From: an uncultured Clostridia bacterium
GTDB taxonomy: Bacteria; Bacillota; Clostridia; Christensenellales; Borkfalkiaceae
Assembly (NCBI GenBank): GCA_947625025.1
Contig: CANQMQ010000007.1
Coordinates: 14,117 to 78,116, forward strand
Length of the DNA: 64,000 bases
Reading direction: 5' to 3'
Part shown: positions 1-64,000 of the stretch, in pieces
Numbering within the stretch: position 1 is the first letter of the stretch
Layout of the letters: every line of letters starts with the position of its first letter
The notes under the pieces: generated by a model
The model's database searches: none
What the model saw: only the letters and a program-made list of their open reading frames with translations
Told to the model about the DNA's origin: nothing
Position numbers and translations under genes: made by a program

Positions 1-432
1 GCCTTCGAGGCATACACCAACTGCAAGCGGGTAGACCGCCTCGAAGATGTGCTCTCCCGTGAACCCGTATTGAAGATCGCGGTCTACGACGGCGTCTCCG
101 CCGCAGACAACTGCATGCAGGTGCTCCCCGCCCGCCTTCCCGCCCTCCGCACGATGATCTCGGGCAAGCATTGGTGCGATGTCTCTTCCAAGAAGGCGGA
201 TAAGGGCGCCGCCATCCGCGTCATTCGTGAGCGTTTCGGGCTCGAACGGGAGGAATGCCTCTCCTTCGGGGACCATATGAATGACTACGAGATGCTTGCG
301 GAGTGCGGAGAAGCATACGTCACCGGGAACGCCTACCCCTTCTTGAAGGAACGCTTTCCCGTCATTCCCTCCAACAGGGAGGGCGGGGTGCTCCAAAAAC
401 TCAGAGAACTTCTAAGGGAGGATGTGAGATGA
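1..432 (+). CDS. HAD-IIB (Cof-type) phosphatase-like hydrolase, C-terminal part; 5' end outside window
   Basis: Frame is open from nt 1. The segment DKGAAIRVIRERFG...SFGDHMNDYEMLAECGEAYVTGNA fits the Cof/HAD C-terminal motifs (GDxxND). Stop overlaps the next start (ATGA). Confidence 0.7.
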   Translation, partial: AFEAYTNCKRVDRLEDVLSREPVLKIAVYDGVSAADNCMQVLPARLPALRTMISGKHWCDVSSKKADKGAAIRVIRERFGLEREECLSFGDHMNDYEMLAECGEAYVTGNAYPFLKERFPVIPSNREGGVLQKLRELLREDVR

Positions 433-968
433 AATACATGATCGCTTCGGATATCCACGGTTCGGCATACTACTGCCGCATGCTCAAAGACCGCTTTGAA
501 GAGGAGGGGGCGGGAAAGCTCATCCTGCTCGGAGACCTCCTCTACCACGGTGCCCGCAATCCCCTTCCCCCCGAGTATTCCACGCTCGGCTGTGCGGAGA
601 TCCTCAATTCGATGAAGGAAAACCTCGTCTGCCTCAAGGGGAACTGCGATAGCGAAGTGGATTCCTTGGTGCTCGAATTCCCCGTAGAGGCGCAAATTCT
701 CCTCCTTCCCGTGGGGGAGCGCACCCTCATCTTCACCCACGGGCACAAGATTCCCTCTACTCTCAAAAAGGGGGATGTGCTCGTATGCGGGCACTTCCAT
801 GTGCCTGCTATTGAGGAGCGGGAGACGTATACCTACGTCAACTGCGGCTCGGTCTCCATTCCAAAAGATGGCTCCCGCCATTCATATCTCGTGCTCGAGG
901 GGCATACCTTACTCTGGAAGGATGTGGAGACGGGGGAAGTTTTCATGAAGGCCGAGCTCGGTCTGTGA
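429..968 (+). CDS. yfcE: YfcE-type metallophosphoesterase (phosphodiesterase)
   Basis: MKYMIASDIHGS, LGDLLYHGARNPLP, GNCDSEVD, THGH and CGHFHVP are the calcineurin-like motifs, collinear with E. coli YfcE. Start taken at ATG 429 (ATGA coupling), not track start 303. Confidence 0.85.
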   Translation: MKYMIASDIHGSAYYCRMLKDRFEEEGAGKLILLGDLLYHGARNPLPPEYSTLGCAEILNSMKENLVCLKGNCDSEVDSLVLEFPVEAQILLLPVGERTLIFTHGHKIPSTLKKGDVLVCGHFHVPAIEERETYTYVNCGSVSIPKDGSRHSYLVLEGHTLLWKDVETGEVFMKAELGL

Positions 969-997
969 AAATTTATAGAAAAATATGGGTCCAAGGC

Positions 998-1026
998 TTG
1001 ACATTCCCCTTGAAATTGATTACACT
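998..1026 (+). promoter_or_regulatory. sigma-70-type promoter
   Basis: TTGACA-17 nt-TACACT about 30 nt upstream of the 1058 start. Confidence 0.55.
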
Positions 1027-1057
1027 ATAAGTAACCTATCCAAAAGGAGAAAACAGT

Positions 1058-1288
1058 ATGGCAACATGGTTTAACAAGCAGAGCAGACTCGTCCAAATTA
1101 TCTTGCTCCTCATCCCCGTCGTAAACTGGGTCATTGAAATTCTCGTCCGTTGGTCCGCCTTCCTCAAGACGAAGAGCGTCCTCACCCTCGTTGTGGCGAT
1201 CCTCGTCACCTTCCTCGGCCTCGCATTCGGCTGGCTCGACCTCGTTTGGTGCCTCCTCTTCAAGCACCTCATCTTTGCGAAAGCGTAA
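1058..1288 (+). CDS. small two-TM membrane protein, paralogue 1
   Basis: 76 aa with a GGAG RBS. Hydrophobic helices. Shares the WF.KQ...QI.LL..P.V.W....LVRWSAF motif with the ORF at 1422. No family recognised. Confidence 0.6.
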   Translation: MATWFNKQSRLVQIILLLIPVVNWVIEILVRWSAFLKTKSVLTLVVAILVTFLGLAFGWLDLVWCLLFKHLIFAKA

Positions 1289-1297
1289 ACGACTACA

Positions 1298-1328
1298 AGA
1301 GAGAAGTAGCCCGCTTCTCTCTTTTTTT
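1298..1328 (+). terminator. intrinsic terminator
   Basis: AGAGAGAAG, 7-nt loop, CTTCTCTCT, then a T7 run. Confidence 0.75.
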
Positions 1329-1359
1329 GGCAAAAACAAAAAAATAATTTGTAAAAATA

Positions 1360-1388
1360 TTGACATTTCCGCGCGAACTGTGTAGAAT
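1360..1388 (+). promoter_or_regulatory. sigma-70-type promoter
   Basis: TTGACA-17 nt-TAGAAT upstream of the 1422 start. Confidence 0.65.
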
Positions 1389-1421
1389 AATAGTATCAAT
1401 TTTTATCAAAGGAGTAGGCAT

Positions 1422-1661
1422 ATGAACTTCGATACTTGGTTCCACAAGCAGAATAAGATCCTTCAGATCGTCTTGCTCATCCTCCCGCTCGTCGGCTGGA
1501 TCATGGACCTCCTCGTTCGTTGGTCTGCGTTCATCAAGAAGAACACGGCCGTCAACCTCGTGATGGCGCTCGTGATCACCCTCTTCGGCGAATTCTGGAT
1601 CCTTACCATCCTCGACGCCGTTTGGATCGCACTCAACAACAAGCTGTTCCTCGAGGACTAA
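1422..1661 (+). CDS. small two-TM membrane protein, paralogue 2
   Basis: 79 aa with an AGGAG RBS. Same N-terminal motif and topology as 1058..1288. Confidence 0.6.
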   Translation: MNFDTWFHKQNKILQIVLLILPLVGWIMDLLVRWSAFIKKNTAVNLVMALVITLFGEFWILTILDAVWIALNNKLFLED

Positions 1662-1677
1662 CAAATGCCCAAAAAAA

Positions 1678-1705
1678 GGGAGCGAATTCAGTTCGCTCCC
1701 TTTTT
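1678..1705 (+). terminator. intrinsic terminator
   Basis: GGGAGCGAA-TTCAG-TTCGCTCCC followed by T5. Confidence 0.8.
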
Positions 1706-1724
1706 CGTTGCCCTTTTTATGGCA

Positions 1725-1836
1725 AGAATTTTATATAGTGCAGGCGTATAAAATTTCAAATTTTAAGATTTTATATAGTGCAGACGTATAAAATTTATGA
1801 AATGAAATTTTTATATAGTAGAGGCGCATAAAAAAC
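1725..1836. repeat. three tandem 40-bp units with a conserved dyad core
   Basis: TTATATAGTG recurs at 1731, 1771 and 1811. Core is ATTTTATA-TAGTGCAGRCG-TATAAAAT, i.e. 8-9 bp inverted arms around an 11-bp centre. Confidence 0.8.
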
Positions 1837-1847
1837 GCCTTCGGCGA

Positions 1848-2906
1848 TCAGAGGTCGAAGGCGATGGCGGTGATGTCGTCGTTGAAAGTGCCGCAGAAAT
1901 CGGAGAGGGCGGATTTGAGGCGTTCGATGAAGCGCTCTGCGTTTTCGGAACGCTGCAGCACTTCCTCCACCCGTTCCAAGGAGAACTGCTCCCCATCGGG
2001 GCTCCTGCTCTCGGTGACGCCGTCCGTCAGCATCACGAGGATATCCCCCCGCTCATAGCCGAAGTAGCGGTCATGGTATGCAAAATCGGGGATCCACGTG
2101 GAGATGGGCGGCGAGGACATATCGATCTCGGAGATACCGAAGCTGTTCTTGAGGAGGAGCGGCGCGTTGTGCCCTGCCATGCAGTAGCAGAGCTGGCGGC
2201 GTTCCCGATCGATCCGCACGGCCGCGGCCGTGATATACGAGCGCTCATCGAGGTTGAGTTCACGGAATTTCAGGTTGAGGCCGCTAAGCGCCTTGGAGGG
2301 CGAGGCCTCTGCCCTATCCCAACCCGCCTTCACGAAGGCGGAGAGCATGCCCGCGGCAACCCCCTTCCCCGAGACATCCGCCAAAAATCCCATCGTCTGC
2401 CCCTCCACTTCATACACATCGGGCAGGTCTCCCCCGATCTCACGGCAGGGGATGTAGGTAAAGGAGTACGGCGTACCCCCCTTGGCGGCGGCGGGCGGCA
2501 GGAGCCGCTGTTGGATGCTCTGCGCGGAGTGGAGCTCCCTTGCGATCTCGGTCTCGTAGGCGTTGTCTACGATGCCGAGCAGGAACTTGCCGAGCGGCTG
2601 TACCTTCATGCGCAGGGCGAGCCCATCCTCCCCGCTGCGCACGATGAGTTTACGGAAGGCGGTCTTTTGAGAGGAAGCGACCTCGAGGAAGAGGTTGCGA
2701 AGAGGGCAATAGGCGCACCGCACCCCCATCCCGCACACGGCTTCGGGTTCGGTGCACCCCGTCACATCGCGGAGGGTCCCCCTCGTCTTGCCCGTGCGAA
2801 AATATTCCCCGAATGCGCGGTTGACATACCGCACACGGAGCGCCCTGTCTACGACGATGGCCGCCGTCGGTATATTGTTGAGGACCTCGCGGTAGAGACT
2901 CATCAT
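1848..2906 (-). CDS. PP2C-family (SpoIIE-domain) phosphatase with N-terminal sensor-like domain
   Basis: REIGGDLPDVYEV, FLADVSGKGVAAGMLSA and MLTDGVTE fit the SpoIIE/PP2C motifs. Start set at MMSLY (2906, ATGA overlap with the upstream stop), not at 2960. Confidence 0.75.
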   Translation of the reverse strand: MMSLYREVLNNIPTAAIVVDRALRVRYVNRAFGEYFRTGKTRGTLRDVTGCTEPEAVCGMGVRCAYCPLRNLFLEVASSQKTAFRKLIVRSGEDGLALRMKVQPLGKFLLGIVDNAYETEIARELHSAQSIQQRLLPPAAAKGGTPYSFTYIPCREIGGDLPDVYEVEGQTMGFLADVSGKGVAAGMLSAFVKAGWDRAEASPSKALSGLNLKFRELNLDERSYITAAAVRIDRERRQLCYCMAGHNAPLLLKNSFGISEIDMSSPPISTWIPDFAYHDRYFGYERGDILVMLTDGVTESRSPDGEQFSLERVEEVLQRSENAERFIERLKSALSDFCGTFNDDITAIAFDL

Positions 2907-3763
2907 GGCCTGTAAACTTTGAGTTTCCCGTGCACGGCTTCGGCAGTCAGCACACGGCACTCTGCGATTTCGCCGTCGAATTCGGCGGATTTGCCTTCAA
3001 TTTGCACGATGCGCACCTTCTCGCACAGGAGATGGGTGACGATGGGCCGCCCGATGATTTTGCCCTGCATGAGGCGCATGAGTTCGAAGGGGATACGGAT
3101 GCGGCGGGGGCAATCGGCGACAAAGAGGTTGAGCTTGCCGTCGTCGATGACGGCGGGCGGGCAAATGCGGATGCCGCCCCCGAGTTGGGAGCCGTTGCAA
3201 ATGGCGGCGATGAGGGCGGTCTTGGTGAAGCACTGCCCGTCTACGGTCACCTCGATGCGCTGGCCCTTGTAGTGGGCAAGGGAGGAGAGGAGGCTTCTGA
3301 AATATTTACTCTTCCCGCCCCGCTTCATGCGGTAGCTCCGCTCCAAAATATCCACGTCGATGCCGACGCCCGCGATGTTGATACTGCGGAAGCCCTCTTC
3401 GAATTGGATGTAATCGGTGGGCTTGGGTTCGCATCCTACGATATAATCGAGGGCGGCGAGCCCTTCGGGGATCTTTGCCGCCGCCGCGAAATCGTTTCCC
3501 GTACCCACGGGCACGATCCCGAGCCTGAGGCGGGCGGGATCTACGACGGAGGAAATGACGTCGTTCACCGTCCCGTCCCCGCCCACGGCGATGAAGTCCT
3601 CCGCACCGTTTTCGGAGAGTGTACGGATCTTTTTTGTGATCTCTTCCTTATCCTCACCCGCAAAGATATCGTAATCGAGCCCCGCTTCCTTGAGTTTTTG
3701 GGTGATCGGATCGAGGATCTTGCGCACCCTTTCGGCACGCGGATTGGCGATGATATAGAACAT
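2903..3763 (-). CDS. diacylglycerol/lipid kinase family protein (YegS/DagK type)
   Basis: GGDGTVNDV and GTGNDF motifs. Start at MFYIIANP (GGAGAAGG RBS) is preferred over ATG 3775, which has no RBS. Confidence 0.8.
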   Translation of the reverse strand: MFYIIANPRAERVRKILDPITQKLKEAGLDYDIFAGEDKEEITKKIRTLSENGAEDFIAVGGDGTVNDVISSVVDPARLRLGIVPVGTGNDFAAAAKIPEGLAALDYIVGCEPKPTDYIQFEEGFRSINIAGVGIDVDILERSYRMKRGGKSKYFRSLLSSLAHYKGQRIEVTVDGQCFTKTALIAAICNGSQLGGGIRICPPAVIDDGKLNLFVADCPRRIRIPFELMRLMQGKIIGRPIVTHLLCEKVRIVQIEGKSAEFDGEIAECRVLTAEAVHGKLKVYRP

Positions 3764-3793
3764 GCCCTTCTCCATCGTATTTCTTCAACGGAT

Positions 3794-3822
3794 ATTATAC
3801 AATATCTCTCCGAGAATTGCAA
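3794..3822 (-). promoter_or_regulatory. sigma-70-type promoter of the lipid kinase operon
   Basis: Minus strand reads TTGCAA-17 nt-TATAAT. The -35 lies inside the palindrome AATTGCAATT (3815..3824). Confidence 0.6.
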
Positions 3823-3829
3823 TTAGGAA

Positions 3830-3858
3830 TTGCAATTTTTTTGCAAACCTGTTATACT
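3830..3858 (+). promoter_or_regulatory. sigma-70-type promoter of cca
   Basis: TTGCAA-17 nt-TATACT. The -35 lies inside a second copy of AATTGCAATT (3828..3837). Confidence 0.6.
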
Positions 3859-3899
3859 GTTTTATGGAAATTTTTCGGGCACGGCGCCCATGAGGCCAT

Positions 3900-5255
3900 A
3901 TGAAAGCATTGTTACCCCAAAACCTCATCCGCCTCGCAGAGGCGCTCCCCGCCCCCCTCTACCTCGTGGGCGGGAGCGTGAGAGACTTCCTCTCGGGCTA
4001 CCCTTTGCGGGCTTCCACCGATTGGGATATCTCTTCCCCTGCAAAGGAGGGGGAAGTGTTGAAGGCGGCCGAGGCATGCGGGTTTACCGTCCGCGCCGTC
4101 TATGAGGCGATGGGCACCGTAAAGCTCGAGGACGGGGATGGAGTGGGCTACGAATACACCCGCTTCCGTTCGGATAAATACGTCCGCGGCATGCATGCCC
4201 CCGCCGAAGTTTGTTTCACGGAGGATATCGCGACGGACGCCCGCCGCCGTGATTTCCGCGCCAATGCGGTGTATTACGACATCAAGAGCGATACCTTCTG
4301 CGACCCATTGGGGGGCATGGAGGACATCAGGGAGAAGAGGCTTACTGCCGTGCGGGAGGCCGCGCTCGTATTCGGGGAGGACGGGCTTCGGCTCATGCGG
4401 CTTGCCCGTATCGCCGCAGAGATCGGGTTTGCCCCCGATGAGGCATGCCTTGCCGCCGCCCGCGAACATGCCTCCCTCATCGGGGACATCTACCCCGAGC
4501 GGGTGTTCTTCGAACTTCGGCTGCTCCTCCATGCAGACCAAAAGCATGGGGACGGCACTGCCGTATCCCGCGGCCTCACCATTCTGAAGGAGACGGGGGT
4601 ACTCGGCCGCCTCATGCCCGAGCTCACCCTCGGGGACGGCATGGAACAGAACCTCCGCTTCCATCGGTACGACGTCTTGGAGCATTCCCTCCGCTGTTGT
4701 GCGTATGCAGACCCCGAAATTCGCTTCGCCGCCCTTTTGCACGACGTCGGCAAGCCCTATTGCTACCTGCGGGACGGGAATTTTTACAGCCACCCCGCAG
4801 AGGGCGCCCGCATCGCGCACGAGATCTTACTGCGGTTGAAGGCCCCGAAGGCCCTCATCGCGGAGACGGTGTTCCTCGTCTCCATGCACATGCGGGATTA
4901 CGATTTGCAAATGCGCCCCTCCAAGGTGCGGCAGGATATCCTCACCTGCGGAGAGAAGCTCCCCCTCCTCCTCAAGCTCAAACAGGCGGACTTCTCCGCC
5001 TGCCGGGACGACTTCTCCCCCGCCCCCTGTGTGCTCAAGTGGGAAAAAGAACTTCAAATAATGCGTGAAGAGGGGGTGCCGTTTACGGTAAAAGAGCTCG
5101 CCGTGAACGGAAGGCAGTTGCAGGAGATCGGCGTCCCCAAGCGGCGCACCGCAGAGGCCCTCAAGGAGCTCCTTCAATTCTGCCTCACCGATGGGCACAG
5201 AAACAGCGAAAACACCCTCTTGCAGTACGCAAAGAACCACCTTACGGGAGATTAA
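3900..5255 (+). CDS. cca: CCA-adding tRNA nucleotidyltransferase (PolyA_pol head + HD domain)
   Basis: LYLVGGSVRDFL head motif, RRDFRANA, and an HD region (FHRYDVLEHS...LLHDVGKP). Confidence 0.85.
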   Translation: MKALLPQNLIRLAEALPAPLYLVGGSVRDFLSGYPLRASTDWDISSPAKEGEVLKAAEACGFTVRAVYEAMGTVKLEDGDGVGYEYTRFRSDKYVRGMHAPAEVCFTEDIATDARRRDFRANAVYYDIKSDTFCDPLGGMEDIREKRLTAVREAALVFGEDGLRLMRLARIAAEIGFAPDEACLAAAREHASLIGDIYPERVFFELRLLLHADQKHGDGTAVSRGLTILKETGVLGRLMPELTLGDGMEQNLRFHRYDVLEHSLRCCAYADPEIRFAALLHDVGKPYCYLRDGNFYSHPAEGARIAHEILLRLKAPKALIAETVFLVSMHMRDYDLQMRPSKVRQDILTCGEKLPLLLKLKQADFSACRDDFSPAPCVLKWEKELQIMREEGVPFTVKELAVNGRQLQEIGVPKRRTAEALKELLQFCLTDGHRNSENTLLQYAKNHLTGD

Positions 5256-5257
5256 AT

Positions 5258-6415
5258 ATGGAAACTGCCCTCTTGGTAATCGCCGTCATCTTAGCGGCAT
5301 GTTCGCTCATTGTTACGCTATTTTTGGCATTCAAACGCGGACATGGTACCACTCAATCCTCTCTTGACCCAACTTTGAAGGCCCTCTCCGAGCGGACGGA
5401 GGCGTGTGAGAAGTACGCCGAATACACCGCCCGCGCCGTCGAGAATTTGGGCCGCTCCACCGAGGCGCGGCTCGGCTTCATCCAAAAGAGCCTCGGGGAC
5501 GACATCAAGTACATCGTGGATTCCAATGCCCAGAATTTAGAGCGCATCCGCCGCACGGTGGATGAAAAGCTCACAAACGCCGTAGACGGCAAGCTCTCGG
5601 ATAGCTACGCCCGCATCTCGGAACGGCTCGAGCGCATGTACGAGAGCGTAGGCGAAATGCGCACGCTCTCCGAAAGCGTAGCCGATATCCACCGCGTCTT
5701 TTCCAACGTAAAACTGCGGGGCACGTGGGGGGAGGCTCAGCTCGACGCCCTCCTCTCGGATATGCTCGCCGCGGGGCAGTATGAGCGGAGCTGTAAGGTA
5801 AACCCCCTTTCCGGGGCGATGGTGGACTTCGCCGTCCGCCTTCCCTCCAAGGACGGGAGCACCATCTACCTGCCCATCGACAGCAAATTCCCCGTGGAAG
5901 AATTCGATCGGCTCATCTCGGCCTCCGAACGGGCAGACCGCGCCGCCGCGGCAGAGGCGAGGAAGAACTTGGAGCGGGCCGTCAAGGTGCAGGCGGATTC
6001 CATCGCAAAGAAGTACATTCTTCCCCCCTACACCACCGATTTCGCCCTGATGTACCTGCCGAGCGAGGGGCTGTATTCCGAAGTCATGCGCACGGAGGGC
6101 CTCGACGGCTATCTCCGCGCACGGCGTATCGTGCCCTGCGGGCCCACCAACCTCGGGGCGCTCCTCTCCGTGTTGCAGACGGGCTTCCGCACCGCCGCCA
6201 TCGAGAAGCGTTCGGATGAGCTTCGCCTCATGCTCGATGGCTTCCGCCACGACTTTGCGAAGTTCGCAGAGCTCCTCGATAAGACGAGGAAGAAGCTCGC
6301 CGAGGCACAGGAAGCGGTGGAGAGTGCGGAGAAGCGCAAGGAAGCGATTGGAAGAAAACTCGAAAGTTTCCGCGGTTCGGGAGAATTTCCCACCCCTCCC
6401 GATGAAGAAGGGTAA
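5258..6415 (+). CDS. rmuC: DNA recombination protein RmuC
   Basis: N-terminal TM helix, long coiled coil, then YLPIDSKFPVE...FALMYLPSEGLY, typical of RmuC. Confidence 0.8.
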   Translation: METALLVIAVILAACSLIVTLFLAFKRGHGTTQSSLDPTLKALSERTEACEKYAEYTARAVENLGRSTEARLGFIQKSLGDDIKYIVDSNAQNLERIRRTVDEKLTNAVDGKLSDSYARISERLERMYESVGEMRTLSESVADIHRVFSNVKLRGTWGEAQLDALLSDMLAAGQYERSCKVNPLSGAMVDFAVRLPSKDGSTIYLPIDSKFPVEEFDRLISASERADRAAAAEARKNLERAVKVQADSIAKKYILPPYTTDFALMYLPSEGLYSEVMRTEGLDGYLRARRIVPCGPTNLGALLSVLQTGFRTAAIEKRSDELRLMLDGFRHDFAKFAELLDKTRKKLAEAQEAVESAEKRKEAIGRKLESFRGSGEFPTPPDEEG

Positions 6416-6435
6416 CACAAATTTTCGCAAATTGC

Positions 6436-6464
6436 TTGCATTTTGCGCGCGCGTGTATTATAAT
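6436..6464 (+). promoter_or_regulatory. sigma-70-type promoter
   Basis: TTGCAT-17 nt-TATAAT upstream of the 6512 gene. Confidence 0.6.
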
Positions 6465-6511
6465 GTCAAGTGAAATGAAACCATGCGGAAGTTTCCGCAA
6501 ATGAGGTAACT

Positions 6512-9502
6512 ATGAGCACGAAAACCAAAGCCGCCAAGATGAAGCGCCGCCGTCTCAAGGAAAAGGATAAAATAGCCTTCGAGAAGCAGCTCGTAAGGGA
6601 GGGCAAGATCTACCCCCGCGCGCACTACATGCCCCGCGGCAGGTTCCGCAGTATCCTTGCGATTTGCCTTGCCTTCTTCTTCGGGATCTTTGCGGGCGTC
6701 GGCGCCCTCGTAGGGACGGGCGCCTACTTCGGCTTGACCAAAAAGACCAAGGACATCATGTCTACCTTCGGCCTTCCCGCAGATAAGTACCTCGAAGAGG
6801 CCTATCTCGATATGACGGTGCTCGAGCTCCTCGATGCCGTACGGCAAGACCTCGGGGCCTTCGGCGGGTTTACGACGCTCACCCTCAGCGTGTTTGGGAA
6901 GTATACCCCCGTCGTGAGCGACGCCATCAACAGCCTTACCGATCAGCTCAAGACGAGCCTCGGCGTAGAGTTCGACAAGGATGAACTCATGAATGAGACG
7001 TTCGGCACCATCGTCCCCTACCTCACGGACAACATCAAGGCGACGCCGCTCGGCACAATGCTGATGGCGATGGACCAGAACCCGTTTGAGGGGAGCGTGC
7101 AGCCCACTGCGGAGGAGGTCCCCTCCGAGCCCGAACAGGGCGGCGAGGCAGAGGCGCCCGAGGGCTCCGAGAGCTCGGGTTCAGACATGCATGCCCTTCT
7201 TCGCGTCCTCTGCTACGGCGAGGCGGGCATCGACTACCCCGTAGACGCAGACGGCAAGCCGACTTACATCTACGAAAAGGATAAGGACGGCAACGACATC
7301 ATGGTGGGCATCGTCATGAACGAAGGCCACACCCCCACCACCATCGGGGACCTTCTCGGCGGCGGGCTTCAGGAACGCCTCGATAAGGTGCAGACTCTCC
7401 GCCTCGGCGAGATCATCACGATAGACAAAAAGGCTTCCCCCATCATGCAGAAGCTCCGCGATATGACGATTCAAGACATGCAGGACGATGAGACCATCCA
7501 AAACTTCAAAATCAAGGAAATTATCGACGTCAAGGACGGCGAGAAGGGTCTCCTCAATGCGATTGCAGACTTCACCATCGGGGACCTCAATAAGCCCAAG
7601 AAGATCGAACGGCTCCGCCTCTCGGACATCATGGATATCGGGGAGTCAAGCTCCAAGATCATGCAAGCCATGAAGGATTGGAGGATCGGAGACCTCACGA
7701 GCCAAAAGAAGATCGATTCCCTCACCCTCTCCGATGTGATGGATATCGGGGACGGCAACGGCATCCTGAATGCCATCCGCGATACCCCCATCGGCAAGCT
7801 CGAAACTACCATCGGCACCCTCTCTCTCGGGGAGATCCTCGGGGAGGACAGCGGCGCGAAGAACAATAAAATTTTGAAGTGCCTCTTAAACAGCACCATC
7901 GATACCCTCTCCTTCGACGTCGATAAGCTCACCGTGGGGCAGGTATTCGGCGACGAAGTGTTCTCCTACATGAAGAATGAGACGGTAAATGGTGTCGTCC
8001 ACGATTACAACTACCTCTTCAAGAGCTACTTCGGGGAACAGAAGGGCAACCCGGGTTCCTATAACTACGAACTTCCCGATTATAACCAAAAGGAATTCGT
8101 AAACGGCAAATATGAAGAAAAGCCGAGCGCAACCCTCTACCGCCCTACCGCAGTTGCCGATAAATCGGGCATTCTCACCAAGTATCAGGATGCAAGCAAG
8201 AATGAAGTCGTCAAGGGCTATTTCACGTATGACGAAACGACGAAACTCTACACGCACTACACCGACGACAAGGAATTGGTGAAGTACAACGCCGCGAACA
8301 ATAAAGAGAATCAGGAAAATGCGGATAGCAAAGAGCCCGATCCCGACTACAAAACCAAGCCCATCTACTACTACGAGCAGAAGCACGACCTCTACCCCGT
8401 ATACGGCTTCGGCATCGTCGATGAGACGACGGGCGGCTTTGCTCCCCTAACAAATGTCAACACTTCGGGCGAAGAGCCCACCTTCGAGATGGAGGTCCCC
8501 GCCGAAGAGGGCGAAGGCACCGTAACCGTCACCTATACCATCCATCAGAAGGGCAACGGCGACTACGTGTACGGCACCTATACCGAAGAGGGCGAATTCG
8601 AGGCCGTGGGCGACATCGAATACTACATCCTCGGCTACGTCACCGATGAAGCGCATACCGACCTCGATTTCGAAGTGGTTTATGGCGCCAAGGACGAAAG
8701 CACCTATTTCGACATCAACGACGCCACCGTCTATCACTATGAAGCGGACGGCGAGTACGGTGAGGATAGCAAGGCCATTGAAGTACATACGAGAAGGCCC
8801 GCCGCCGTACCCCCGCAGACGGGCGAAGGCGAAGAAGCGGGCGGCACGGGTAGCGCGGGTGAGCCGCAGGCCCACAGCGAAGGCGAGGAGGCCCCCTACT
8901 ACTACAGCGAGCCCATCAATCTCTACGAAAAGTGGCACATCAAAGACAATACAGAAAGTACCGTTGACGATAAGGACGTCACCGAAGTCTATGTGAGCGA
9001 GGATGGCAACACCACTTACAGCCGCTATCTCTCGGGCGTATGGTATATGCTCTTGGGCGGCGAAGATGAGGAGGGCAACCCCGTCGTAAACGACACTGTC
9101 CCCGTCACCCAAATGGACCAAATGGTGACGGGCGTCACGGATACCATGCAAGATACCATCCTTGCACGCCTGTGGTTCCACGGCATCGTGCAGGAGAACC
9201 CCTTCGTCGAGTTCACCTTCCTCAAAACGCTTGAAGATTTGGGTGCTAAGGACCATACGCTCGAACTTGAAGTTCCCGTCCTCAAGGGCAACAGTAAGAT
9301 CCCGTACGACGAGCAGCAATATCCCACCGAGCAAGGATATACTAACAAAGGCGGTTTCGTCTATCAAAAGAAAACGATCACCAATCTCGTGCAAATCGGG
9401 CTCGGTGATTTGGTTACGGTCATGCAACGCATCAACGAGATGCTTGCGTCCATACAAAGTGGTGGCGGTAGCAGTAGTGGCGGCGGTGTAGGCGGCGATT
9501 AA
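6512..9502 (+). CDS. 996-aa membrane-anchored acidic repeat protein, function unknown
   Basis: Basic N-terminus followed by one TM helix (ILAICLAFFFGIFAGVGALVG). About 5 tandem 35-40 aa units (IGDL...L.LSD[IV]MDIG). D/E/Y/T-rich remainder with a G/S tail. Confidence 0.7.
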   Translation: MSTKTKAAKMKRRRLKEKDKIAFEKQLVREGKIYPRAHYMPRGRFRSILAICLAFFFGIFAGVGALVGTGAYFGLTKKTKDIMSTFGLPADKYLEEAYLDMTVLELLDAVRQDLGAFGGFTTLTLSVFGKYTPVVSDAINSLTDQLKTSLGVEFDKDELMNETFGTIVPYLTDNIKATPLGTMLMAMDQNPFEGSVQPTAEEVPSEPEQGGEAEAPEGSESSGSDMHALLRVLCYGEAGIDYPVDADGKPTYIYEKDKDGNDIMVGIVMNEGHTPTTIGDLLGGGLQERLDKVQTLRLGEIITIDKKASPIMQKLRDMTIQDMQDDETIQNFKIKEIIDVKDGEKGLLNAIADFTIGDLNKPKKIERLRLSDIMDIGESSSKIMQAMKDWRIGDLTSQKKIDSLTLSDVMDIGDGNGILNAIRDTPIGKLETTIGTLSLGEILGEDSGAKNNKILKCLLNSTIDTLSFDVDKLTVGQVFGDEVFSYMKNETVNGVVHDYNYLFKSYFGEQKGNPGSYNYELPDYNQKEFVNGKYEEKPSATLYRPTAVADKSGILTKYQDASKNEVVKGYFTYDETTKLYTHYTDDKELVKYNAANNKENQENADSKEPDPDYKTKPIYYYEQKHDLYPVYGFGIVDETTGGFAPLTNVNTSGEEPTFEMEVPAEEGEGTVTVTYTIHQKGNGDYVYGTYTEEGEFEAVGDIEYYILGYVTDEAHTDLDFEVVYGAKDESTYFDINDATVYHYEADGEYGEDSKAIEVHTRRPAAVPPQTGEGEEAGGTGSAGEPQAHSEGEEAPYYYSEPINLYEKWHIKDNTESTVDDKDVTEVYVSEDGNTTYSRYLSGVWYMLLGGEDEEGNPVVNDTVPVTQMDQMVTGVTDTMQDTILARLWFHGIVQENPFVEFTFLKTLEDLGAKDHTLELEVPVLKGNSKIPYDEQQYPTEQGYTNKGGFVYQKKTITNLVQIGLGDLVTVMQRINEMLASIQSGGGSSSGGGVGGD

Positions 9503-9545
9503 CCGTAAGTTTTTCGCAAAAATGCGAAAAGGGGCGCAAAATACT

Positions 9546-9574
9546 TTGACTTATGCTTGAAAATCAAGTATAAT
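9546..9574 (+). promoter_or_regulatory. sigma-70-type promoter of rpsF-ssb-rpsR
   Basis: TTGACT-17 nt-TATAAT. Confidence 0.7.
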
Positions 9575-9655
9575 AAAACAACAAAAGTCGCAAGCCTTGC
9601 GCACCGAGTTGCCTTCGGGCGGGTGGTGCGCCGAATAGACCGGGAGGTGAAAAGT
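9575..9655 (+). promoter_or_regulatory. structured rpsF leader (possible S6:S18 autoregulatory element)
   Basis: About 80-nt 5' UTR with hairpin GCGCACC (9599..9605) / GGTGCGC (9625..9631) enclosing GCC-TTCG-GGC, just before the GGGAGG RBS. Confidence 0.35.
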
Positions 9656-9946
9656 ATGCAGAAATACGAGATGCTCATTCTGCTCAGAAGCGATTTGGAA
9701 GACGAAGCGAGGGAGGCCGAACTCAAGAAGTATGCCGACATCGTCTCTTCCATGGGCGGCAGTGTGGAAGCGTTCGATAAGTGGGGCGTAAAGAAAACCG
9801 CGTACCCCATCAACTACAAATCGGATGCGTTCTTCGCCCTCATGACGTTTCAAGCAAATGCAGACGTCGTTCGTGAGCTCGACCGCATTGCGGGGATCTC
9901 TTCGAACGTCATACGCCGTATGATTACCAAAGTAGAGGAAAATTGA
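9656..9946 (+). CDS. rpsF: 30S ribosomal protein S6
   Basis: MQKYEMLILLRSDLEDE...KWGVKKTAYPI. GGGAGG RBS. Start at 9656, not track start 9557. Confidence 0.95.
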   Translation: MQKYEMLILLRSDLEDEAREAELKKYADIVSSMGGSVEAFDKWGVKKTAYPINYKSDAFFALMTFQANADVVRELDRIAGISSNVIRRMITKVEEN

Positions 9947-9947
9947 G

Positions 9948-10382
9948 ATGAATAAGGTGTTTTTGATTGGAAATCTTACCCGCGACCCCGAACTCAGTGA
10001 AACGAATAGCGGCGTCAGCATGTGCCGCTTCGCCATCGCCGTAAACCGCAGCTACACCTCACAGGATGGGGAGCGCCAGGCAGACTTCTTCAACGTCACC
10101 GCATGGCGCGGCCTCGCGGAGAATGTTGCAAAGTGCGTCCGTAAGGGCTCCAAAGTAGCCGTATCGGGAAGCATTCAAATTCGAAATTACGACGACAATC
10201 AGGGTGTCCGCCGCACCGCCGTAGACGTGATCGCACAGGATGTGGAATTCCTGTCCCCGAGAAACAACGCACAGGGCGGAGATGATTTCTACGATGCACC
10301 CCCCGCCGCCCAGCACGGCACCCCCGCCAGGAAGAAACCCGCCCTCGAAACCTTTGACGACGACGGCGACATCCCCTTCTGA
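9948..10382 (+). CDS. ssb: single-stranded DNA-binding protein
   Basis: MNKVFLIGNLTRDPE OB fold and an acidic tail ending DDDGDIPF. Confidence 0.95.
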   Translation: MNKVFLIGNLTRDPELSETNSGVSMCRFAIAVNRSYTSQDGERQADFFNVTAWRGLAENVAKCVRKGSKVAVSGSIQIRNYDDNQGVRRTAVDVIAQDVEFLSPRNNAQGGDDFYDAPPAAQHGTPARKKPALETFDDDGDIPF

Positions 10383-10414
10383 TGCGGACATCATTCTAAA
10401 AAAAGGAGATCAAA

Positions 10415-10732
10415 ATGGAAGAAGAAGGAAAGGAACAGGTGACGGAAGTAACCCCCGCCTCTTCCGATACGCCCCGCGAACGGGGTGAAAAGGGCGAACG
10501 GCCTGCAAAAAAGAACTTCAAGAAGCCCAACTTCAAGAAGGTCTGCCTGTTCTGCCAGGAAAAATCCACCATCAACTATAAGGATACGGCGAAACTTCGT
10601 AAATTCATCGCAGAGGGAGGAAAGATCCTTCCCCGCAGAATGACGGGTACCTGCGCCAAGCACCAGAGAGAGCTTGCCGTTGCCATCAAGCGTGCCCGCA
10701 TCGCCGCCCTCATCCCCTTCAAAGCCGACTAA
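10415..10732 (+). CDS. rpsR: 30S ribosomal protein S18 (about 30-aa N-terminal extension)
   Basis: [10 protein letters not shown]...INYKD...LRKFI...[24 protein letters not shown]. Strong GGAG RBS. Confidence 0.95.
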
Positions 10733-10773
10733 GGCTTTCGCACATCAAACAAGAGACAATGTATTAGCCAAAA

Positions 10774-10802
10774 AGAGACCTTGCACCGCAAGGCCTCTTT
10801 TC
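10774..10802 (+). terminator. intrinsic terminator of the rpsF operon
   Basis: AGAGACCTTGC-ACC-GCAAGGCCTCT followed by TTTT. Confidence 0.75.
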
Positions 10803-10847
10803 ATTTTTATTGCACTGTCCCCGCTTCTAATCCGTCTTACTGCCTTT

Positions 10848-11025
10848 CTCCTCATCCCGAGCGAAGCGAGGGGACGGGGTGGAATGAGGGTATGGGGTTC
10901 GTCATTTCGACCAAGCGAACGAAGTGAGCGCGTGGAGAAATCTCAATGAGAAGCCGAGATGTCTCGACAAGCTCAACATGACACATTCAGAAGCCCGAGA
11001 TGTCTCGACTGCGCTCAACATGACA
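10848..11025. repeat. modular palindromic repeat locus R1
   Basis: Modules S5 (CCTCATCCCGAGCGAAGCGAGGGGACGGGG...), S1 (GTCATTTCGACCAAGC...GGAGAAATCTC) and two tandem S3 (AGATGTCTCGAC...CTCAACATGACA). Confidence 0.85.
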
Positions 11026-11385
11026 AGTAGAGCTCGGGACCCCTTGGCGGGACCTCCCGATGGCAGTACGGCAGGCTCCCCCCACATCAAACGTCCTGCC
11101 CGTGGGCGTGAAGGCAGCCTTGTACAGCCAACTGCGGAAATTTTCCATTACGGCTTCGAAGTCGAGCCCGCATCTTGCAATGGCATCCATCGCACAGAGG
11201 GACATGCTCGTATCATCCGACCAGGCTCCCTTGGGGAAAGATTTGCCGTAGAAGGGTACCATGTCCGAGAGAGGGTAGCGATCGCGCACCTCCCGCTCCT
11301 GAAATTGCACGGGTCCGCCAACCGCATCCCCCACCGCATGCCCGATCACGATTGCCCGAATCTTCTCAAAAAATCCTGCTTGCAT
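10987..11385 (-). pseudogene. truncated ADP-ribosylglycohydrolase-family gene (N-terminal ~115 codons only)
   Basis: IGHAVGDAVGGPVQF, GAWSDDTSM and FDVGG match the ARH family N-terminus. Family members are ~250-350 aa. Homology stops near 11045 and the frame ends inside repeat R1. Confidence 0.6.
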
Positions 11386-11446
11386 GAGTTTACCTCACAA
11401 AAATTCTGATTATAGAAACTTTGCCGCAATACATAGATACGGCAGT

Positions 11447-14400
11447 TTACGGCAAGGAAGCGATGGGGGTGCAGGAGATTTTTTCGGAGAAGCGGCCCGT
11501 GCCTTCCCCGAAGCTCCACGCGGACTCGTCGTCGAGGGTGCTCTGCGTGATTCTGACCGTCACGGCGTTTGTGCTCCCGCTCGAGATGCAGTAACTGTTT
11601 GCGGAAGTAATGCTTCCTCCGTCGATGGTGAGGACGTCCGCGAAGTAATCGGCGGCTTTGAAATAAATACCTGCGGGGTCTACCCCCTCCTCAAGCGCTC
11701 CGTTTGCGGTGATAGTGCAGTCCTTGAAAATACTGCTCCCGTTGGTACGTTTGCTAATGATAACCCCCGTGCCGCCCGTAATTTCACATTCCGTGAGGCG
11801 GTTGGCGCCGCCCCCGATGGCAAGGCCGACGTCGCCCGTAAATTCACACCGCGTGAAGGTATTCGTGTTTTCGACCAAGGAAAGCCCGACGTCGCCCGTG
11901 AACTTGCAGGAGGTAAAGTTGCATTCCCCCGTATTATAGGCAAATTCATTTTCGCCGTTGAATTCACAATCGGTTGCGGTGCAGGATACCGCCTTGCCGA
12001 GGATCAATCCGCCCGTCCTGATGCCGGAAAGCGTCAGGTGGAAGGCGGAATTGCCCGCCGTTACATCGAGTGCGCCGTCGATGGCGCCCCCCGTCTCACT
12101 GCTATTTGTAATGGTGAAGTTGAGCGGTTCCTTTTGATGAGCTGTGTTATAATAGATGAATGCAATATCGATCTTGAGCCCCCCACTTATGGTGAATCCG
12201 TTCAAATCGAGGGCGAGCTCGGTGTGCGGGCGCATATAGGAGGACGGGAGCAGTGGGTTGCCGTCCAAGCTGTTCTCAGGGTACTTATCCCGGTCAACGG
12301 TATTGCGTAGCTTGAGCGTGGCGCCGTTTGTATCGAAGCTCTTGTAGAGTTTGATTTTATCTACAAAGACCATCGACTGAAGGTGTTCCAAGGAACCAAC
12401 CTCTGCCTGAAGGGTTACCTGTGAGCTTGCGATAAGGCGGTGCATGTTGGGATACAGGGTGTATCTCCCGAAATCCAAAATCGTCCCATCCGCGAGGGGG
12501 AGGTTGCTCTCCAAGGAGAAGGTCGCCGTGAGTTGATACCCGAGATAGTTCAGATCTTCGGTGGCGGCCTTGAGCTGGGCAAAGCTCGAAACTTCCACCA
12601 TCGACCTTTGGACGGTAAACCGCAACATCTTGCTTCCCGTAAGTTCTTCATCGAAGGGGTTCTCGTCGGCGATTGCAACGGTCACATACGCCTGCCCCTG
12701 GTAGCCCGTATTCACGTTGTTGGTGTACTGTAGGGGAGCGAAGCGGGCGCTATCCTCGAGGTTCAGCTCCTGCCCCCGCTTATCCTTGCATACGACGGCG
12801 GGCATTTGCTCTTTGCCGTTGTAATCCAAGACCGTCTCAGTAAGATACAGCCGCTCTGCGGGGAGATCCTGCAGCCTTTCCCGCTCATAGATGACACCCG
12901 TATCGGTGAGGTGGAATTGCTCTTTCACCCCCGTTCCCGAAAGGTACATTTTTCCGCTGTTGATGACATTGCCCACCACCATGCCAAAGGTATCAAGCTT
13001 AGAATCGCTATCCATGTAGAAGAGGCCGCCGTTTATCAGGGTGCCGTTGATCGAGAGTTCCCCGCCGCGGATCACCTTCAGGTTGCACGCTTCGAGGGAG
13101 GTGGGGGTATCGGTCAAGGGATACTGCCCCTCGACGGAGGCATCGAGGGTGCCGGATACGACAAGGCGGGCATGGTAGGCCGTGTAGGAGGGTTGATACG
13201 CGGTGCCGTCCACCGTCAGCTTGTGGCCGTTGAGGTGGAGGGTCACCCCGTTTTCAATGGAGATGATTTTCGCGCTGTAACCCGCCGTGAATACGAGATC
13301 GGCAGTCAGCGTCAAATCGTTGTAATTGGCGTTGCCGGCATACCGCTCAAAATCCTTCTGGGTTGCGATGTCCGCATGGGCGGGCGTAATATGATAGGGA
13401 ATGCCCTCCAAAGTGCCGTAAAACTTGGTGCGCTCGCTCTTCACTTTGATGGTTACGGTGTACTCTCCCACCGTGGAAGGGCCCCTCGCCAAGCGGGATT
13501 CGCCCGAATAATAGGTTATCTCGACGTAATCCGCTTTGAGGCCCAAGCTATCGTCGAGGGAGATGGTCTGATAGGTCTCGTTGTATACCTTCGCCGCCGT
13601 ATACAGGCCGTTAAGGTCGCTCAGCTCGAGTTGCTTCTTCAGGACAACCTTATCGGAGGGGAAAAAGGAAGTTCCCGTATAGGCGTATACGGTGCCGTCC
13701 GCCACCTCCACCGTGCCTCCCGCGTTCTCCAAGGCCGAGCCTTCGCGCACCACCGCGTCTCCATAGAGGGTTACGGTGCCGTGATTCACGAATTTGCCTT
13801 GGCCATTGGTTGCCATGCTGAAATCGGTGTAGTCGGTATACCCTTCTCCCCCGTACAACTCGAGGGTGCCGAAATTTTCAAAATCGTTGTTGAAGTCGAT
13901 ATCGGTGCCAACAATGGTGCCCCTGTTGACGGCGGAGCCGTGGAAGTACATGGACCGCTCAAAGACAAGTTTCCCCTCATTGGTAAAATCCGAATTCTCA
14001 AACAGCATGAATACGCCCGCACGGATCTCCCCCGTCCCGCGGTTGATGAGGGCGGCCCTGCCCGTTGCATTGGAAGCGTTGACGCGGAAATAATTGCCGT
14101 ACTTCGAATCGCTTATGCCAACGACCGTGCCGCAGTTTTCAAACGTCCCGAGAATGTTCACCTCCTGTGCCTCGATGGTGTTGCCCTCCTCCAAGGTAAC
14201 CTGCTCCCCCGCGGGGACGTTGAACTCGTCAAAGCGGAAGGTGCCGTAGTTGCCCGTCTCCTGATAGGCCTGCATCTCCGCGATATCGGCAACTTCCACC
14301 GTGGCCTTGATGACTTGGTAGGGAATGGTGACGGAGCCGTAATAATTAGTATCGTTCCTGCGGATGGTGATGTCGAGATACGCCGTCCCCGCCCTGTCCG

Positions 14401-15331
14401 CATCGCGGTAGACGTGGTCGTGGGCGACGTAAGCCTCCTCCCCGCCCACGAGAATGGCATATGCCCGCTCCGGGGTATCCTCGGGGGAATACGTCGGGGC
14501 GGGAGCCTTCCAAAGGATATCTTCTGCGGTAATTTGGGTACGGATCCACTGCCTTGCGACCCCGCCCGAAAGATAGGTGACGTTGGGAATCGCCTCATCA
14601 TTGGTATAAATTTTGGAATTGGAGACCTGAAAAGTGCCGTTGTTCTCGAAGTTGCCCCCGTTGAAGAGTTCGGTGTAATCCCCCAACATGAGCTCCCCGT
14701 TGTTTTGGAAGTTGCCGCAAATGAACACATCGGTGCCGCGGTAGCCGTTCATGGTTGGGTCGAACTTGATGGTGCCGTTGTTGACAAAATTCTCCCCCGT
14801 GGTAAAGGTTTTGGGGGCGGGCGTCTGCATAACGGTTACCGTAACCCCGCTCTTCACCGTGACATCGTACCCCGTGAAGTCCATGTGCCCGATGATGTTG
14901 ATTTGATATACGTTGTTGCCGTTCAGAAGTTCTACGGCCTCTTTGGTGTCAGAGACGGTTGCAATCCCCGCCGTAATTTGGAAATCGATCGTGGCGGAAC
15001 CGTAAAAATACTTATTGTCCTCCTTGGCAGTCGCCGTCAGGTGGGCGGTGCCCACGTTGACGTTCTCCGAATAGCTGAAGGTGAACTCCTTGCGGGATAC
15101 CCCGATCCCTTCGGGGGAGACGATGCTCACGTCCGATTCGGGCTCGATGGGATAGCCCGTGTAGGCGTAAGTACCCCTCCCGCTGAAGAAGGAGATGTGC
15201 TCGGCCTTGAGCTCCACCTTCTCGATTTTCTCTTCTCCAAGCCCCAAGAGACTGCATGCCGTAAACATCAACAGCATCCAGATCACAATGCACGGCAAAA
15301 GGATAACATACTTTTTGCTCGCTCTCTTCAT
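11447..15331 (-). CDS. 1294-aa surface lipoprotein with MBG-like Ig modules and C-terminal parallel beta-helix repeats
   Basis: Signal plus lipobox MLLMFTAC. Repeated Y.G.P..P...V......F.FSY..N.N.GTA.. modules. C-terminal CEFNG/CKFTGDVGL/CEFTGDVGLAIGG/CEITGGTGVI repeats. Start at MKRASKK (15331, GGGAGAG RBS). Confidence 0.8.
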   Translation of the reverse strand: MKRASKKYVILLPCIVIWMLLMFTACSLLGLGEEKIEKVELKAEHISFFSGRGTYAYTGYPIEPESDVSIVSPEGIGVSRKEFTFSYSENVNVGTAHLTATAKEDNKYFYGSATIDFQITAGIATVSDTKEAVELLNGNNVYQINIIGHMDFTGYDVTVKSGVTVTVMQTPAPKTFTTGENFVNNGTIKFDPTMNGYRGTDVFICGNFQNNGELMLGDYTELFNGGNFENNGTFQVSNSKIYTNDEAIPNVTYLSGGVARQWIRTQITAEDILWKAPAPTYSPEDTPERAYAILVGGEEAYVAHDHVYRDADRAGTAYLDITIRRNDTNYYGSVTIPYQVIKATVEVADIAEMQAYQETGNYGTFRFDEFNVPAGEQVTLEEGNTIEAQEVNILGTFENCGTVVGISDSKYGNYFRVNASNATGRAALINRGTGEIRAGVFMLFENSDFTNEGKLVFERSMYFHGSAVNRGTIVGTDIDFNNDFENFGTLELYGGEGYTDYTDFSMATNGQGKFVNHGTVTLYGDAVVREGSALENAGGTVEVADGTVYAYTGTSFFPSDKVVLKKQLELSDLNGLYTAAKVYNETYQTISLDDSLGLKADYVEITYYSGESRLARGPSTVGEYTVTIKVKSERTKFYGTLEGIPYHITPAHADIATQKDFERYAGNANYNDLTLTADLVFTAGYSAKIISIENGVTLHLNGHKLTVDGTAYQPSYTAYHARLVVSGTLDASVEGQYPLTDTPTSLEACNLKVIRGGELSINGTLINGGLFYMDSDSKLDTFGMVVGNVINSGKMYLSGTGVKEQFHLTDTGVIYERERLQDLPAERLYLTETVLDYNGKEQMPAVVCKDKRGQELNLEDSARFAPLQYTNNVNTGYQGQAYVTVAIADENPFDEELTGSKMLRFTVQRSMVEVSSFAQLKAATEDLNYLGYQLTATFSLESNLPLADGTILDFGRYTLYPNMHRLIASSQVTLQAEVGSLEHLQSMVFVDKIKLYKSFDTNGATLKLRNTVDRDKYPENSLDGNPLLPSSYMRPHTELALDLNGFTISGGLKIDIAFIYYNTAHQKEPLNFTITNSSETGGAIDGALDVTAGNSAFHLTLSGIRTGGLILGKAVSCTATDCEFNGENEFAYNTGECNFTSCKFTGDVGLSLVENTNTFTRCEFTGDVGLAIGGGANRLTECEITGGTGVIISKRTNGSSIFKDCTITANGALEEGVDPAGIYFKAADYFADVLTIDGGSITSANSYCISSGSTNAVTVRITQSTLDDESAWSFGEGTGRFSEKISCTPIASLP

Positions 15332-15412
15332 GTTCTCTCCCGCACCCCCTGTTCTATTATGATGCACTCTGCCTGTGATATTTGCACACTTGCATTCCTC
15401 TGACGCAATTTG

Positions 15413-15441
15413 ATTATATCACACCTTAGCCCATAAATCAA
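15413..15441 (-). promoter_or_regulatory. extended -10 promoter of the 1294-aa lipoprotein gene
   Basis: Minus strand reads TTGATT-17 nt-(TGA)TATAAT. Confidence 0.55.
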
Positions 15442-15574
15442 GCCCTATTCCGAATTCCCGTTGTAACCATCTACACCGAGGCGCATTGTATAAAAATACT
15501 CACTCAATCGAGAGAGTATTCGGTGAACAGATTGACGCCCTCTCATCTTGAGGCTCCCGCGGCTGAGGGGAAGC

Positions 15575-16612
15575 TCAGTCGTCGAAGTCGAAGAAATTTT
15601 CGTAATCGGGGCTATCGGAGAACTTATAACGGTAGGTATCCCCGTCCTTTATAACGGTGAAGCGGCCGCGCTCGCCATCCAACGTGTATTCGACTTCGAA
15701 GGAAGTTTTGCCGCCTACCGTCTCCTTTTCAATTTCATAATACCCGTGCGAATCGCCGCTCAAAAAGCGAATGGAGTACTCACTCTCAGACATGGTACCC
15801 TCCGATTCCGTCTCGAAGCTGATTTCCGTCGCCTCAACGAGCTTGCCGTTTGCATAGGTACGGTAGGTGTAGAGGGCCTCTTCTTCGCTCTCGCCCTCCT
15901 CCTGTTCCACACCCGAGGAATGGGTGAGCTCGACAAAGTCTTCGGTGTCTCCATCGCGGTAGGCGCGCATGGTGAGGGTGCTTACGCGCTCGGTCTCCGT
16001 TTCACGGCCTTCCGTCTCCGTCTCGGTGCGCTCGACGCGCGTCCCCTCCATGCGGTAGTAGACGGTGCCATCCTCCGTGCTCCCCATCTCTACCGCGCCT
16101 TGCAGGGTGTACGTCGTGGATTCCACCGTCGTCGTCTCATCGCCGTCCGTGCGGGTATCCGTCTTGGGCGCCCCCGCCGTCTCGGAGAAGTAGACGGTGT
16201 GCGTTACAGCCTCCCCCGCGGCATTCTTGCCCGTTACGGTCAGCTTGAAGGGGTACGCGCTCAGGGCGGGGTCGGTGGAGGGATTGGCCTCGACCGTCGT
16301 CTTTGTGCCCGCCTTATCGAGGAAACTATCGAGCATGTTGAAGTACTTGTTGAAGTCCTCGGCCTCATCGCGGACGCCATTTGTTGCCGCAAGGGTTACG
16401 GTGGACGCCGCGGTGGTGGCTTCAAGCAGTTTTGCGGTGGTGACGGCGGCGACGCCGTACACCGATTCGGTGCTCCCCAAGCCGTAATAGGTGCCCTTCT
16501 CGGCCTCGATGGGCCCCGGGGCGGGGTCGTTTCCCCTCCCGTTGCAGGCAGCAAGCGGCAGAGCGGCCACTCCGAGCAGCGCAACCGTCAACAAAATGCG
16601 TGATTTTTTCAT
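15575..16612 (-). CDS. 345-aa acidic lipoprotein, function unknown
   Basis: Signal plus lipobox ALPLAAC. AGGAGGAGG RBS. T/E/D-rich with TETETEGRETETE stretches. Confidence 0.7.
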   Translation of the reverse strand: MKKSRILLTVALLGVAALPLAACNGRGNDPAPGPIEAEKGTYYGLGSTESVYGVAAVTTAKLLEATTAASTVTLAATNGVRDEAEDFNKYFNMLDSFLDKAGTKTTVEANPSTDPALSAYPFKLTVTGKNAAGEAVTHTVYFSETAGAPKTDTRTDGDETTTVESTTYTLQGAVEMGSTEDGTVYYRMEGTRVERTETETEGRETETERVSTLTMRAYRDGDTEDFVELTHSSGVEQEEGESEEEALYTYRTYANGKLVEATEISFETESEGTMSESEYSIRFLSGDSHGYYEIEKETVGGKTSFEVEYTLDGERGRFTVIKDGDTYRYKFSDSPDYENFFDFDD

Positions 16613-16761
16613 AAAATCCTCCTCCTGAATTTACTCTCAAGGGCATCGCCCGCCGGCAAGGCCCTTTCTCTTCGGGCATCCTGCCCGATTCCACTTTATT
16701 GTATCACGCCCTCCCGCATTTGTCAAGCGCGGAATGATTTCCGAAATCCGGAAAGAAATGC

Positions 16762-16790
16762 TTGACAGGTGTACATACTTATGTTATAAT
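16762..16790 (+). promoter_or_regulatory. sigma-70-type promoter of nifS-nifU-rrf2
   Basis: TTGACA-17 nt-TATAAT (consensus). Confidence 0.75.
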
Positions 16791-16812
16791 TCCTATTGAA
16801 AAGATAGGAATT
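16788..16812. promoter_or_regulatory. perfect 9-7-9 inverted repeat overlapping the -10/+1 region (candidate Rrf2 operator)
   Basis: AATTCCTAT-TGAAAAG-ATAGGAATT begins inside the -10 hexamer. Confidence 0.45.
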
Positions 16813-16825
16813 ACGGAGAACCGCC

Positions 16826-18013
16826 ATGTACATTTATGCAGACCATGCGGCAACCACAAAGCTCTCCGAACGCGCCGCCAAGGTATACCTTCAGACGGCG
16901 CAGGAGGTCTACGGCAACCCCTCCTCCCTGCATTCCACCGGGCAACGGGCGCAGGAAGTGCTTACCGAATGCCGTGAACAAATTGCCGCCATCCTCGGAG
17001 CGAGCCCGCGGGAGATCTACTTCACCTCGGGCGGGAGCGAATCGGATAACCAGGCCATCCTCTCTGCCGCCTACGCGGGCGCCAAAAAGGGCAAACGCAA
17101 GCTCATTTCCACTGCCATCGAGCACCACGCCGTGCTTCACACCCTCAAAAAACTCCAAAAGGAGGGGTTCGAAGTGGTACTCCTCCCCGTCGGCACCAAC
17201 GGCATCGTAGACGTCAAGGACGTAGAGGCCGCCATCGACGATTCGACCGCCCTCGTCTCCGTGATGTTTGCCAACAACGAGATCGGCACCCTTCAGCCCG
17301 TTGCCGAAATCGGCGCCCTCTGCAGGAAGCGGGGGGTCCTCTTCCACACCGATGCGGTGCAGGCGGTGGGCCATGTGCCCGTCAACGTGAAGGAGCTCTC
17401 CTGCGATTACCTTGCCCTCTCCGCCCACAAGTTCTCGGGGCCCAAGGGCGTGGGCGTACTCTACTGCCGCACGGGCGCTCCGCTCACCTCCCTCATCGAG
17501 GGCGGCGCACAGGAAAAACACAAGCGGGCGGGCACCGAAGATCTCCCCGCCATTGCCGCCATGACGGAGGCTTTGAAGGAGTCTGTTGCGGACATGGGCG
17601 CCACTTCCGTCATGCTGCGTCACTTGCAGGACCGCCTCATCGACGGCCTCTCCAAGATCCCTCACTGTGCCCTTAACGGGGATAGGGAAAAGCGGCTTCC
17701 CTCCAATGTGAGCTTCTGCTTCGAGGGCATTGAGGGGGAATCCCTGCTCCTGCTTCTCGATGAAAAGGGCATTTGCGCCTCTTCGGGGTCTGCATGCACC
17801 TCGGGCTCACTGGATCCCTCCCATGTGCTGCTCGCCATCGGGCGGGTGCACGATGTAGCGCACGGCTCCCTCCGCCTCACCCTTGGGGCGGAAAACACCG
17901 AGGAAGAGGTCGATTACCTCATCCAATCGGTTGAGGAAGTCGTCGCATACCTTCGCGGCATGTCCCCCGTGTGGCGGGATCTGCAGGAAGGCAAACGGCA
18001 ATACATTCTGTAA
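16826..18013 (+). CDS. nifS: cysteine desulfurase (NifS/IscS class)
   Basis: YADHAATT, SGGSESDN, ALSAHKFSGPKGVG (PLP lysine) and the SSGSACTS active-site loop. Confidence 0.9.
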   Translation: MYIYADHAATTKLSERAAKVYLQTAQEVYGNPSSLHSTGQRAQEVLTECREQIAAILGASPREIYFTSGGSESDNQAILSAAYAGAKKGKRKLISTAIEHHAVLHTLKKLQKEGFEVVLLPVGTNGIVDVKDVEAAIDDSTALVSVMFANNEIGTLQPVAEIGALCRKRGVLFHTDAVQAVGHVPVNVKELSCDYLALSAHKFSGPKGVGVLYCRTGAPLTSLIEGGAQEKHKRAGTEDLPAIAAMTEALKESVADMGATSVMLRHLQDRLIDGLSKIPHCALNGDREKRLPSNVSFCFEGIEGESLLLLLDEKGICASSGSACTSGSLDPSHVLLAIGRVHDVAHGSLRLTLGAENTEEEVDYLIQSVEEVVAYLRGMSPVWRDLQEGKRQYIL

Positions 18014-18028
18014 TACAAGGAGAAAGGT

Positions 18029-18484
18029 ATGTCTTTATACAGTGAAAAGGTGATGGACCACTTCAAACATCCCCGCAACGTGGGCATCATTGAGGATGCG
18101 GACGGCATCGGGGAAGTCGGCAACGCCAAGTGCGGAGACATCATGAAGATGTATATCAAGGTGCAGGACGGCATCTTGGTAGACGTAAAATTTGAGACCT
18201 TCGGGTGCGGCAGTGCAATTGCTTCCTCCTCGATGGCGACCGAGATGATCAAGGGGAAACCGTTGGAAGAGGCCCTCACCCTCACCAACCGTGCGGTAAC
18301 GGAGGCCCTCGGGGGGCTTCCCGCCTACAAACTCCACTGCTCCGTGCTTGCCGAGCAGGCGGTGCAGGCGGCCATTCTCGATTACTACACCAAGAACAAC
18401 ATCCCCTACGACCCCTCCAAATTTAAGGATGCCCTCTGTGCCCATGAACATGAGCACGAGCACGACGAGGGAGAAGAGGAATGA
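18029..18484 (+). CDS. nifU: Fe-S cluster scaffold NifU/IscU
   Basis: HPRNVG, GNAKCGDIMK, FGCGSAIASSS and HCSVLAEQA are the three-Cys IscU signature. His/Glu-rich tail. Confidence 0.9.
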   Translation: MSLYSEKVMDHFKHPRNVGIIEDADGIGEVGNAKCGDIMKMYIKVQDGILVDVKFETFGCGSAIASSSMATEMIKGKPLEEALTLTNRAVTEALGGLPAYKLHCSVLAEQAVQAAILDYYTKNNIPYDPSKFKDALCAHEHEHEHDEGEEE

Positions 18485-18882
18485 TCGTCTCCACCCGCGG
18501 ACGATATGCCCTGCGCATTCTGACCGAGCTTGCCGCAAGAGAGGAGAGCGCGTCCCTAAGGGATGTCGCCCAAAAGCAGGCCATTCCCTTCAAATACGCC
18601 GAGAGCATCATGCGCTCCCTCGTGAAGGCGGGGTTTGTGAAGAGTACGCGCGGCAAGAACGGGGGTTACTCCCTCACCCGTCCGCCCGAAGAACTTACGC
18701 TTGCGGAGGTACTCAGGGTCGCCGAAGATTCGCTTGCCGCCACCGATTGCACGGGCCGCAAGGAGGCCGAGTGCCCCAATGCCGCGACCTGCCCCTCCCT
18801 GCCCGTATGGCGCGCCCTCGATGAAACGGTGTACGCCTTCCTCTCCCAATACACCCTCTTGGATTTAATGCCAAAAGCATAA
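18481..18882 (+). CDS. Rrf2-family transcriptional regulator (IscR/CymR-like) with C-terminal Cys cluster
   Basis: STRGRYALRILTELA...GGYSLTRPPEELTLAEVLR wHTH. Cys residues at CTGRKEAECPNAATC. ATGA overlap with nifU. Confidence 0.85.
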   Translation: MIVSTRGRYALRILTELAAREESASLRDVAQKQAIPFKYAESIMRSLVKAGFVKSTRGKNGGYSLTRPPEELTLAEVLRVAEDSLAATDCTGRKEAECPNAATCPSLPVWRALDETVYAFLSQYTLLDLMPKA

Positions 18883-18900
18883 TATGATAGCATATGGAAT

Positions 18901-18934
18901 GCGCCGCGGCGAATGCCGCGGCGCAACTGTTTTT
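18901..18934. terminator. GC-rich hairpin between convergent genes (likely bidirectional terminator)
   Basis: GCGCCGCGGC-GAAT-GCCGCGGCGC, then AACTGTTTTT. Confidence 0.7.
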
Positions 18935-18942
18935 ATATAACT

Positions 18943-20265
18943 TCAAACATCGCTGAAGAATTCTTCGTAGACGGCGCGGACGGTGCGCTCGTAGTTCTCG
19001 TTGTCTACCCCCACGATGATGTTGAGCTCGGAGGAGCCCTGGTCGATCATGCGGACGTTGACGCCCGCGCGCGCGATCGCCCGAAAGAGGCGGGCAGAGG
19101 TACCGATGTTCCTGCTCATCCCGTGCCCCACGACGGCAATCAGCGCGACGTCGTTTATGACGCTCAATTTATTCGGGGATACGGCCTCCTTGATCTCCTC
19201 GCAAATTTGCTCCAATACCCCGTTTTTGAGCACTTCCGTATCAATCACAAAGGACATCGTATCGATTCCGGAAGGCATATGTTCGAAGGAGATGCCGTGC
19301 TTTAAGAACACCCCGAGCACGTGGTAGGTGAACCCGATCTCCGTATTCATCAGCGATTTTTCGAGGTAGAGGACGGTAAAGTTCTTCTTCCCCGCAATGC
19401 CCGTGACGGTTCTGCCCGTGTAGCGGTACTTGGAGATGGGCAGAATCAGGGTGCCCTCATCCTCGGGGCGGAAGGTATTCTTGATGCGGATGGGGATATC
19501 CGCCTGCCGCACGGGGAAGATGGATTCGCTGTGCAGAACATTTGCGCCCATGTAGGAGAGCTCCCGAAGCTCCTTATAGGAGAGGGAGGGGATGCCCGCA
19601 GGGCGGGGTACGATATGGGGGTCGCAGGCGAGGAAGCCCGAGACGTCCGTCCAATTCTCATAGAGGTACGCCCCCGCCGCCCGTGCCACGATGGCGCCCG
19701 AAATATCGCTCCCGCCCCGTGAGAACGTCTTTACCTTTCCGTCTGCGCCCTCGCCATAGAATCCTGCGACGACGGCGTTCTTCTTCCCCTTGAGGGCGGC
19801 ACGCAGGAGCGCATAGGTGCGGGTATCGTCGAGTCTGCCATCGGGGCCGAATTTGACAACTTCTCGCGCGTCGATGAAGGGCATTTGAAGGAGCTCCGCC
19901 ATCACGATGCCCGTGAGGTATTCCCCGCGGGAGGCGGCAAAATCCTCCGTTCCCTCCCGCTCGATCTCCTCCGCCGTCCTTGTAAGCAGGGCTTCGATAT
20001 CGAGAGAGAGGCCGAGTTCGTGCACGATGGAGCGGAACCGCTCTGCAACTTTTTGGTAGGAATCCCCGACATGCCCCCCCTCTTTTATCTCACGGTAGGT
20101 TTCGTACAGCAAATCGGTCACCTTGCTATCCGCGCTGTACCGCTTGCCGGGGGCGGACACGACGACGTATCGGCATTCGGGGTCCGAGAGGACGATCTCG
20201 CGGACGCGGCGCATCGTGGTGCCGTCCGCCATCGACGTCCCGCCGAATTTACAGACCTTAATCAT
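18943..20265 (-). CDS. ask: aspartate kinase
   Basis: KFGGTSMADG N-terminus, kinase core and C-terminal ACT repeats (ALIAVVGHGM...VNVRMIDQGSSELNI). Confidence 0.9.
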   Translation of the reverse strand: MIKVCKFGGTSMADGTTMRRVREIVLSDPECRYVVVSAPGKRYSADSKVTDLLYETYREIKEGGHVGDSYQKVAERFRSIVHELGLSLDIEALLTRTAEEIEREGTEDFAASRGEYLTGIVMAELLQMPFIDAREVVKFGPDGRLDDTRTYALLRAALKGKKNAVVAGFYGEGADGKVKTFSRGGSDISGAIVARAAGAYLYENWTDVSGFLACDPHIVPRPAGIPSLSYKELRELSYMGANVLHSESIFPVRQADIPIRIKNTFRPEDEGTLILPISKYRYTGRTVTGIAGKKNFTVLYLEKSLMNTEIGFTYHVLGVFLKHGISFEHMPSGIDTMSFVIDTEVLKNGVLEQICEEIKEAVSPNKLSVINDVALIAVVGHGMSRNIGTSARLFRAIARAGVNVRMIDQGSSELNIIVGVDNENYERTVRAVYEEFFSDV

Positions 20266-21367
20266 AGCTCACTTCCCTTCCCTCCAAGGTGGCGCGGGGT
20301 TCTGCGACGCCGAATGCGTCTGCGGGGTACGGCCCGCCCTTCAAACGGAAGAGGTCCTCCTTTTCGGGTGCACACAGGAGCACGGCGGCGCCGCCCTGTT
20401 CTACGGCGGTGCGCGCCTTCTTTTTTGAACGGGTGAGGGTGAGCTCCCCGCCATCCTGCCGTAAAAATTCACGGAGGGCATGCTCTGCTTCGGGGACCTG
20501 CTCGGCATTTTTGAGGGCTACGAGGTTCCCTTCCCGCGTACACTTCACCTTTTTCATCATGTAATCGGCGAGCGCGGCGCTATCCGTCCCCTCCACGATG
20601 CGGTGGATGGGTTGGAGGGCTACGGCGTCGTCGTACCCATTCACAAACTCCGCAAGCAGGAAGCGGGCGGGGTGCATGGCGCACTGCTCCTCGGTGAGGC
20701 TCTCCTTGAGCGCTTCCCAGTGCCGCTTGGCGGCGTAGACCTCATCGGCGCCCTCTACAACGACAAAACAGGGGTCTCCGCGGCTCGGCAGGTCGCTCGC
20801 GACAACTTCAGACCAATCGTCGGGGATATAGCTCCCCCGAATGGAGCCGCTCGCAAGCTCGTAGGAATACACCTCTTCCAAATCGGCCCGCGTGAGGGCA
20901 TCGTTGAGTTTATTCTTCTTATCGCGGTAGAGCACCATCACGGAGGGGAACTCGAGCGGGCACACCTTTCTGAGTTCAACCCGAGGCTCCATCTTCTTGG
21001 AGGGTACCATGCCCGAGGTTACGGCCTCATTTTCATCGAAGTACTCCAAATCGAAGGCGGCGACTACGCCGCGGCGGACGCCTGAGCGTGTGGTACGTTC
21101 CACGAACATGAGCCCGCGGTTGAGCTTTTCTATCCTATCCCCTTCGAGGGCGGCATACATATTCTCCCGTATCTCTTGGATACGGGCAGCCTCATCCTCA
21201 CAAAAATCGGGCAGAAGAAAGCGGAGCGCCGACGGAGTCTCCCCCGCAAGCCGCTCCACGCGCTCGTATTCGGTGCGGCTCCACCTGCAAGCGGCGGGCG
21301 CCGACCAAAGCTCTGCATTCTCCCGTGCCACATAGAGGCGGGGAACGCGTATCAGCTCCCTTCTCAT
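20258..21367 (-). CDS. DUF1015-like protein (divergent)
   Basis: Layout ...GVRRGVVAAFDLEYFDE...VPSKKMEPRVELRK...PSVMVLY.D and ...LQPIHRIV resembles DUF1015, but the usual GHHR is replaced. Start at 21367, not 21547. Confidence 0.45.
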   Translation of the reverse strand: MRRELIRVPRLYVARENAELWSAPAACRWSRTEYERVERLAGETPSALRFLLPDFCEDEAARIQEIRENMYAALEGDRIEKLNRGLMFVERTTRSGVRRGVVAAFDLEYFDENEAVTSGMVPSKKMEPRVELRKVCPLEFPSVMVLYRDKKNKLNDALTRADLEEVYSYELASGSIRGSYIPDDWSEVVASDLPSRGDPCFVVVEGADEVYAAKRHWEALKESLTEEQCAMHPARFLLAEFVNGYDDAVALQPIHRIVEGTDSAALADYMMKKVKCTREGNLVALKNAEQVPEAEHALREFLRQDGGELTLTRSKKKARTAVEQGGAAVLLCAPEKEDLFRLKGGPYPADAFGVAEPRATLEGREVSYD

Positions 21368-21471
21368 ATGGCGTTGATAATGACGACGCAGGCAAACGCC
21401 AACACGAGTGCCAAAAGTTTTAAGGGAATGTTGTGCGTAAACCACATCTTGAGGCGTTCCGAGAATTTCAT
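21364..21471 (-). CDS. 35-codon single-TM sORF resembling the N-terminus of CdaR/YbbR
   Basis: MKFSERLKMWFTHNIPLKLLALVLAFACVVIINAI. GGAGGG RBS. ATGA overlaps with cdaA (upstream) and with the next gene (downstream). Below the track size cutoff. Confidence 0.45.
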   Translation of the reverse strand: MKFSERLKMWFTHNIPLKLLALVLAFACVVIINAI

Positions 21472-22304
21472 GCCTTTTTACCCTCCGCGTTGAATTCTTT
21501 CCAATAGTAATCCTTGAGGAAGCGGCGCAGGTTCTCGCTATCCACATACCGCGTAATTTCCCCGCGCTTCACCACGGATACGATGCCCGTCTCCTCGGAG
21601 ACGATGATGGTGGAGACGTCTGCGACCTCGGTGACCCCGATGCCCGCACGGTGACGGGTGCCGTATTCCTTGGGAAAATCCCGCTGCGTGAGGGGCAAGA
21701 AGCACCCCGCCGCCTGAATTTTATCCCCATAGATGATCATGGCGCCGTCGTGCAGAGGGGCCTTGGGCACGAAGATGCCCTCGATGAGCTGATTGGAGAT
21801 GGCGGCATTGAGGGCAACGCCGCTCTCCACAATTTCCTTGGGCAGGTTCCCGTTGGAGAGCACGATGAGCGCCCCCGTATTGTTCTTGGAGAGGCTCTGC
21901 ACCGCCTTCACGATGCCCGTCACATATTCATCCGCACGGGCGGTGACGGCGGTCATTTTCGCCTGAGCGGCCGTCGAGGCCGTCATGGTAGGGCGCTTGC
22001 CCGCATTCCAGATGGAGCGTTTGATCTCCGTGCTGAAGAGAAAGAGGAAGAAGCTCGAGAGGAGTAGCACGAAGAGATAGAAGGCGGTGGCGTCGAAGTG
22101 CACCGAAAAGAGGGTGACGACGCCCGTTGCCGCAATCAGGAGAATGTATACGGGGATGAGCCGCCGTGCGTTGTTCTCCCACAGCGTCTTGAATACGATA
22201 TAGATTACCACGGCGAGGAGAAGGGTCTCCACCACCATGATCCACTGGAAGGGGCCCGTAAAGATCCCCTTGAGCCCGTTTAAGATGTCCTCAAATTTCC
22301 GCAT
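21468..22304 (-). CDS. cdaA: diadenylate cyclase CdaA
   Basis: Three N-terminal TM helices plus a DAC domain: TGALIVL, PLHDGAMII, GTRHRAGIGVTE, IIVSEETG. Confidence 0.92.
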   Translation of the reverse strand: MRKFEDILNGLKGIFTGPFQWIMVVETLLLAVVIYIVFKTLWENNARRLIPVYILLIAATGVVTLFSVHFDATAFYLFVLLLSSFFLFLFSTEIKRSIWNAGKRPTMTASTAAQAKMTAVTARADEYVTGIVKAVQSLSKNNTGALIVLSNGNLPKEIVESGVALNAAISNQLIEGIFVPKAPLHDGAMIIYGDKIQAAGCFLPLTQRDFPKEYGTRHRAGIGVTEVADVSTIIVSEETGIVSVVKRGEITRYVDSENLRRFLKDYYWKEFNAEGKKA

Positions 22305-22337
22305 GCTTCCTCCTTGCGCACACGCGCGTACACCACT

Positions 22338-22366
22338 ATTATATCGGGTTTGTACATAAAAAGCAA
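22338..22366 (-). promoter_or_regulatory. sigma-70-type promoter of cdaA operon
   Basis: Minus strand reads TTGCTT-17 nt-TATAAT. Confidence 0.55.
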
Positions 22367-22382
22367 AGATTTTCGGCGGTGT

Positions 22383-23360
22383 TTAGCCAAAAAATATTTT
22401 GGCAACGGCGGCGGAGAGCGCCCCCGCCTTGTTTTTCTGCCCGCTCCGCATCTCGGCGGAGAGCCCATAGAGGTAGAGATACAGCTCCCTCACCTTCTCC
22501 CGCCCCAACCTTCTCGCCGCTTCACGGTTCTTCTGCACGGCATAGGGCGCCATTTTGAGCACTGTACCGATCTCCGCATCCGACCCCGTCATTTGGGAAA
22601 TTTCGAGGAGCGTCCTGTAATGGGCGGTGAGCGAAGCGAGCGCGGCACTCTCATCGAAGCCCTTCTCCATGAGGTCGTGCAAGATCTCGCTGAAGGCGGA
22701 GTAGTTGCCCCGCGAGGCCGCCTGCGTGAGTTCGTATACCTTATATTCTACGTCCTTTGCGACGTTCTCTTCCACAACTTGGCGCGTTATCCTACCACCA
22801 TGTCCGAGCATGAGGGTCAATTTTTCAATTTCAAGACGCATACGGGCGGCATCGAGATTGCAGTAGTGCACCATGAGCGAACTCGCATCGGCATCAATTT
22901 GAAGCCCCTGCCGCCTTGCGAGCCCGAACAGCCAGCGGGAGAGGTTTTCCTCGCTCTCCCTGCCGCAGTCCACATAGCAAACGCCCTTCTTTTTCTTGAG
23001 GTCCGCCCCCTTCTTCGAGCCCGTATTCACGATGAGGAGCACCGTGGTGGGGCACGGCTTTTCGAGGTAGCCGGAAAGCTGCTCGAATTCCCGCTCGGTG
23101 GGGTAAAATTCGTACACCCGCACGAGCCGCCTCTCATCGAAGAAGGGGAGGGTCGCAAGCCCCGAAACAAAGGAGGAGAGCTTCTCGCCCTTGAGCGTTT
23201 CCCCCTCTATGCGCACATCGTTTAAGGCGGGCTGATTGAGCGCACACGCCTCACGGATGAGATTTACGGCGTGGTCGCGGAAGTAGGCCTCCGCCCCCTC
23301 GATGAGGTAGACGGGATCCAGGCCCCCCTCTATACTCTTTGCAAGTTGCGTAAACTTCAT
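22383..23360 (-). CDS. holA: DNA polymerase III delta subunit
   Basis: 325 aa, N-terminus ...PVYLIEGAEAYFRD..., positioned directly after comEC as in other Firmicutes. ATGA overlap. Confidence 0.75.
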   Translation of the reverse strand: MKFTQLAKSIEGGLDPVYLIEGAEAYFRDHAVNLIREACALNQPALNDVRIEGETLKGEKLSSFVSGLATLPFFDERRLVRVYEFYPTEREFEQLSGYLEKPCPTTVLLIVNTGSKKGADLKKKKGVCYVDCGRESEENLSRWLFGLARRQGLQIDADASSLMVHYCNLDAARMRLEIEKLTLMLGHGGRITRQVVEENVAKDVEYKVYELTQAASRGNYSAFSEILHDLMEKGFDESAALASLTAHYRTLLEISQMTGSDAEIGTVLKMAPYAVQKNREAARRLGREKVRELYLYLYGLSAEMRSGQKNKAGALSAAVAKIFFG

Positions 23361-25315
23361 AGTACCTTGATTATACCATTCCCGAAGAAAAATATCAAGC
23401 CCCCTGCTCCATCTCCCACAAACAAATCGGCGCCCAAATCGTGGGGATGCGCGAAATCGAACTCCACGACGACGCCCTCCGCCTGCAGGGAGACCTTGTC
23501 CCTCGTCTCAAAGGTGAAGAGAAGCCCTTTCACGTCCACCCTTTCAGCGAAGGTCACCTCCGTTTGGGTGAAGCCCGTCCCGATCGCATCGCGGGCGTAG
23601 ATATCCTCGGTCTCGAGGAAGGCGGCTACGTTGATGCCGTCGAGTTCATCCTCGGAGAGCACGAGCACGGCGTCGAGGGTGCCACCATAGCGATGAGAGA
23701 GGAAGGTGCGGCAATCCGCATACGAGGCCCCGCCGAGGAGCAAGACGTGGGCGTCCCTCGTCTCGATGAGGGCGGCATAGCCGCTACGGCCCTCGTAGAC
23801 CACCCCCTTGCCTCCCATAAACACCACATTTTCAAGGGTGACGACGGCGGCGAACAGCACACAGACCACCCCCGTCAGCACGGCCCGCAGTACCCCCTTC
23901 ATGCGTACCCGCCCCGAGAGCAGGGTGCTCCCCGCAACAAAGAGGGAGAGCCCCGCTCCGAGCGAAAAGCCCGTCACCACCCACGAAAAATCCTCTGCCG
24001 CAAACACGAAGAGCAGGAGGGAGAGCACCCCCTTTGCGGGGATCAAAAAGACGAAGCCCGCGGGCGGGATGATGAGGGCAAGGAGGGCGGAGAGGAGTAC
24101 GGTGAGGAAGAGCACGGGCAGGAGCGGAATGAGCACGAGGTTCAAAAGGAACCCCCACGCGGAGAAGTAGCCGAAGGTCTCTAAGAGAATGGGTGCGGTG
24201 AAGAGCTGCACGGAGAGGTTGCCGCCGAGGTACCCCGCGAGCCTTGCGGGGAGCTTGATTTTCCTGAATACGCGGGTGAGCGGCCCCGCAAAGAGGGCGA
24301 GGGCAACGCAGGCCCCGAAGGAGAGGCGGAAGCCCGTAGAGAGCCAATCGGCGGGATTGATGAGCAGGATGATGAGTGCGGCAAGCGAAATGGATTCCAA
24401 GAAATCGTACTTCCTCCCCCGCATGCGGTAGGCGCCGAGCACCGCACACATGAGGACGGCCCGCACCGAGGAGACCGTAAACGAACAAAATGCCGTGTAG
24501 AGTACGGCGAGGGCGATGGCGGGGAAGTATGCCTTACGCCCGAGTTTTTTGAAGATGAGGAGGGCGGCCCCGAACAGGATGCCGATGTGGAGGCCGGATA
24601 CGGCGAAGATGTGGGCGATGCCGCCCGCACGGATCTCCTCGGAGAGCCCCTCATCGAGGGCGGAAGAATTTCCCGTCAGGAGTGCGAAGGCGACCTCTGC
24701 CTCCGTCCCGCCGAGGTCCTCTTTAAGGCGGTCGTAGAGGGCGGAGTTCAGCCGCAACAAGAAATTCTTGGAGACATCCACCGCCCTATATTCGGTAACA
24801 TACGCCGTATAGCGGATATCGCGGTAGAATTCGTAAGCGTCATTTTCGGACATGGGTAGCCCGTTTCTCTTCACGTTGCACTCGAAGGCAATGATATCCC
24901 CCGCCCGCACCTCTTCGGAAGTGATGCTCGCACGGAGGAGCCCATCTGCCTTCGCACCGTCGAACATCAGCTCATCGAGGAGCGCGGAGGAGTAGCCGTT
25001 CTTCACGGTGAAGGAGACCACGGTGCCCGTCACCGTGTACTCCCCCGCCTCCTTTCCGCTCTGATAGCGGGCGGTGTAGAGGTGGCTGAGCCCCGCACCC
25101 GCGCCGCCGAAGAGGAGCAAGGCGAGGCCGATGCAGAGCAGCCGCTTCTTATCGAAGGGCGGGAGGATCAGGAGGAAGAACAGCCCGAAGAAAAGGAAAT
25201 CCGAGGGCAGAACGCCCCCGAATGCGATGCGAAAGTATAGAAAAATCCCGAATATGAGCGAGACGGCAGCGAGCAGGAAGATGCGGAAGTTGATGCGCGG
25301 AAGTCCCCTGTTCAT
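23357..25315 (-). CDS. comEC: competence channel protein ComEC/Rec2 with degenerate C-terminal MBL-like domain
   Basis: Polytopic protein. Competence-domain motif GIAHIFAVSGLHIGIL. The C-terminal region aligns to the MBL fold, but the HxHxDH site reads SEDELD. Confidence 0.85.
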   Translation of the reverse strand: MNRGLPRINFRIFLLAAVSLIFGIFLYFRIAFGGVLPSDFLFFGLFFLLILPPFDKKRLLCIGLALLLFGGAGAGLSHLYTARYQSGKEAGEYTVTGTVVSFTVKNGYSSALLDELMFDGAKADGLLRASITSEEVRAGDIIAFECNVKRNGLPMSENDAYEFYRDIRYTAYVTEYRAVDVSKNFLLRLNSALYDRLKEDLGGTEAEVAFALLTGNSSALDEGLSEEIRAGGIAHIFAVSGLHIGILFGAALLIFKKLGRKAYFPAIALAVLYTAFCSFTVSSVRAVLMCAVLGAYRMRGRKYDFLESISLAALIILLINPADWLSTGFRLSFGACVALALFAGPLTRVFRKIKLPARLAGYLGGNLSVQLFTAPILLETFGYFSAWGFLLNLVLIPLLPVLFLTVLLSALLALIIPPAGFVFLIPAKGVLSLLLFVFAAEDFSWVVTGFSLGAGLSLFVAGSTLLSGRVRMKGVLRAVLTGVVCVLFAAVVTLENVVFMGGKGVVYEGRSGYAALIETRDAHVLLLGGASYADCRTFLSHRYGGTLDAVLVLSEDELDGINVAAFLETEDIYARDAIGTGFTQTEVTFAERVDVKGLLFTFETRDKVSLQAEGVVVEFDFAHPHDLGADLFVGDGAGGLIFFFGNGIIKVL

Positions 25316-25328
25316 GATAGCGCCCCGC

Positions 25329-27170
25329 CTATTTTTGCACTCCGAGCAGGGTGAGGCGTTGGGTGAGCCAGGAATAGGTGACCGACCCCTGCCGCACCGC
25401 TCTCACGACGCCGTCTCCATCGATCATCGCGGTAACGGGGTAGGAATCCCGCCCGCCGAGCATCGTGAAGATATCGCTCTTCTCGGCCGTACCCGTATCC
25501 TGCACAAAGGTGAGAGACCATTCCGCCCATGCCTTGGAATTCCCCGAAATTTCCGCAGTGTTCTCGTTGAGGAAGGCCTGCACGTCCTCCGCGATGGAGG
25601 CGGAATGCACGGCAACCACTACAATGGAATCGCCGTACTCCTCCTGCACCTCTTCGAAGGTGGGAAGCTCGGTGACGCACGGCCCGCACCACGTTGCCCA
25701 GAAGTTGACGATCACCACCTTCCCGCGGCACGCAGAGAGGGTGAAATCCTCCCTGCCGTTGTAGGCTTCGAGGGTGAAATCGGGGCAGACCTCGCCCTCC
25801 GCAACCGAATCCGCCTCCGCCGTGGTATCGATGAAGTTATAGTACACGAGCGCGCCGAGGAGGACGAGCCCCGCAAGCAGAAGGGCGGAGAGCTTCATCC
25901 AGAAGGCCGCGCCCCTGTGCACAGCCACAGCGCGGGCGGGTTCGGCGGGTTCCATAGCTTCCATGGGCCCCGAAGTTGTTTCCATGGTGACGGATACGGG
26001 CTCCGCGGGGGCCTCAATTGAAGCCTTCACGGAATTTGCCGTACCCATGTCTTGAGTCTCCCCCTTAACATGCAGGAGTGAGGAGAGCGGCTTCTCTTCG
26101 GGAAGGGGCGCTTCCACCGCATTTTGGTGCACGATGAGCTTCGAGCCCTTCCAACGGATGGCCTTTGCGGGGCACACCGCGATGCACTCCCCGCAGTTGA
26201 TACACTCGTGGTCCCCCACCTTTCTGATATCCATCTTGCAGTGGGCGACGCACAGCCCGCAATCGGTGCACTTATTCTCATCGAGCTTGACGCCGATGAG
26301 CGAGATCTTGTTGAAGAAGCCGTAGATCGCCCCGAGCGGGCATAAAAAGCGGCAGAAGAAGCGGTAGATGAAGATGCAGGCCGCAACAATGGCGACTGCC
26401 ACCGCAAATTTCCACGTAAACAGCCCCCCGAGCATCTCATAGAGATCGGCATTGGCGGGGTTGATGAGCAGCCCGATGGCGCCGCCGAGCGTCCCCGCGG
26501 GGCATATGTACTTGCAAAAGGCGGGGATCGCGGTGCTGTACTGCGCATAGATGAGCGGAATGGCGACGACGAACACCGCCAAAACCACATATTTGAGGTA
26601 GGAGAGCACCCTCGTCACCCTGCTCTTTCTGAGTTTGGGCGTCTTGATCTTGTATACGAGGTCCTGCCCGAACCCGAAGGGGCATAAAAAGCCGCATACC
26701 GTGCGGGCAAAGAGGATGCCGTAGAGGAGCAGGATGCCGAAAAGGTAGTAAGGAAGCCGCGTGCCCGACTGCGCAAAGGCATTCTGGAGAGCCCCGAGCG
26801 GGCAGGCCCCCACCGCCCCGGGGCAGGAGTAGCAGTTGAGCCCGGGGACGCAGGCATACTTGGTGGCCCCCGTAAAGATCCTTCCCGTGAAGTAGCCCTT
26901 GATGTTGGCATTGCAGAGGAGCGCCACATAGAGCTGAATGATGCGCCGCTTGGTGGGTTTATGCGCCGCCCACCACCTCTTGAGCCTCCCCTTTTTCGAG
27001 GGCTTCTCTTGGGTCACGGTATCGCCTGCGGTCTCCCTTTCGGGCTCCATCGCCCCATTTTGGGTCTCGCCTGCGGGCTTGGCACCTTCTACGGCTTCCT
27101 CGATTTCCCCGATGGGAGCCTGCACGGCATCGGCTTCGGGGACAGAGCTGATTTTGTTTTCGTCTTGCAT
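25329..27170 (-). CDS. membrane 4Fe-4S-binding protein (NapH/MauN-like) fused to a C-terminal thioredoxin/TlpA-like domain
   Basis: CYSCPGAVGACPLG, FLCPFG, FFCRFLCPLG, CTDCGLCVAHC, CINCGECIAVCP, then a TM helix and VVIVNFWATWCGPC. Start taken at MQDENK (27170). Confidence 0.8.
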   Translation of the reverse strand: MQDENKISSVPEADAVQAPIGEIEEAVEGAKPAGETQNGAMEPERETAGDTVTQEKPSKKGRLKRWWAAHKPTKRRIIQLYVALLCNANIKGYFTGRIFTGATKYACVPGLNCYSCPGAVGACPLGALQNAFAQSGTRLPYYLFGILLLYGILFARTVCGFLCPFGFGQDLVYKIKTPKLRKSRVTRVLSYLKYVVLAVFVVAIPLIYAQYSTAIPAFCKYICPAGTLGGAIGLLINPANADLYEMLGGLFTWKFAVAVAIVAACIFIYRFFCRFLCPLGAIYGFFNKISLIGVKLDENKCTDCGLCVAHCKMDIRKVGDHECINCGECIAVCPAKAIRWKGSKLIVHQNAVEAPLPEEKPLSSLLHVKGETQDMGTANSVKASIEAPAEPVSVTMETTSGPMEAMEPAEPARAVAVHRGAAFWMKLSALLLAGLVLLGALVYYNFIDTTAEADSVAEGEVCPDFTLEAYNGREDFTLSACRGKVVIVNFWATWCGPCVTELPTFEEVQEEYGDSIVVVAVHSASIAEDVQAFLNENTAEISGNSKAWAEWSLTFVQDTGTAEKSDIFTMLGGRDSYPVTAMIDGDGVVRAVRQGSVTYSWLTQRLTLLGVQK

Positions 27171-27181
27171 CTCTCCCCCCC

Positions 27182-27970
27182 TTATCCGAGCCCGATGCAC
27201 TCGGTGCAAATTTTGATTGCCTTCATAAAGACGTCCCCCGCGCCGCCGTTCACGATGCCGAGGATGAGGAAGGTGACGGCGAGGGCGAACACGAGCACGC
27301 GGAGCACAGTTGTGACTAAGGGAGCGCGAAGCGCCTCCACCCTGCCAAGATAGTTCGGCGCCGTGCGCATGGATGCGCCGCGGCTGAGCACGATGAGCTT
27401 CTTGGCGCTTATAAGTGCGCTCTTTGCGGCAAAGTGCTCATAGAGGGTCGCCCCCACGAAGAGGAGGAAGGCACTGCCCACCCACGGGAGCACGTTCTTG
27501 AGCATATTGAGCACTTCGCCCGTGACGTTGTTGTTGGGGAAATGTGCCGAATTTGAGAGGTAGACCGCGGACATGGTAGCCGCCAACACCGCGAACGCGG
27601 CAGAGACCGACCAAAGCACGAGGCGGGTGAGATCGTAATTTTTGAGATGCCTCTCCTCGGAAAGGAAGGCCTCTCCCTCCCCCGCGGGAATGCGCTTTCT
27701 GAGCTTTTTAAGGCTCGAAAAGGCGGTGGGCGAAGGGCGCTTTTCGGAGGCGGGATAGAGCACGGAGAGGACGTAGCCGCCTACCACGGCGATGAGATAC
27801 AAAATGACGGGCGCAAGCAAATATAAGAGCATCCGCCCTGCGCTCTCGGGGGTATATCCCCCCTCCGCGAAGTAGAGATCGGCGGCGCAGACGATGAAAG
27901 AGATCCCGAGCGCAACCGTAAACACGCTCAAAAAAATGCCGTACCAAAACCGCAAATTCCGCTGTTTCAT
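27182..27970 (-). CDS. polytopic membrane protein ending in a CD1871A-like CXXC motif
   Basis: About 6 TM helices. The C-terminus LILGIVNGGAGDVFMKAIKICTECIGLG resembles the small CD1871A-family CXXC proteins. AGGAGG RBS at MKQRNL (27970). Confidence 0.6.
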   Translation of the reverse strand: MKQRNLRFWYGIFLSVFTVALGISFIVCAADLYFAEGGYTPESAGRMLLYLLAPVILYLIAVVGGYVLSVLYPASEKRPSPTAFSSLKKLRKRIPAGEGEAFLSEERHLKNYDLTRLVLWSVSAAFAVLAATMSAVYLSNSAHFPNNNVTGEVLNMLKNVLPWVGSAFLLFVGATLYEHFAAKSALISAKKLIVLSRGASMRTAPNYLGRVEALRAPLVTTVLRVLVFALAVTFLILGIVNGGAGDVFMKAIKICTECIGLG

Positions 27971-28137
27971 CCCTGCTCCTCCTTTTTTTTGAGTATACCA
28001 CACAGCCGCCGCTTTGTCAAGAAATTCCCTTCGGAAAAGGATTTTCGGGCACCGTTTCGGTTCTTTTTGCAAAATGAGTTGTGCTCCGCACAAAAATATG
28101 ATATAATAGGAAAAAAGAAACGTAGTGAGGTAGTGCT

Positions 28138-28758
28138 ATGAAGTGGATAAAGAAACTGACTGCCGTACTCGGCTTGGTCCTCGTCCTCTGTGCGGCTGTG
28201 GCCTGCGGCGGGAATTCCGCCTACACCGTAACCGTAGACTGCGATTCCCTCATCATGGGCGGCATACAGGTTGAGCTTGTCGATGAGAACGGCGTCGTCG
28301 ATACCAAGGATATCGGAAAGGACGGCAAGGTTGCCTTCGATGTGGAGGGCGGCACCTATGAAGCCCGCATCGTCTGCAAGGCGGGCCTCGAGGGCCTGCT
28401 CGACGATTACGTCTGCGAGATCAAGACGCTGACCGAAAAGGAGCGTTCCGTCACCCTGCATGTGACGCCTAAATCCGATTTGGACGACGAAAACACCATC
28501 GATTACAACGTCACCGTGCAACTCCCCGACGGCACCCCCGTCAAGAACATCACCGTGCAGCTGTGCGGCGGACCGGACTACGCCTGCTACAGCAGTAAGA
28601 CGAATGACAGCGGCCTTGCTGCATTCAAGCTCAAGGCGGGCGAGTATGAGGTACACATCGCCTCCTCCTTCCACCCCGCGGGCTACACCTTCGATGATTC
28701 GCAGTACAAGATGAACGCGGAGGGCGGATCTCTTACCGTACAATTCAAAAAAGCATGA
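28138..28758 (+). CDS. 206-aa lipoprotein with two CarboxypepD_reg/transthyretin-like modules
   Basis: Lipobox AAVAC. Two modules of the type YTVTV...V.L.D.NG.....T...G...F.....G.YE..I. Confidence 0.7.
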   Translation: MKWIKKLTAVLGLVLVLCAAVACGGNSAYTVTVDCDSLIMGGIQVELVDENGVVDTKDIGKDGKVAFDVEGGTYEARIVCKAGLEGLLDDYVCEIKTLTEKERSVTLHVTPKSDLDDENTIDYNVTVQLPDGTPVKNITVQLCGGPDYACYSSKTNDSGLAAFKLKAGEYEVHIASSFHPAGYTFDDSQYKMNAEGGSLTVQFKKA

Positions 28759-28764
28759 CGGATC

Positions 28765-28842
28765 GGGAATGAGATTTCTCCACGCGCCGCCTATGGCGGC
28801 TTGGTCGAAATGACACAATCAGAAGCGGCGTTCGAAATGACA
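28765..28842. repeat. modular palindromic repeat locus R2
   Basis: Reverse-oriented S1 (GAGATTTCTCCACGCGC...GGTCGAAATGACA) plus CAGAAGCGGCGTTCGAAATGACA. Lies between the stop codon and the terminator. Confidence 0.8.
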
Positions 28843-28859
28843 AGCCGAATATACAAGCA

Positions 28860-28896
28860 AGCCCCTGCGGTGCCGCGCACCGCAGGGGCTATTTTT
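28860..28896 (+). terminator. intrinsic terminator between convergent genes
   Basis: AGCCCCTGCGG-loop-CCGCAGGGGCT followed by ATTTTT. Confidence 0.8.
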
Positions 28897-28924
28897 CTCT
28901 CTTATCCCCTTGCGATGCGGGCCG

Positions 28925-31900
28925 CTATGAACCGCGCCGCACGTTGATTTGCCAATACTCGCCCTGCGTCGTGGTATAGCTCCCATCCTGCTCGGTGAGC
29001 AGGGAGACGGTGTAGATGGTGCCATCCTGTGCGGTGACCTTCCACACATTCTTACTCACCACATCAATGGACTTTATCGCAACGAAGGCGTAGTCGCCGT
29101 CGCTATCGGTGAGGGCAAGTGCGGCAAGGCTTACGGTTGTAGCGTCGCCGTTATGATCCACGAAGAAGTTTGCAAAGCAAGCGGCGTTTTCGAAGGTGCC
29201 GAGCGCCTGTTTTACCTCGTGTTCGGTGACCGTTGCCGTCTTTGTATCCCCCGCGGTAACTTTGATCTCATACAGCTTGCCGAGGTTGCCGCGGTCCTCC
29301 GCGACGTCGTAGTCTCCGAGTTCGAGCACCCAGCCGCTCGTGCCGTCCGCATTGACGAGGGCGTTGTAGGCATACACGACTTCCTTGTCCTCCCCTACTG
29401 TTTTGTAGAGGGTGTAGGCATACGGGGTGCCCTTTTTCACCCAATTCGGGAAGGTGTACCCCTCATCGGCGTAGTAGAAACTTGCGATGCCGACCTCGTA
29501 GCCGTTATTGGCGGAAACCTTCTCATACGTTGCCACCATGTACAGCCAATAGTCGCCATCGTACTTGTGATACTGCACGGTGTACTGCTTGTTGTTGTAA
29601 GTGAAGATCGCAGAGTAGCGGGGGCCCATCGAGGCATCGCTATAGAGCACTTCCTCGATCTTGGCATTTGTAAACGTCATGGTCTCGCTCCCCATATGCA
29701 GGGTGCCCGAAGCCGTAGTGGCGTTGATGCGGATGGGGCCGAAGCCGATGTAGTTCTCTACAATGAAGCTCCGCTGTGCCTCGGGCAAATCGTTCTCAAA
29801 GCCATCGTACATCTTCGTCTCCACGGTGCCGCCCGCAACGGTGATGGTGCTGCTGCCCTTCGGGTTATAGGTATAGGTGACGAAGGGTGAGTACTCATAG
29901 ATGACGGGGTTGTAGAGCGCGAGGCCATGCCGTGTGCCCGAACCATCGACATAGCTGTTGACGACCTGATAGCCGTTGTACGGCGTATTATCGATCTTAA
30001 GCGTCGCATTCGCGTAGAAGCGGGGCTCTCCATCGGGGGTGAAGGTGAGTGAAAGGGTGTATTCGGTATTCGCCCCCCCGTTCTGAATGGTAACCGTACC
30101 ATTGAAGGTGACACTCGTTCCCGCCGTCCATGCGTAGTAGGTGTTTTTCTCCACCACGCAATCGGTGCCCGCCGCGGGTGCGGCTGCGGTGATCTTCTCA
30201 TAGGAGCCCGTATCGGCATCCCCCGCATCCACATAGAGCACGAGGTTATTGCCGTCGATATAGTAGTACCCGTTCCTATCCGCATCCTCATCGGCGTAGT
30301 AGAGGTAGCCGCCGTTGTCGAAGATGAGCGGACGGAAGTTGCTATCGTAGAAGGAGCGCTGGGTGGAATACGTCTGCGGGCGGGTGAGGGTGTGGTTTTC
30401 CCCGTCGAGCTTGAAGTTGAGGTACTCAAAATCCTCGGTACGGAGGGAAATGAAGCCATCATCCGCATCCACGACGTCGTAGTAGACGGTGACGCCCGCA
30501 CTGCCGTCTGCGGCATAGTAGGTACCGCTGTCGAAGCCGTCTAAATAGAGCACCGACCAATCCGCTCCCACAAAGACGCCGCGGGCATTCTCATCGCATA
30601 CGACGAGCGCGCCCTCTCCATATGAATATGCGGCGACGTACGTGATATAATCTCCCTCGTCGATGGAGAGGAACATCTCTACTTCACGGGTCTCGACGTC
30701 GAGGACGTTGTATCTTCCGTCCCCGATCGTCCTGCCTGCCGAACTTGTATCCTTGACGATAATGTTACTGCGCCCATCGAATTGGAGATTGAGCCATTCG
30801 CCCTCGAGGAAGATGGGGAAGGTGCCCACGATGCCGTCCAACAGTTCGAAGGCAGTCCCGTCGAGGGAGAAGTAGAGATGGCTCCCGTCCTCCGCCTCAA
30901 AGACGAGGGCGTCTTCATCGATTGAATATTCCCCGCTTACGGGGCCGCGGGCGTTGGTGTACGTCGCGGAGCAGAATCCGTCCGTTTTCAGGGTATCGCT
31001 GCCCGCCGTGTACGTCTTATCGAAGCTCGCATTGTAGCGGGTGAATACGGTGACACGTACCCATTCCACCACATCGTAGTAATCGATTTCCCGAAGGGCT
31101 ATTTTTGCGGGCATGCCGCTCGGAGCCGTTGCACCCTCTTCGGGGACGAGGTTGTATACGGTAGCCCCCGAGGCCGCGGTGCCGTCCGCCACGAGGGTGC
31201 AGAGGACCTTGTCGTCCTGCGCCTCTTCGAAGCCGTTCTCCGACCAATACGCCTCATTCCCGCGCAATACGAGATGGGCGGTGGTGTCGAGCGACCCAAG
31301 CCCCTCGTATTCGAATACGGCGTACTCCTCTTCCTCGAGGAGCTCATAGTAGGTATGCGCACCGCTCCCATCCGTGGTGATCTCGAAGCAGAGCTCCTCC
31401 ACCGATTGATTGCTCCCCGTGCCCTTCACATAGAGGAAGTAGCCGTAGGTGCCGAAGATGGAGCGGGTGCGGAGGCCCGAGCGGTCGATGGAGAAACTGC
31501 CGAGGGTGGCGTTTCCGTTCTCATCGAAGTAGAGGGTGCCGATCCCCGAGACGGGCAATTCGACGAACCAAATGGTATTCTTGGGGGCGGAAGCATCGCC
31601 CGTATCCGTCTTTTTGTTGACGTCCGTGATCTCGGTGTAATTCTTTTCCGTTCTCGCACTGTTTCCCGTGCCGTAGGTGAACTCAAATACGTAGTAGAGT
31701 TCGCGGGTGAAATAGCTCGAATCGTAGGCGGAGGAGAGCATGAAGGTGATCTTCGAAGGGACATCCCCTTCCGTAACTTTGATTTGGGTGGCAACGAAGG
31801 TGCTGAGGGTCACTCCCCCGCCCTGCAGGGCAGTTTCGGTGTAGCACCCATCCGCCCCGACGGTGTAATTCAAAGGATCCTTCTCGTCCTGAAGGAGGAG

Positions 31901-33880
31901 CTCCGCCTTCTTCGCGCCCGTCACCCCCGATACGGTCACATCCGTATCGTAGAGGGCGAGCGTCATGGCGTAATCGAAGTTTTGGCTGATGGGGCTGAGC
32001 TGCACGTATTCGACGTGGCTCGCCTCCTCGGCGACCGTGAACGTCTTATTTGTCAAATCGATCTTGTAGCGGAGGACGGTCTCGGAAGCTCCCGTCTCCC
32101 CCGTTCTGAAGGTGCAGACGGCAAAGAATTCGCCGCGGGGCGACGCATCGATATAGTAGTAGCCCTGCTTGGAATTTTCGGTATGCGCGGGATCGGTATA
32201 GATGGCGCTATCGGGGAAGGCACGGTTACCATCGAGTTCGAGGGTCACATTCTCGCTGCCTTCGAGTTTATACGTCCCCCCTTCGGGTTTGGGTTCGATG
32301 TAGACGCTCGTCTCCGCATCGAAGGGAAGGGTGTAGAAGCGCATCACGAAGTGCCCATCTTCATCGACATCGTAGCCGAGCAGGTCCCTTGCCTGATTTA
32401 ACATATCGGTAAGGACGGCGTAGACCTTATACGCGATAATGGTTTCCCCCGTCAATGCGGAGAGCTCGTAGCCCTTATCCACGTAGTAGTGGCCTTCAAA
32501 GATATCGTAGAAGGTGATGTTGCCGTAGCCATCGAGCATGAGGCCGCCCTGCCCCAAGTTGCCCGAACTCCCGTCCCCCGTAAGGAACTCCGAATAGCGG
32601 TTGCCCTCTCCGATGGAGCTCGCATAGTAGTATTGGGAGCCGCTCGTCGAGGTTTGGAAGGTGAAACTGTTATTTTCGTTGTCCGTGCAGAGGAAGAGGT
32701 ACTCCGAGGAGGAGACTTCGCCGTCGATATCGACGGCGGCCCCGAGGAGCATGACGACGCCCTTATCGGTATGGGCCGCGTTCTTTTCATCCCGATAGCT
32801 GCGCGTTGCGGTGCCGTATTCATCGACGACGAGGGTATCCGTGGTGACGGCGGGGTAATCGCAGCTGCCCGTTTCGGGATTGAGATAGGTGCTCTTATAG
32901 ATATAGGTATGGGCGAGGTCGGGATTTTTGAAGGCGTAGGTGTAGTCCTCCTCGAAGATCTTTCCCTCGAGTTTGCTCTCATTGGGGAGGGTAAATGTGA
33001 TGCTATCCCCGGACATGGTACCCTCAAATTCCTTCATCCCCCTGCGGAGCAGCACAACGCCCTCCTGCCCTTCGGGGACGAAGATATAGCTCGTACTGCC
33101 GAAGCGGTCCATGTAGCCCTGCTGCCATTTGGCATACAGAATGTGCATGGAAGAATCCGAAATGACATCCCCGGGATGATAGACGACGGAGCCTCCGGGC
33201 GAGGCCGACCAACCGAGGAAGCGGTAGCCCTCCACCGAGAAGCCGTTTTCGGCTACGGTCATTTTGCCGCCCGCATCGGGGTAGGTGGGCGATACGGAGC
33301 CCTGCACGGTGGCGGAAGCATCGGGCGCATTGCCCTCATAGAGGAGCACGGCCGAGCTCGATGAGGCGCTGTAATACAGCTTCATCACGTTTTCGGAAGC
33401 GGTCGCAGAGAGCGCGGGAAGGCTCGCTACCGTCCCCGCACGGGTGGCATCATAGACGTACCCCGTGATCGCGGGCGGGGTAGCCGCAACCGCGGCCCCC
33501 ACGTAGTCGCTTCCCGTATACGAACGCTCGGCATCGGGCACCGTGGCATTCCCGAGGTAGACCTCCACCGTGTAGCCCACCTTGTATTTCGCCGTGAGCG
33601 TCATGGGGGCGGCGGGCATCGTCTTATCGGAGGCGAGTTCGGCGTTGCCATCGAACCATGCCCCGAAGGTGAGCCCCGATTTTTGGGGTACGAGGTCCTT
33701 CACGGCATCCGAAATATTTGCCCCCTCCTCGAGTTCGAGGGAGGAAACGGAGAGCGTACCGCCATCCAAATCGAGGGAGAGGGTGTACGTCTTGCCCTTA
33801 TTGCATGCCGCGAACACGGCAACGCACAGCGTGACTACGAGCAAGGGCAAAAGATAGAATGCCTTACGGATAGATTTCAT
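28925..33880 (-). CDS. 1651-aa surface lipoprotein with N-terminal InlB B-repeat modules
   Basis: Lipobox VAVFAAC. Includes YTLSLDLDGG...GLTFGAWFDG...LTAKY and a second B-repeat (GYRFLGWSA...LYAKW). The long Y/T/G/D-rich remainder is not recognised. Confidence 0.85.
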   Translation of the reverse strand: MKSIRKAFYLLPLLVVTLCVAVFAACNKGKTYTLSLDLDGGTLSVSSLELEEGANISDAVKDLVPQKSGLTFGAWFDGNAELASDKTMPAAPMTLTAKYKVGYTVEVYLGNATVPDAERSYTGSDYVGAAVAATPPAITGYVYDATRAGTVASLPALSATASENVMKLYYSASSSSAVLLYEGNAPDASATVQGSVSPTYPDAGGKMTVAENGFSVEGYRFLGWSASPGGSVVYHPGDVISDSSMHILYAKWQQGYMDRFGSTSYIFVPEGQEGVVLLRRGMKEFEGTMSGDSITFTLPNESKLEGKIFEEDYTYAFKNPDLAHTYIYKSTYLNPETGSCDYPAVTTDTLVVDEYGTATRSYRDEKNAAHTDKGVVMLLGAAVDIDGEVSSSEYLFLCTDNENNSFTFQTSTSGSQYYYASSIGEGNRYSEFLTGDGSSGNLGQGGLMLDGYGNITFYDIFEGHYYVDKGYELSALTGETIIAYKVYAVLTDMLNQARDLLGYDVDEDGHFVMRFYTLPFDAETSVYIEPKPEGGTYKLEGSENVTLELDGNRAFPDSAIYTDPAHTENSKQGYYYIDASPRGEFFAVCTFRTGETGASETVLRYKIDLTNKTFTVAEEASHVEYVQLSPISQNFDYAMTLALYDTDVTVSGVTGAKKAELLLQDEKDPLNYTVGADGCYTETALQGGGVTLSTFVATQIKVTEGDVPSKITFMLSSAYDSSYFTRELYYVFEFTYGTGNSARTEKNYTEITDVNKKTDTGDASAPKNTIWFVELPVSGIGTLYFDENGNATLGSFSIDRSGLRTRSIFGTYGYFLYVKGTGSNQSVEELCFEITTDGSGAHTYYELLEEEEYAVFEYEGLGSLDTTAHLVLRGNEAYWSENGFEEAQDDKVLCTLVADGTAASGATVYNLVPEEGATAPSGMPAKIALREIDYYDVVEWVRVTVFTRYNASFDKTYTAGSDTLKTDGFCSATYTNARGPVSGEYSIDEDALVFEAEDGSHLYFSLDGTAFELLDGIVGTFPIFLEGEWLNLQFDGRSNIIVKDTSSAGRTIGDGRYNVLDVETREVEMFLSIDEGDYITYVAAYSYGEGALVVCDENARGVFVGADWSVLYLDGFDSGTYYAADGSAGVTVYYDVVDADDGFISLRTEDFEYLNFKLDGENHTLTRPQTYSTQRSFYDSNFRPLIFDNGGYLYYADEDADRNGYYYIDGNNLVLYVDAGDADTGSYEKITAAAPAAGTDCVVEKNTYYAWTAGTSVTFNGTVTIQNGGANTEYTLSLTFTPDGEPRFYANATLKIDNTPYNGYQVVNSYVDGSGTRHGLALYNPVIYEYSPFVTYTYNPKGSSTITVAGGTVETKMYDGFENDLPEAQRSFIVENYIGFGPIRINATTASGTLHMGSETMTFTNAKIEEVLYSDASMGPRYSAIFTYNNKQYTVQYHKYDGDYWLYMVATYEKVSANNGYEVGIASFYYADEGYTFPNWVKKGTPYAYTLYKTVGEDKEVVYAYNALVNADGTSGWVLELGDYDVAEDRGNLGKLYEIKVTAGDTKTATVTEHEVKQALGTFENAACFANFFVDHNGDATTVSLAALALTDSDGDYAFVAIKSIDVVSKNVWKVTAQDGTIYTVSLLTEQDGSYTTTQGEYWQINVRRGS

Positions 33881-33904
33881 ATGAACTCCTTGATGTTACA
33901 TTCC

Positions 33905-33991
33905 GTCATACTGAGCGGAGGCACGAAGTGCCGAAGTCGAAGTATCACAACATTATAATGCGGTGATGTCTCGACTACGCTCGACATGACA
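33905..33991. repeat. modular palindromic repeat locus R3
   Basis: S2 (GTCATACTGAGCGGAGGCACGAAGTGCCGAAGTCGAAGTATCAC) followed by GTGATGTCTCGAC...CTCGACATGACA. Fills the gap between two lipoprotein genes. Confidence 0.85.
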
Positions 33992-34000
33992 TATCGAGAA

Positions 34001-35566
34001 TTACTTTTCAAAAACAATGCGGGTGCCGTTGCCGTCGAGGGAGAATTCCCATTCGGGGGTGCCTTCGGGCGGAACTTCGCCCTCGCCCTCCCAATTCTCC
34101 CAAATGTTCATGTAGGCAAGGACGTAAATACTGCCGCGCACGGAAACGAGGTAGGAATACCCGTTCACGGCATCGCTCTTCACATCGACCACGGTAACCG
34201 CGTCGCTTCCCCAAGTGATGCCCGCGGCCGAAACGTGCAAATCGTTTGCGGTGCCCGTAGTTTCCTTCGGGTGCCAATCGCCATAGAGGGCGGCGTTTAC
34301 GGTTACGGCGGGAATGCCGCTCTTCACATAATAGGTGTATTCGATGTGGGTAATACGGCCCTCTTCATCATAAATGTTGTGTTCGAGCGCCAAGACGTAA
34401 TCCGAAGAGGTGTGCATCTTCACTTCGTACGTCACATCCCCGAGCTTCACATTGAAGGAGTATTCCACTTGCCCTCTTGCTGTGATGGCGGTATTATCAT
34501 ACTTGAAGGAAGTTTCGTCGATGGTGATGTGGTGGGCGCCGTCGAGGCTATCCCATGTGCCGCGGAAGAATTCGGCGAAGGTATACGTCCGCGCTTCATC
34601 CTTCCAATAGTTCTCGGCATCGATGGTGGGGCAGGGCCCGCCCTCCCCCTCTTCGGGGTACCATGCGAGGAAGAATGCCCCGTCATCGGTGAAGAAGTAG
34701 TAGACATGGGAGGCGATATTGCCGTTCCAACCGTCCTCGGTGTGTTCTTTGTAACCCAAATCGACGACGCACCACGCCTCTTTGCCGTTGTAGGTGATAT
34801 CGTTCCCATTTATCTTGAGCTCGATCTCGTTGCGCTTCATGTCTACCCAATCCCCCGTGAAGTGCTCCTCCACGGTGACATCGGCGATGGGGTCCAAAAT
34901 GAAGTAATCGGGGGCCTCATCCGAATCGGGATCCGCATTCGAGAGTTTGATGACGTACCCCACCGAATAGTAATAATGGAGCCACGAGATGGTGTAACTC
35001 TTTTCCTTCCAGGTGAAGGTATAGCTCTGCTCACTGGAAGAGCCGTTGGGGCGGACCTCCTCGATCCCCACATCCCCGATCGCCATCTTGGTCTCGGAGA
35101 TATAGAGGGACGTCGTGCCGTCTGCGGAGATCCACGTGCCGCGGAAGTTGCGGTCGAACTTCTTGGTGCCGATGGGCAGCCCCTTCACTGCGGGAAGGTC
35201 CGCCTCCTTCAAGTGGAAGCTCGCCTTCACGGTGGCATGTTCCGCATAGTCGAAGGTGAGGGCGCCATCGGTCGCCTTCAAGACCTCATCGTTCAGGGTG
35301 ACGCTGCCCACTTCGTAGCCCTCATCGGGCTTGGGGGTGACGGTCACCTTCTCCCCTACGGCATACGAGGTGCCGTTTGCGGGGGCAGAGACCTCCACCT
35401 TGCCGTGCGCGGCATCGTACTCCGAGAGGGAGACGGTAACGGAATTCGTGGGGCCGGTGGGCTCAGTGGGCTCTGTAGGCTCCTTGGGCTTGCACGCCGC
35501 GAGGCCGCACGTGAGAAGGAGGGTAGCGCAAAGAAGTGCGCAAACTTTCCTGAAAATACCTTTCAT
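34001..35566 (-). CDS. 521-aa lipoprotein (divergent InlB B-repeat + repeated G[TD]W domains)
   Basis: Lipobox TCGLAAC. VTVSL..YD.A.GKVEVS...Y.VGEKVTVTPKPDEGYEV module. Repeated FRGTW/FTGDW/LYGDW units. Start at MKGIFRK (35566). Confidence 0.8.
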   Translation of the reverse strand: MKGIFRKVCALLCATLLLTCGLAACKPKEPTEPTEPTGPTNSVTVSLSEYDAAHGKVEVSAPANGTSYAVGEKVTVTPKPDEGYEVGSVTLNDEVLKATDGALTFDYAEHATVKASFHLKEADLPAVKGLPIGTKKFDRNFRGTWISADGTTSLYISETKMAIGDVGIEEVRPNGSSSEQSYTFTWKEKSYTISWLHYYYSVGYVIKLSNADPDSDEAPDYFILDPIADVTVEEHFTGDWVDMKRNEIELKINGNDITYNGKEAWCVVDLGYKEHTEDGWNGNIASHVYYFFTDDGAFFLAWYPEEGEGGPCPTIDAENYWKDEARTYTFAEFFRGTWDSLDGAHHITIDETSFKYDNTAITARGQVEYSFNVKLGDVTYEVKMHTSSDYVLALEHNIYDEEGRITHIEYTYYVKSGIPAVTVNAALYGDWHPKETTGTANDLHVSAAGITWGSDAVTVVDVKSDAVNGYSYLVSVRGSIYVLAYMNIWENWEGEGEVPPEGTPEWEFSLDGNGTRIVFEK

Positions 35567-35678
35567 CGTTACTCCTTGCCGAACTTTGCTTCGGCGAATT
35601 ATCCGCAAAGACACGGCGCATGAAAACAGCCCCGTGTCTTTTCAGTTGGTTGTTTGTTCTTTTGGCGCCTACGCTAAC

Positions 35679-38068
35679 TTACACGGCAGGCTCCGTGGGT
35701 GCAGGCTCTTGAGGTGTGGTCTCCGCAGGCGTCCCCAAGGAATAGGTCTGAGGGTCATATCCATTATCCAATACGATGTTGCCGTCGGAGACACTCAACG
35801 TATAACGGGAGCCGTTGATATAGACGATATAGGAATCCGTTCCGGTTGCGGCAACATATACGTCTTTCTCTGCTAATACGGGTTCAAAGGTCTCAGGATC
35901 AAAATCCGATGCCATTGCCTTGATACCGTCCGCAGAGACGACAATGCTATTGAATGTACCACCTTCCGCAGTATAGGTACCGTTTGTAAGGCCCGTAGGC
36001 GTGGAGAGTTTCGTCAATGTTTTCGTAAATACATAAATCGTAACGGGCTCGGCATCCGTTTCCGCATCACCGGCATCGGGCGATTCGGGACCAACTTCTG
36101 CCGCAGGATCGAATCCGCCACCTTCATCCGTATTGAAGAATTTACCGACATTGATCTCAATTTTCAGTTTATCGGGGATTAGCTGATAGGGGGGGTCATC
36201 GTTATACACAGAGCTAATGCTGAATCTATCGATTATCGATTTTTCACCCTTCGTAATTACTACCGTGACACTAACACCGCCTTCGCACGTTACGCCAATG
36301 AGGCGCAGTGTGTATCCTTCGCTGTTGTTCCAAGTGATAGTGCCATTTTCGGCAACGGCAAATGTAGCATTCTTCTCGCCCGTCCAAGTGCCAACCAAAT
36401 CGGCGGGAATTTCGCCAACTTCACTTGCCGTGTAGCGAAGGTCGCCCGAATCGTCTGCGGCAGTCAAAACGAAGTAGCTCTTATCGCCCCACATAAAGTC
36501 AAAGCTGTACAACTTCGAGTTGTGGAAAATCCAATACCTTTCGCCGTCGGAGTATGCCGCAACGTCTGTACTGTTGAGCGTCATTTTTCCGTCCTTGCTC
36601 AATACGAGCGTCTCTTGATTATCTAATCCGCTATAGGTGCCTTCCGCATAATAGAAATCATCAGTAATGACATCGCCATTGCCCTTGACAAAGACGTAGG
36701 TCGTTTTACCCTCTCCGGTTGCCACGACAAGTTGGAATGCGTTCGCCTCGGCGTTATACGTAATGCTTTCGGCTCCATCTATATCGAAGTTGATTTCATA
36801 AGACGTGGACTGCTCTTTTGCGTTTACGAGCGGATAGTTCTGATTTTTCCATGTCACCTTATCGGCGGCAACCGTAAACGTTTCGGAAGAATCTGCAATG
36901 TTCTTCCATTCGCCGATGAATCCCCATTCGGTGGGAATGCTTGTAAGCGCATAATCGACGTAGATGTAAGTATCGTGCCGAATCGTAAACGTATAGCTAT
37001 TCTGTTCATCAAGGGATACGATTTCACCTTCAACTTGGACGGACACAACAACATAGCCGCTGTTCGCCGTAACCGTGATGGTGACTTCCTCTCCCGATTC
37101 GTAGGCATCCTTTTCGGGACTAATCGTCACGGTGCCCATCGTGTCGTCCTCAGGAAGCTCAACCGTATAGGTGATGGGGCCTGCATTCTCAGGACGGAAG
37201 TAATATTGTTCGATGTAGAACGACTTAATAAGGCTTATATCATCTTCGGTAATCGTAATTTCCCAATCGTCAGCGCCGTTTACTCTTACACCATAGTGTT
37301 CCTCACCGCCATCCCATTTTTCGATCTTTTCAATTTCATTCTCTCCCCAAAACACACCAATAGGGCAAACGACAATTGAAGGAACGTCGGGATCGGGCTG
37401 ATCATCGCTATAACAGATATACGTTCCATAATATGCTTCATCAAGGATGAGCGCGTTCGTGCTCGCGGCCTGATATTTGAACGTAGCGGCAATGGTCGTG
37501 TTGGCGGTGACGGTCAGGCTATACGTATTGTCAGCCGTCAGCGTCTTTTCGGCGCCGTCTACCTTGAAACTATCCAAAACCTTGAGCACGTCGGGGGTAA
37601 CCGTTACGGTGACTACCGTATCCTTATTATACGTATATACGTTCCCGTTCTTGGTCCCTTCGGGAGACAAGGAGACCTCACCCCCCCCGTGGTGGAAACC
37701 GTAACCGTGAAGGTAGCGGGAGTGGGCGCGGGCGTATTCGCGGTGAACGTTGCCTTGAGGGTGGTGTTGCCCTGCACCTTGAAGGTATACTTGCCCTCGG
37801 TGAGCTGTGCGGCCGTATCGTTCACGGTGAAGGTGTTGAGGGTGTAACCCGTCTTTGCGGTGACGGTGGCGGTGACTTCCTCATCCTTCACATAGCCCTC
37901 TTTGGCCTTCGGGGCCGTCACTGTGATCTCGCCCTGTGCGGCTTCGCAGACCGTATCTATCTTGTAATAATCGGTCTCAAGCAGGGTGCATGCGGCGATG
38001 CCGAGCGCCGCTACCACGATAAGGAGCGCGGATAAGACCGTAACAAGAATTTTCCTGTACTTACTCAT
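35679..38068 (-). pseudogene. lipoprotein gene split by a frameshift in a G8 tract (pieces 38068..37613 and 37670..35679)
   Basis: The 5' piece has a GGAGG RBS, lipobox LGIAAC and one B-repeat module. The 3' piece continues the same architecture in a frame offset by 2. One extra G gives a 796-codon ORF. Confidence 0.8.
37681..37688. repeat. homopolymer C8 (+ strand) / G8 (coding strand)
   Basis: Read directly and confirmed by the track translation TTGGVRS (ACC ACG GGG GGG GTG AGG). Confidence 0.9.
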
Positions 38069-38130
38069 AAGAACCTCCAAAATATTTTTACAAAACCCAT
38101 ACAAAACGCAGTATGTTCGTTTTCCATTCT

Positions 38131-38160
38131 ATTCTATCATAGTGATTCGCATTTTGGCAA
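38131..38160 (-). promoter_or_regulatory. extended -10 promoter of the frameshifted lipoprotein gene
   Basis: Minus strand reads TTGCCA-18 nt-(TGA)TAGAAT. Confidence 0.5.
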
Positions 38161-38305
38161 CCGATTTTCTGCAATTTTTCCCGTTTTGTGGGTTTCGAAT
38201 TTTGAATATACCCTATAAGCATTGCTTATACCACAACGATTTTTGGCCAAAAAAGCCCAAAAATTGCCATTTTTTGGGGATTTTAGGATGAGGCAGGTCC
38301 AAATG

Positions 38306-38331
38306 AAAAAGCCTGCCGAGGGGCAGGCTTT
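38306..38331 (-). terminator. intrinsic terminator
   Basis: Minus strand reads AAGCCTGCC-CCTC-GGCAGGCTT followed by TTTTT. Confidence 0.8.
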
Positions 38332-38346
38332 GAAGATCCATATCCG

Positions 38347-39861
38347 TTACCGCTTGCGGGCGGGGAGAAGGGCGGGAAGAGAAGTGGCCGCCGTCGGGGC
38401 GTACTTTGCGAAGATGGCCTCGAATTGTGCCTGCGAATATTCCACGTCCTCGTAATCGTTGCGGTTGACGAGCGCACCCGCGTGGATCTCGCTCACCACC
38501 CCTTCACGGTCTATGACCACGGTGGAGGGGTTGCCCGAGAGCCCGAACTTGGTGCCAAGCCCTTCGTAATCGGAGACGATATAGAAGCTCAACCGGTGGC
38601 TGTTCGCGTAGGCTACGATGTCCGCCTCGCTGTCCTCCTCCATATTCCGAAGGCTTCCATCGCAAACGGCGATGATGGCGATGTCGTTTTTATACTTCTG
38701 ATACGCCGCCTCCATGCCCGGGAATTCGTATTCACAGAAGGTGCACTGCGTATCCCAGAAGTTGAGCACGACCGCCTTGTAGGTGGTAAGCAGGGTGGAG
38801 AGGCGGATGGTTTGGGAAGTTTGGGCGTTGGTTGCGAGGGTGGTGTATGAGAAGTCGTACATCACGGAGCACTTCGAATAGCTCACCTTCTCGGGCGCCG
38901 TCCCCGTGCGGAGCGCACCCGTCAGGGTGAGGTTGCAGGTGGGATTTTGGTAGCTCACCGTATACTCCGCCTGTGCGGTGTAGCCATCGGGCACCTTGGT
39001 GAGCCTTACCGTGTAGCTCTTGGGCGCGAGGGCGGCATTCGCCTTGCCGTTGCGGAAGGTGAGCTTGCCAATTTCGCTCGAGCCGTCGTATACCGTCCCC
39101 TCGATGTCAGCAAACGGGATGAGGTCTCCGTTGGTGCGCACGAGGCGGAAGATATATTGAATAGGCGTCCCCTCTTCGAGCTTGGGAATTTCGGAGACGT
39201 CCGTCTTGGCATCGCAGCGGGTGCAGTGCTTGGAGCGGCTTCCCGCCGCTTCGAAGGTGGCGGGCGTATCGATGGTGTACGTCGTCTCGTAGTCGTGCCC
39301 CAAGGCGGGGATCTCTATTGCATCGCTTTCTTTTTGGCAATTCTTGCACTGTCCCGAAGCGATGCCCGCTTCCGTACACGTTGCCTCCTCCAAAACCGAT
39401 TGGATTTGCCAATTGTGCCCGAGGGCGGGGATGATGTTGTGATACTCCTGCCCGCACACCGAGCACAGGGCTATCTCTTCGCCGTCCGTCTCGCACTTGG
39501 CTGCCCGCACGGGGCGCACGAGCTTTTCACGGGTATGCCCCTTGGCGGGAACTTGGTTGGTCGTCTGATAGGTGCAACGGCTGCACTTCACCGTCTCGGT
39601 GCCTGGCTCCGTGCAGGTGGCAGTGGAAGAGATCACCTGAAGGTCGTGCCCCAAGGCGGGGATCTCACGGGTCTCCTCCTCTCCGCACGAGCAGGTGCGC
39701 TTCTCCTCCCCCTTCTCCGTGCAGGTGGCGGGGGTTACGGTCTGCCAATCCGAAAATTCATGGGTATGGTCTTTGTCTTTGCAGGCGGCGAGCAGGGCAA
39801 GGCACAGGAGCAAGAGGGTGCCGAGCGTTGCCAAAAGGGCTGTTCTTATACGGGTTTTCAT
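38347..39861 (-). CDS. 504-aa lipoprotein: five Cys-triad repeats + Ig-like module + C-terminal TlpA/redoxin (thioredoxin-fold) domain
   Basis: Lipobox ALLAAC. Five units of ATCTE.G.....C..C.......IPALGH. C-terminus VVLNFWDTQCTFCEYEFP...GNPSTVVIDREG. Confidence 0.8.
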   Translation of the reverse strand: MKTRIRTALLATLGTLLLLCLALLAACKDKDHTHEFSDWQTVTPATCTEKGEEKRTCSCGEEETREIPALGHDLQVISSTATCTEPGTETVKCSRCTYQTTNQVPAKGHTREKLVRPVRAAKCETDGEEIALCSVCGQEYHNIIPALGHNWQIQSVLEEATCTEAGIASGQCKNCQKESDAIEIPALGHDYETTYTIDTPATFEAAGSRSKHCTRCDAKTDVSEIPKLEEGTPIQYIFRLVRTNGDLIPFADIEGTVYDGSSEIGKLTFRNGKANAALAPKSYTVRLTKVPDGYTAQAEYTVSYQNPTCNLTLTGALRTGTAPEKVSYSKCSVMYDFSYTTLATNAQTSQTIRLSTLLTTYKAVVLNFWDTQCTFCEYEFPGMEAAYQKYKNDIAIIAVCDGSLRNMEEDSEADIVAYANSHRLSFYIVSDYEGLGTKFGLSGNPSTVVIDREGVVSEIHAGALVNRNDYEDVEYSQAQFEAIFAKYAPTAATSLPALLPARKR

Positions 39862-39900
39862 GGTATCTCCTCCCGTTCATTTTTTTGGGGGTTGTTGTTC

Positions 39901-39929
39901 ATTGTAACGGCTTTGTTTGTGTTTGTCAA
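39901..39929 (-). promoter_or_regulatory. sigma-70-type promoter
   Basis: Minus strand reads TTGACA-17 nt-TACAAT. Confidence 0.65.
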
Positions 39930-39995
39930 GCAATCAAATGAATTTTTTGCCGTTCTCACGATATTTTCAACTTTTTTACGGCGATTTTCTTCCGT

Positions 39996-40029
39996 AAAAC
40001 AACAAGGGCCGCGGAACATCCCGCGGCCC
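39996..40029 (-). terminator. intrinsic terminator
   Basis: Minus strand reads GGGCCGCGG-GATGTT-CCGCGGCCC followed by TTGTTGTTTT. Confidence 0.75.
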
Positions 40030-40044
40030 CATTCGTAACAATGG

Positions 40045-41046
40045 TTACTTATTCATCCCTTCCTGCACGGCTACAGCAACGGCAACGGTAGCGCCGACCA
40101 TGGGGTTGTTGCCCATGCCGATGAGCCCCATCATCTCGACGTGTGCGGGCACGGAGGAGGAACCCGCGAACTGTGCATCGGAGTGCATTCTGCCCATCGT
40201 ATCCGTCATACCGTAGGAAGAAGGGCCTGCCGCCATGTTGTCGGGGTGCAGCGTTCTGCCCGTGCCGCCGCCCGATGCCACGGAGAAGTACTTCACGCCG
40301 TTCTCGTTGCACCACTTCTTGTAGGTGCCGGCAACGGGATGCTGGAAGCGGGTGGGGTTGGTGGAGTTGCCCGTGATGGAGACGCCCACCTTCTCGAGCT
40401 TCATGATGGCAACGCCTTCGGGAACGTTGTCCGCACCGTAGCAGTTGACCTTGGCACGGGGGCCATCCGAATAGGAGATGCGCTTAGTGACTTCCACCGT
40501 CTCGGTGTAGGGATCGAACACCGTCTCGCAATAGGTGAAGCCGTTGATACGGGAAATGATCATCGCCGCATCCTTGCCGAGGCCGTTGAGAATGACGCGG
40601 AGCGGGTTCTTGCGGACCTTGTTGGCATTCATGGCGATGGAGATGGCGCCCTCTGCCGCCGCAAAGCTCTCATGCCCTGCGAGGAAGCAGAAGCATTCGG
40701 TCTCTTCGGAGAGGAGCATCATGCCGAGGTTGCCGTGACCGCGGCCGACCTGCCTGTTTTCCGCAACCGAGCCGGGGATACAGAATGCCTGAAGCCCGAT
40801 GCCGATCGCTTCCGCGGCGTCTGCCGCACGGGTGCAACCCTTCTTGATGGCGATCGCCGCACCTACCGTATACGCCCAGACTGCGTTTTCAAAGCAAATG
40901 GGCTGGGTGCCGCGCACAAGTTTATCGCAGTCTACGCCCTTTGCAAGCGTGATCTCTCTGCATTCCTCTACGGAGGAAATGCCGTATTCCTTCAAGACTG
41001 CGTTGATCTTTTGGATCCTTCTTTCATATCCTTCAAACAGAGCCAT
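40045..41046 (-). CDS. GGGtGRT-family protein (function unknown)
   Basis: 333 aa containing the family signature ...VASGGGTGRTLHPDNMAAGPSSYGMTDTMGRMH.... Confidence 0.75.
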   Translation of the reverse strand: MALFEGYERRIQKINAVLKEYGISSVEECREITLAKGVDCDKLVRGTQPICFENAVWAYTVGAAIAIKKGCTRAADAAEAIGIGLQAFCIPGSVAENRQVGRGHGNLGMMLLSEETECFCFLAGHESFAAAEGAISIAMNANKVRKNPLRVILNGLGKDAAMIISRINGFTYCETVFDPYTETVEVTKRISYSDGPRAKVNCYGADNVPEGVAIMKLEKVGVSITGNSTNPTRFQHPVAGTYKKWCNENGVKYFSVASGGGTGRTLHPDNMAAGPSSYGMTDTMGRMHSDAQFAGSSSVPAHVEMMGLIGMGNNPMVGATVAVAVAVQEGMNK

Positions 41047-41057
41047 ATCGTACCTCC

Positions 41058-41759
41058 TTATTCCTTACGGGGGTCGATGTACTTCACCGCACCCTGTTCT
41101 TCCGAGAATCTGCCGTAGTGGCCGAGCGCCTTCTCCCATGCCTCGTTGGGGGTGAGCCCCTTCTTGACGAAATCGGTCATTTTGCCGAGGGAGACGAATT
41201 CGTAACCAATTACCTGGCTATCCTTATCGAGGGCGAGGCGGGTGACATACCCCTCCGCCATCTCGAGATAGCGCACGCCTTTGGCGGCGGTGCCGTACAT
41301 GGTGCCCACCTGCGAGCGGAGCCCCTTGCCGAGGTCCTCAAGGCCTGCACCTACCACGAGCCCGTCGTCCGAGAAGGCGGATTGCGTTCTTCCGTATACG
41401 ATCTGAAGGAAGAGTTCGCGCATCGCGGTGTTGATCGCATCGCAGACGAGGTCGGTGTTGAGCGCTTCGAGAATGGTCTTGTGGGGAAGAATTTCCGCCG
41501 CCATCGCCGCAGAATGGGTCATGCCCGAGCAGCCGATGGTCTCAACGAGCGCTTCCTGAATGACGCCGCCCTTGACGTTGAGGGTGAGCTTGCAGGCGCC
41601 CTGTTGGGGAGCGCACCAGCCCACGCCGTGGGTAAAGCCGCTGATGTCCGTGATCTGCTTTGCGCACACCCATTTCCCCTCTTCGGGAATGGGGGCGGGG
41701 TCGTGTCTCGGACCCTTCGCAACGCAAATCATCTCTTCCACTTCGCGTGAATATTGCAT
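41058..41759 (-). CDS. NifU/IscU-like scaffold-domain protein with extra C-terminal domain
   Basis: 233 aa. GWCAPQQGACKLTL, TIGCSGMTHSAAMAAE and LVCDAI resemble the three-Cys IscU layout. 11-nt gap to the GGGtGRT gene. Confidence 0.65.
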   Translation of the reverse strand: MQYSREVEEMICVAKGPRHDPAPIPEEGKWVCAKQITDISGFTHGVGWCAPQQGACKLTLNVKGGVIQEALVETIGCSGMTHSAAMAAEILPHKTILEALNTDLVCDAINTAMRELFLQIVYGRTQSAFSDDGLVVGAGLEDLGKGLRSQVGTMYGTAAKGVRYLEMAEGYVTRLALDKDSQVIGYEFVSLGKMTDFVKKGLTPNEAWEKALGHYGRFSEEQGAVKYIDPRKE

Positions 41760-41811
41760 TTTGATTCCTCCATGTTTTCCCTTCCCGCTCCGCGGGAGTT
41801 CTTTCCCCGTT

Positions 41812-41840
41812 ATTTTATCATATCTTTTTGCAAATTACAA
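41812..41840 (-). promoter_or_regulatory. candidate promoter of the NifU-like/GGGtGRT pair
   Basis: Minus strand reads TTGTAA-17 nt-TAAAAT (weaker hexamers). Confidence 0.4.
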
Positions 41841-41894
41841 GGGATTGACGAAAAAAATCCCGTCCCCGCTTCATATTTTCGGAATACGGCATAC

Positions 41895-42009
41895 CACATT
41901 ATAATAAGGTGATACATTCGACTTCGGCACTTCGTGCCTACGCTACTTCGCCCTACGGGCTCGTATCGCCGTAGTGGTTGCAGAATCGAGAGCGGCGAAC
42001 AGTATGACA
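41895..42009. repeat. modular palindromic repeat locus R4
   Basis: GTGATACATTCGACTTCGGCACTTCGTGCCT (inverse S2), then S4 (CTACTTCGCCCTACGGGCTCGT...GCAGAATCGAGAGCGGCG), then ACAGTATGACA. Confidence 0.85.
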
Positions 42010-42014
42010 ATTTA

Positions 42015-42047
42015 GGAAAAGGCACCCGTGCGGAGCACGGATGCCTT
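42015..42047 (-). terminator. intrinsic terminator
   Basis: Minus strand reads AAGGCATCCGTG-CTCCG-CACGGGTGCCTT followed by TTCC. Confidence 0.7.
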
Positions 42048-42067
42048 AGACTTTGTATACAATAATA

Positions 42068-42997
42068 TTACTCTGCAGTGTTGCCGCTTGCGGGAGGCGT
42101 ACCCTTCTTGAATTCGAACATATCCGCATCCCCCGCACCGGTAAGGGCAAGGATGCCGTATTCCGTCTTTACAAAAACGTACTGCACCGCTCCTTCCGCC
42201 ATGGCGACCGCATAGGCGCCCGTATAGAGGAGGGTGAATTCGCCCGTCATGCCGCCGCTGAGCGTCGCGGCCTTGCCGCTGATGTGGAGCGTATCGGTCG
42301 TCGTTCCTTCTTCCTGCATCCAATAGTCGCCGTCGATGTTGACATTTTCGGGCAGGGGCTGATACGTCATGGGATATCGATCTCCGCCTGCCTGTGACGG
42401 GGTGACGAACGTGAGCGTCTTATCCGTTTCGCTCCATATGAGTTTGACGCCGTTGAAATCATAGGTACCGGGTGTATTCGCGTCTTCCACTGCAACAGCA
42501 CAATCTCCCATTTGCAGAGGTTTCGCGGAGGGATTCGTTTCACCCGGCTTCATGGTTCCCACCATTGTTACCAAAATACCCGTATCGCCCGTATCCTCGG
42601 TGATGGTGAGCTCATACGTAACTGTGCCGGGTTGGTTTGCGCTGCCGATTTCTACGTCACACGTCCATACACCGTAGAGCTGAGGCTGAACTTCCCACTG
42701 CGCCTTCAACGTGACGTTCTTCGCGGGCATTTTGAAAGTGGCGCCTGCGGCGATGTCGGTTGTGCCGTCGTTCCACTTCGTGAAGGCATACCCTGTGCGG
42801 GTGAAGGTGGTGGCGGGCTTTACGGTGACCGTTGCCCCCTCCTCGTAACTTTCGACTGCGGGAGCGGTCCCCGTGCCGCCGTTGGCTTCGTAGGTGACCG
42901 TGTACTTGACGGGTTCCTCGTCGCCGCCGCATGCCGCGAGGGCGCAGAGCGAGACTGCCATGAGCGCCGCCAATACGGCGCTGATGAATTTCTTCAT
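42068..42997 (-). CDS. 309-aa lipoprotein with InlB B-repeat module
   Basis: Lipobox CALAAC. YTVTYEANGGTGTAP...GYAFTKWNDG...VTLKAQWE. GGAGG RBS at MKKFISA (42997). Confidence 0.8.
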   Translation of the reverse strand: MKKFISAVLAALMAVSLCALAACGGDEEPVKYTVTYEANGGTGTAPAVESYEEGATVTVKPATTFTRTGYAFTKWNDGTTDIAAGATFKMPAKNVTLKAQWEVQPQLYGVWTCDVEIGSANQPGTVTYELTITEDTGDTGILVTMVGTMKPGETNPSAKPLQMGDCAVAVEDANTPGTYDFNGVKLIWSETDKTLTFVTPSQAGGDRYPMTYQPLPENVNIDGDYWMQEEGTTTDTLHISGKAATLSGGMTGEFTLLYTGAYAVAMAEGAVQYVFVKTEYGILALTGAGDADMFEFKKGTPPASGNTAE

Positions 42998-43040
42998 ACT
43001 ATCCTCCAAACTGTGATTTTGGCCTTTAGGCCTGACTTCT

Positions 43041-43067
43041 ATTATATCACCCCCCCCCGTTTGTCAA
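43041..43067 (-). promoter_or_regulatory. promoter whose spacer consists mostly of a G9 tract
   Basis: Minus strand reads TTGACA-AAC-G9-TGA-TATAAT, a 15-nt spacer with an extended -10 TGn. C9 at 43050..43058 is confirmed by the track translation (ITPPR = atc acc ccc ccc cgt). Confidence 0.55.
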
Positions 43068-43125
43068 GCACTTTAACCATGTTTTTGGAAATTTTCGGAA
43101 AATTTTTTTGGAATAAAAAAATCGC

Positions 43126-43268
43126 CCCCTCCTCTCACTACGTTACTTCGCCCTGCGGGCTCGTGTCACGCTTAGAAGTAACAGAAGCCTCGCGTGTGCG
43201 GGATGAGGGGATGGGGCGGGTCATGATGAGAAGGGAGCTGTCATTTCGAGCTTGCCGAGAAATCTCAT
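43126..43268. repeat. modular palindromic repeat locus R5
   Basis: S4 variant (GTTACTTCGCCCTGCGGGCTCGTGTCACGCTTAGAAGTAAC...), G-rich S5, and a short S1 (GTCATTTCGAGCTTGCCGAGAAATCTC). Abuts the yhbY stop codon. Confidence 0.85.
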
Positions 43269-43562
43269 TCAGAATACCAAATGCTCGAAGTCCTTGCGGG
43301 AGGAGCGGCGGTAGAGGATGGCCTTGCGGCCGATGACGGCGACGAGCTCTGCATGGAGCAGATCGGCGAGGTTCGCGGCGAGGTTTTCCGCATCCTCGCC
43401 CGAGGCGGGAAGCAGGGTGAGCTTGATGAGCTCATGCGCTTCGAGCGCTTCCGAGAGCCCCACAATGAGGTTTTCGCTGAGCCCTTCCTTGCCCACCTGC
43501 CCGATGGGCTTCATGGTAGCCGCCATCGATCTCAAATTTGCGCGTTGCTTGCTTGTAAACAT
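43269..43562 (-). CDS. yhbY: YhbY-like CRM-domain RNA-binding protein
   Basis: MFTSKQRANLRSMAATMKPIGQVGKEGLSENL...HELIKLTLL. Start at 43562 (AAGGAAGG RBS), 17 nt after obg. Confidence 0.8.
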   Translation of the reverse strand: MFTSKQRANLRSMAATMKPIGQVGKEGLSENLIVGLSEALEAHELIKLTLLPASGEDAENLAANLADLLHAELVAVIGRKAILYRRSSRKDFEHLVF

Positions 43563-43578
43563 ATTATATTCCCTTCCT

Positions 43579-44850
43579 TTATACATATTCAAATTCCACT
43601 TCGCCGACGACAACGGTATCGCCCGCACGGCACCCAAGTTTTTCGAGCTCCTTGAATACCCCCCGAAGCTTTAAGACGCGTTGGAAGTAATTCATGCTCT
43701 CGGGGTTGTTTAAGACGACGTTGCGGCATAGCATGTCCACGAGTCCCCCCACGACAACGTATGCCCCCACCTCATCTCGGAAGATCTCAAACTGCGTGTT
43801 GTCCGCCTCTTCGAAGGCGAATTCGTCCGCGGGGATCCGCTCTGCGGGAGGGAGAGTTTGGAGCTTTTCGGCAAGCGCTTTCACAAGTTCCTCCGTCCCC
43901 TTGCCTTGGATGGCGCTGAGTTCGAAGATGGGGTACTTCTTCCCATACTTCTTCCTGAACTTCTTGAGGTTCTCCTCGGCCCCGTAGATATCGCACTTAT
44001 TGAGCGCGACCACCTGCGGCAGGGCGGCGAGCTTCTCCGAATAGGAGGCGAGTTCCTCATTGATGATGCGGAAATCCTCGAGCGGGTCCCTGCCCTCTAC
44101 GCCCGAGATGTCTACGACATGGCAGATCATACGGGTCCGCTCGATATGGCGGAGGAAATCGTGCCCGAGCCCCGCCCCCTCCGAGGCCCCCTCGATGAGC
44201 CCGGGGATATCGGCGGCGATGAAGGTTTCATCATAGTACCGCACGACGCCGAGGTTGGGAGAGAGGGTGGTGAAGTGGTAATCGGCGATCTTGGGCTTGG
44301 CGGCAGAGACCTTGGAAAGCAGGGTGCTCTTGCCCACATTGGGGAAGCCCACGAGCCCCACATCCGCAATCACCTTCATTTCGAGAATGACGGTGTGCGG
44401 CTGCGTCTTGACCCCCTTCTGTGCGAAATCGGGGGCATGTCTGCGGGCAGTGGTGAAGCGTACGTTCCCCTTTCCGCCCCTGCCTCCCGTAAGAATTTTT
44501 ACGGTTTCGCCGTCCTCGTAGACGTCTGCGATGATTTTACCCGTATCCATGTCGCGGATGAGGGTGCCGCAGGGGACCTTGATTACCATGTCGTCCCCCC
44601 GTTTTCCGGAGCACAGGTTGGAGCCGCCCCGCCCCCCGTCCCCCGCCAAATACTTCGCCGTATAGCGGAAGGAGAGCAGATCGTGCATATTCTTATCGGC
44701 GACGAAGCAGACGTCTCCGCCGTCTCCCCCGTCCCCGCCATCGGGGCCGCAGGCGGGCTTGCCCTTGTAGGCCTTGAAGGAGTTCATGCCGTCTCCCCCG
44801 TCCCCCGCCTTGATTGTAATCCTGACCTTATCGGTAAATCCGTTCTTCAT
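43579..44850 (-). CDS. obg: GTPase Obg/CgtA
   Basis: Gly-rich Obg fold (KAGDGGDGMNSF...GPDGGDGGDGGDV), G1 GFPNVGKST, G3 DIPGLIEGA, G4 NKCD, C-terminal OCT domain. Confidence 0.95.
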   Translation of the reverse strand: MKNGFTDKVRITIKAGDGGDGMNSFKAYKGKPACGPDGGDGGDGGDVCFVADKNMHDLLSFRYTAKYLAGDGGRGGSNLCSGKRGDDMVIKVPCGTLIRDMDTGKIIADVYEDGETVKILTGGRGGKGNVRFTTARRHAPDFAQKGVKTQPHTVILEMKVIADVGLVGFPNVGKSTLLSKVSAAKPKIADYHFTTLSPNLGVVRYYDETFIAADIPGLIEGASEGAGLGHDFLRHIERTRMICHVVDISGVEGRDPLEDFRIINEELASYSEKLAALPQVVALNKCDIYGAEENLKKFRKKYGKKYPIFELSAIQGKGTEELVKALAEKLQTLPPAERIPADEFAFEEADNTQFEIFRDEVGAYVVVGGLVDMLCRNVVLNNPESMNYFQRVLKLRGVFKELEKLGCRAGDTVVVGEVEFEYV

Positions 44851-44856
44851 GCCTTG

Positions 44857-44885
44857 AGTATACCAAATTTTCTTCGACTTTGCAA
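44857..44885 (-). promoter_or_regulatory. sigma-70-type promoter ending 6 nt before the obg ATG
   Basis: Minus strand reads TTGCAA-17 nt-TATACT-CAAGGC-ATG. Confidence 0.5.
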
Positions 44886-44944
44886 GGGATTTTTACGGCC
44901 GTTTAGGAATGTCCCCTCCGCTCTTCCCGTGCTCTCCGTGCGGC

Positions 44945-44985
44945 GCATACGGCAAAGGCCGCCCGAAAAGGGCGGCCCGTATGCA
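44945..44985 (-). terminator. GC-rich hairpin downstream of the SGNH lipoprotein gene
   Basis: GCATACGG.CCGCCC-loop-GGGCGGCC....CCGTATGC with only a weak U tract. Confidence 0.45.
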
Positions 44986-45033
44986 CAAAGAGGAAACCTG
45001 ATCCGTCTTAAGGGGGGAAGGCGGGGACGGGTT

Positions 45034-46002
45034 TCAACTATTTGTCTGTTGGGAAATCTCCTTGTATTCGTTACGGTACTCATCCTTGACAAGGGACTCA
45101 CCGTATACGGCGTCGTGGGCGGCCTGCTGCAGGATCTTTGCCTGCTCAGCCGTTACCGCGGACGGCATATAAGTTACGCCGATGGGCGACTTGCCGAAGA
45201 TGGTAGCATAGTGACAGAGGGCGGCAAGATACGTTCCCGCCATGGACGGGTGGTACTTATCGGGGGAGTAGAGCTCAATTTCGGGATGCTCCCCGTGGAC
45301 GATGTAGAATGCGGCCCCCGCAGGGGAAACGGGAATGGAGAGCTTTTCGCCGAAGGCCTCATAGATCGCCGCCATCCTCTGGAAGTGCTCTTCATATTCA
45401 AGGTTGTTCGCCGCCAACTCGGGGCAATCCTCCCTGTAGGCCCACGTCATGTAGAGGACGGGGTGCGCATCCGATTCGGTGACGAGTTTCTTCAGGGCAA
45501 CGGCCGAATTATAGAAGGAATGCCAATCGAGGGCGGGGGCGAGGCACTTATCCTGCATAAAGACAAAGTCGTAACTCTTCGTGGCAAGCTTTTCGGCTAC
45601 GGCCTGGCCGTAAATCGTGGAAGTATCCAAGAATACATCGAGCGGGGAGGTCGCTTTGGTCACCTGATCAACGGCAACGTTTGTGTACCCCTCTCCCCTT
45701 GCCACATTCTTGAACTGCGTCCAGAGCTCATTGACAAAGGTGAAACTGTTGCCCAAGAAGAGGAAAGAGTAGCTCTTATTTGTGGGCATCTCTACGCCGA
45801 GCGCGCCGAGGTAACCGTCGCGGTAGCTATCCCCGCAACTGCAGGAGTGCTCTACACAGCCCTGTACTCCCTTTGCAGGGGCGATAACGGTAGTTTTATC
45901 GTAATTATGCTCATGCGGCTCCTCTCCGCCGCCCCCGCCTCCGCAACCGCAGAGGGCGAGGCAACACGCGAGCGCGATTCCCATCACCAATTTCCCTTTC
46001 AT
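45034..46002 (-). CDS. SGNH/GDSL-type hydrolase-like lipoprotein (DUF4886-like)
   Basis: Lipobox LALCGC. One degenerate Cys-triad unit (HNYD...CVEHSCSCGDSY). FLFLGNSFT block I and a later DKYHPS. Confidence 0.6.
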   Translation of the reverse strand: MKGKLVMGIALACCLALCGCGGGGGGEEPHEHNYDKTTVIAPAKGVQGCVEHSCSCGDSYRDGYLGALGVEMPTNKSYSFLFLGNSFTFVNELWTQFKNVARGEGYTNVAVDQVTKATSPLDVFLDTSTIYGQAVAEKLATKSYDFVFMQDKCLAPALDWHSFYNSAVALKKLVTESDAHPVLYMTWAYREDCPELAANNLEYEEHFQRMAAIYEAFGEKLSIPVSPAGAAFYIVHGEHPEIELYSPDKYHPSMAGTYLAALCHYATIFGKSPIGVTYMPSAVTAEQAKILQQAAHDAVYGESLVKDEYRNEYKEISQQTNS

Positions 46003-46035
46003 GACATTCTCCTGAAAATTTTTTTCGGCTCAAAT

Positions 46036-46057
46036 TTTACCGAACCGTTTCGGTAAA
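46036..46057. promoter_or_regulatory. perfect 9-4-9 inverted repeat at the transcription start region (candidate operator)
   Basis: Minus strand reads TTTACCGAA-ACGG-TTCGGTAAA, 3 nt downstream of the -10 hexamer. Confidence 0.45.
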
Positions 46058-46060
46058 CCG

Positions 46061-46089
46061 ATTATAACATACTTTTTCGGAAATTGCAA
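46061..46089 (-). promoter_or_regulatory. sigma-70-type promoter of the SGNH lipoprotein gene
   Basis: Minus strand reads TTGCAA-17 nt-TATAAT. Confidence 0.65.
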
Positions 46090-46192
46090 CTGTTTTTACA
46101 AAAAAAGTTTTTTATTTTTTGTGAAATGAAAAATCTTCACAATCACATGCCGCACGGGTCCCCATAACCTGTGCCTCTTTCTAAATAGTAAA

Positions 46193-46430
46193 GAGATACT
46201 TCAACTCCGCTTCCTCTCACCCCCTGCGGGGGTTACTTCGCCCTGCGGGCTCGTGTCACGCTTAGAAGTAACAGAAGCCTCGCGTGTTCGGGATGAGGTT
46301 CGGGGCGGGATGAGATGAGGAGCGGGGTGAGGTTCGGGATGAGGGAGGAGGACGGTGCTTCGCCGCGGGGCGCAAGGAATTCTCTCTCCTCCTCATCCCG
46401 AACACAGTGAGGGGACGGATGAGGGGTGGG
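46193..46430. repeat. modular palindromic repeat locus R6
   Basis: Partial S2, a 67-nt S4 copy (46232..46298), then a G-rich S5 array with hairpin CGGGATGAGGGAGGAGGA...TCTCCTCCTCATCCCG. Confidence 0.85.
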
Positions 46431-46431
46431 C

Positions 46432-46464
46432 AAAAAATAAGGGCGCCTCGACTTGAGGCGCCCG
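46432..46464 (-). terminator. intrinsic terminator
   Basis: Minus strand reads GGGCGCCTC-AAGTC-GAGGCGCCC followed by TTATTTTTT. Confidence 0.8.
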
Positions 46465-46552
46465 CTTTGAGTATCCCAAATTGTTGCATCACAATTAAAT
46501 TTTTCACATAGTTCGTAACAGGTAAACAGGATACACCGATGCCGTTTGATCC

Positions 46553-47536
46553 TTATCCCAAGCGGGAGACGGGGATGGAATAGATATCGGTGAGGCGGGT
46601 GCGGACGAAGTAGCGGTACTTTTTGGACATCGATTCGAAGAGCACCACAAGGTCCTCCCCGTTCAGGCAAATTTCCTCGCTCATGCAGGGCAGGGTGAGG
46701 GTATGTTTGAGGCGCTTGGGCGTAAGATCGTACCGCGGAACCTTCTCGCCGTTTACGGTAGCTTCCCTATCCGCCTTGCCTTCGAGGGGGTTCTCATAGG
46801 TATACAGTTTGGAATCGGGCAGCCCATAGGAACAGGAGAGATAAATTTTCTCCTTCGTTACCGTAATTCCCTGCACTTCACGGCGAATGGAGAGCACTTT
46901 GGTTGGTACCATGTCCGCAACGCCCCCTTCGGAATCCTCTTCGATGGGGTAGACGTAGACGAAGGCATAGTTGGTTTCCCCGCCCACATCGAGGTGGTGG
47001 CTCGCATCCGTCTCATAGTTGCCCGGGCGGTAGAATTCGCCCGCATAGAGGTAGCCATCCGCCGCATAGCAGAAGGCGACGCTCCGAAGGTCGGTCTTGA
47101 TGCTATCGACAACTTCCACCGAACCCCCGTCCTTTGCGGCATACACATCTTGGAGCTTTGCGCGGATCACCTGCTTGCCGCTCGCGATAAGGAGATAATT
47201 TTGGGTACACGCGACCCCGCCGAAGTGGGTGGTTATGGCCTTGCCGCCCTCGGTGAAGGTGACATACTTCTCCTTCTGCCCCACAAGGTACACCCGCGAG
47301 GGGCCCGAAAGGTAGCCGCTGACGGCGTAGGTATATCCCCCATCGTTTTGGGGAAGGGTGCAAATGCCCTGCGGGGAGAGCCCGCTCTCGAGGCCGGGGA
47401 CCTCGGCGACCTTTTTGGAGACCGCCGAAAAATCGGGATGCCGTGCCCCGAACCACCAGAAGGCGAGGAAGGCATCGAGGATGGCCACGAAGGCGGCCAC
47501 AATGGAGAGGGCGATGATCGCTTTACGGTATTTCAT
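46553..47536 (-). CDS. 327-aa N-terminally anchored protein, function unknown
   Basis: MKYRKAIIALSIVAAFVAILDAFLAFWWF anchor. The extracytoplasmic part is beta-rich. No family recognised. Confidence 0.6.
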   Translation of the reverse strand: MKYRKAIIALSIVAAFVAILDAFLAFWWFGARHPDFSAVSKKVAEVPGLESGLSPQGICTLPQNDGGYTYAVSGYLSGPSRVYLVGQKEKYVTFTEGGKAITTHFGGVACTQNYLLIASGKQVIRAKLQDVYAAKDGGSVEVVDSIKTDLRSVAFCYAADGYLYAGEFYRPGNYETDASHHLDVGGETNYAFVYVYPIEEDSEGGVADMVPTKVLSIRREVQGITVTKEKIYLSCSYGLPDSKLYTYENPLEGKADREATVNGEKVPRYDLTPKRLKHTLTLPCMSEEICLNGEDLVVLFESMSKKYRYFVRTRLTDIYSIPVSRLG

Positions 47537-47653
47537 AAATAACCTCACTTCCTTTTCATTATATCATGGGAATGCGGATGTGTCAAGGGATAAATTTTCC
47601 TGTATAGAATCCCGTCGTCCCGCCCACAATGATAGCGTAAGGGAGGAACTGCA

Positions 47654-48250
47654 ATGGAATTCACCAAGACGCAGACGTTTCATAATCTCGCAAGAGGATT
47701 TGCGGGGGAATGTCAGGCGGGAATGCGTTACCAGCTGACTGCGAAGGAGGCGATGAAGCAGGGCTACGAGGTTTTGGCGGATACCATTCGCACGATTGCC
47801 AAGAATGAGACCAATCATGCGAAGGTATTTTTCGAAGCCATTTTGCAGAATGCGGGAAGCACAGACGATATCCGTATCGATGCAAGCTTTCCCTTTCATG
47901 CGGGTACGATAGAGGAAAATCTTCATTTCGCCGCAATCGACGAACAGGATGAAGCCGAAAATCTCTATCCGCAATTTGCAAAGATCGCACGGGATGAGGG
48001 GTTTGGGCAACTTGCGCTCAAATTCGAACAGGTGGCGAAGGTGGAGGCCAATCATCGGATCATCTTCAACTATCTCTATGAGGCGTTCAAGGACGGCTCC
48101 CTCTACTCGGCAGTGCGTCCGATGCTGTGGATCTGCAGTGAGTGCGGCTACATGCACACTTCAAAGGAGGCCTGGAAGATTTGCCCGCTGTGCGGGGCAT
48201 CTCAGGGTGAAGTGGAATTGCACCTTCCCTTCAAAAAGGAGAATCTATGA
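47654..48250 (+). CDS. rbr: rubrerythrin
   Basis: Ferritin-like diiron motifs (GECQAGMRY, ETNHAKVF, DEAENLYPQF, EANH) plus a C-terminal rubredoxin CSECG...CPLCG. Confidence 0.9.
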   Translation: MEFTKTQTFHNLARGFAGECQAGMRYQLTAKEAMKQGYEVLADTIRTIAKNETNHAKVFFEAILQNAGSTDDIRIDASFPFHAGTIEENLHFAAIDEQDEAENLYPQFAKIARDEGFGQLALKFEQVAKVEANHRIIFNYLYEAFKDGSLYSAVRPMLWICSECGYMHTSKEAWKICPLCGASQGEVELHLPFKKENL

Positions 48251-48369
48251 GAAAGACGACGAACAAGACGGAAAACGCGAACGAGACCAAGAACGTCAAG
48301 AACGTGAAGAACGCCAAGAGTTCCAAGACCTGCGGCAAGAGCAGCAGGAGCACGAAGGACTGCGGCTAA
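48247..48369 (+). CDS. 40-codon Lys/Asn-rich sORF coupled to rbr
   Basis: MRKTTNKTENANETKNVKNVKNAKSSKTCGKSSRSTKDCG. AAGGAG RBS 5 nt upstream. ATGA overlap with the rbr stop. Below the track cutoff. Confidence 0.4.
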   Translation: MRKTTNKTENANETKNVKNVKNAKSSKTCGKSSRSTKDCG

Positions 48370-48370
48370 C

Positions 48371-48496
48371 ATGCGCCGCAGGAAGACCGCGCTCCGAAAG
48401 GGTGCGGACATGCGCTCGGAGGAAGATGTGCTCGGAAGTTATACGGGAATCGGCAAAAACCGAGAAGATCCCACACAAGACGCAGACGATCTCTGA
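48371..48496 (+). CDS. 41-codon sORF (basic N-terminus, acidic C-terminus ...GSYTG...PTQDADDL)
   Basis: MRRRKTALRKGADMRSEEDVLGSYTGIGKNREDPTQDADDL. Starts 1 nt after the previous stop and is followed by the operon terminator. Confidence 0.35.
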   Translation: MRRRKTALRKGADMRSEEDVLGSYTGIGKNREDPTQDADDL

Positions 48497-48500
48497 GCAG

Positions 48501-48535
48501 GGGGAGCAGAAAAGTTGATTTTCTGCTCCTTTTTC
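48501..48535 (+). terminator. intrinsic terminator
   Basis: GGAGCAGAAAA-loop-TTTTCTGCTCC followed by TTTTT. Confidence 0.8.
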
Positions 48536-48644
48536 GTTGTAATCTTCCCCAAACTGTGGTATAATATAGATGAAATCATAGCGACTACGCATTTATCCAT
48601 GGGCGGCATCCCCTGCCGCCATACCGTTTTGTGAGGTAATCAGA

Positions 48645-50015
48645 ATGAAGAAAAAATTTACGGCGCTCTTGCTCTCCGCCCTGCTCCTCCTTTCGTTGGG
48701 GCTGCTCTCCTCGTGCGAGTTGCAGCTCTTCAGCCCTACGAATGATGAGAGCTTCCCTTCGGATACCCGCGGAGGCGATGGCTCCCGCGAGAGCTGGCTC
48801 GCCGCACTCGAGAATCCCACCACCACCCAGCGCCGCCTCTATGAGGAGGCCTTGGAGGATGGCTCCTTTACGGGTACCTACCTCGAATTCCTTGAGACGC
48901 TCGGCGTAGAGGAAGATCCCGAGACGGCGGTAAACACCGCCCTCCGCTCCACCGTAAGCATCTTTGCGGGCTTCTCCCCCGCGAGCGGAAGCGCCTACAC
49001 GAGCGCGGGCGCGGGCGTCATTTATTCCCTCGATCCTTCGAAGGGCGATGCCCTCATCGTAACCAACTACCACGTCGTTTACAGCTCCAAGAGCAAGGGC
49101 AATGAACAGCCCGTCCCCCACATCAGCAACGACATCGCCGTCTACCTCTACGGCCAACAGGTGGAGAGCCGCGCCATCTCCGCTACCTACCTCGGCGGGG
49201 CGATGGAGTACGACATCGCCGTCCTCAAAGTGACGGGGAGCGACATCCTGAAGGAGACCCAAGATCACCCCGTCTATGCGACGGAGGTCGTTGCGGCGGA
49301 TTCGGATAGCCTCACGATCGGGGAAAAGGTGTACGCCGTAGGCAATCCCGAAGCGGAGGGGCTCTCCGCCACCGAGGGCGTTGTCTCCTTAGACGCGGAA
49401 TACATCGACATCATGACCGCCGATGATAAGGGCACGGTCTCCCTCCTTGAGATCCGTACGGATGCCGCCGTCAACCACGGCAATTCGGGCGGGGGGCTCT
49501 ACAACGCTTCGGGCAAGCTCATCGGCATCGTGAATGCGAGGGATGAGGAATCGGGCGTCGTCGGGTTCGGCTATGCCATCCCCTCCAACCTCGCCCTGTC
49601 CCTCGCGCAGAACATCATCGATACCTGCAATGCTACGGAAACTGCGCACGGCGGTTCGCTTGCAAGGCTCGGGATCACCACCCGTACGGAGGATTCGGAC
49701 GGCATTTTCGATACGCAGACGGGGAAGTATTATATCGAGGAGAGCGTCGGCGTATTCGAGGCCTCCTATGGGCAGGCGGCGTATACGGCGGGCGTGCGCA
49801 CGGGGGATACCATCGTCTCCGCAAAGCTCACTTCCTCCCGCAGCGGGGCGCCCTATACGCGGGAAGTCGCGGTGACCCGCCTCCACAAACTCACCAACCT
49901 GCTCTTTGAAGTGCGCCTCGGCGATACGCTTGAACTTACAGTCTCCCGCGCGGGCGAACTCAAGACGTTCACGGTGGATTACTCCAACAGCGCGTACTTT
50001 ATCGCATTGAACTGA
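48645..50015 (+). CDS. S1C (HtrA/DegP-like) serine protease lipoprotein with C-terminal PDZ-like region
   Basis: Lipobox GLLSSC. Catalytic His in VTNYHVV, Asp in EYDIAVLKV, Ser in VNHGNSGGGLYN. Confidence 0.8.
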   Translation: MKKKFTALLLSALLLLSLGLLSSCELQLFSPTNDESFPSDTRGGDGSRESWLAALENPTTTQRRLYEEALEDGSFTGTYLEFLETLGVEEDPETAVNTALRSTVSIFAGFSPASGSAYTSAGAGVIYSLDPSKGDALIVTNYHVVYSSKSKGNEQPVPHISNDIAVYLYGQQVESRAISATYLGGAMEYDIAVLKVTGSDILKETQDHPVYATEVVAADSDSLTIGEKVYAVGNPEAEGLSATEGVVSLDAEYIDIMTADDKGTVSLLEIRTDAAVNHGNSGGGLYNASGKLIGIVNARDEESGVVGFGYAIPSNLALSLAQNIIDTCNATETAHGGSLARLGITTRTEDSDGIFDTQTGKYYIEESVGVFEASYGQAAYTAGVRTGDTIVSAKLTSSRSGAPYTREVAVTRLHKLTNLLFEVRLGDTLELTVSRAGELKTFTVDYSNSAYFIALN

Positions 50016-50033
50016 ATTTTAAGTAGAAGTGGG

Positions 50034-50070
50034 GCCGCGGGCTCCCGCTTTACGGGAGCCCGCGGCTTTT
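50034..50070 (+). terminator. intrinsic terminator
   Basis: GCCGCGGGCTCCCG-CTTTA-CGGGAGCCCGCGGC followed by TTTT. Confidence 0.85.
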
Positions 50071-50125
50071 ATCGTTGATTTTTCATAAACCGACAGTTGA
50101 TTGCAAGAAAAAATCCCAAAAGCGC

Positions 50126-50154
50126 TTGACAGCCGCGCGGATATCGGGTATAAT
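50126..50154 (+). promoter_or_regulatory. sigma-70-type promoter of tRNA-Gly
   Basis: TTGACA-17 nt-TATAAT (consensus), 11 nt before the tRNA 5' end. Confidence 0.75.
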
Positions 50155-50165
50155 AAACTTACGAT

Positions 50166-50240
50166 GCAGGAATCGCCTAGCGGTATGGCGCCAGCTTCCC
50201 AAGCTGGTTCCGGCGGGTTCGACTCCCGTTTCCTGCTCCA
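50166..50240 (+). tRNA. tRNA-Gly (anticodon CCC)
   Basis: Acceptor GCAGGAA/TTCCTGC. Anticodon stem CCAGC/GCTGG with loop TTCCCAA. T arm GCGGG-TTCGACT-CCCGT. Encoded CCA. Confidence 0.85.
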
Positions 50241-50300
50241 TAAACAAACGGTGCTCTCTAAGGGCATCGTTTGTTTATATATTTGGGAGAGGGACAAGAA

Positions 50301-50597
50301 ATGTTTTTTTATGAAAAAGAGAACAACGGCTTTATCGCGTTGGTGAAATTCATCGATAAGCAATACAGCAAGAAGACGATTTCAGGCTGTACATTCCGCT
50401 TCGTGTACGAGAGCAAGGTCGTTGAAGCAAAGTATGATACGATGTTTGAATCGGATAACGGCGAGGAAATGGATTCGCCCGAATACGATGAGTATAATGC
50501 CATGCTGTTTGAAAATCTTGAAACGCATGAACTCTTTGAGGTCAATTACAAAACTCTGCCCATCGAACTCTATTGTAACGGCGAAAGGCTCCTTTAA
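50301..50597 (+). CDS. 98-aa acidic protein, function unknown, low-GC
   Basis: MFFYEKENNGFIALVKF.... GGGAGAGGG RBS. About 40 percent GC by hand count. Start at 50301, not track start 50271. Confidence 0.55.
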   Translation: MFFYEKENNGFIALVKFIDKQYSKKTISGCTFRFVYESKVVEAKYDTMFESDNGEEMDSPEYDEYNAMLFENLETHELFEVNYKTLPIELYCNGERLL

Positions 50598-50620
50598 GAA
50601 GTGAGGAGCCTTTCGTTTGC
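50584..50620 (+). terminator. intrinsic terminator overlapping the stop codon
   Basis: AAAGGCTCCT-loop-AGGAGCCTTT followed by CGTTTGCTTTGTTT. Confidence 0.65.
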
Positions 50621-50640
50621 TTTGTTTGACTTGACATGTT

Positions 50641-50850
50641 TGAGAAGCCTCGTTCTCTCGCCCTCGCTTCGCTCGGGCTACTTCGTCGCTACGCTCCTCG
50701 TGCCGCCGCAATGGCAGCAGAATCAGAAGCGGCGTTCGGAATGAGGATGAGGGCGGAACTTCGGGATGGGGAGAGAGTATTATAAGGGGGAGGGCGAATG
50801 CCTGTCATTTCGAATGCTCCATTCCCTCGCCTCATTCTTCTCGTGCGGGA
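50641..50850. repeat. modular palindromic repeat locus R7
   Basis: S4 variant (GCTACTTCGTCGCTACGCTCCTCGTGCCGCCGCAATGGCAGCAGAATCAGAAGCGGCG), G-rich S5, and partial S1 (GTCATTTCGAATGC). Confidence 0.8.
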
Positions 50851-50861
50851 ACGCCGTGAGG

Positions 50862-52169
50862 TTACCCCCCCCCGTGCGGGTTCGGGTTTTCCACATCGCT
50901 CTGCTTGGTGCGGGAGAGGGCGAGGCGGTAGATCTCTTCGGTGGCGTAGGAGATCTTGGTGAGCTGATCGCGTAGCCCTACGGGGTGCAGCCAATAGCTA
51001 TCCTCCACCGTAGAGATATCGATGCAGTCCCCGAATACGTTCTCCCTGTACTTCTTCTTGCGGAAGGGGTAATCGTATTCGATGTGTACGCTCTCGAGCT
51101 CGGTCCCCGCCCAAGTGAGGGTTACGGGTTTTCCGTATGCCGTGCAGGTGAGGGTGGTCCCCTCGATGCTCTGGGTGAGCCTGCCCCTGCCCTGATCGCA
51201 GAACTTCTTTGCATTGGGGAGGGTGTGCACGGTGACTTCGCAGTCCAAGAAATACTGCCCGCTCTCCACTTCCCTTCTTACATTCTCCCGTTCCCACTTC
51301 GCCCAATCGGGGATATAGCGGAACTCGGTCTCCCCGTCCTCTGCGGAGAGTTCGGAGAGCTCGCTCATCGTCCATACCTTTCCGCATGCGGCGCACCGGA
51401 GTTTTGTGCCCTCCGAGTGCATCTCGAACTCCTTCTTGCAGTGCGGGCACTGATAGAGGAGGCTGTGCAGCCCGTCCGCGCGGTGCGGGCTTCTAAGGCG
51501 GATGCCGTATTCCCGCTGATAGGCGTAATCATCCCGCTGCAACTTGCTCTGGATACGGGCATCGAGCTCTGCCGTGGAGAGCGTCTGCGTCTCCTCCGCG
51601 GTGGCGATACATTCAAGCTCCGCCCTTAAGGGGATGTTCTGCTCGGGCTTATTCCACTGCGGGGCGGCGATGAAGGTGCCGTACATCCGAAGCGCCACGA
51701 CGGGCACTTTGAGGAGCCTGCACATCTTGGCAACCGCTTCGGGAATATAGGACGTGGTGCCATCCAAGGAGTAGCGGGCTTCGGGATACATACACACGAT
51801 GCTCCCGTATCGATCGACGCAGTGCTTCATGTTGCGGACGAGGCGCAAGTCCTTCACAAACTTTCTCGTGCAGATACAGCCGAGGCTGCGCATGAGGCCG
51901 TCCCCCACGTCCCTGACGGCATCGATCGCAACGACGTTGTTGGCATTGTGCGGGGAGACCGCGACGTACATGAGCGGGAAATCCAACATGCTCGCATGGG
52001 TCGCAAGCAAAAAATAGGGCGGTTTGATGCCGTCCATTCCCATCTTTACCACCGTGGTTTTCTTGCCGCGGAGGCGGGGGTAGATCGCAAGGAGCCGCGC
52101 AAGCATCATCAGAAAGGGGTTTGCCCTGCGCGGTTTGCGTGAAAAATCGTAGTGCCGTATTTCTTTCAT
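50862..52169 (-). CDS. lysophospholipid (PlsC-family) acyltransferase with C-terminal zinc-ribbon-containing domain
   Basis: HxxxxD box THASMLD, then YPEARYS. CPHCKKEF...LRCAACG ribbon. The gene ends ...PHGGG on a G9 tract. Confidence 0.7.
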   Translation of the reverse strand: MKEIRHYDFSRKPRRANPFLMMLARLLAIYPRLRGKKTTVVKMGMDGIKPPYFLLATHASMLDFPLMYVAVSPHNANNVVAIDAVRDVGDGLMRSLGCICTRKFVKDLRLVRNMKHCVDRYGSIVCMYPEARYSLDGTTSYIPEAVAKMCRLLKVPVVALRMYGTFIAAPQWNKPEQNIPLRAELECIATAEETQTLSTAELDARIQSKLQRDDYAYQREYGIRLRSPHRADGLHSLLYQCPHCKKEFEMHSEGTKLRCAACGKVWTMSELSELSAEDGETEFRYIPDWAKWERENVRREVESGQYFLDCEVTVHTLPNAKKFCDQGRGRLTQSIEGTTLTCTAYGKPVTLTWAGTELESVHIEYDYPFRKKKYRENVFGDCIDISTVEDSYWLHPVGLRDQLTKISYATEEIYRLALSRTKQSDVENPNPHGGG

Positions 52170-52192
52170 GTCTCAATTCTCCCGTAACTTGA

Positions 52193-52221
52193 TTATACAA
52201 TACGGGCGGGGATTTGTCAAG
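52193..52221 (-). promoter_or_regulatory. sigma-70-type promoter
   Basis: Minus strand reads TTGACA-17 nt-TATAAT (consensus). Confidence 0.7.
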
Positions 52222-52233
52222 ACCTTTCACAAA

Positions 52234-52827
52234 TCAGAGGAGCCCCTCGAGGAGGATTTTTATCCCGATGCCGATGAGCACGGCTCCCCCGAAAATTTCA
52301 GCCTTATCCGCAAAGCGGTTGCCCGCCTTCTTGCCGATAAATACGGCAACGACAGAGAGCGTAAACGTGACGACGCCAATCAAAACCGAGCACCAGACTG
52401 CGGACATGGGTAGGCCTTCCGACGTCTCCACCGCCAAAAAGGTGATGCCTACCGCAAGCGCATCGATGCTCGTTGCCACCGCCTGCAAAAGGAGCTTGCC
52501 CGCCCCGATGTTCCCCCGCGGAGGCGGCTCCTCCCCCCGCTTCTTTGCCCGCATCTCCCCGATGCCGTCTGCCATGCCCTTTACGCCGATGAGAAGGAGC
52601 AAGAAAAAGGAGAGCCAAGGGGCAATTTTTTGCACGAGGAAGGAGAGGGTATACCCGAAATAGTAGCCCAAAACGGGCATTCCGAATTGGAACAGCCCGA
52701 AGAGCCCCGCAACGAGGGCCACCTTCCACCCCTTCATGTTGGGCTCCACCATGCCATCCGTGAGGCTTGCGGCGAAGGCATCCATCGCGAGTGCCACGCC
52801 GATCAACAAAACTTCCCAAATCTCCAT
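52234..52827 (-). CDS. mntP: manganese efflux pump MntP
   Basis: LLIGVALAMDAFAASLTDG and ATSIDALAVGITF are the duplicated MntP/DUF204 motifs. Start at MEIWEV (52827). Confidence 0.85.
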   Translation of the reverse strand: MEIWEVLLIGVALAMDAFAASLTDGMVEPNMKGWKVALVAGLFGLFQFGMPVLGYYFGYTLSFLVQKIAPWLSFFLLLLIGVKGMADGIGEMRAKKRGEEPPPRGNIGAGKLLLQAVATSIDALAVGITFLAVETSEGLPMSAVWCSVLIGVVTFTLSVVAVFIGKKAGNRFADKAEIFGGAVLIGIGIKILLEGLL

Positions 52828-52838
52828 GTTTCTCCGAT

Positions 52839-52966
52839 AAAAAAAGAGACTTCGCACGGAAAAATCCGTGCATAAGTCTCACCGATTGAGGCAGAACCCG
52901 CGCTTTTTTCGCGCAATGTGTGGACGCTGCCGCTCTTGAAGAGCCGATTACTCCCCTATGACATTG
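52839..52966 (-). promoter_or_regulatory. yybP-ykoY (Mn2+) riboswitch with terminator expression platform
   Basis: The leader carries the conserved GGGGAGTA box (52956..52949) and a GAGAC box. It ends in hairpin GAGACTT.GCACGGA-TTTTT-TCCGTGCGAAGTCTC plus T7. The regulated gene is mntP. Confidence 0.7.
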
Positions 52967-52968
52967 GA

Positions 52969-52997
52969 ATTGTACCATATCCTATGGGCGCTGTCAA
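52969..52997 (-). promoter_or_regulatory. sigma-70-type promoter of the riboswitch-mntP unit
   Basis: Minus strand reads TTGACA-17 nt-TACAAT. Confidence 0.7.
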
Positions 52998-53002
52998 TGA
53001 AT

Positions 53003-53257
53003 TTATGCGTCTTTTGGCAGGATCCGTAAAATTTCCCTTGCATGCTTTACGGATACGGGCGCCGTCTGCCCCGTACACACTTCCGTTTTCAGCACAATTC
53101 CTACCCGTTCCCCGCCCGAGAAGGGCACTGCGACCTTGTCTCCCGCCTCGACGCGGAAGGGGGCGATGTACCAATAGGGCATGCCCTCCACATCCACCTT
53201 GGCGAAGAGGATATCCGAATAGGTGGTGAGCACGCCTCCGCTCATCGAATGGATCAT
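53003..53257 (-). CDS. 84-aa protein, function unknown
   Basis: AAGGAGGAAG RBS, 10 nt after cls. The VAVPFSGGERVGIVL stretch is reminiscent of the PriA N-terminal beta-barrel. No family assigned. Confidence 0.55.
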   Translation of the reverse strand: MIHSMSGGVLTTYSDILFAKVDVEGMPYWYIAPFRVEAGDKVAVPFSGGERVGIVLKTEVCTGQTAPVSVKHAREILRILPKDA

Positions 53258-53266
53258 ACTTCCTCC

Positions 53267-54844
53267 TTAAAAGAGCGGGGCGAAGATCTTTGCGATTTCG
53301 CAGATCCACCGCCACACCACGGATTTCTTCGCATCGTCCTCCGTCTGCAGGGCAGAGATCTTCCACGTCGCCTCGAGGTCCTCCTCGAGTTCGCCCACCG
53401 CTTGTGCCCCGTAGAGGAGCACCGCATCCTCGAAGTGGAAGAGGAAGGAGCGGTAATCGAGGTTGACGGTGCCGATGGTCGCCACCTTGCTATCCGCAAG
53501 GAAGAGCTTTGCGTGCACGAAGCCCGGCGTGTATTCGTATACCTTCACGCCCCCCTTGATGAGGGCGAGGTAGTTGGAGCGGGTGAGGGCGAAGGGCACC
53601 TTCTTATCGGGGATGTGCGGCGTCAAGATACGCACATCCACCCCCCGCTTGGCGGCGAGCACCAAAGCCTCCCGCATGCGGTAATCGATGATGAGGTAGG
53701 GCGTCGTGATCCACAGCTTTTCGGTGGCGGCGTTGATGACGTTGATGTATACGTCCTCCGCAAGATGTGCCCCGTACATGGCGGCGGGGCCATCCCCGTA
53801 GGGCTGAACGAAGCCCTGCTCCCCGAAATCCTCATAGGATGCGGGAACGTACTCCGAAAAGTCCTCCGCCCTTCTGGTCTGCATGCCGTACAGCCGCAAG
53901 AAGAGAAGGAGCAAGCTCTTCACGCCCTCCCCCTCGAGGCGGACCGCCGCATCCTTCCAATGTCCGAAGGGGTGCACGGCATTGATGTATTCATCGGCGA
54001 GGTTGAGCCCTCCCGTGTAGCCCACCTTCCCGTCAATGACGGCGATCTTTCTGTGGTCGCGGTTGTTGTGGACGTTGGTGACGACGGGCACGAAGGGATT
54101 GAACTTCACGCAGTCTATCCCCTTCTTGCGTAGGGTACGGTGGTAGTACATGTGAATTTTACTCATGCAGCCGATGTCGTCGTACATGACCCGCACTTCG
54201 ACGCCCTCTTTCACCTTGCGCTCCAACACTTCGAGGATGGAATTCCAACATGCCCCCCGCTCGATGATGAAGTATTCGAGGAAGATGTACTTCTCCGCCC
54301 GCTCCAAATCGGCGAGGAAGGCCTCGAGGAAGGTCTCGCCCGAGGGGAAGTACTGCGTCTTGGTGCCCTTGTAGACGACGGCGGAGGGGCTCGCCGTAGA
54401 GAGCGCTTCAAACACCTGCGCCCACTCCCCCGCGCTATTCTTCAACATCTCTTTGGAGACCGCCCGCCCTTCGAAGGGGGCCGCCTGCGCATTGAGCGCC
54501 GTATACAGCTTGCGGGAACGCCTCGAAGGCTTATGCGAGGAGAACATGATGTAAATGACCGCCCCGAAGATGTTGAGCCCGACGATGCACAAGATCCACG
54601 GGATCTTGGTCTCGGGCACCATGTCTCGGTTGGCGGCATGGAGCACGGTAATGACGACGATGAGCCAGCTCAAGACGGTGAGCCCCGCACTCACATACAG
54701 TTCGGAGTTGGGGAACGCCTTCACGATGCCGAAGTAAGTAAACACCACCGCCGCCACGATGGCCGTCACGAAGATCAGAAAGAGCAGGATGATCGTGAGC
54801 GCTACAATGGAGAACCGACTGAAAATTTTCTTGAGAAGTTTCAT
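53267..54844 (-). CDS. cls: cardiolipin synthase
   Basis: Two N-terminal TM helices and two HKD motifs (HRKIAVIDG, HAKLFLADS). Start at 54844 (ATGA overlap with the upstream stop). Confidence 0.9.
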   Translation of the reverse strand: MKLLKKIFSRFSIVALTIILLFLIFVTAIVAAVVFTYFGIVKAFPNSELYVSAGLTVLSWLIVVITVLHAANRDMVPETKIPWILCIVGLNIFGAVIYIMFSSHKPSRRSRKLYTALNAQAAPFEGRAVSKEMLKNSAGEWAQVFEALSTASPSAVVYKGTKTQYFPSGETFLEAFLADLERAEKYIFLEYFIIERGACWNSILEVLERKVKEGVEVRVMYDDIGCMSKIHMYYHRTLRKKGIDCVKFNPFVPVVTNVHNNRDHRKIAVIDGKVGYTGGLNLADEYINAVHPFGHWKDAAVRLEGEGVKSLLLLFLRLYGMQTRRAEDFSEYVPASYEDFGEQGFVQPYGDGPAAMYGAHLAEDVYINVINAATEKLWITTPYLIIDYRMREALVLAAKRGVDVRILTPHIPDKKVPFALTRSNYLALIKGGVKVYEYTPGFVHAKLFLADSKVATIGTVNLDYRSFLFHFEDAVLLYGAQAVGELEEDLEATWKISALQTEDDAKKSVVWRWICEIAKIFAPLF

Positions 54845-55878
54845 TCCGACCTCGTATACACCGTACAGCCGCACGGTGCCGTTGTTTTTTGATATTCACC
54901 GCCGAGCGAAACCTCGCGGGGCGTATGCACGAGTTTTGGCCTGATGCCGTAGAAGGCATCGGGAGCGATGTCTAAAGGGTCCAGCCCGCACACATCGATC
55001 TGCTCCACAAAAGGGCACCCGTAAAAACAGGAGGAAACGAGCTTGCCGCCCGTAATTTTTACGGATCTGAGGCTAACGGGTACGAAATAGCCATCGGAGT
55101 CCGCAAAGAGGATGGCGAATTCCCCATTCGCATGCCCGTCCCCCGCAAAGGGCACGGTGAGCGTCTCGAGCTTATTACACATGCGGAGGGCGCCCATATC
55201 GGCGAAGTCGTATGTAAGGCTTAAAGCTGTGCTTTCAGGCTCTGCCGCGATGAGCCGCCGCCCGCCCGCAGTGGCAAGGAGGAGGGCGCCATTTGTAACG
55301 GAGTAGGGCGCCGCGGCCTCGAGGCGTACCTTCCTGCCTATCAAATCGGAGGCGGTTACGGTGCCGCCGCGGATCTCCAACACTTCGGCGTTCGGAAGAT
55401 AGCCCGACGGGAGGGTGCCGTCGAGGAGCACGATGCGCTTCGCCCCCGCATTCTCCCCCCTCACGATGCCGCCCGCATAGCGGAAGGGCTCGCCCGCGTA
55501 GTACACCGTATCCGCATAGGCGCGCAGGAGCGCCGCCCTGCCGAGGCGGGTCGCCCCGCCCACGTTGAGGGTGATAAGCTCTAAGAGGGAGCCATGGTTG
55601 AGGGTCTCCACCGCCGCCCGCACGGCCGTATCCTGCACGGTGCCCAAGTTTCCTTCACGGCTTAAGAGGATATCCCCCTCCGCGGTCACCCCTTCGAGCA
55701 GGGCAAAGGCTTCCGCATAGGAGATGTGCTCCCCGTATCCCCCGAAGTCTGCAAGGTACTCCTCCTCCGCCCCCACTTCCTTCGGGAAGGGCAAAAAGAG
55801 GGTGAGGGCGCTTGCGCAGGCGATGAGGACAGAGCAGGCGATGCCCGCCGCCCGTTTTACCGTTTCCCTTACTCCCAT
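54841..55878 (-). CDS. 345-aa N-terminally anchored protein, possibly BspA-like leucine-rich repeats
   Basis: Anchor AAGIACSVLIACASALTLF. Degenerate L..L.[IV]P repeats. Family assignment is weak. Confidence 0.5.
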   Translation of the reverse strand: MGVRETVKRAAGIACSVLIACASALTLFLPFPKEVGAEEEYLADFGGYGEHISYAEAFALLEGVTAEGDILLSREGNLGTVQDTAVRAAVETLNHGSLLELITLNVGGATRLGRAALLRAYADTVYYAGEPFRYAGGIVRGENAGAKRIVLLDGTLPSGYLPNAEVLEIRGGTVTASDLIGRKVRLEAAAPYSVTNGALLLATAGGRRLIAAEPESTALSLTYDFADMGALRMCNKLETLTVPFAGDGHANGEFAILFADSDGYFVPVSLRSVKITGGKLVSSCFYGCPFVEQIDVCGLDPLDIAPDAFYGIRPKLVHTPREVSLGGEYQKTTAPCGCTVYTRSE

Positions 55879-56363
55879 TTGAGTCTGTGGAGGCTCCCCG
55901 CCCCCTGTAATCCTTCAAATCGATGTTGGCGGAACCCCTCGTAGACGGCGATGGCGACGCTGTTGGAGAGGTTGAGGGAGCGGATGTCCCCGAGCATCGG
56001 GATGCGGACGCACCGCTCCCTGTGCTTCACGAGCAATTCTTCGGGCAGGCCCGCCGTCTCCTTGCCGAATACGAGCGCACAGCCATCCCCGAAGCGGACA
56101 TCGGTATACCGCTTTTCGGCCTTCGTGGTGAAAAAGTATGCCTCCCCGATGCCATTTAGGGCCTCTTCAAGGCTGTTATGGATACGGACATCGGCGTACT
56201 GCCAATAATCGAGCCCCGCCCGCTTCAAGTATTTATCGGAGATCTCGAAGCCCAAGGGGCGCACGAGGTGCAGGATACACCCCGTTGCGGCGCAGGTGCG
56301 GGCGATGTTGCCCGCATTCTGCGGAATTTCGGGCTCGACGAGGACGACGTGAAAGATTGCCAT
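55869..56363 (-). CDS. trmL: tRNA (cytidine/uridine-2'-O-)-methyltransferase TrmL (SpoU family)
   Basis: HVVLVEPEIPQNAGNIARTCAATGC.LHLVRPLGF...KRAGLDYW...SLNLSNSVAI. Start at MAIFHVV (56363). Confidence 0.88.
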   Translation of the reverse strand: MAIFHVVLVEPEIPQNAGNIARTCAATGCILHLVRPLGFEISDKYLKRAGLDYWQYADVRIHNSLEEALNGIGEAYFFTTKAEKRYTDVRFGDGCALVFGKETAGLPEELLVKHRERCVRIPMLGDIRSLNLSNSVAIAVYEGFRQHRFEGLQGAGSLHRLKWE

Positions 56364-56370
56364 GGTCCAC

Positions 56371-56399
56371 AGTATAGCACATTTCTTCTGAAATAGCAA
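56371..56399 (-). promoter_or_regulatory. sigma-70-type promoter of trmL
   Basis: Minus strand reads TTGCTA-17 nt-TATACT. Confidence 0.5.
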
Positions 56400-56442
56400 G
56401 AGCGGCGGGAAAACCCACCGCTCTTTTTTGTAATTTTCACAA

Positions 56443-58413
56443 TTACCGCAGGTAACTGCCGTTGGCGCTCTGCTGTACGCGGAAGATGCGCACCTCTTCC
56501 CCCGTTTCGGCATCGAGGTAGACGATATACTCATCCTCGCCGTAGGTGCAGGCAAATTCGTAGGCGAGCGTCTCCCTGCCGTTCACCGCAATGAGGGCGC
56601 GGTTTACGGCATACGGCGTGAGCCCTTCGGAGAGCATTCCACGGGCCTCCCTTTCAGACATGCCCCCTTCAAATTCATGCTCCCCGTTGTTGAGAAGGTA
56701 TTCCCGCGCATCCATGCCAATGACTCTTCCCTTCTCTTCGCAGACGCGCACGCGGATCATTTCGGGGTATACGCGCACGCCGCCTTGTACCGTCGTGTAG
56801 GTGAGGTTTGCTACCATCCCCGCATCGGAGAGCCATACGGCCTCCACGTCCTCGATCCCGAGGGTAGAGAGGTATTCGCGGGCAATGGCATCGCAGGTAT
56901 CAAGGTCGAAATTCTTGGTGTTGCACTCCTCGTAGGTATCGAAGAAGGCGAGTTTTGCACCGCTTTTTGTGATTTCGGCGAAGATCTCCACGTCGTTTTC
57001 ATCGGTGAGCACGAAGTTGTAGCACTGCATATCGGCGGCAAGCGTCTCGCCCGTGTACTTCACTTCGCGGACATGGTATGCCGCAAAGTACTCCTTGGCC
57101 GCCTGTTCGGCCTGAGAGGAGGTCACCTCTTCGAGCCCCGTGAGGCGGTTTTCGCCCACGTTGCCCTCTCCCGTAAACGGGGCATCCGTAATTTCCTCCT
57201 TGAGGCTTCCGCCCATTTCGCCGAAGAGCTCCGAGATGGCGCCCTGCCCTCCCGAGACGAACTCCTTGAATTCCCCCGCATCGAGGTGGGTGGCGAGCTC
57301 ATTGAGCTTCTCGTAGATCTTGCCGTTGTTTTCGTAGATGGTGAGAAGCTGTTCCTTTTCGGAAGAAGTGAGCGCGTTGCCGCGGTTTACCTTGTCGAGC
57401 AGGGTACGGGCGTACTCCCCCGTTTTATTCACAAAGGAAGAGAGGCTTGCACCCGCTTCGAAGCCCACGGGCATGCGCTCGAGGGCGCTCTCCATGAGGG
57501 CAGACTGCACCACGATGTCGGTGAGAAGCGTCCTCTGCTCCCCCACTCCCGAAGAGATGCGGAGCTTGCCCAAATCGTCGTCGAGGCTCTCCCCCGTGGA
57601 GACGAGTTCGTAGAAGGTATTTCTGTACCCGCCGTCCGCTTCGATGTTCATCTCGTTCATGCGGAAGGCGCCCGCGGTGACGATGGCGCCGAGCACGAGG
57701 CAGGCGGTCCCGAGCGAAATGACTGCCGCAAGCCAACCGCCGAAGCCGGGGGTACGGCGCTCCGCCTTTCTCTCCCGCTTCTCACGGCGTTCGGCCCGCT
57801 TCTGTGCCCGATGCTGATTGCGGGCCTTTCTACGCTCAGACTGCGCCTTCTCCCGTGCCGCCGCCCGCTGACGCTTTAAGGCTGCACGATCCTTCTTCTC
57901 ACGGGCAATGCGCTTCTCGCGCTCCGCCTTCGTCTCATTCTTCAGAAGCTCCCTTCTCGCCGTACGCTCTGCGCGGCGCTCGGCCCTGCGTTCCCTGTGA
58001 TCCGCTCTTCTCTTCTCTTTGGCGGCGATACGGTCTGCCTTCTTCTTGGCAAGCAGTTCCTTCCGTGCAAGTTTCTTTTCGGCGACGGCCTGCTTCTTTT
58101 GGAGCTTCTTCTCCTTGAGGGCGGCCCTCTTTTCGACTTTCGCCTGCTTCAGAGAAGTTTTCTTCTCGAGCTTCTGCTTCTTCTTTTCTGCCCGCACTTC
58201 GGCCGCCTTCACCCGCCTATCCGCCGCGACTTCCTCACGGAGCTCCGCGGTGTTCTTGGTCTTGGGCTTTTGCACTTTTTGGGTGGTTTTCTTTGCCGTG
58301 GTCTTTTTCCCCTCCTTCTTGGGGGCGGGGTCTACCGATTGCTGCGTATATTCTTCGATGCGCTCCACCTTCTTGGCGCCGCTCGATACATTCTTACCCG
58401 TTTCTTTCTTCAT
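56443..58413 (-). CDS. ypeB: germination protein YpeB-like with a 220-aa K/R/E/A-rich N-terminal extension
   Basis: Directly downstream of sleB. One TM helix (GFGGWLAAVISLGTACLVLGAIV). C-terminal PepSY-like repeats. Strong AAGGAGG RBS. Confidence 0.65.
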   Translation of the reverse strand: MKKETGKNVSSGAKKVERIEEYTQQSVDPAPKKEGKKTTAKKTTQKVQKPKTKNTAELREEVAADRRVKAAEVRAEKKKQKLEKKTSLKQAKVEKRAALKEKKLQKKQAVAEKKLARKELLAKKKADRIAAKEKRRADHRERRAERRAERTARRELLKNETKAEREKRIAREKKDRAALKRQRAAAREKAQSERRKARNQHRAQKRAERREKRERKAERRTPGFGGWLAAVISLGTACLVLGAIVTAGAFRMNEMNIEADGGYRNTFYELVSTGESLDDDLGKLRISSGVGEQRTLLTDIVVQSALMESALERMPVGFEAGASLSSFVNKTGEYARTLLDKVNRGNALTSSEKEQLLTIYENNGKIYEKLNELATHLDAGEFKEFVSGGQGAISELFGEMGGSLKEEITDAPFTGEGNVGENRLTGLEEVTSSQAEQAAKEYFAAYHVREVKYTGETLAADMQCYNFVLTDENDVEIFAEITKSGAKLAFFDTYEECNTKNFDLDTCDAIAREYLSTLGIEDVEAVWLSDAGMVANLTYTTVQGGVRVYPEMIRVRVCEEKGRVIGMDAREYLLNNGEHEFEGGMSEREARGMLSEGLTPYAVNRALIAVNGRETLAYEFACTYGEDEYIVYLDAETGEEVRIFRVQQSANGSYLR

Positions 58414-58422
58414 ATCTCCTCC

Positions 58423-59163
58423 TTATATGGCAAAGACGTGCTTGCCGATCACGACCACCGTCTTGCGGCCAAAGATCCAACTGCTCGTAGCGACGGCGGG
58501 ATTATAGTAGTAGAGGCACCCATACGTCGGGTCCCACCCGTTCATGGCATCCCGTGCGGCGTTATACGCCGTCTGGTTGGGCTCCAAGTTGATTTGCCCG
58601 TCGGTCACTGCCGTAAACGCCCCCTTCTGATAAATGACGCCCGATACGGTGTTGGGGAAGGACTTGCTCTTGACGCGGTTCATAATGACTGCCCCGATGG
58701 CAACTTGCCCCGTGTAGCTCTCTCCCCTGCCCTCCGCGTAGATCGCCTTTGCGAGAAGGTAGAGATCGGATGAGGTATAATTGGAACTTCCCGAATTGGA
58801 AGGCTTCGAATTGTTCCCCCCGAGGGCGTTGTAGGAATCATTCATGCCGAGTGCGGCGTAAGTCGCCTTGCCTACGACGCCGTCTGCCGTGAGGCCGTTC
58901 TTCTTCTGGAATGCTATGACGGCCTGACGTGTCCCCGAGCCGAAGATGCCGTCTACCGCGCCGCTGTAGTAGCCCCACTGCTTGAGCCTACGCTGGACCT
59001 CCTTCACTTCACTGCCCGTACTCCCCTGGCGGAGTACCGCGGCTTCGGCGACGGAGACCGCCGTTTGGGCATCCGCTCCGCTTGTTACGGCTACGGGAAT
59101 GGCTACAGCCGCAGTCGCGCAAAGCGCGAGCGAGAGCGCCGCGATTGCCAAATACTTCTTCAT
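58423..59163 (-). CDS. sleB: spore cortex-lytic enzyme SleB
   Basis: Signal peptide, PG-binding domain (GSTGSEVKEVQRRLKQWGYY..VDGIFG..T..AV..FQ), and Hydrolase_2 core (LLAKAIYAEGRGE...VIMNR...FTAV). Confidence 0.88.
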   Translation of the reverse strand: MKKYLAIAALSLALCATAAVAIPVAVTSGADAQTAVSVAEAAVLRQGSTGSEVKEVQRRLKQWGYYSGAVDGIFGSGTRQAVIAFQKKNGLTADGVVGKATYAALGMNDSYNALGGNNSKPSNSGSSNYTSSDLYLLAKAIYAEGRGESYTGQVAIGAVIMNRVKSKSFPNTVSGVIYQKGAFTAVTDGQINLEPNQTAYNAARDAMNGWDPTYGCLYYYNPAVATSSWIFGRKTVVVIGKHVFAI

Positions 59164-59295
59164 AATTTCCTCCTACGCACAACTTGCGCAAGGGAAAACT
59201 ATTTTATACTCCCAAACCCGCCCCCCGCAAAATTTTTGGGATGAGGGTATAAAAATACCGTCATGCGGCAATACCTTCCCCGCAAGGAGAATGTT

Positions 59296-59808
59296 ATGAA
59301 AAAAGTTGCCGTGATCCTATTGCTTCTCACAGCCCTCATCGTTTCGGTATGCCTTTTCGCAAAACCCCGAGAGGAGACCGCTTACCTTCGTATCCACATC
59401 CGTGCCGATTCCAATGAGGCGGTCGCACAGGAAGTAAAATATAAGGTGAGGGATGCCGTTGTGGAATACCTCACCCCCACCGTTGCCATGTGTAAGACCA
59501 AAGAAGAGGCAAAAACCGCCCTCTCCAAGATGCTTGGCGGCATCGAGAAGAAGGCGGAAACCGTGTTGAAAGAGAATGGATTTGATTACGGTGCACGGGC
59601 GTCGCTCAAGAAAGAGGAGTTCCCCACCCGAATCTACGACGGTGTGACCCTCGAGGCGGGCGTATACGATGCCCTCATCGTGGAACTCGGCTCGGGCAAG
59701 GGAGATAATTGGTGGTGCGTCGTCTACCCTCCCCTCTGCTTCTCGGGCACCTCCAACGTCACCTACCGCAGCCTCATCGCCGAACTCATCAGAAAGTTCT
59801 ACGAGTGA
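59296..59808 (+). CDS. spoIIR: stage II sporulation protein R
   Basis: N-terminal anchor, then YLRIHIRADSNEAVAQEVKYKVRDAV...WWCVVYPPLCF. AAGGAG RBS at 59296. Confidence 0.8.
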   Translation: MKKVAVILLLLTALIVSVCLFAKPREETAYLRIHIRADSNEAVAQEVKYKVRDAVVEYLTPTVAMCKTKEEAKTALSKMLGGIEKKAETVLKENGFDYGARASLKKEEFPTRIYDGVTLEAGVYDALIVELGSGKGDNWWCVVYPPLCFSGTSNVTYRSLIAELIRKFYE

Positions 59809-59818
59809 GGAGAAGCTT

Positions 59819-60032
59819 GTCATTTCGACCGAAATGAGCGTAGCGAATGAAGCGGAGAAATCTCCATTCTAAATCGTCATACTGAGCGCAGCCGAAGTAT
59901 CACCGCATTTTAAGAATAATGTGATACTTCAACTTCGCTTCGCTCCGTTCAGTATGACATAATGAGAAGTCAGAGATGTCTCGGCTGCACGGCTTCGCCG
60001 TTCCGCTCGACATGACACCCCCCCTCATCCCG
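59819..60032. repeat. modular palindromic repeat locus R8
   Basis: S1, an 83-bp S2/inverse-S2 palindrome (59876..59958), S3, and CCTCATCCC. Lies between convergent spoIIR and degV. Confidence 0.9.
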
Positions 60033-60040
60033 CTATCTAT

Positions 60041-60895
60041 CTATTTTTGATAGAAGGCGACGCCGATGGCGTTGGGGCCGATATGCGTCCCGATGGCACT
60101 TCCGATGAGGCGGGCGGGAATGCTATCCGCATCGCGGACATGCCCCTCCCAAATTGCATGGCTATCCTGCAAATACTTCTTAAGATATGCATCGGAGAGC
60201 CCCGAATACATCAGCCCGTAGGGCATCGTAAAATCGATTCCCCCGCACTTCTCCACGAGTTGCATCAGCAAGTTGTTGCTCCGCTTGCTCCCGATGGCCT
60301 TGCCAACAAGTTTCACTTCCCCGCCGATCACAGATACGACGGGCTTCACCGAGAGCATCTCCCCCGCAAGTGCGGCCACACCCGAGATCCTTCCCCCCTT
60401 TCTGAGGTATTTGAGGGTATCGACGACCGCGATCACCCGAATCTTCTCCCGCTTCTCCTGCAGTTGGGTTACGACGGCCTCCGCATCCATACCTTCTCCG
60501 ATGAGGCGGAGGGCGTATTCACACAGGATCCGCTCCCCCGTGGCGGCATTGAGGCTATCCACCACGTGCACCTTTCCCGAAAACCGCTTGGCGGCAGTGC
60601 GGGCGCAGTTGAACGTTCCGGAAAGTTTGGAAGAAATGGTGATGGCGATCACCTCACTCCCATCCGCGGTGAGCGCTTCAAACGCCTCCTCCCAGCGGTA
60701 TTCGTTGATTTGGCTCGTCTTTGGAATTTCATTTTCCTCGATGAGCTTCTCGAAGAACTGCCTGTGCGAGAGGTTGACGCCGTCGAGAAAGGTCTGTTCC
60801 CCAAAGCGTACCTCCATCGGGATCATCGTAATTCCCATTTGCTCCGCTTCCGCCTGTTCGATATCGGAAGCGCTATCTATGAGTATCTTTATCAT
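60041..60895 (-). CDS. DegV-family fatty-acid-binding protein
   Basis: MIKILIDSASDI...FLDGVNLS..QFFEKL...TSQIN.... About 284 aa. Start at 60895. Confidence 0.85.
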   Translation of the reverse strand: MIKILIDSASDIEQAEAEQMGITMIPMEVRFGEQTFLDGVNLSHRQFFEKLIEENEIPKTSQINEYRWEEAFEALTADGSEVIAITISSKLSGTFNCARTAAKRFSGKVHVVDSLNAATGERILCEYALRLIGEGMDAEAVVTQLQEKREKIRVIAVVDTLKYLRKGGRISGVAALAGEMLSVKPVVSVIGGEVKLVGKAIGSKRSNNLLMQLVEKCGGIDFTMPYGLMYSGLSDAYLKKYLQDSHAIWEGHVRDADSIPARLIGSAIGTHIGPNAIGVAFYQK

Positions 60896-60952
60896 ACCAA
60901 ACCTCCGCGCCCCATGGGCGCCCTGCCGCACGTTCAGGTCAAATTGCCTGTA

Positions 60953-60981
60953 ATTATACTATGATACAATTTTCTTGTCAA
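60953..60981 (-). promoter_or_regulatory. sigma-70-type promoter of degV
   Basis: Minus strand reads TTGACA-17 nt-TATAAT (consensus). Confidence 0.7.
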
Positions 60982-61013
60982 CGAAAAGGGGCGGCCCGAG
61001 GCCTGCCCCTTTG
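60982..61013 (-). terminator. intrinsic terminator of the GLUG-repeat gene transcript
   Basis: Minus strand reads AAAGGGGCAGGCC-TCG-GGCCGCCCCTTT followed by TCG. It lies 470 nt after the stop codon, beyond repeat R9. Confidence 0.65.
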
Positions 61014-61049
61014 AATTTTGTTTACATTTTTATCTAATTTTCACTTTCC

Positions 61050-61443
61050 TCTACCCCTCAAGACGAGGGCGCGTGTCATTTCGACCGAAATGAGCGAAGC
61101 GGGAAGGTCTGTCATTTCGAACGAAGCGAAGCGGAGTCGAGAAATCTCACTTCCAATCCGTCATACTGAACGAAGCGAAGCGGAGTTGAAGTATCACATT
61201 ATTCTTATGAATGCGGTGATACATTCGACTTCGGCACTTCGTGCCTCCGCTCAGTATGACATAATGAGAAGCCCAAGATGTCTCGGCTGCGCTACTCGCC
61301 CTGCGGGCTCGTGCCGCCGCAGTGGTTGCAGAATCAGAAGCGGCGCTCGGGGTGACAGGCCTGTCATTTCGAACGGAGCGTAGCGAATGAAGCGGAGAAA
61401 TCTCCATTCTAAATCGTCATACTGAGCGCAGCCGAAGTATCAC
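61050..61443. repeat. modular palindromic repeat locus R9 (largest)
   Basis: S5 hairpin, three S1 copies, a 101-bp S2 palindrome (61160..61260), S3, S4, and a terminal S1+S2 block identical to R8 over 68 nt. Confidence 0.9.
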
Positions 61444-61486
61444 ATTCTCTTTATAAATGATGGAGAGCCGTCGATAAGAATTTCCT

Positions 61487-64000
61487 TTATTCTTCGATGT
61501 TGATACCCGACTTCAAGCCGAAGAGTTCTCCCTGATTTTCACCCGTCGCCGTGACTTGCCCCGTCTGTTGATACTGTCTCAGCGACCCGACGGCGTTGCA
61601 ATCGGCGCTCCCCGCAATGCCGCCGACGAAGTCCTCACCCGCGATGTCTGCCGTGTTTTCGATAAAGGAAAGCATGATCTTGCACGAGGCGCGGTGCCCC
61701 CACTGTCCCGATGCGGTTGCAACGATATCCCCTGCGATGCCGCCGACGTACTGCGTCCCCGAGACCGTACCCGAATTGCGCCCGTTGGCAATCGTGAATG
61801 CAAGCGTTAAGTCGTCGTTTACTTGGAAGGCATTGTAGACGCGGCCGATGAGCCCTCCCACGTATTGTTTGCCCGAAATCGCACCGCTGTTTTTGAGGAG
61901 CGTGAAGGTGACGCTCCCGCCATAGGTGGTATACCCCGCGATGCCGCCCACGTAATCGGAGCCGCCCGCCGAGATCTCCGCCTCGTTGGAGCAATCGGTA
62001 AGCGTACCGTTCGAGTACCCGACGATGCCGCCCACATAGCGTCCGCCCTGCGTATAGAGGATGGGAACGGCGTTATGGCAGTTGGTAACGGAGTATGCCT
62101 GCCCCGCATACCCGCCGATGTAGGCATAATTGATCTCTCCTTCCGTGAAGAGGCCCGTGACGGTGAGCTGCGTCCCCGCGTTGGAGCAATCGATGAGGGG
62201 AATGCCCGCTATGACGCCGACGATGCCGCCCGCCCTGCTCTCCGCAGTGATATGCCCCGAGGAAGTAGCCGTAAGGGAGGAACCGCCGCCGTTTGCAGAG
62301 CCGTATCCGAGAATACCGCCGACGTACATTTTACCCGTTACGCTTCCCGCATTCGATAGGAACTGCCCGACGAATGCGCAGGCAGGATGGCCGCCCCATT
62401 CGCCGCCTGCCCAATTCTCCATATAACCGACATTGCCGCCCACGTAATTTTTGCCCGTGACGGCGCCGCTGTTGCTGAAATTCGTGAATCGGACGATGCT
62501 CGTACTATCGTAAACGGAAGTGTACGCCGTCTTGAAGTAGCCGAAGATGCCGCCGACGAAGTCTCCCGTTCCCGTAACCGCGCCGCTGTTTGTAAGGTTG
62601 GAATACGCTACGACCGAACCGCGATCGACTCTGCCGCAGATCCCGCCCACATAGCCGCCGCCCGAGACGGCGCCAAAGTTCTTGTTCCCGTCCATGGTGC
62701 CGCCCTTGAACGTGCCTACGATGCCGCCCGTGCCGTAATCGTAATCCATCACGGTGTAACCGGGAAGCGTGAGGACGTCTGCCCGATTCTCGCAATTTAC
62801 GATCGTTCCTCCGGACATGGTACCCGCAAATCCCGCCGCACTCATGACGACGAAGCCCTCCGAGGAGCCGCCCGAGATCTTACCGCTCCGAATGACGACG
62901 TTCTCGATCGTCCCCGTGAGCTCGCCGCAAATCCCGCCGATCACATAGTTCTTGGTGAATTCGCGGATATTGCCCGTGACGGTGAGATTCTCAAACACGA
63001 GGTTTCTCACCGCACCCGAAAGCGTGGTAAAGATGCCCGCATTGGCCTGCATGGTGACGGAGACGGAGAGGTTTCTCACGATGAAACCGTTCCCCTGCAG
63101 TGTGCCCGTGAAGGCAAAGGGCGTCCACGTCTTGCCCGAAAGATTGATGTTCGCGCCGAGAACGTAGTTGCCCGCGGGATCCTCCTGTATGGCAAGGAAG
63201 CCCTCTGCATCCTGAATGGTAGTTTTGCCGGACGCGTCGGAGTCCTGTTCGTAGTGCGCCACAAGCGTGACTGCTTTCTTTGTCGTCCAGACGGAGAGGC
63301 TTGAACCGTTCCCGTCCGTAAGTTTCTCTTCCTCGAGGAACCAACCCGTAAACAGCTGTCCCCGCAAGAAGGCGACGGGAAGGGTGAAGGCCTCCCCAAA
63401 GGTAAGTTCCACGGTCGTTTGCCGCTCAACACCGCCGTTATAGTCGAGGGTGACGGTATACTTGCGCGGCTCGAACCTTGCCTCGATGGCAACATCTTGC
63501 GCGGGCATGTTGAATGCGTACTCAAAGCCCGCATAGACGAGCTTTCCTTCCCGATAGAAGCCGAGGAAACTGTAGCCGTCCTCCGTTTGGTTGAGGAGTA
63601 CGGTGACGTGCTCGCCCTCGATATACGTCTGCTCCGCAGTGACGGTGCCCGCGTTTTCATGGGAGAAGTTTACCGTAAGCGTGTATAGCTTATCATAGTG
63701 TGCGACGAGGGTGGCGGGGCCGTCCGTCCACGGCTCCAAGGAGACGCCGTCCTCGCCCGTGATCTTAGTATTCGATTGGGTATACCAACCGCCGAACCTG
63801 TATCCCTCCAATTGGGGGACACCGAATTCGCATTTCGTTCCGTATTCCACCGTCACGCTGTCTGCGGCGATCGAGCCGTCTAAGGCGTTGAGCGTAACCG
63901 TAACATCCTCCCCTCGCCACTTAGCATACATTGTGAAATGACCCGTCGTCCCCGGACGGAGAACGGAGACGGGCATATCCGAACAATCTTCCTCCATACA
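61487..64000 (-). CDS. large surface protein with InlB B-repeat modules and more than 10 GLUG-motif repeats; 5' end outside window
   Basis: B-repeats (EGYRFGGWYTQ, GYSFLGFY, LFTGWF...TLVAHYE), then repeated YVGGIAG/YVGGLIG/FVGGIFG/RAGGIVG units. The ORF is open to the window edge. Confidence 0.8.
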   Translation of the reverse strand, partial: CMEEDCSDMPVSVLRPGTTGHFTMYAKWRGEDVTVTLNALDGSIAADSVTVEYGTKCEFGVPQLEGYRFGGWYTQSNTKITGEDGVSLEPWTDGPATLVAHYDKLYTLTVNFSHENAGTVTAEQTYIEGEHVTVLLNQTEDGYSFLGFYREGKLVYAGFEYAFNMPAQDVAIEARFEPRKYTVTLDYNGGVERQTTVELTFGEAFTLPVAFLRGQLFTGWFLEEEKLTDGNGSSLSVWTTKKAVTLVAHYEQDSDASGKTTIQDAEGFLAIQEDPAGNYVLGANINLSGKTWTPFAFTGTLQGNGFIVRNLSVSVTMQANAGIFTTLSGAVRNLVFENLTVTGNIREFTKNYVIGGICGELTGTIENVVIRSGKISGGSSEGFVVMSAAGFAGTMSGGTIVNCENRADVLTLPGYTVMDYDYGTGGIVGTFKGGTMDGNKNFGAVSGGGYVGGICGRVDRGSVVAYSNLTNSGAVTGTGDFVGGIFGYFKTAYTSVYDSTSIVRFTNFSNSGAVTGKNYVGGNVGYMENWAGGEWGGHPACAFVGQFLSNAGSVTGKMYVGGILGYGSANGGGSSLTATSSGHITAESRAGGIVGVIAGIPLIDCSNAGTQLTVTGLFTEGEINYAYIGGYAGQAYSVTNCHNAVPILYTQGGRYVGGIVGYSNGTLTDCSNEAEISAGGSDYVGGIAGYTTYGGSVTFTLLKNSGAISGKQYVGGLIGRVYNAFQVNDDLTLAFTIANGRNSGTVSGTQYVGGIAGDIVATASGQWGHRASCKIMLSFIENTADIAGEDFVGGIAGSADCNAVGSLRQYQQTGQVTATGENQGELFGLKSGINIEE

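Follow-up and report, generated by a model that had tools for sequence, protein, structure and literature searches.

A poly-G tract divides a B-repeat lipoprotein gene of an uncultured Clostridia bacterium: a candidate slipped-strand on/off switch

The locus described here raises the question of whether a run of eight guanines that divides a lipoprotein gene into two reading frames is an on/off switch, a lesion in a dying gene, a recoding site or a sequencing error. It lies in a 64,000-nucleotide stretch of DNA from an uncultured Clostridia bacterium, referred to below as the window. A sequence-only reading proposed the gene as a candidate for slipped-strand ON/OFF switching, and this proposal is supported by contigs that carry G8 or G9 and by the absence of a second lesion. 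A slipped-strand phase-variable lipoprotein gene, caught OFF in the window, is the interpretation preferred here, with a probability of roughly 0.6. An on/off switch is most likely, rather than a dead gene, because an otherwise identical copy has G9 and an intact gene. The mechanism itself is not new and is of a well-known kind. The coordinates of the features are collected in Table 1.

Table 1. Features of the divided lipoprotein gene and its surroundings, in window coordinates
Feature	Positions	Strand	Remarks
Whole gene	35679..38068	-	796 codons with G9; P0013 identical to the in-silico G9 product
Start and lipoprotein signal peptide	37988..38068	-	MSKYRKILVTVLSALLIVVAALGIAAC; ATG 38068-38066, GGAGG 5 nt upstream, lipobox IAAC, Cys27
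OFF-state product (G8)	37613..38068	-	151-aa lipoprotein; recorded as P0012
Homopolymer	37681..37688	-	G8 in mRNA sense, codons 127-129 of 796; G9 in ENA sample ERZ27249483
Downstream frame	35679..37670	-	663 codons, offset -1 relative to the upstream ORF; P0001
Promoter-like site	38131..38160	-	TTGCCA, 18 nt spacer, TAGAAT with TG extended -10; consensus scan, 10/12 matches
Post-stop hairpin	35609..35639	-	agacacgg..ccgtgtct, then ttgcgg; read by eye, not called in the terminator scan

The plus strand carries CCCCCCCC (C8) at the tract, with A and G on either side, corresponding to G8 in the mRNA of the minus-strand gene, which is read ACC ACG GGG GGG GTG AGG. When the tract length was replaced in silico, G8 led to a stop after 151 aa, and G9 gave 796 aa in one ORF running to 35679 (..TTGGGEVSLSPEG..). 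Single ORFs ending at 35679 were also obtained with G6 (795 aa) and G12 (797 aa), and with G7 (129 aa) and G10 (130 aa) a stop follows directly past the tract. As the tract changes in length, the frame of the gene is either intact or truncated, which is the behavior of a contingency locus, and the G8 run inside the ORF falls within the hypermutable SSRs of such loci (G/C homopolymers of about 7-8 bases or more). The junction peptide of the G9 frame (..FTVTVSTTGGGEVSLSPEGTK) marks the ON state and the out-of-frame tail of the G8 product (..GGVRSPCLPK) the OFF state. The 663 codons 3' of the tract are open and free of a second lesion; a frame of this length cannot arise by chance, and a change in the tract is enough to repair the OFF allele. 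The coordinates and the in-silico replacement confirm the earlier claims that G8 divides one 796-codon lipoprotein gene into two frames, that the tract lies in its 5' part and that G9 restores an uninterrupted ORF. The G9 product is letter-for-letter identical to a 796-aa protein in a public collection (P0013), and the cluster of that protein also holds the 151-aa and 663-aa pieces.

Re-reading of the ORFs bore out the start codon, the ribosome-binding site, the lipobox LGIAAC and the 151-aa stop at 37613. By pattern match, the signal peptide has a positive n-region and a hydrophobic core, ends in LGIAAC and fits [LVI][ASTVI][GAS]C, and lipobox Ala26 and Cys27 are invariant across the homologue alignment. 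In the OFF product, the signal peptide and a single B-repeat module are followed by 22 out-of-frame residues. For the downstream frame, gene callers place the start at TTG 37670, preceded by an SD-like GGTGAGG; a product begun there would be without a signal peptide. The promoter-like site ends ~63 nt upstream of the ATG and, to judge from its sequence, may drive the gene. The gene appears to form a separate transcription unit, since the thioredoxin-lipoprotein gene upstream has two terminator-like hairpins (38331-38308 and 38278-38256). The hairpin past the stop may act as a terminator; its T tail is weak. An Rfam search at the locus found no match.

The protein encoded across the tract is built of repeats. 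Pfam PF18998 (Flg_new_2, the divergent InlB B-repeat) matches it at 62.6 bits (gathering cut-off 23.6; E = 3.4e-17) in three stretches, one before the tract and two after. The single B-repeat read earlier before the tract therefore stands, and of the three claimed after it Pfam finds two. The AlphaFold model of the 663-codon part is confident (mean pLDDT 79.5) and all-beta, and in this model the part appears as Ig-like B-repeat modules and about five small beta-barrel modules. A sequence search of the PDB gave no match to the protein, and a Foldseek search with the whole chain gave a meaningless TM of 0.09. A single barrel domain gave weak calycin/lipocalin-like matches (E of 0.13 or more), which are a lead and not a result. 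Homologues beyond the window's own cluster share at most 36% identity in protein searches. No close relative that could show whether the tract is conserved was found in the GTDB representative genomes or, via protein or via a DNA pattern with a variable gap, in the JGI metagenomes. The gene sits in a block of lineage-specific lipoprotein genes flanked by conserved genes. The protein is presumably surface-exposed, and the gene is of a class expected at a contingency locus: it encodes a lipoprotein with repeats of the adhesin type, lies in a lineage-specific block and has distant homologues only.

The tract length was compared among related assemblies, a check that the sequence-only reading had suggested. 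Three assemblies cover the tract, namely the window and two contigs (L001 and L002), and one is discordant. L001 (ERZ27248994) has G8 and 100% identity to the window over 4,101 bp. L002 (ERZ27249483) has G9 and the intact gene, and across 3,436 bp the extra G is its one difference from the window, i.e., tract length differs between otherwise identical sequences, in contigs of ~3x k-mer coverage. Contigs of a further sample, ERZ27249265, cover the flanks of the gene and end short of the tract. Over 22,152 bp, contigs of four other samples differ from the window by four singleton substitutions and one indel, and the indel is the tract; the strains are at least 99.98% alike across the compared contigs. 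When tracts of at least 7 bases were compared assembly by assembly (13 comparisons), the target tract alone differed. For example, the 3'-terminal G9 at 50865-50873 has equal length in three assemblies, and the G9 at 43050-43058 in two. Products of hypothetical G5, G7, G10, G11 and G13 alleles are absent from the protein collection, and look-ups of the neighboring lipoprotein behind a promoter tract and of a 233-aa neighbor found no further assemblies.

These data bear first on a technical explanation, in which the length of the tract is fixed, G9 and an intact gene being the likeliest case, and the homopolymer was miscalled in one or two low-coverage short-read assemblies. Homopolymers are the commonest place for indel errors. 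The comparison is one of consensus contigs, L001 and L002 being SPAdes contigs with k-mer coverages of 2.77 and 3.19. The discordance hangs on one contig, and the four singleton substitutions in 22 kb of other-sample contigs are possible consensus errors. The earlier caveat that a sequencing error would look alike still holds at this ~3x k-mer coverage, and because of it a homopolymer miscall is still conceivable. Nevertheless, two assemblies show G8, among them a MAG contig of 79 kb whose coverage is probably good, and therefore a true G9 would require the identical error twice; the two count as one independent observation if the window MAG and ERZ27248994 share reads (e.g., by co-assembly). 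The two other G9 tracts and several 7-base runs agree in every assembly, and in an independent MAG from another study a surface-protein gene is split in a like manner at its 5' end. An assembly-wide homopolymer error was ruled out: none of the window's other runs of 7 or more bases breaks a gene. A miscall is on these grounds unlikely, though it keeps some weight, and the G8/G9 difference is probably biological rather than a read error.

The run is in itself no rarity. In the window, at 57% GC, C8/G8 runs number 5 (overlapping matches) and dinucleotide shuffles give an expectation of 7.2, so the count is not above chance; the non-random part is the effect and context of the run, not its presence. 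Inside genes the picture is one of scarcity: G/C runs of 6 number 28 (40.8 expected) and runs of 7 or more number 5 (13.6 expected) in the window genes. When the codons of the target gene were shuffled synonymously, a G/C run of 9 or more appeared in 0.4% of shuffles of the whole gene and in 5% of those confined to the first 200 codons. GGG encodes 5 of the 62 glycines in the gene, two of them inside the tract, vs 31% in the other window genes. The homologues are single-frame with one or two Gly at the tract position, and the distant ones are without the tract. The glycine count in homologues, the rarity of GGG and the codon shuffles (P = 0.004 to 0.05) suggest that the protein sequence does not demand the tract.

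A second explanation accepts the difference as real and denies the switch: in the window strain a frameshift would have arisen recently and be permanent in effect, making the gene a young pseudogene without regulated or selected on/off behavior, and the G9 strain would be unaffected. The gene is accessory and lineage-specific, and the atypical GC3 of codons 200-796 (~0.5, vs 0.73-0.83 in most other window genes and 0.61-0.83 overall) suggests recent acquisition and perhaps dispensability. With strains at this level of similarity, decay would still be invisible. However, a permanent state would be hard to keep at a G8/G9 tract because the mutation rate of such tracts exceeds that of ordinary sites by orders of magnitude (Orsi 2010, PMC2831843; Lin and Kussell 2012, PMC3315296). 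Furthermore, the 663 downstream codons show no second lesion (further disabling mutations, which the earlier reading took as the mark of a plain pseudogene, were looked for and none is present), the tract is unexpected from codon choice, and elsewhere in the clade similar tracts occur at surface-protein genes and promoters. Permanent loss is thus quite improbable. The tract was also considered as a recombination seam, and this was ruled out because GC3 drops at ~codon 200 and not at codon 127.

A third explanation leaves the G8 allele fixed and makes both products from it, 151 aa and 796 aa, through a programmed -1 frameshift at G GGG GGG or through slippage of RNA polymerase adding a G. Relative to the upstream frame the downstream one does lie at -1, and in form G GGG GGG matches the X XXY YYZ slippery pattern. 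Transcriptional slippage can occur on long homopolymers, mainly A/T runs of 9 or more. All-G heptamers are not known to be efficient slippery sites. Despite the formal heptamer match, the stimulatory structure and the conservation that go with programmed -1 frameshifting were not found: the fold of 37700-37560 has z = 0.02 vs shuffles, and in the homologues the site is not conserved. An in-frame G9 copy of the gene exists, which disfavors a programmed frameshift because such an allele would not be tolerated at such a site. Recoding is very unlikely indeed.

In the preferred interpretation, slipped-strand switching, the gene product would be a surface-anchored lipoprotein made of Ig-like InlB B-repeat modules and small beta-barrels, and the poly-G at codons 127-129 would be a hotspot of slipped-strand mispairing. 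During replication the tract would gain or lose one G. With G9 (or G6 or G12) the ribosome would read through and make the 796-aa lipoprotein (ON); with G8 a 151-aa stub would result, and with G7 or G10 translation would stop straight after the tract (OFF). The window would represent the OFF allele and the population of the other sample the ON allele. Switching of this kind would be frequent and reversible. The cell would probably benefit by turning the display of a fast-evolving surface protein on and off stochastically, a form of bet-hedging against phage, host antibody or a change of niche.

Other poly-G tracts occur in the clade. The neighboring B-repeat lipoprotein gene has the G9 at 43050-43058 within the spacer of a perfect TTGACA/TATAAT promoter, and the equivalent spacer position holds G10 and G9 in two related species. 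At least two to three species have such promoter-spacer poly-G ahead of B-repeat lipoprotein genes that adjoin obg-yhbY. The promoter tract at 43050 and the 3'-terminal one at 50865 showed no variation in the few available assemblies, which weighs against switching. In the mouse-gut MAG mentioned above (L029, a related genome from another study), a BspA-LRR surface-protein gene with a signal peptide is split by G9 just past the signal peptide, and G8 would repair it; a search for its ON variant was swamped by LRR-repeat matches. Across 1.28 Mb of related loci, G/C runs of at least 8 are depleted 4.5-fold, those found being of 8 (seven), 9 (ten) and 10 bases (two). A scan of all homopolymers in 81 loci for cases in which +/-1 rescues an ORF was too noisy in this GC-rich DNA. 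A poly-G "phasome" in this uncultured gut Christensenellales-like family, with intragenic and promoter-spacer tracts jointly switching a fast-turnover repertoire of surface proteins, is a tentative extension of these observations, short of probable.

Homopolymer phase variation is textbook biology in mucosal pathogens, and in commensal gut Clostridia invertons are the known mode of phase variation. To our knowledge, there are few records of the homopolymer kind among the abundant uncultured Clostridia of the animal gut, and a literature search found no report of it for Christensenellales. Three consequences follow if the G8/G9 difference has a biological origin: these commensals vary their surface by a stochastic process, which bears on escape from phage and IgA; MAG annotation pipelines will systematically misreport such genes, either as pairs of ORFs or as pseudogenes; and the ON and OFF states could be tracked in situ through tract-length profiles of metagenomic reads. 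A phasome, if true, would be the first SSR-based phase-variation system described in commensal gut Clostridia.

Several known systems resemble the locus. In Listeria monocytogenes, also a Firmicute, a 5' homopolymer in the surface-protein gene inlA shifts the frame to a truncated product (PMC2831843). That tract is poly(A) with truncation after 8 aa, compared with poly(G) and 151 aa here, and its high-frequency reversion was measured experimentally (PMC2831843) whereas the present tract is known from consensus sequence. The inlA product is LPXTG-anchored with LRRs and the present one a lipoprotein; the internalin family is, however, where the B-repeat fold shared by the target protein was first described. 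In Campylobacter jejuni, intragenic G8-G11 tracts, several per genome, switch surface-structure genes by slipped-strand mispairing (PMC8437040, PMC13317227). C. jejuni, which lacks mismatch repair, is an epsilonproteobacterium of low GC, in contrast to the 57% GC uncultured Clostridia bacterium, and its targets are mostly glycan-modifying enzymes with dynamics followed read by read, compared with a structural lipoprotein and consensus sequences here. The G9 between -35 and -10 of the neighboring gene mirrors the promoter-spacer poly-G/C of Neisseria meningitidis porA and opc, in which the length of the spacer tract tunes promoter strength. Coding homopolymers likewise switch surface proteins ON and OFF in N. 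meningitidis, as in nalP/mspA (PMC3723659), although these are outer-membrane proteins of a Gram-negative pathogen and the switching is experimentally verified. Bordetella pertussis is a proteobacterial pathogen with other gene families, but its genome is GC-rich and has poly-G/C tracts in coding regions and in surface-protein promoters, which likewise came to light through differences in length between near-clonal genomes (Gogol et al. 2007, PMC1891110).

The poly-G tract is read in the target-gene mRNA as ..ACC ACG GGG GGG GTG AGG.. (37693-37676, minus strand), and the ORF upstream of it encodes the signal peptide MSKYRKILVTVLSALLIVVAALGIAAC. When the tract was replaced in silico, G9, G6 and G12 gave products of 796, 795 and 797 aa, and G8, G7 and G10 gave 151, 129 and 130 aa. 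The tract, the two ORFs and these replacements bear out the sequence-only reading of a split gene whose frame is restored by G9; the feature is real, and the two halves are very probably one gene. One B-repeat module had also been placed before the tract and three after it. The first is there, but Pfam finds two after the tract, not three, and the whole restored protein contains three Flg_new_2 (divergent InlB B-repeat) stretches (62.6 bits, E = 3.4e-17). The tract plus TGAGG (37670-37688) forms an SD-like GGTGAGG five bases 5' of TTG 37670, and because of this element gene callers begin the 663-aa ORF at that TTG.

Poly-G tracts and associated features (window positions unless a related locus, L-number, is named)
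Feature	Position	Strand	Sequence or product	Remarks
Poly-G tract of target gene	37681-37688	minus	G8 (C8 on +)	sequence reading
Upstream ORF	ATG 38068 to stop 37613	minus	151 aa	GGAGG five bases 5' of ATG
Downstream ORF	37670 to 35679	minus	663 codons open	-1 frame relative to upstream ORF
Promoter-like site of target gene	38160-38131	minus	TTGCCA-18-TAGAAT with TG	follows terminators of upstream gene
Neighbouring promoter	43069-43040; tract 43050-43058 (G9)	minus	TTGACA-aacGGGGGGGGGtga-TATAAT	
Related-species promoter tract	L006 12131-12160		TTGACA-tacggcatG10-TATAAT	spacer 18; before B-repeat lipoprotein
Related-species promoter tract	L030 11776-11807		TTGACA-atG9ttactgtga-TAAAAT	before signal-peptide protein
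Split gene in a relative	L029 18209-21260; tract 18349-18357 (G9)			mouse-gut Christensenellaceae MAG MGBC162943, independent study
Palindrome-type runs	L007 12196; L022 11881; L023 8795; L024 6643; L039 4762/4779; L050 2524/2608			
Acyltransferase/zinc-ribbon gene	50862-52169	minus	last three codons GGG GGG GGG TAA	G9 at 50865-50873
Lipoprotein-gene block	28925-43009		1651 aa, 521 aa, target, 504-aa Cys-rich thioredoxin-like, 309 aa	
GGGtGRT protein (PF14057)	40045-41046	minus		
Adjacent protein	41058-41759	minus	233 aa	without Pfam match

When the restored protein was searched against a collection of 5.8 billion proteins, a single near-identical cluster came up. Its three members are the two pieces, of 663 and 151 aa, and P0013, a protein of 796 aa that matches the in silico G9 product letter for letter. 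The contig encoding P0013 (L002; ENA sample ERZ27249483; 3,436 bp; k-mer coverage 3.2) differs from the window solely by one extra G in the tract. Another contig of the same organism (L001; sample ERZ27248994; 4,101 bp; coverage 2.8) carries G8 and is 100% identical to the window. The products expected from G5, G7, G10, G11 and G13 are not on record in the protein collection. Tract length among related strains or MAGs, the comparison proposed from sequence, therefore comes out as G9 in L002 against G8 in the window and L001, in near-identical backgrounds on thin contigs. More same-organism contigs were obtained via neighbouring genes from four samples, making 22,152 bp comparable with the window in all; these differ from it by four singleton substitutions and one indel, namely the target tract. 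Of 13 possible comparisons of a homopolymer (>=7 bases) between assemblies, the sole discordance concerns the target tract. The G9 at the end of the acyltransferase/zinc-ribbon gene served as a stability control and is the same in three assemblies; a length change there would affect the C-terminal tail only. The promoter G9 is the same in two (the window and contig L085, which ends right after it), and none of the window's other homopolymers splits a gene. The main rival explanation, a homopolymer miscall in low-coverage assemblies, draws on the thinness of the comparison contigs and on their four singleton substitutions, which may be errors, but it is rather unlikely given that G8 was found twice, that longer control tracts are concordant everywhere and that no other gene is broken. 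Two low-coverage contigs from other samples break in this region, L085 at 43041, adjoining the promoter G9, and L086 at 37936, within the 5' part of the target gene; the breaks could be due to chance at about 3x coverage or to local heterogeneity.

In itself, a C8/G8 run is nothing out of the ordinary for the window (5 overlapping matches vs 7.2 expected from shuffles); the 663-codon open frame directly 3' of the tract cannot be accidental. Only 5 of the 62 Gly codons of the target gene are GGG, two of them supplied by the tract, compared to 31% in other genes. Synonymous-codon shuffles of the gene produced a G/C run of at least 9 in 0.4% of trials, or in 5% when shuffling was confined to the first 200 codons, whose composition is typical. 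Genes in the window avoid shorter G/C runs (28 observed vs 40.8 expected for >=6; 5 vs 13.6 for >=7), and runs of at least 9 are, if anything, in excess (2 vs 0.39). In an alignment of homologues the tract falls where the second B-repeat module begins, a position at which other proteins have one or two Gly. The protein can therefore do without the GGG tripeptide, and changes in tract length that keep the frame (GG, GGGG) should be tolerated.

The GC3 of the target gene is about 0.75, typical of the genome, over codons 1-200 (37470-38068) and about 0.5 over codons 200-796 (35679-37470); most other window genes lie at 0.73-0.83, the lowest at 0.61. This suggests that the C-terminal part is mosaic or recently acquired, the switch point being elsewhere than the tract. 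Such atypical codons in an accessory gene would fit a real but effectively permanent frameshift, either a recent pseudogene or simply a polymorphism between strains. A G8/G9 tract is, however, unstable by nature and the gene carries no second lesion, making permanence distinctly improbable. The frame 3' of the tract also appears to code still for a foldable protein, as argued by an AlphaFold2 model of the 663-aa part (18-sequence alignment, mean pLDDT 79.5) that consists of all-beta B-repeat modules and small eight-stranded barrels. Structure searches with the target yielded nothing significant; one of the barrel domains bears a weak likeness to calycins/lipocalins (E >= 0.13). Recoding, by -1 frameshifting or transcriptional slippage, would express the split gene as it stands, but downstream structure is absent (z = 0.02), the site is not conserved and an in-frame allele is on record, and it is very unlikely.

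Among gut MAGs from rabbit, sheep and mouse, none has an Obg GTPase more than 87% identical to that of this uncultured Clostridia bacterium; Candidatus Gallimonas, Borkfalkia and 'Christensenellaceae' MAGs stand further off. In 80 related loci the flanking genes (obg and those for the GGGtGRT protein and the 233-aa protein) show synteny and strong conservation. The lipoprotein genes that they enclose do not, and only one of the 80 has a counterpart of the target, at 27% identity. An exhaustive HMMER search returned 452 relatives, most of which match the B-repeat module alone; E < 1e-30 was reached by six only, with 34-36% identity. The lipoprotein-gene block, with its Listeria-Bacteroides / InlB B-repeat modules, has conserved genes interleaved; across the 80 loci the conserved genes are syntenic, whereas the lipoprotein genes of the block are missing or cannot be recognised. 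The GGGtGRT protein and its 233-aa neighbour, a pair of unknown function, are unusually conserved: they share 94-97% aa identity between species whose Obg proteins share just 75-87%.

Similar tracts occur elsewhere. The neighbouring promoter combines a -35 and an extended -10 (TGaTATAAT) that are both perfect, with a spacer of only 15 nt because of the G9, and lies 43 nt 5' of ATG 42997 of a Flg_new/Flg_new_2 B-repeat lipoprotein gene (42068-42997). This is the classic layout for promoter-spacer phase variation and works like the spacer tracts of meningococcal porA and opc. Two related-species tracts (L006, L030) occupy the same place, downstream of obg-yhbY; the flanks differ and the poly-G is kept. 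The L029 gene begins with an RBS and signal peptide (MLKTRWKSFIWTAATVLLAAGMVLGAVSISNALNASAEG..) and is cut off by a stop after its G9. The following frame stays open over 984 codons or more, coding for a BspA-type LRR_5 protein that G8 would join to the first part. A relative of the organism thereby has another split surface-protein gene, built like the target. In 1.28 Mb of related loci, G/C runs of at least 8 fall 4.5-fold short of the number predicted from base composition (19 vs 86.5), and their lengths (seven of 8, ten of 9 and two of 10) are unlike the geometric decay expected of chance runs. Many of those remaining are halves of intergenic C-run/G-run hairpins (C-run, loop, G-run, or ..ccttcccctcac G8 aagcc..), which look like REP-like or terminator hairpins, not switches. 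The neighbouring-promoter, related-species and L029 tracts, together with the run statistics, strengthen the phase-variation reading.

The likeliest reading of the target is thus a surface lipoprotein that varies in phase through slippage at the tract and happens to be OFF in the window. Slipped-strand mispairing at the coding homopolymer would make G9 ON and G8, G7 or G10 OFF, the window carrying the OFF allele and the other sample the ON allele. The OFF product would be a 151-aa lipoprotein stub. GGTGAGG with TTG 37670 could permit some independent initiation of the 663-aa frame in the OFF state, but the product, being signal-less and cytoplasmic, would therefore not reach the surface. The G8/G9 difference would on this model be biological, frequent and reversible, the protein surface-exposed and switching advantageous. 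The marks of an SSR phase-variable gene found here are the tract, the frame switch, polymorphism between genomes and a single lesion, and general theory holds that repeats near the N-terminus favour phase variation (Lin and Kussell, PMC3315296).

Literature searches turned up no account of SSR phase variation for Christensenellales or related gut Clostridia; the mechanism is of an ordinary, well-known kind, in a lineage for which it has no earlier description. What merits follow-up is the hint that these uncultured gut commensals share a clade-wide poly-G phasome. The target arrangement works like the coding-tract contingency loci of Campylobacter (PMC8437040, PMC13317227), Neisseria (PMC3723659) and Bordetella (PMC1891110), and like the 5' poly(A) tract of Listeria inlA (PMC2831843), a Firmicute example.

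Follow-up and report, generated by a model that had tools for sequence, protein, structure and literature searches.

Homopolymer tracts in the spacer between the -35 and -10 hexamers of a promoter are a known means of switching gene expression. The Vlp genes of Mycoplasma hyorhinis, in work attributed to Yogev et al. 1991 and to Citti and Wise 1995, are said to share a conserved 5' promoter with the homopolymer in its spacer, together with a prolipoprotein signal peptide, while their mature regions are reportedly divergent and each gene switches independently. The same layout, a shared promoter/signal-peptide module joined to divergent mature regions, was found in a lipoprotein gene family of an uncultured gut Clostridia bacterium. 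The Vlp system reportedly has poly(A) tracts, clustered genes and size-variable tandem repeats, whereas the family described here has poly(G), dispersed copies and a short (DK)n linker, and is known from sequence.

In Neisseria, the promoters of porA, opc and fetA contain a run of G or C between -35 and -10 that grades the expression of these outer-surface proteins by altering how far apart the hexamers lie and which way they face (PMC5320596). The tract length of known promoter-spacer switches usually varies from strain to strain, as exemplified by fetA with C10–C14 (PMC5320596, Table 1). In contrast to these strain-variable tracts, the tract of the present family reads G9 in five of six promoters and G7TG in the sixth. 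The host also differs, being of a Gram-positive-type, spore-forming Clostridia lineage with SleB and YpeB encoded in the window, by which is meant the whole 64,000-nt stretch of DNA that was analyzed.

Treponema pallidum tp0126, which encodes an OmpW homologue, carries poly-G between -35 and -10 and is transcribed optimally at a total spacing of 17 nt, while tprL has a modal tract of 9 G in all strains, with minorities of 7–11 G seen only at the fragment or read level (bioRxiv 10.1101/2020.09.28.316414; PMC7864442). The likeness to tp0126 and the tpr genes lies in a poly-G tract inside the sigma-70-type promoter of a surface-protein gene. T. pallidum, however, is a spirochaete pathogen with measured heterogeneity and a reporter effect, whereas the present tract is known from consensus sequence, with a 15-nt spacer in most copies and none at the optimum.

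A Firmicute precedent is the intergenic T-tract between Spy1336 and R28-Spy1337 of Streptococcus pyogenes M28, in which 9T, 10T and 11T correspond to three transcript states (PMC7098570), a 1-nt homopolymer change thereby setting the transcript level of a surface protein. Invertons, the known mode of phase variation in Clostridia, confer stochastic ON/OFF expression on surface and signalling genes of Clostridioides difficile and Bacteroides (PMC11868660). Their mechanism is a different one, and no convincing flanking inverted repeats were found at the G9 promoter. An invertible promoter was rejected, the best inverted pair (25 nt, 76% complementary, 380 nt apart) lying inside coding sequences on both sides and no recombinase being encoded nearby. 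What would be new at the present locus, if it is such a switch, is the uncultured gut Clostridia host, the Vlp-like family layout and the recurrence of the promoter core at an unrelated gene.

Anatomy and spacing of the G9 promoter

The gene under study (42068–42997, minus strand) encodes a 309-aa protein beginning with MKKFISAVLAALMAVSLCALAAC, whose signal peptide is specified by nucleotides 42929–42997 and whose lipobox LAAC supplies Cys23. Pfam assigned residues 32–100 to one Flg_new / InlB B-repeat, and the C-terminal ~200 aa are all-beta and differ among the family members. In the AlphaFold model of the protein (pLDDT 77), the B-repeat was matched by Foldseek to the InlB B-repeat of PDB 2y5p with a probability of 1.0, and the remainder gave only weak lipocalin-like matches. 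The product is a surface lipoprotein, the usual type of target for spacer-homopolymer switches.

Upstream of this gene the minus strand reads TTGACA-AAC-G9-TGA-TATAAT, the full string being gtgcTTGACAaacGGGGGGGGGtgaTATAATagaagtc. Direct reading and a hexamer scan placed a perfect -35 hexamer, TTGACA, at 43062–43067 and a perfect -10 hexamer, TATAAT, at 43041–43046, the former unchanged in all six family promoters and the latter unchanged across the family. The two are separated by the 15-nt spacer AAC-GGGGGGGGG-TGA (43047–43061), which holds the G9 homopolymer (C9 on the plus strand; 43050–43058) as a candidate slippage tract and, inside the same 15 nt, the TG of an extended -10 (43048–43049). 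The ribosome-binding site GGAGGA (43002–43007), also unchanged across the family, precedes the ATG start at 42997 and lies 34 nt downstream of the promoter site. Transcription would start at about 43033–43035, so placed that a small hairpin, GGCC-TAAA-GGCC (43021–43032), is predicted at the 5' end of the mRNA and may stabilize it; the stem is kept in the relatives L001 and L002 by way of a C-to-T change that gives a G-U pair. Just upstream of the -35, a direct-repeat search revealed three phased A/T-tract repeats, ATTTCCAAAAA-like and 10–12 nt apart (43082–43114, minus strand), which resemble an UP element or curved DNA and may function as such. The A-tract sequence is conserved from ~43100 in all family members.

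Still further upstream, RNA folding predicted an intrinsic terminator of the obg-yhbY unit (43115–43218, minus strand), both genes of which were identified by Pfam. It consists of a long G+C hairpin and then U7 (stem CGCCCC...GGGGGCG, then AUUUUUUUA; z = -2.5). Since this terminator would shield the lipoprotein gene from read-through, the gene appears to depend on the G9-spacer promoter, the sole evident one. As far as sequence can tell, the G9-spacer site is a real, functional sigma-A-type promoter of a self-contained lipoprotein cassette. An Rfam search of the leader matched no riboswitch or other RNA element. A sigma-D-type reading with GGTGATAT as the -10 was rejected by eye, as no TAAA stands at the required distance of 15 nt.

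Judged by the canonical sigma-A / sigma-70 promoter, the hexamers and the TG conform and the spacer of 15 nt falls outside 17 ± 1 nt. Both strands of the window were scanned for TTGACA and TATAAT hexamers with spacers of 13–21 nt. Six sites matched at 12/12 positions, five of them with a spacer of 17 nt and the G9 promoter with 15 nt; the 11/12 matches had 17 nt in seven cases and 18 nt in one, an extra match at 20 being an alternative alignment of a 17-nt site. The remaining 13 window promoters with at least 11/12 matches are thus divided into twelve at 17 nt and one at 18 nt. Twenty Markov-simulated windows yielded zero 12/12 matches and ~0.1 11/12 matches per spacer length, and the absence of any 12/12 match in the simulations indicates that the hexamers are not there by chance and that the 15-nt spacing is a true outlier. 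Moreover, of 14 unrelated promoters in GTDB representative genomes whose -35 stands in this context (GCTTGACAAACGGGG...GATATAAT), 13 have a 17-nt spacer and one has 18 nt. By these scans the sigma-A spacing of the clade is sharply 17 nt, and 15 nt departs from it. The earlier note, made from the window alone, had described a consensus promoter whose 15-nt spacer is mostly G9, had placed the other promoters that it called in the window at 17 nt (one at 18 nt) and had named the gene product an InlB-repeat lipoprotein. The direct reading (12/12 plus TG), the scan of sites with at least 11/12 matches, and the lipobox Cys23 with the InlB B-repeat, respectively, agree with these statements.

The G9 run is notable for its position inside the spacer and not for existing. 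At 56.7% G+C, the window holds three G/C runs of at least 8 nt and two of at least 9 nt, against 4.6–6.1 and 1.35–2.0 expected from order 1–4 Markov models, so that the observed numbers are at or below expectation. The window thus shows no excess of long G/C runs of the sort that a genome-wide poly-G strategy would leave. A further G9 run lies at 50865–50873. By contrast, the authors' estimate for a pure 9-nt homopolymer falling within a 15-nt spacer is ~4e-5 per promoter at the local 48% G+C.

A dispersed cassette family with a shared 5' module

Among 5.8 billion clusters, only four other full-length relatives of the lipoprotein were found, with identities of 89, 76, 58 and 58%, along with a variant at 99%. 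Their contigs (L001–L004 and L023) and the window provide the six family promoters, which are consensus sequences drawn from at least five samples and assemblies and represent only about three independent lineages. The samples relevant to tract length are ERZ27248994, ERZ27249265, ERZ27249481, ERZ27249483, SRR27728187 and ERR14656751. GTDB genomes scanned at the protein level contained no relative of the lipoprotein, and no match came from JGI metagenomes, whether scanned with the promoter pattern or with the signal-peptide DNA, or from IMG/VR. It is a rare family, apparently restricted to a small number of data sets from animal guts. Exact-protein look-ups with the window lipoprotein, the yhbY product and the 233-aa neighbour found nothing, and hence no second strain covering the promoter at the exact locus was found.

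The family contigs match the window only from ~43137 to ~42014. These blastn end points, obtained with L001–L004 against the window, delimit a duplicated gene cassette (42014–43137, minus strand) that runs from the promoter to a terminator-like hairpin (42022–42038). Its A-tract region from ~43100, core promoter, 5'UTR, signal-peptide DNA and InlB repeat are 92–100% identical even in the 58% relatives, and alignments with sliding identity showed that this high-identity 5' module spans ~250–450 nt. A 41-nt stretch of the signal-peptide DNA is without any change. Over the C-terminal two-thirds, the DNA identity goes down to 30–70%. No size-variable tandem repeats were seen in the protein alignment of the mature region, where only the short D/K linker after the lipobox varies.

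The flanks of the cassette differ from copy to copy. The window copy has yhbY upstream and a 233-aa gene downstream, L004 has clpX upstream and an ABC ATPase downstream, and L003 is surrounded by unrelated genes on both sides. Both L003 and L004 co-occur with contigs 98–100% identical to the window at the same ~2.6x coverage (ERZ27249265 and ERZ27248994), and this equal coverage in the same samples suggests that the L003, L004 and window copies are dispersed paralogues of one genome. An Obg search returned only MAGs named as Clostridia or Clostridiales bacterium, the nearest of them 87% identical. In sister species (Obg 86–87% identical), the place between yhbY on one side and the 233-aa and GGGtGRT genes on the other is filled by other genes, namely an LRR_5 surface protein in one and a PAD_porph enzyme in another, which marks the lipoprotein cassette as a unit of insertion or duplication. 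L023 is 100% L004-type (clpX-side flank and 5' module) up to ~42850 and 100% window-type beyond that point. With coverage of 2.5x, it was probably misassembled as a chimera through the shared module, and genuine recombination is less likely.

Length variation of the tract across strains had been set as a test by the earlier note, and it did not appear at the consensus level. The window, L002, L003 and L023 all read G9 followed by TGA with a spacer of 15 nt. L004 reads G7TG followed by TGA and likewise has 15 nt, and L001 reads G9 followed by TCGA with 16 nt, the inserted C lying outside the tract and abolishing the TG. The spacer is therefore 15 nt in five of six copies, and neither a length change within the run nor a 17-nt spacer was found among the six family promoters or in L019, a contig of another Clostridia MAG that carries the same core before an unrelated gene. 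A homopolymer of about 8 nt or more does lie between the hexamers, as in spacer-homopolymer switches, while the difference in tract length between copies that also characterizes such switches was absent. Lineages 10–16% apart in DNA retain the exact G9. The family comparisons are not fully independent, as L001 closely resembles L002 and the paralogues may be homogenized by gene conversion. Variable columns number 2/16 in the spacer and 11/33 in the 5'UTR, and with p = 0.17 for this difference selection on the purity of the run is not claimed.

Poly-G change at a neighbouring coding tract

About 5 kb away from the G9 promoter, a second InlB-repeat lipoprotein gene (35679–38068, minus strand) contains a G8 tract in its 5' part (37681–37688). 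With G8 the product is truncated at 151 aa, G9 restores 796 aa, and G9, G6 or G12 would all give 796–797 aa. The protein cluster of this second lipoprotein holds a 796-aa member encoded on contig L022 (ERZ27249483), which, compared with window positions 35361–38795, has zero mismatches over 3,436 bp and a single extra G that makes the tract G9; the comparison is a single case at ~3x coverage. Because G8 and G9 occur here with zero other differences, poly-G length has changed at least once in this organism. Comparison at the strain level over ~11 kb, drawn from L020, L021, L022 and the 3' part of L023, yielded 9 substitutions, and G8/G9 was the sole indel. An unstable homopolymer is thus present at another contingency-type gene of the same organism, and the frameshift at G8 that had been noted earlier in a related gene 5 kb away is confirmed. 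When the repaired 796-aa protein was used to search for homologues, the cluster member P0034 was the only close orthologue found. General homopolymer sequencing error was rejected, since no other gene of the window is broken at a homopolymer and no other homopolymer indel was found between the strains.

The broader proposal of the earlier note, that poly-G variation diversifies the lipoproteins, stands in part. The coding tract supports it with G8 and G9, and the constant promoter tract together with the lack of any excess of G/C runs speaks against it.

Slippage and fixed-length readings of the short spacer

The G9 promoter may be slippage-tunable and low by default, giving rise to transcriptional phase or rheostat variation. 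This reading is preferred tentatively and is held at somewhat below an even chance; a fixed weak or twist-sensitive promoter, on the one side, and a slippage switch, on the other, are about equally likely. At 15 bp, as opposed to 17 bp elsewhere, RNA polymerase would engage the hexamers poorly and the default output would be low. A gain of one or two G by replication slippage would bring the spacer to 16 or 17 bp, an arithmetic already given in the earlier note and found correct, and would step up expression, and the loss of G would lower it still more. As all recognition elements are consensus, a large dynamic range would be expected at 16–17 bp. G9 would be the favoured state in most cells, with longer tracts present as minority subpopulations, and the case of tprL, with its modal G9 and minority variants, indicates that a constant consensus length does not refute switching. 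The anatomy of the promoter, its outlier spacing, the conserved module and the poly-G change at the coding tract are shown by the sequences; low activity at 15 bp in this organism, slippage at this tract and its effect on expression are presumed. The same module drives at least three divergent members, so that copies slipping independently of one another could vary the surface lipoprotein repertoire.

In favour of slippage, the G9 core is kept in five of six family promoters even though identity between the mature proteins has dropped to 58%, and the setting of the copies varies, one following yhbY, another following clpX, with a third setting besides. On the opposite side, L004 keeps 15 nt and the change in L001 lies outside the run, as would be expected if spacing or strength, and not mutability, were under selection. 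The extended -10 may allow the promoter fair activity even at 15 bp, and every copy is found at the presumed low setting. If the tract does slip and tune transcription, it would represent a second, inverton-independent source of stochastic surface variation in gut Clostridia. Such variation would be relevant to escape of commensals from phages and from immunity (IgA) and would be invisible to current inverton-finding pipelines, and the shared promoter/signal-peptide module would offer a compact model of combinatorial surface variation in a Gram-positive anaerobe.

The alternative that survives best is a fixed weak promoter, unlikely though far from negligible, in which selection stably maintains 15 bp for constitutive low-to-moderate expression, TGnTATAAT and the A-tracts do most of the work and the G run is filler. 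Spacing and tract are alike in all relatives, as this alternative would predict, and a spacing of 15 bp is inside the natural range of sigma-70 spacers (PMC8695583). L004 breaks the run to G7TG with its length unchanged, and L001 gains one base and loses the TG, which resembles compensation that holds strength constant. A G9 run as such would also arise by chance ~1.4–2 times per 64 kb at the composition of the window. The small probability estimated above for a pure G9 inside a 15-nt spacer nevertheless weighs against mere filler, as does the identical recurrence of the G9 core at the unrelated gene of L019. A hypermutable run would moreover be a liability where a fixed length is needed, given the G8/G9 change in the same organism, and with the other strong promoters at 17 nt (one at 18 nt), ordinary hexamer mismatches could give weak expression just as well. 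If the tract is indeed fixed, the locus would still be useful as a case from nature in which a promoter with otherwise perfect consensus elements is kept at 15-bp spacing.

Suboptimal spacing is an established sensor of DNA twist, and classic realigning activators of the MerR type work on over-long spacers. A condition-dependent promoter of fixed length, in which the short and G+C-rich spacer (12/15) misaligns the hexamers and the promoter fires only upon a change of twist or supercoiling or when some activator that recognizes or distorts the G-tract realigns them, is considered improbable. Conservation of the entire core across the family, AAC-G9-TGA included, and its identity at the unrelated gene would fit a protein-binding or structural role of the spacer, and G+C-rich spacers are known to raise the need of synthetic sigma-70 promoters for negative supercoiling (PMC8695583). 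However, the cassette has no linked regulator gene and its contexts differ, no operator-like dyad or repeat was found around the tract, and the present spacer is short where MerR-type activators would require a long one.

That the tract is truly G10 or G11 and was under-called, leaving an ordinary promoter with a 16–17-nt spacer, is hardly credible, for although homopolymers are error-prone and the comparison contigs have ~2.5–3x coverage, G9 was recovered independently in the NCBI MAG, in three ENA SPAdes contigs and in two Logan contigs from different runs, and the comparison of strains over ~11 kb, like the other genes of the window, gave no further sign of homopolymer miscalling beyond G8/G9.

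The slippage-tunable reading can be extended, though only as a doubtful speculation, beyond the lipoprotein family. The core TTGACAAAC-G9-TGATATAAT would then be a recurrent and possibly portable slippage-switchable promoter of gut Clostridia. The dispersed lipoprotein family would keep its 5' module (promoter, 5'UTR, signal peptide and InlB repeat) uniform by gene conversion while its exposed domains diversify, as a Gram-positive commensal counterpart of Mycoplasma Vlp, and unrelated envelope genes in other genera would have recruited the same core. If true, this would be the first simple-sequence-repeat transcriptional phase variation in uncultured gut Clostridia, in which only invertible promoters are known. 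The observation behind this extension came from a deliberately loose promoter pattern searched in GTDB, which returned 15 matches. Among them, L019 contained an identical 30-nt core, TGCTTGACAAAC-G9-TGATATAAT, within unrelated flanks, and the gene behind it encodes an uncharacterized 437-aa polytopic membrane protein unrelated to the lipoprotein.

Poly-G tracts within coding sequences

The best evidence in this analysis for a change of poly-G length in the organism comes from a second InlB-repeat lipoprotein gene (35679-38068, minus strand), which in the window is interrupted by a G8 tract at 37681-37688 and reduced to an open reading frame of 151 aa. The nearly identical ENA contig L022 has G9 at this site (1108-1116) and a whole gene, encoding 796 aa; this G8/G9 difference is the sole one across 3,436 bp. 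The tract is a candidate translational ON/OFF switch for the 796-aa lipoprotein.

A third long run in the window, G9 at 50865-50873, forms the final three Gly codons immediately 5' of the TAA of a 435-aa acyltransferase/zinc-ribbon protein gene (50862-52169), both on the minus strand. Contraction to G8 or expansion to G10 would replace the stop with tails of 27 or 58 aa (462 or 493 aa in total), possibly amounting to "C-terminal" phase variation, or the position of the run may be mere chance. It is suited to serve as a control tract in read-level analysis.

G-run promoters in other Clostridia MAGs

The 30-nt core TGCTTGACAAAC-G9-TGATATAAT, identical to that of the window promoter and with the same 15-nt spacer, was found at 943-972 of CALVWN010000013.1 (Clostridia MAG E27__bin11), where its flanks are unrelated to the window and it lies between a PEP carboxykinase gene and the gene of an uncharacterised 437-aa polytopic membrane protein with no match in Pfam or NCBIfam. 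A second promoter with a G9 in its spacer, TTGACA-G9-TATGGTGA-TATAAT, was observed at 6896-6926 of CALVUC010000001.1 (Clostridia MAG BRZ_EC__bin58); its spacer is 17 nt, the optimum, and it is located upstream of an open reading frame with the N-terminus …WGSFIEHMGRAVYDGIYEP…. This N-terminus, judged by eye, resembles GH51 alpha-L-arabinofuranosidases, and a 50-aa fragment had no match in Pfam.

The lipoprotein cassette and its variable surroundings

Among the copies in the family of the 309-aa lipoprotein (window 42014-43137 and contigs L003, L004, and L023), the module of promoter, 5'UTR, signal peptide, and InlB repeat is 92-100% identical, whereas the C-terminal parts share just 30-70% identity, a contrast suggestive of concerted evolution in the 5' module. 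L023 is an exact hybrid of an L004-type 5' part and a window-type 3' part; either chimeric assembly or recombination would account for it. The linker right after the lipobox Cys (window 42905-42925 and the same site in the three contigs) differs in length between family members, with the variants GDEEP, GDADKDP, GDDDKDKDKDKEP, and GDDDKDKDKGNNIEP, and is coded by imperfect GAC/GAT-AAG repeats.

Sister species, whose Obg is 86-87% identical, carry different genes between yhbY and the 233-aa/GGGtGRT genes (L024, 6634-8063; L026, 6832-9727; L027, 2477-5372): in one case a PAD_porph enzyme, in the other an HTH_26 regulator with a 716-aa LRR_5 surface protein. The position is a surface-gene slot of variable content. 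Nine substitutions separate the window from contig L020 (99.8% identity); seven of them are packed into 58 nt (41139-41196) within the 233-aa NifU-like gene, a cluster that looks like a short recombination tract.

Surface proteins and the host organism

Surface proteins abound in this region. The 64 kb window holds five InlB B-repeat (Flg_new/Flg_new_2) genes, all on the minus strand (28925-33880, 34001-35614, 35679-38068, 42068-42997, and 61487-63997), and additional lipoproteins are encoded at 38347-39861 (thioredoxin-like), 45034-46002 (DUF4886), and 11447-15367. The organism presumably forms endospores, as the window carries YpeB and SleB-type spore-cortex lytic genes at 56443-59163 (minus strand). 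A search with Obg matched only MAGs named "Clostridia/Clostridiales bacterium", the closest relative being 87% identical.

Follow-up and report, generated by a model that had tools for sequence, protein, structure and literature searches.

Nine intergenic repeat clusters of an uncultured Clostridia bacterium consist of one GA-bulged hairpin unit and probably belong with the CGTC-tagged REP and SRM repeats

Short palindromic repeats occupy nine intergenic loci in the window (the whole 64-kb stretch of DNA from an uncultured Clostridia bacterium analysed here), and the question they raise is to which family they belong and which kind of enzyme may have multiplied them. The loci, numbered here from 1 to 9, lie at 10848-11025, 28765-28842, 33905-33991, 41895-42009, 43126-43268, 46193-46430, 50641-50850, 59819-60032 and 61050-61443, and repeats were found in all nine, as had been claimed in an earlier reading made from the letters alone (hereafter, the sequence-only reading). 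An exact string search located 26 units (full, long-form or partial), all within the nine loci; together the repeats span 1657 bp, or 23% of the window's intergenic DNA (7147 bp). A covariance model was trained on 87 units (from other genomes and the window); in the window scan, its matches with E<0.02 were all in the nine loci and none was in a coding region, and since no such match lies elsewhere, the earlier list misses no locus in the window. With a structure-aware pattern, we found 280 units in the window and 120 further loci, versus 2 in shuffled sequence. Assembly artefacts are not the source of the repeats, because loci 4, 8 and most of 9 were recovered in independent assemblies, on the same-strain contigs L121, L290, L291 and L292, at 99.8-100% identity. 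Copies of this strain in the collection are all identical, and the nearest DegV relatives are at most 80% identical. The same-strain contigs terminate within repeats.

The sequence-only reading described five separate modules, S1 to S5. Our results show instead that S1 (TTC), S2 (ACT), S3 (GTC/GTT) and S5 (CCC) are compensatory stem-triplet variants of one hairpin unit, and that S4 corresponds to a long, structured loop that such units can contain. The order of parts is a (C/T)GTC or CCTC tag, AT, a variable triplet xyz, GA, a loop, GA, the complement of xyz, AT and a CTC tail; that is, an unpaired tag precedes a 5-bp foot (A-T, T-A and three freely covarying pairs), which is followed by a tandem G.A/A.G mismatch and, distal to it, by a second short stem and a GNA-type or longer structured loop, and the unit ends with an unpaired CTC/CAC tail. 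We refer to this as the GA-type unit, with the formula (C/T)GTCAT-xyz-GA-loop-GA-x'y'z'-ATCTC. One such hairpin is TGTCATTTCGAGCGAAGCGAGAAATCTC. All 26 window units carry a tag (CGTC in 5, TGTC in 16 and CCTC in 5), and the stem starts with AT in 25 of them, the exception being the unit at 61276, which has AC. Although the search left xyz unconstrained, the triplets were complementary in 86 of 87 distinct short units; 98.2% of cells were paired, with 140 double-change cells, and none of 500 shuffles reached this level. The loop-closing pair was Watson-Crick in 324 of 363 units, with loops of 3 to 53 nt and length modes of 7-8 and 16-22 nt when everything between the two GA pairs is counted. 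Furthermore, there is conservation at positions left free by the search: G stands at -1 in 97%, T (82%) or C (14%) stands at -2 (T/C in 96%), and the tail after the stem, across phyla, is C in 97%, T in 88% and C in 70%. A hammerhead or k-turn identity for the GUC...GA...GA core was ruled out on inspection, as it has neither CUGANGA nor a 3-nt bulge.

Across phyla, the commonest form is a single 28-nt unit, and the clusters in the window contain nested, mosaic, truncated and chimeric copies. In locus 1, a CCTC-tagged CCC (S5) unit with the loop GCGAAGC (10850-10875, plus strand; covariance-model core 10856-10872, E 0.015) is followed by a CGTC-tagged TTC (S1) unit with a 24-nt loop (10900-10945, plus strand), whose 45 nt recur unchanged in a unit of the Coriobacteriales MAG L079, and then by two TGTC-tagged GTT/GAC (S3) units on the minus strand, one with a T.G wobble at 10956-10983 (32.1 bits in the covariance model, E 3e-6) and one at 10997-11025, which overlaps a truncated ADP-ribosylglycohydrolase ORF at its 3' end. 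Nesting is seen in locus 2, where a TGTC-tagged TTC (S1) unit (28770-28815, minus strand) sits in the broken loop of another, cutting it off so that its TTC 5' half and the start of a long S4-type loop are left (28816-28842, minus strand). Locus 3 is a head-to-head heterodimer of a CGTC-tagged ACT (S2) left partner (33904-33948, plus strand) and a TGTC-tagged GTC (S3) right partner (33963-33991, minus strand; 30.8 bits in the covariance model). The unit of locus 4 is a long-form ACT unit with an S2 foot and a 55-nt structured S4 loop (41909-42009, minus strand), beyond the terminator of a 313-aa Flg_new gene. Locus 5 contains a CCTC-tagged CCC 5' half with an S4'-type interior (43142-43208, minus strand) and the top covariance-model match, a TGTC-tagged TTC (S1) unit (43239-43267, plus strand; 37.1 bits, E 1.6e-7) whose end lies 2 nt short of the yhbY stop codon. 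Locus 6 begins with a chimeric long-form unit, with a CCTC-AT-CCC 5' half and an AGT-ATCTC 3' half (46193-46298, minus strand), and continues with a run of partial CCTCATCCCG half-units on the minus strand (GGGATGAGG on the plus strand) at 46299-46390 and a CCTC-tagged CCC (S5) unit (46391-46416, plus strand; covariance model 12.9 bits, E 0.4). A further long-form unit in locus 7 (50657-50746, minus strand) has a CCTC-AT-TCC 5' half, an S4 loop and a CCC-GA-GCGAAGC-GA-GGG core, with a covariance-model match at 50661-50677; the isolated 5' half of a TTC unit at 50803-50817 (plus strand) was found by string search.

The two remaining loci are built in a similar manner. Locus 8, in the convergent gap between spoIIR and degV, starts 10 nt past the spoIIR stop codon with a TGTC-tagged TTC (S1) unit with a 26-nt loop (59818-59865, plus strand), followed by a head-to-head dimer at 59875-59959, whose left arm is a CGTC-tagged ACT (S2) unit (59875-59903, plus strand) and whose right arm is a TGTC-tagged ACT (S2) unit (59921-59959, minus strand), and by a TGTC-tagged GTC (S3) unit with a long loop (59973-60017, minus strand). 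In locus 9, a truncated TTC unit, 5' half only (61074-61109, plus strand), precedes a TGTC-tagged TTC (S1) unit (61110-61149, plus strand; covariance model 29.4 bits); the dimer at 61159-61261 then pairs a CGTC-tagged ACT (S2) left arm (61159-61197, plus strand) with a TGTC-tagged ACT (S2) right arm that has a 1-nt insertion (61216-61261, minus strand). Next come a chimeric long-form unit composed of a TGTC-AC-CCC 5' half, an S4 loop and a GAC-ATCT 3' half (61276-61357, minus strand) and a tandem block of S1 (TTC) and S2 (ACT) (61362-61443, plus strand). An intrinsic terminator at 60985-61012 (minus strand), just upstream of the degV promoter, closes the 3' UTR that contains locus 9; it is context and not a repeat. 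Three dispersed blocks in the window are 95-99% identical, namely, 43142-43208 and 46232-46298 (99%), the last 74 nt of the tandem block (61370-61443) and 59830-59903 (97%), and 59911-59958 and 61160-61207. Nested and mosaic copies, as well as the ATGACA/TGTCAT ends, were thus described properly in the sequence-only reading.

The same is true of its two long hairpins. When folded as single-stranded DNA, the first (59874-59960) has an energy of -18.4 kcal/mol (z -5.1) and the second (61158-61262) one of -24.5 kcal/mol (z -5.2), whereas nearest-neighbour DNA energies predict no stability for single units (z +0.8 to +1.6); sheared G.A pairs and GNA loops are probably undervalued by these parameters. 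These two hairpins and the heterodimer at 33904-33991 are head-to-head dimers, a form that is also present in many phyla. Such dimers of 85-105 bp with inverted ends could be taken for MITEs derived from an insertion sequence with a DDE transposase, TGTCAT...ATGACA being the terminal inverted repeats. However, a single unit is the commonest form, the spacers and partners vary, and heterodimers exist. Furthermore, by direct reading, none of the three dimers has a target-site duplication (the flanks are AAAT/TAAT, AATC/TAAT and ATTC/TATC), and the fetched loci, about 1.5 Mb in all, showed no full-length insertion sequence with these ends. A MITE origin is therefore hardly credible, and of the two likenesses proposed earlier, REP/BIME or MITE, the former holds and is more exactly a likeness to NIME.

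Another possibility could be that the units function as RNA, that is, as transcribed 3' UTR hairpins for mRNA stability, processing or termination, as proposed for many REPs. In fact, nine of nine loci are downstream of at least one gene and none is in a purely divergent promoter gap, and over the 120 loci a divergent gap holds on average about half as many units as other gaps do. Locus 9 does lie on the minus strand between a stop codon (61487) and its terminator, as had been noticed, although the unit of locus 4 is past a terminator. However, the orientation of units relative to co-directional flanking genes in the 120 loci is random (56 same, 53 opposite), which leaves the earlier suggestion of transcribed 3' UTR elements weak; five of the seven units of locus 9 are antisense to the transcript, and RNA would carry the G.A motif from one orientation only. 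The excess of T.G over C.A mispairs on the tagged strand (14 versus 4) might suggest pairing in RNA, but G.T is the least harmful mismatch in DNA too, and the excess thus does not discriminate. No Rfam family matched the units: only tRNA-Gly reached the gathering score in the window, and a permissive scan of 59780-61500 gave miRNA and sRNA matches at chance level only. We consider it distinctly unlikely that the family is explained at the RNA level; some genes may nevertheless be affected secondarily through their RNA.

Which enzyme, then, should be sought? The sequence-only reading did not recognise the sequence family, and a literature search with the repeat strings returned human primer matches only. 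The tag, the AT-first stem and the head-to-head dimers are, nevertheless, traits of the CGTC-tagged REPs (Di Nocera, De Gregorio, Rocco 2013, PMC3733652), and the flanks are those of SRM/NTS (Chenal 2025, PMC11893778). An IS200/IS605-type RAYT (Y1 transposase) had been suggested as the enzyme, and the REPIN-like head-to-head doublets with conserved spacers and the intergenic, mosaic clusters would suit a classical REP/REPIN mobilised by it. However, RAYT-associated REPs have a 5' GT[AG]G tag at the hairpin foot (RAYT literature), and no unit here has it, all being tagged with (C/T)GTC or CCTC; no RAYT with CGTC-type repeats on its flanks is known from published surveys. As the sequence-only reading had stated, the window contains no transposase or RAYT gene: no such gene, and no Y1 transposase, was found among its 59 ORFs scanned against Pfam. 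Clustering of the neighbour genes in the 120 loci gave no recurrent enzyme of at least 90 aa, a cut-off that would miss Ssn genes of less than 90 aa. Neighbour searches without this cut-off found two GIY-YIG ORFs, in L044 and L045, and the gene that recurs beside units is a GIY-YIG nuclease. Mobilisation by RAYT is very improbable, and because the units match the CGTC/SRM traits and not those of RAYT REPs, the enzyme to seek is a GIY-YIG nuclease of the Ssn type.

In other genomes, GA-type units are physically linked to Ssn-like genes of one clade. Head-to-head dimers of TGTCATTTCGA...GAGAAATCT units lie on both sides of a GIY-YIG gene of 100 aa (PF01541, E 8e-16, assigned by this Pfam model only) in L045 (Mucilaginibacter). 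Around 93 metagenome Ssn-like genes, the density of GA-type units is 0.85 per kb within 400 bp versus 0.087 per kb elsewhere (10-fold). Upstream units point in the same direction as the gene in 29 cases and in the opposite direction in 11, and downstream units are opposite to the gene in 27 cases versus 11; therefore, the tags face outward. GA-type units are near 29 of the 93 genes, motifs of the published SRM pattern are near 19, and no gene has both. A GA-type unit lies within 400-500 bp of only about one-third of the sampled genes, and among the 51 genes with 400 bp of sequence on each side, a unit is present on either side in 13 and on both sides in 9. The signature WxRxKK is present in 26 of 28 genes linked to GA-type units, and WxRxWK in 18 of 18 genes with the canonical motif (Fisher p = 6.7e-11). 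UPGMA of the Ssn-like cores did not separate the two motif classes cleanly, and nearest neighbours agreed on the motif class in 36 of 45 cases; the assignment to a clade thus depends mostly on a single signature position. Near any one ssn gene the stem triplet tends to be uniform, but the window holds four triplet types, which would require relaxed specificity or several nucleases.

The unit is present in at least 12 phyla. No GIY-YIG/Ssn gene was found in the window or in about 15 unit-carrying Clostridia MAG loci, and profile searches for Ssn homologues led to Flavobacteriaceae and Enterobacteria, or to Chloroflexota, and to none from Clostridia. A DNA pattern based on YVGVTNDL was tried on viral contigs as an Ssn finder and dropped, as its matches were mostly phage homing endonucleases. 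The absence of nuclease and transposase genes from the 64 kb would fit an alternative in which the units are orphan relics of a burst driven by an Ssn or other enzyme, with no cognate enzyme left and with shuffling by homologous recombination and replication slippage only. The literature has proposed that CGTC repeats lost their enzyme, ssnA is absent from 19% of SRM-rich genomes, and many units here are truncated or chimeric. However, the 95-99% identical dispersed blocks argue for recent copying, as do the unit-free close relatives (three sister species with DegV 78-79% identical have no units in 51 kb, where synteny differs), and strong constraint persists on the pairing and the flanks. We regard the relic explanation as unlikely.

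The explanation that we favour, and hold to be somewhat more probable than its negation, is that the nine loci are clusters of one ssDNA-hairpin repeat family, a GA-bulged variant of the CGTC-tagged REP/SRM superfamily that works with an Ssn-type nuclease. The tagged strand would fold when DNA is single-stranded, during replication, repair or in incoming DNA. A small single-domain GIY-YIG Ssn nuclease, which we infer to be encoded elsewhere in this genome, would bind the folded hairpin and nick the ssDNA next to it, by analogy with Neisseria SsnA on NTS. The repeats may have multiplied together with the nuclease gene as an IS-like unit-ssn-unit cassette, with later spread or reshuffling through recombination among copies. 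A cassette combined with recombination would explain why head-to-head dimers keep their spacers, why half-units are chimeric, why copies are nested and why dispersed blocks are nearly identical. Our data directly support the anatomy of the unit, its covariation, its strictly intergenic position, its spread across phyla and, in other genomes, the link between GA-type units and one clade of Ssn-like genes; the presence of such a nuclease in this genome, its cutting of these units and the way in which the copies multiply, for which an Ssn nuclease would have no ligase activity, are deduced.

More tentatively, with rather less than even confidence and on comparison of sequences, we propose that GA-type hairpins may be the sites of a second Ssn specificity class (WxRxKK, as opposed to WxRxWK, which is NTS-like) that would recognise the tandem sheared G.A step. 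This pairing of enzyme and site may extend over at least 12 phyla, including Gram-positive gut Clostridia, where the repeats would bracket surface-protein genes (Flg_new, BspA-LRR), such as those at 28925-33880 and 42068-43009 in the window, like NTS at Neisseria antigen genes, and gate ssDNA recombination. To our knowledge, Ssn nucleases, described only in 2025, are the only known site-specific nucleases exclusive to ssDNA, and how valuable they are as tools depends on finding enzyme/site pairs that differ in specificity. Should the GA-bulged hairpin prove to be what a distinct Ssn clade recognises, it would be a new and very widespread recognition architecture, in which a non-Watson-Crick step is combined with a freely programmable 3-bp stem segment. 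If the Clostridia do not have a paired nuclease, the question of 2013, how CGTC-type repeats multiply without an enzyme, stands. The published motif misses GA-type repeats, and therefore censuses of how abundant SRMs are and how they relate to ssn genes undercount whole phyla, namely, Bacteroidota, Chloroflexota, Planctomycetota, CPR and Clostridia. Furthermore, the units account for a large class of spurious "hypothetical proteins" in annotation and for contig breaks in metagenomes, like those of the same-strain contigs.

Among known systems, NIME and the BIMEs of E. coli share with the window loci an intergenic, mosaic arrangement of short palindromic units, which lie in both orientations with other short modules interleaved, and NIME arrays also adjoin surface-protein genes. 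However, BIMEs consist of GTAG-tagged REPs and depend on RAYT, and NIMEs have perfect dRS3 palindromes around RS elements, so that both the sequence and the stem architecture differ. In REPINs, as here, an inverted-hairpin doublet forms a long hairpin and looks like the copied unit, although the REPIN tag is GT[AG]G and the enzyme is an HUH Y1 transposase rather than a GIY-YIG nuclease.

The CGTC-tagged REP superfamily comprises CGTC-1 to CGTC-4, includes Rickettsia RPE-4 and RPE-6 and takes in Neisseria dRS3/NTS (Di Nocera et al. 2013, PMC3733652). Like its members, the window units have an unpaired CGTC, TGTC or CCTC tag and A-T and T-A as the first two stem pairs; head-to-head dimers predominate, often as heterodimers with conserved spacers, and the units are sited between co-directional and convergent genes with no linked transposase. 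A conserved unpaired tail of 3 nt is present as well, but it reads CTC or CAC, and the published consensus is CCA. In contrast to the uninterrupted 8-9 bp stem and 4-5 nt loop of that superfamily, the stem here has 5 bp, the tandem G.A/A.G mismatch and 2 or more bp. The published families are from five phyla, Firmicutes not among them, and clusters, which are rare in them except in Neisseria and Wolbachia, are the rule here.

A further comparison is with SRM and NTS, which flank single-domain GIY-YIG genes of the cd10448 type (about 95-105 aa). NTS is CGTCATTCCCGCGMAVGCGGGAATCYRG, and the ssDNA nuclease SsnA binds it solely as ssDNA and solely on one strand; the SRM search motif is HGTCWYN(0-2)YYVSBRHN(0-5)WNVSBRGN(0-2)RNCYNB (Chenal 2025, PMC11893778). 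None of the 26 window units matches this motif, because of the tandem G·A bulge, and its one match in the window is intragenic and at chance level (shuffle mean 0.6). GA-type units are, like SRM/NTS, oriented hairpin repeats with an HGTCAT tag upstream and an ATCYN tail downstream, present in hundreds of copies that are almost all intergenic and clustered around genes, and, in other genomes, arranged as inverted pairs with tags outward around a gene for a single-domain GIY-YIG protein of about 100 aa; S2 and NTSvar share CGTCAT-ACT...AGT-ATC. They differ in that the tandem G.A/A.G mismatch breaks the stem after 5 bp, loop lengths vary between 3 and over 50 nt, with hairpins nested inside, CTC stands in place of the SRM tail CCAG, and the partner genes encode WxRxKK where those of canonical SRM encode WxRxWK.

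All nine intergenic loci named in the sequence-only reading hold repeats, and 26 units (full, long-form or partial) were placed in them by exact string search. When the entire window was scanned, with filters off, using a covariance model derived from 87 short units, nearly all of other genomes, every match at E<0.02 fell within the nine loci and none in genes; thus, that reading's list of loci is complete for the window. The repeats amount to 1657 bp, or 23% of the window's intergenic DNA (7147 bp). The possibility that the loci are assembly artefacts is ruled out, because loci 4 (41895-42009) and 8 (59819-60032) and most of locus 9 (61050-61443) were recovered at 99.8-100% identity in same-strain contigs of other assemblies. 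Some of these same-strain contigs end within the repeats. In one same-strain short-read contig (L292, 1-70, compared with window 41899-41967), the degV region runs into the locus-4 repeat, a chimeric fusion at a unit common to both that illustrates how the repeats break or mis-join metagenome assemblies.

The loci had been described as built from five modules, S1 to S5. Side-by-side comparison of the units shows one architecture instead. A (C/T)GTC or CCTC tag is followed by AT and a variable triplet, xyz; two GA dinucleotides then enclose the loop; and the complement of xyz leads through a second AT into a C(T/A)C tail. The triplet is TTC in S1, ACT in S2 and, on the opposite strand, GTC or GTT in S3; S5 has the CCTC tag with the triplet CCC. 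The S4 module is no separate element but the long-loop form of the unit: all four copies are preceded by a normal 5' half, and their internal hairpins are set apart by further GA/GA steps. The same S2 unit is found with a 55-nt interior at 41909-42009 and without it at 61216-61261, and in the chimeric long forms at 46193-46298 and 61276-61357 the triplets of the two halves are mismatched. Nested copies, as had been proposed, are present; at 28770-28842 one unit lies within the broken loop of another. The long hairpins are also real, since the single-stranded DNA folds of 59874-59960 and 61158-61262 are far better than those of shuffled sequences (z about -5). Dispersed blocks (families D11 and D13, and the inverted pairs I1 and I2) are mutually 95-99% identical.

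With a structure-aware pattern (tag core, both GAs and a complementary triplet), 280 units, with 18 distinct stem triplets, were located in the window and 120 fetched comparison loci, as against 2 in shuffled sequence. When only the tag, GAs and tail served as anchors and the triplets were left free, 86 of 87 distinct 28-nt units had complementary triplets. In the gap-free alignment of these 87 units, 98.2% of cells pair and compensatory changes (140 cells) occur at five of the seven pairs; the observed covariation was reached by none of 500 shuffles, and slid registers were far below it. Among 363 distinct units, with loops of 3-53 nt, 324 have a Watson-Crick pair closing the loop, and the flanks are strongly conserved at positions not imposed by the search. 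Single units are weak by nearest-neighbour energies. Strong conservation combined with such weak calculated energy is what would be expected of a shape recognised by a protein, rather than of a self-sufficient stable hairpin.

One possible explanation of the repeats is that they are RNA-level elements, as units sit downstream of genes and T.G mispairs outnumber C.A mispairs. However, in co-directional gene pairs, 56 units are oriented with and 53 against transcription, the single 3' UTR of locus 9 has units in both orientations, and the unit of locus 4 sits past the terminator; thus, RNA effects are regarded as secondary at most. Units are depleted in divergent gaps, which selection against promoter damage would produce for any insertion.

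A scan for the S1 form, with one genome per species, gave at least 120 stretches. The matches listed come from Clostridia, Bacteroidota, Chloroflexota, Planctomycetota, Verrucomicrobiota, Omnitrophota, Spirochaetota, Bdellovibrionota, delta-proteobacterial lineages, Coriobacteriia, Cloacimonadota, Dadabacteria and two CPR groups, and these phyla repeatedly show head-to-head doublets whose tags point outward. The 45-nt unit at 10900-10944 matches positions 4244-4288 of a Coriobacteriales (Actinobacteriota) MAG (L079) at 100% identity, its 24-nt variable loop included, which suggests recent horizontal transfer or bin contamination. Three sister species (DegV 78-79% identical) have no units in 51 kb. 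At the orthologous place 3' of the rpsR terminator, the window has a 180-bp array, a more distant Clostridia MAG (L105, 3480-4010) has a different 550-bp array, made of two tandem composites of about 270 bp whose unit types also occur in the window, and a closer relative (L300) has a 65-bp gap without units. The units are patchily distributed, with copies that look recent.

In Neisseria, natural transformation is modulated by SsnA, a single-domain GIY-YIG protein of 94 aa, which binds the NTS (CGTCATTCCCGCGMAVGCGGGAATCYRG), the oriented form of dRS3, and cuts immediately upstream of it, exclusively in single-stranded DNA and on just one of the strands (Chenal et al., PMC11893778). Related repeats, the Ssn-related motif (SRM), form IS-like flanks of 71% of ssnA homologues (PMC11893778). 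Among the 120 genome loci, two contain a small GIY-YIG ORF, both encoding single-domain PF01541 proteins. In Mucilaginibacter (L045), the gene is flanked on both sides by head-to-head dimers of TGTCATTTCGA...GAGAAATCT units; in the other (L044), three units lie about 0.9 kb from the ORF. From a metagenome sample, 120 stretches with 93 Ssn-like genes were retrieved by a DNA pattern that represents the conserved AIxREKx(I/L)KxW motif. The density of GA-type units is 0.85 per kb up to 400 bp from these genes, as compared with 0.087 per kb elsewhere. Upstream, 29 units are oriented with and 11 against the gene; downstream, 27 are against and 11 with it; thus, the tags face outward. Many Ssn-like ORFs (L170-L289, from metagenomes) terminate within a reverse-oriented unit, whose tag ATGAC gives the TGA stop codon; their C-termini include ...DSSLRSE and ...KDFSLRSK. 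Near a given Ssn-like gene, the stem triplet is mostly uniform (for example, TCT five times, TTC four times or CCT five times), whereas four triplets are mixed in the window.

GA-type units lie near 29 of the Ssn-like genes and motifs of the published SRM pattern, several identical to the Neisseria NTS, near 19; no gene is near both. The two groups are distinguished by a single signature position after the conserved tryptophan, where 26 of 28 GA-type genes have xRxKK and all 18 canonical-motif genes xRxWK (p = 6.7e-11), and motif class agrees with nearest-neighbour sequence similarity in 36 of 45 cases. We read this sequence pattern as two co-evolving enzyme/site classes in one Ssn family. As had been noted, the window has no RAYT or transposase gene; no GIY-YIG gene lies within its 64 kb, and no Clostridial Ssn surfaced in profile searches for Ssn homologues.

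The window genes for SpoIIR, YpeB, a SleB-like hydrolase, SpoIIE, ComEC, Obg and DegV come from a spore-forming member of the Clostridia, and the nearest named homologues of DegV are in Christensenellales and Clostridia MAGs. The ComEC competence-channel gene (23357-25315) adjoins holA, so the genome has an uptake channel for entry of single-stranded DNA, a point of relevance to an Ssn-type role in transformation; RmuC (5258-6415) and SSB (9948-10382) are also encoded. The D8 repeats (15410-15443, 27989-28022, 44854-44887 and 52189-52222) are a common sigma-70-type promoter, TTGACA-17-TATACT, on the minus strand 5' of several genes and have no relation to the hairpin repeats. The D1 and D3 repeats are diverged coding repeats (period about 120 bp) of a surface protein, the 836-aa Flg_new gene at 61617-62663.

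Five of the nine loci fall in the seven (of 29) intergenic gaps adjoining Flg_new/InlB-B-repeat surface-protein genes (28759-28924, 33881-34000, 41760-42067, 43010-43268 and 60896-61486; hypergeometric p = 0.016), and the genes at 28925-33880 and 42068-43009 have loci on both sides. BspA-type LRR_5/Flg_new is the sole recurrent neighbour family in other unit-bearing Clostridia loci. By analogy, this adjacency recalls the NTS clusters at Neisseria surface-antigen genes, in a small sample and with families abundant in such genomes. The minus-strand ORF 10987-11385 matches only positions 2-119 of the 287 in the ADP-ribosylglycohydrolase profile and takes its final codons from the unit at 10997-11025; it probably represents a gene cut short where the repeat cluster lies.

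The sequence-only reading likened the repeats to REP/BIME systems of an unrecognised family; it was right in kind, but the family is recognisable. Members of the CGTC-tagged REP superfamily, which was reported from five phyla and takes in Neisseria dRS3 and Rickettsia RPE-4 and RPE-6, have a tag (CGTC, TGTC or CCTC) that stays unpaired, a stem beginning A, T and a 3-nt tail, and are mostly head-to-head dimers without a dedicated transposase (Di Nocera et al., PMC3733652). The window units share with these REPs and the NTS the tag, AT start, C-initial tail, dimer habit and intergenic clustering. However, they differ in the tandem G.A step after 5 bp of stem, in loop size and in the CTC tail, and the SRM search motif as published (PMC11893778) fits none of the 26. 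The window's family belongs to the CGTC-tagged REP/SRM superfamily as a structural variant. What appears to be new is the GA-bulged architecture missed by that motif, its very wide phyletic range, gut Clostridia included, and the specific association of this architecture with a single clade of Ssn-like genes.
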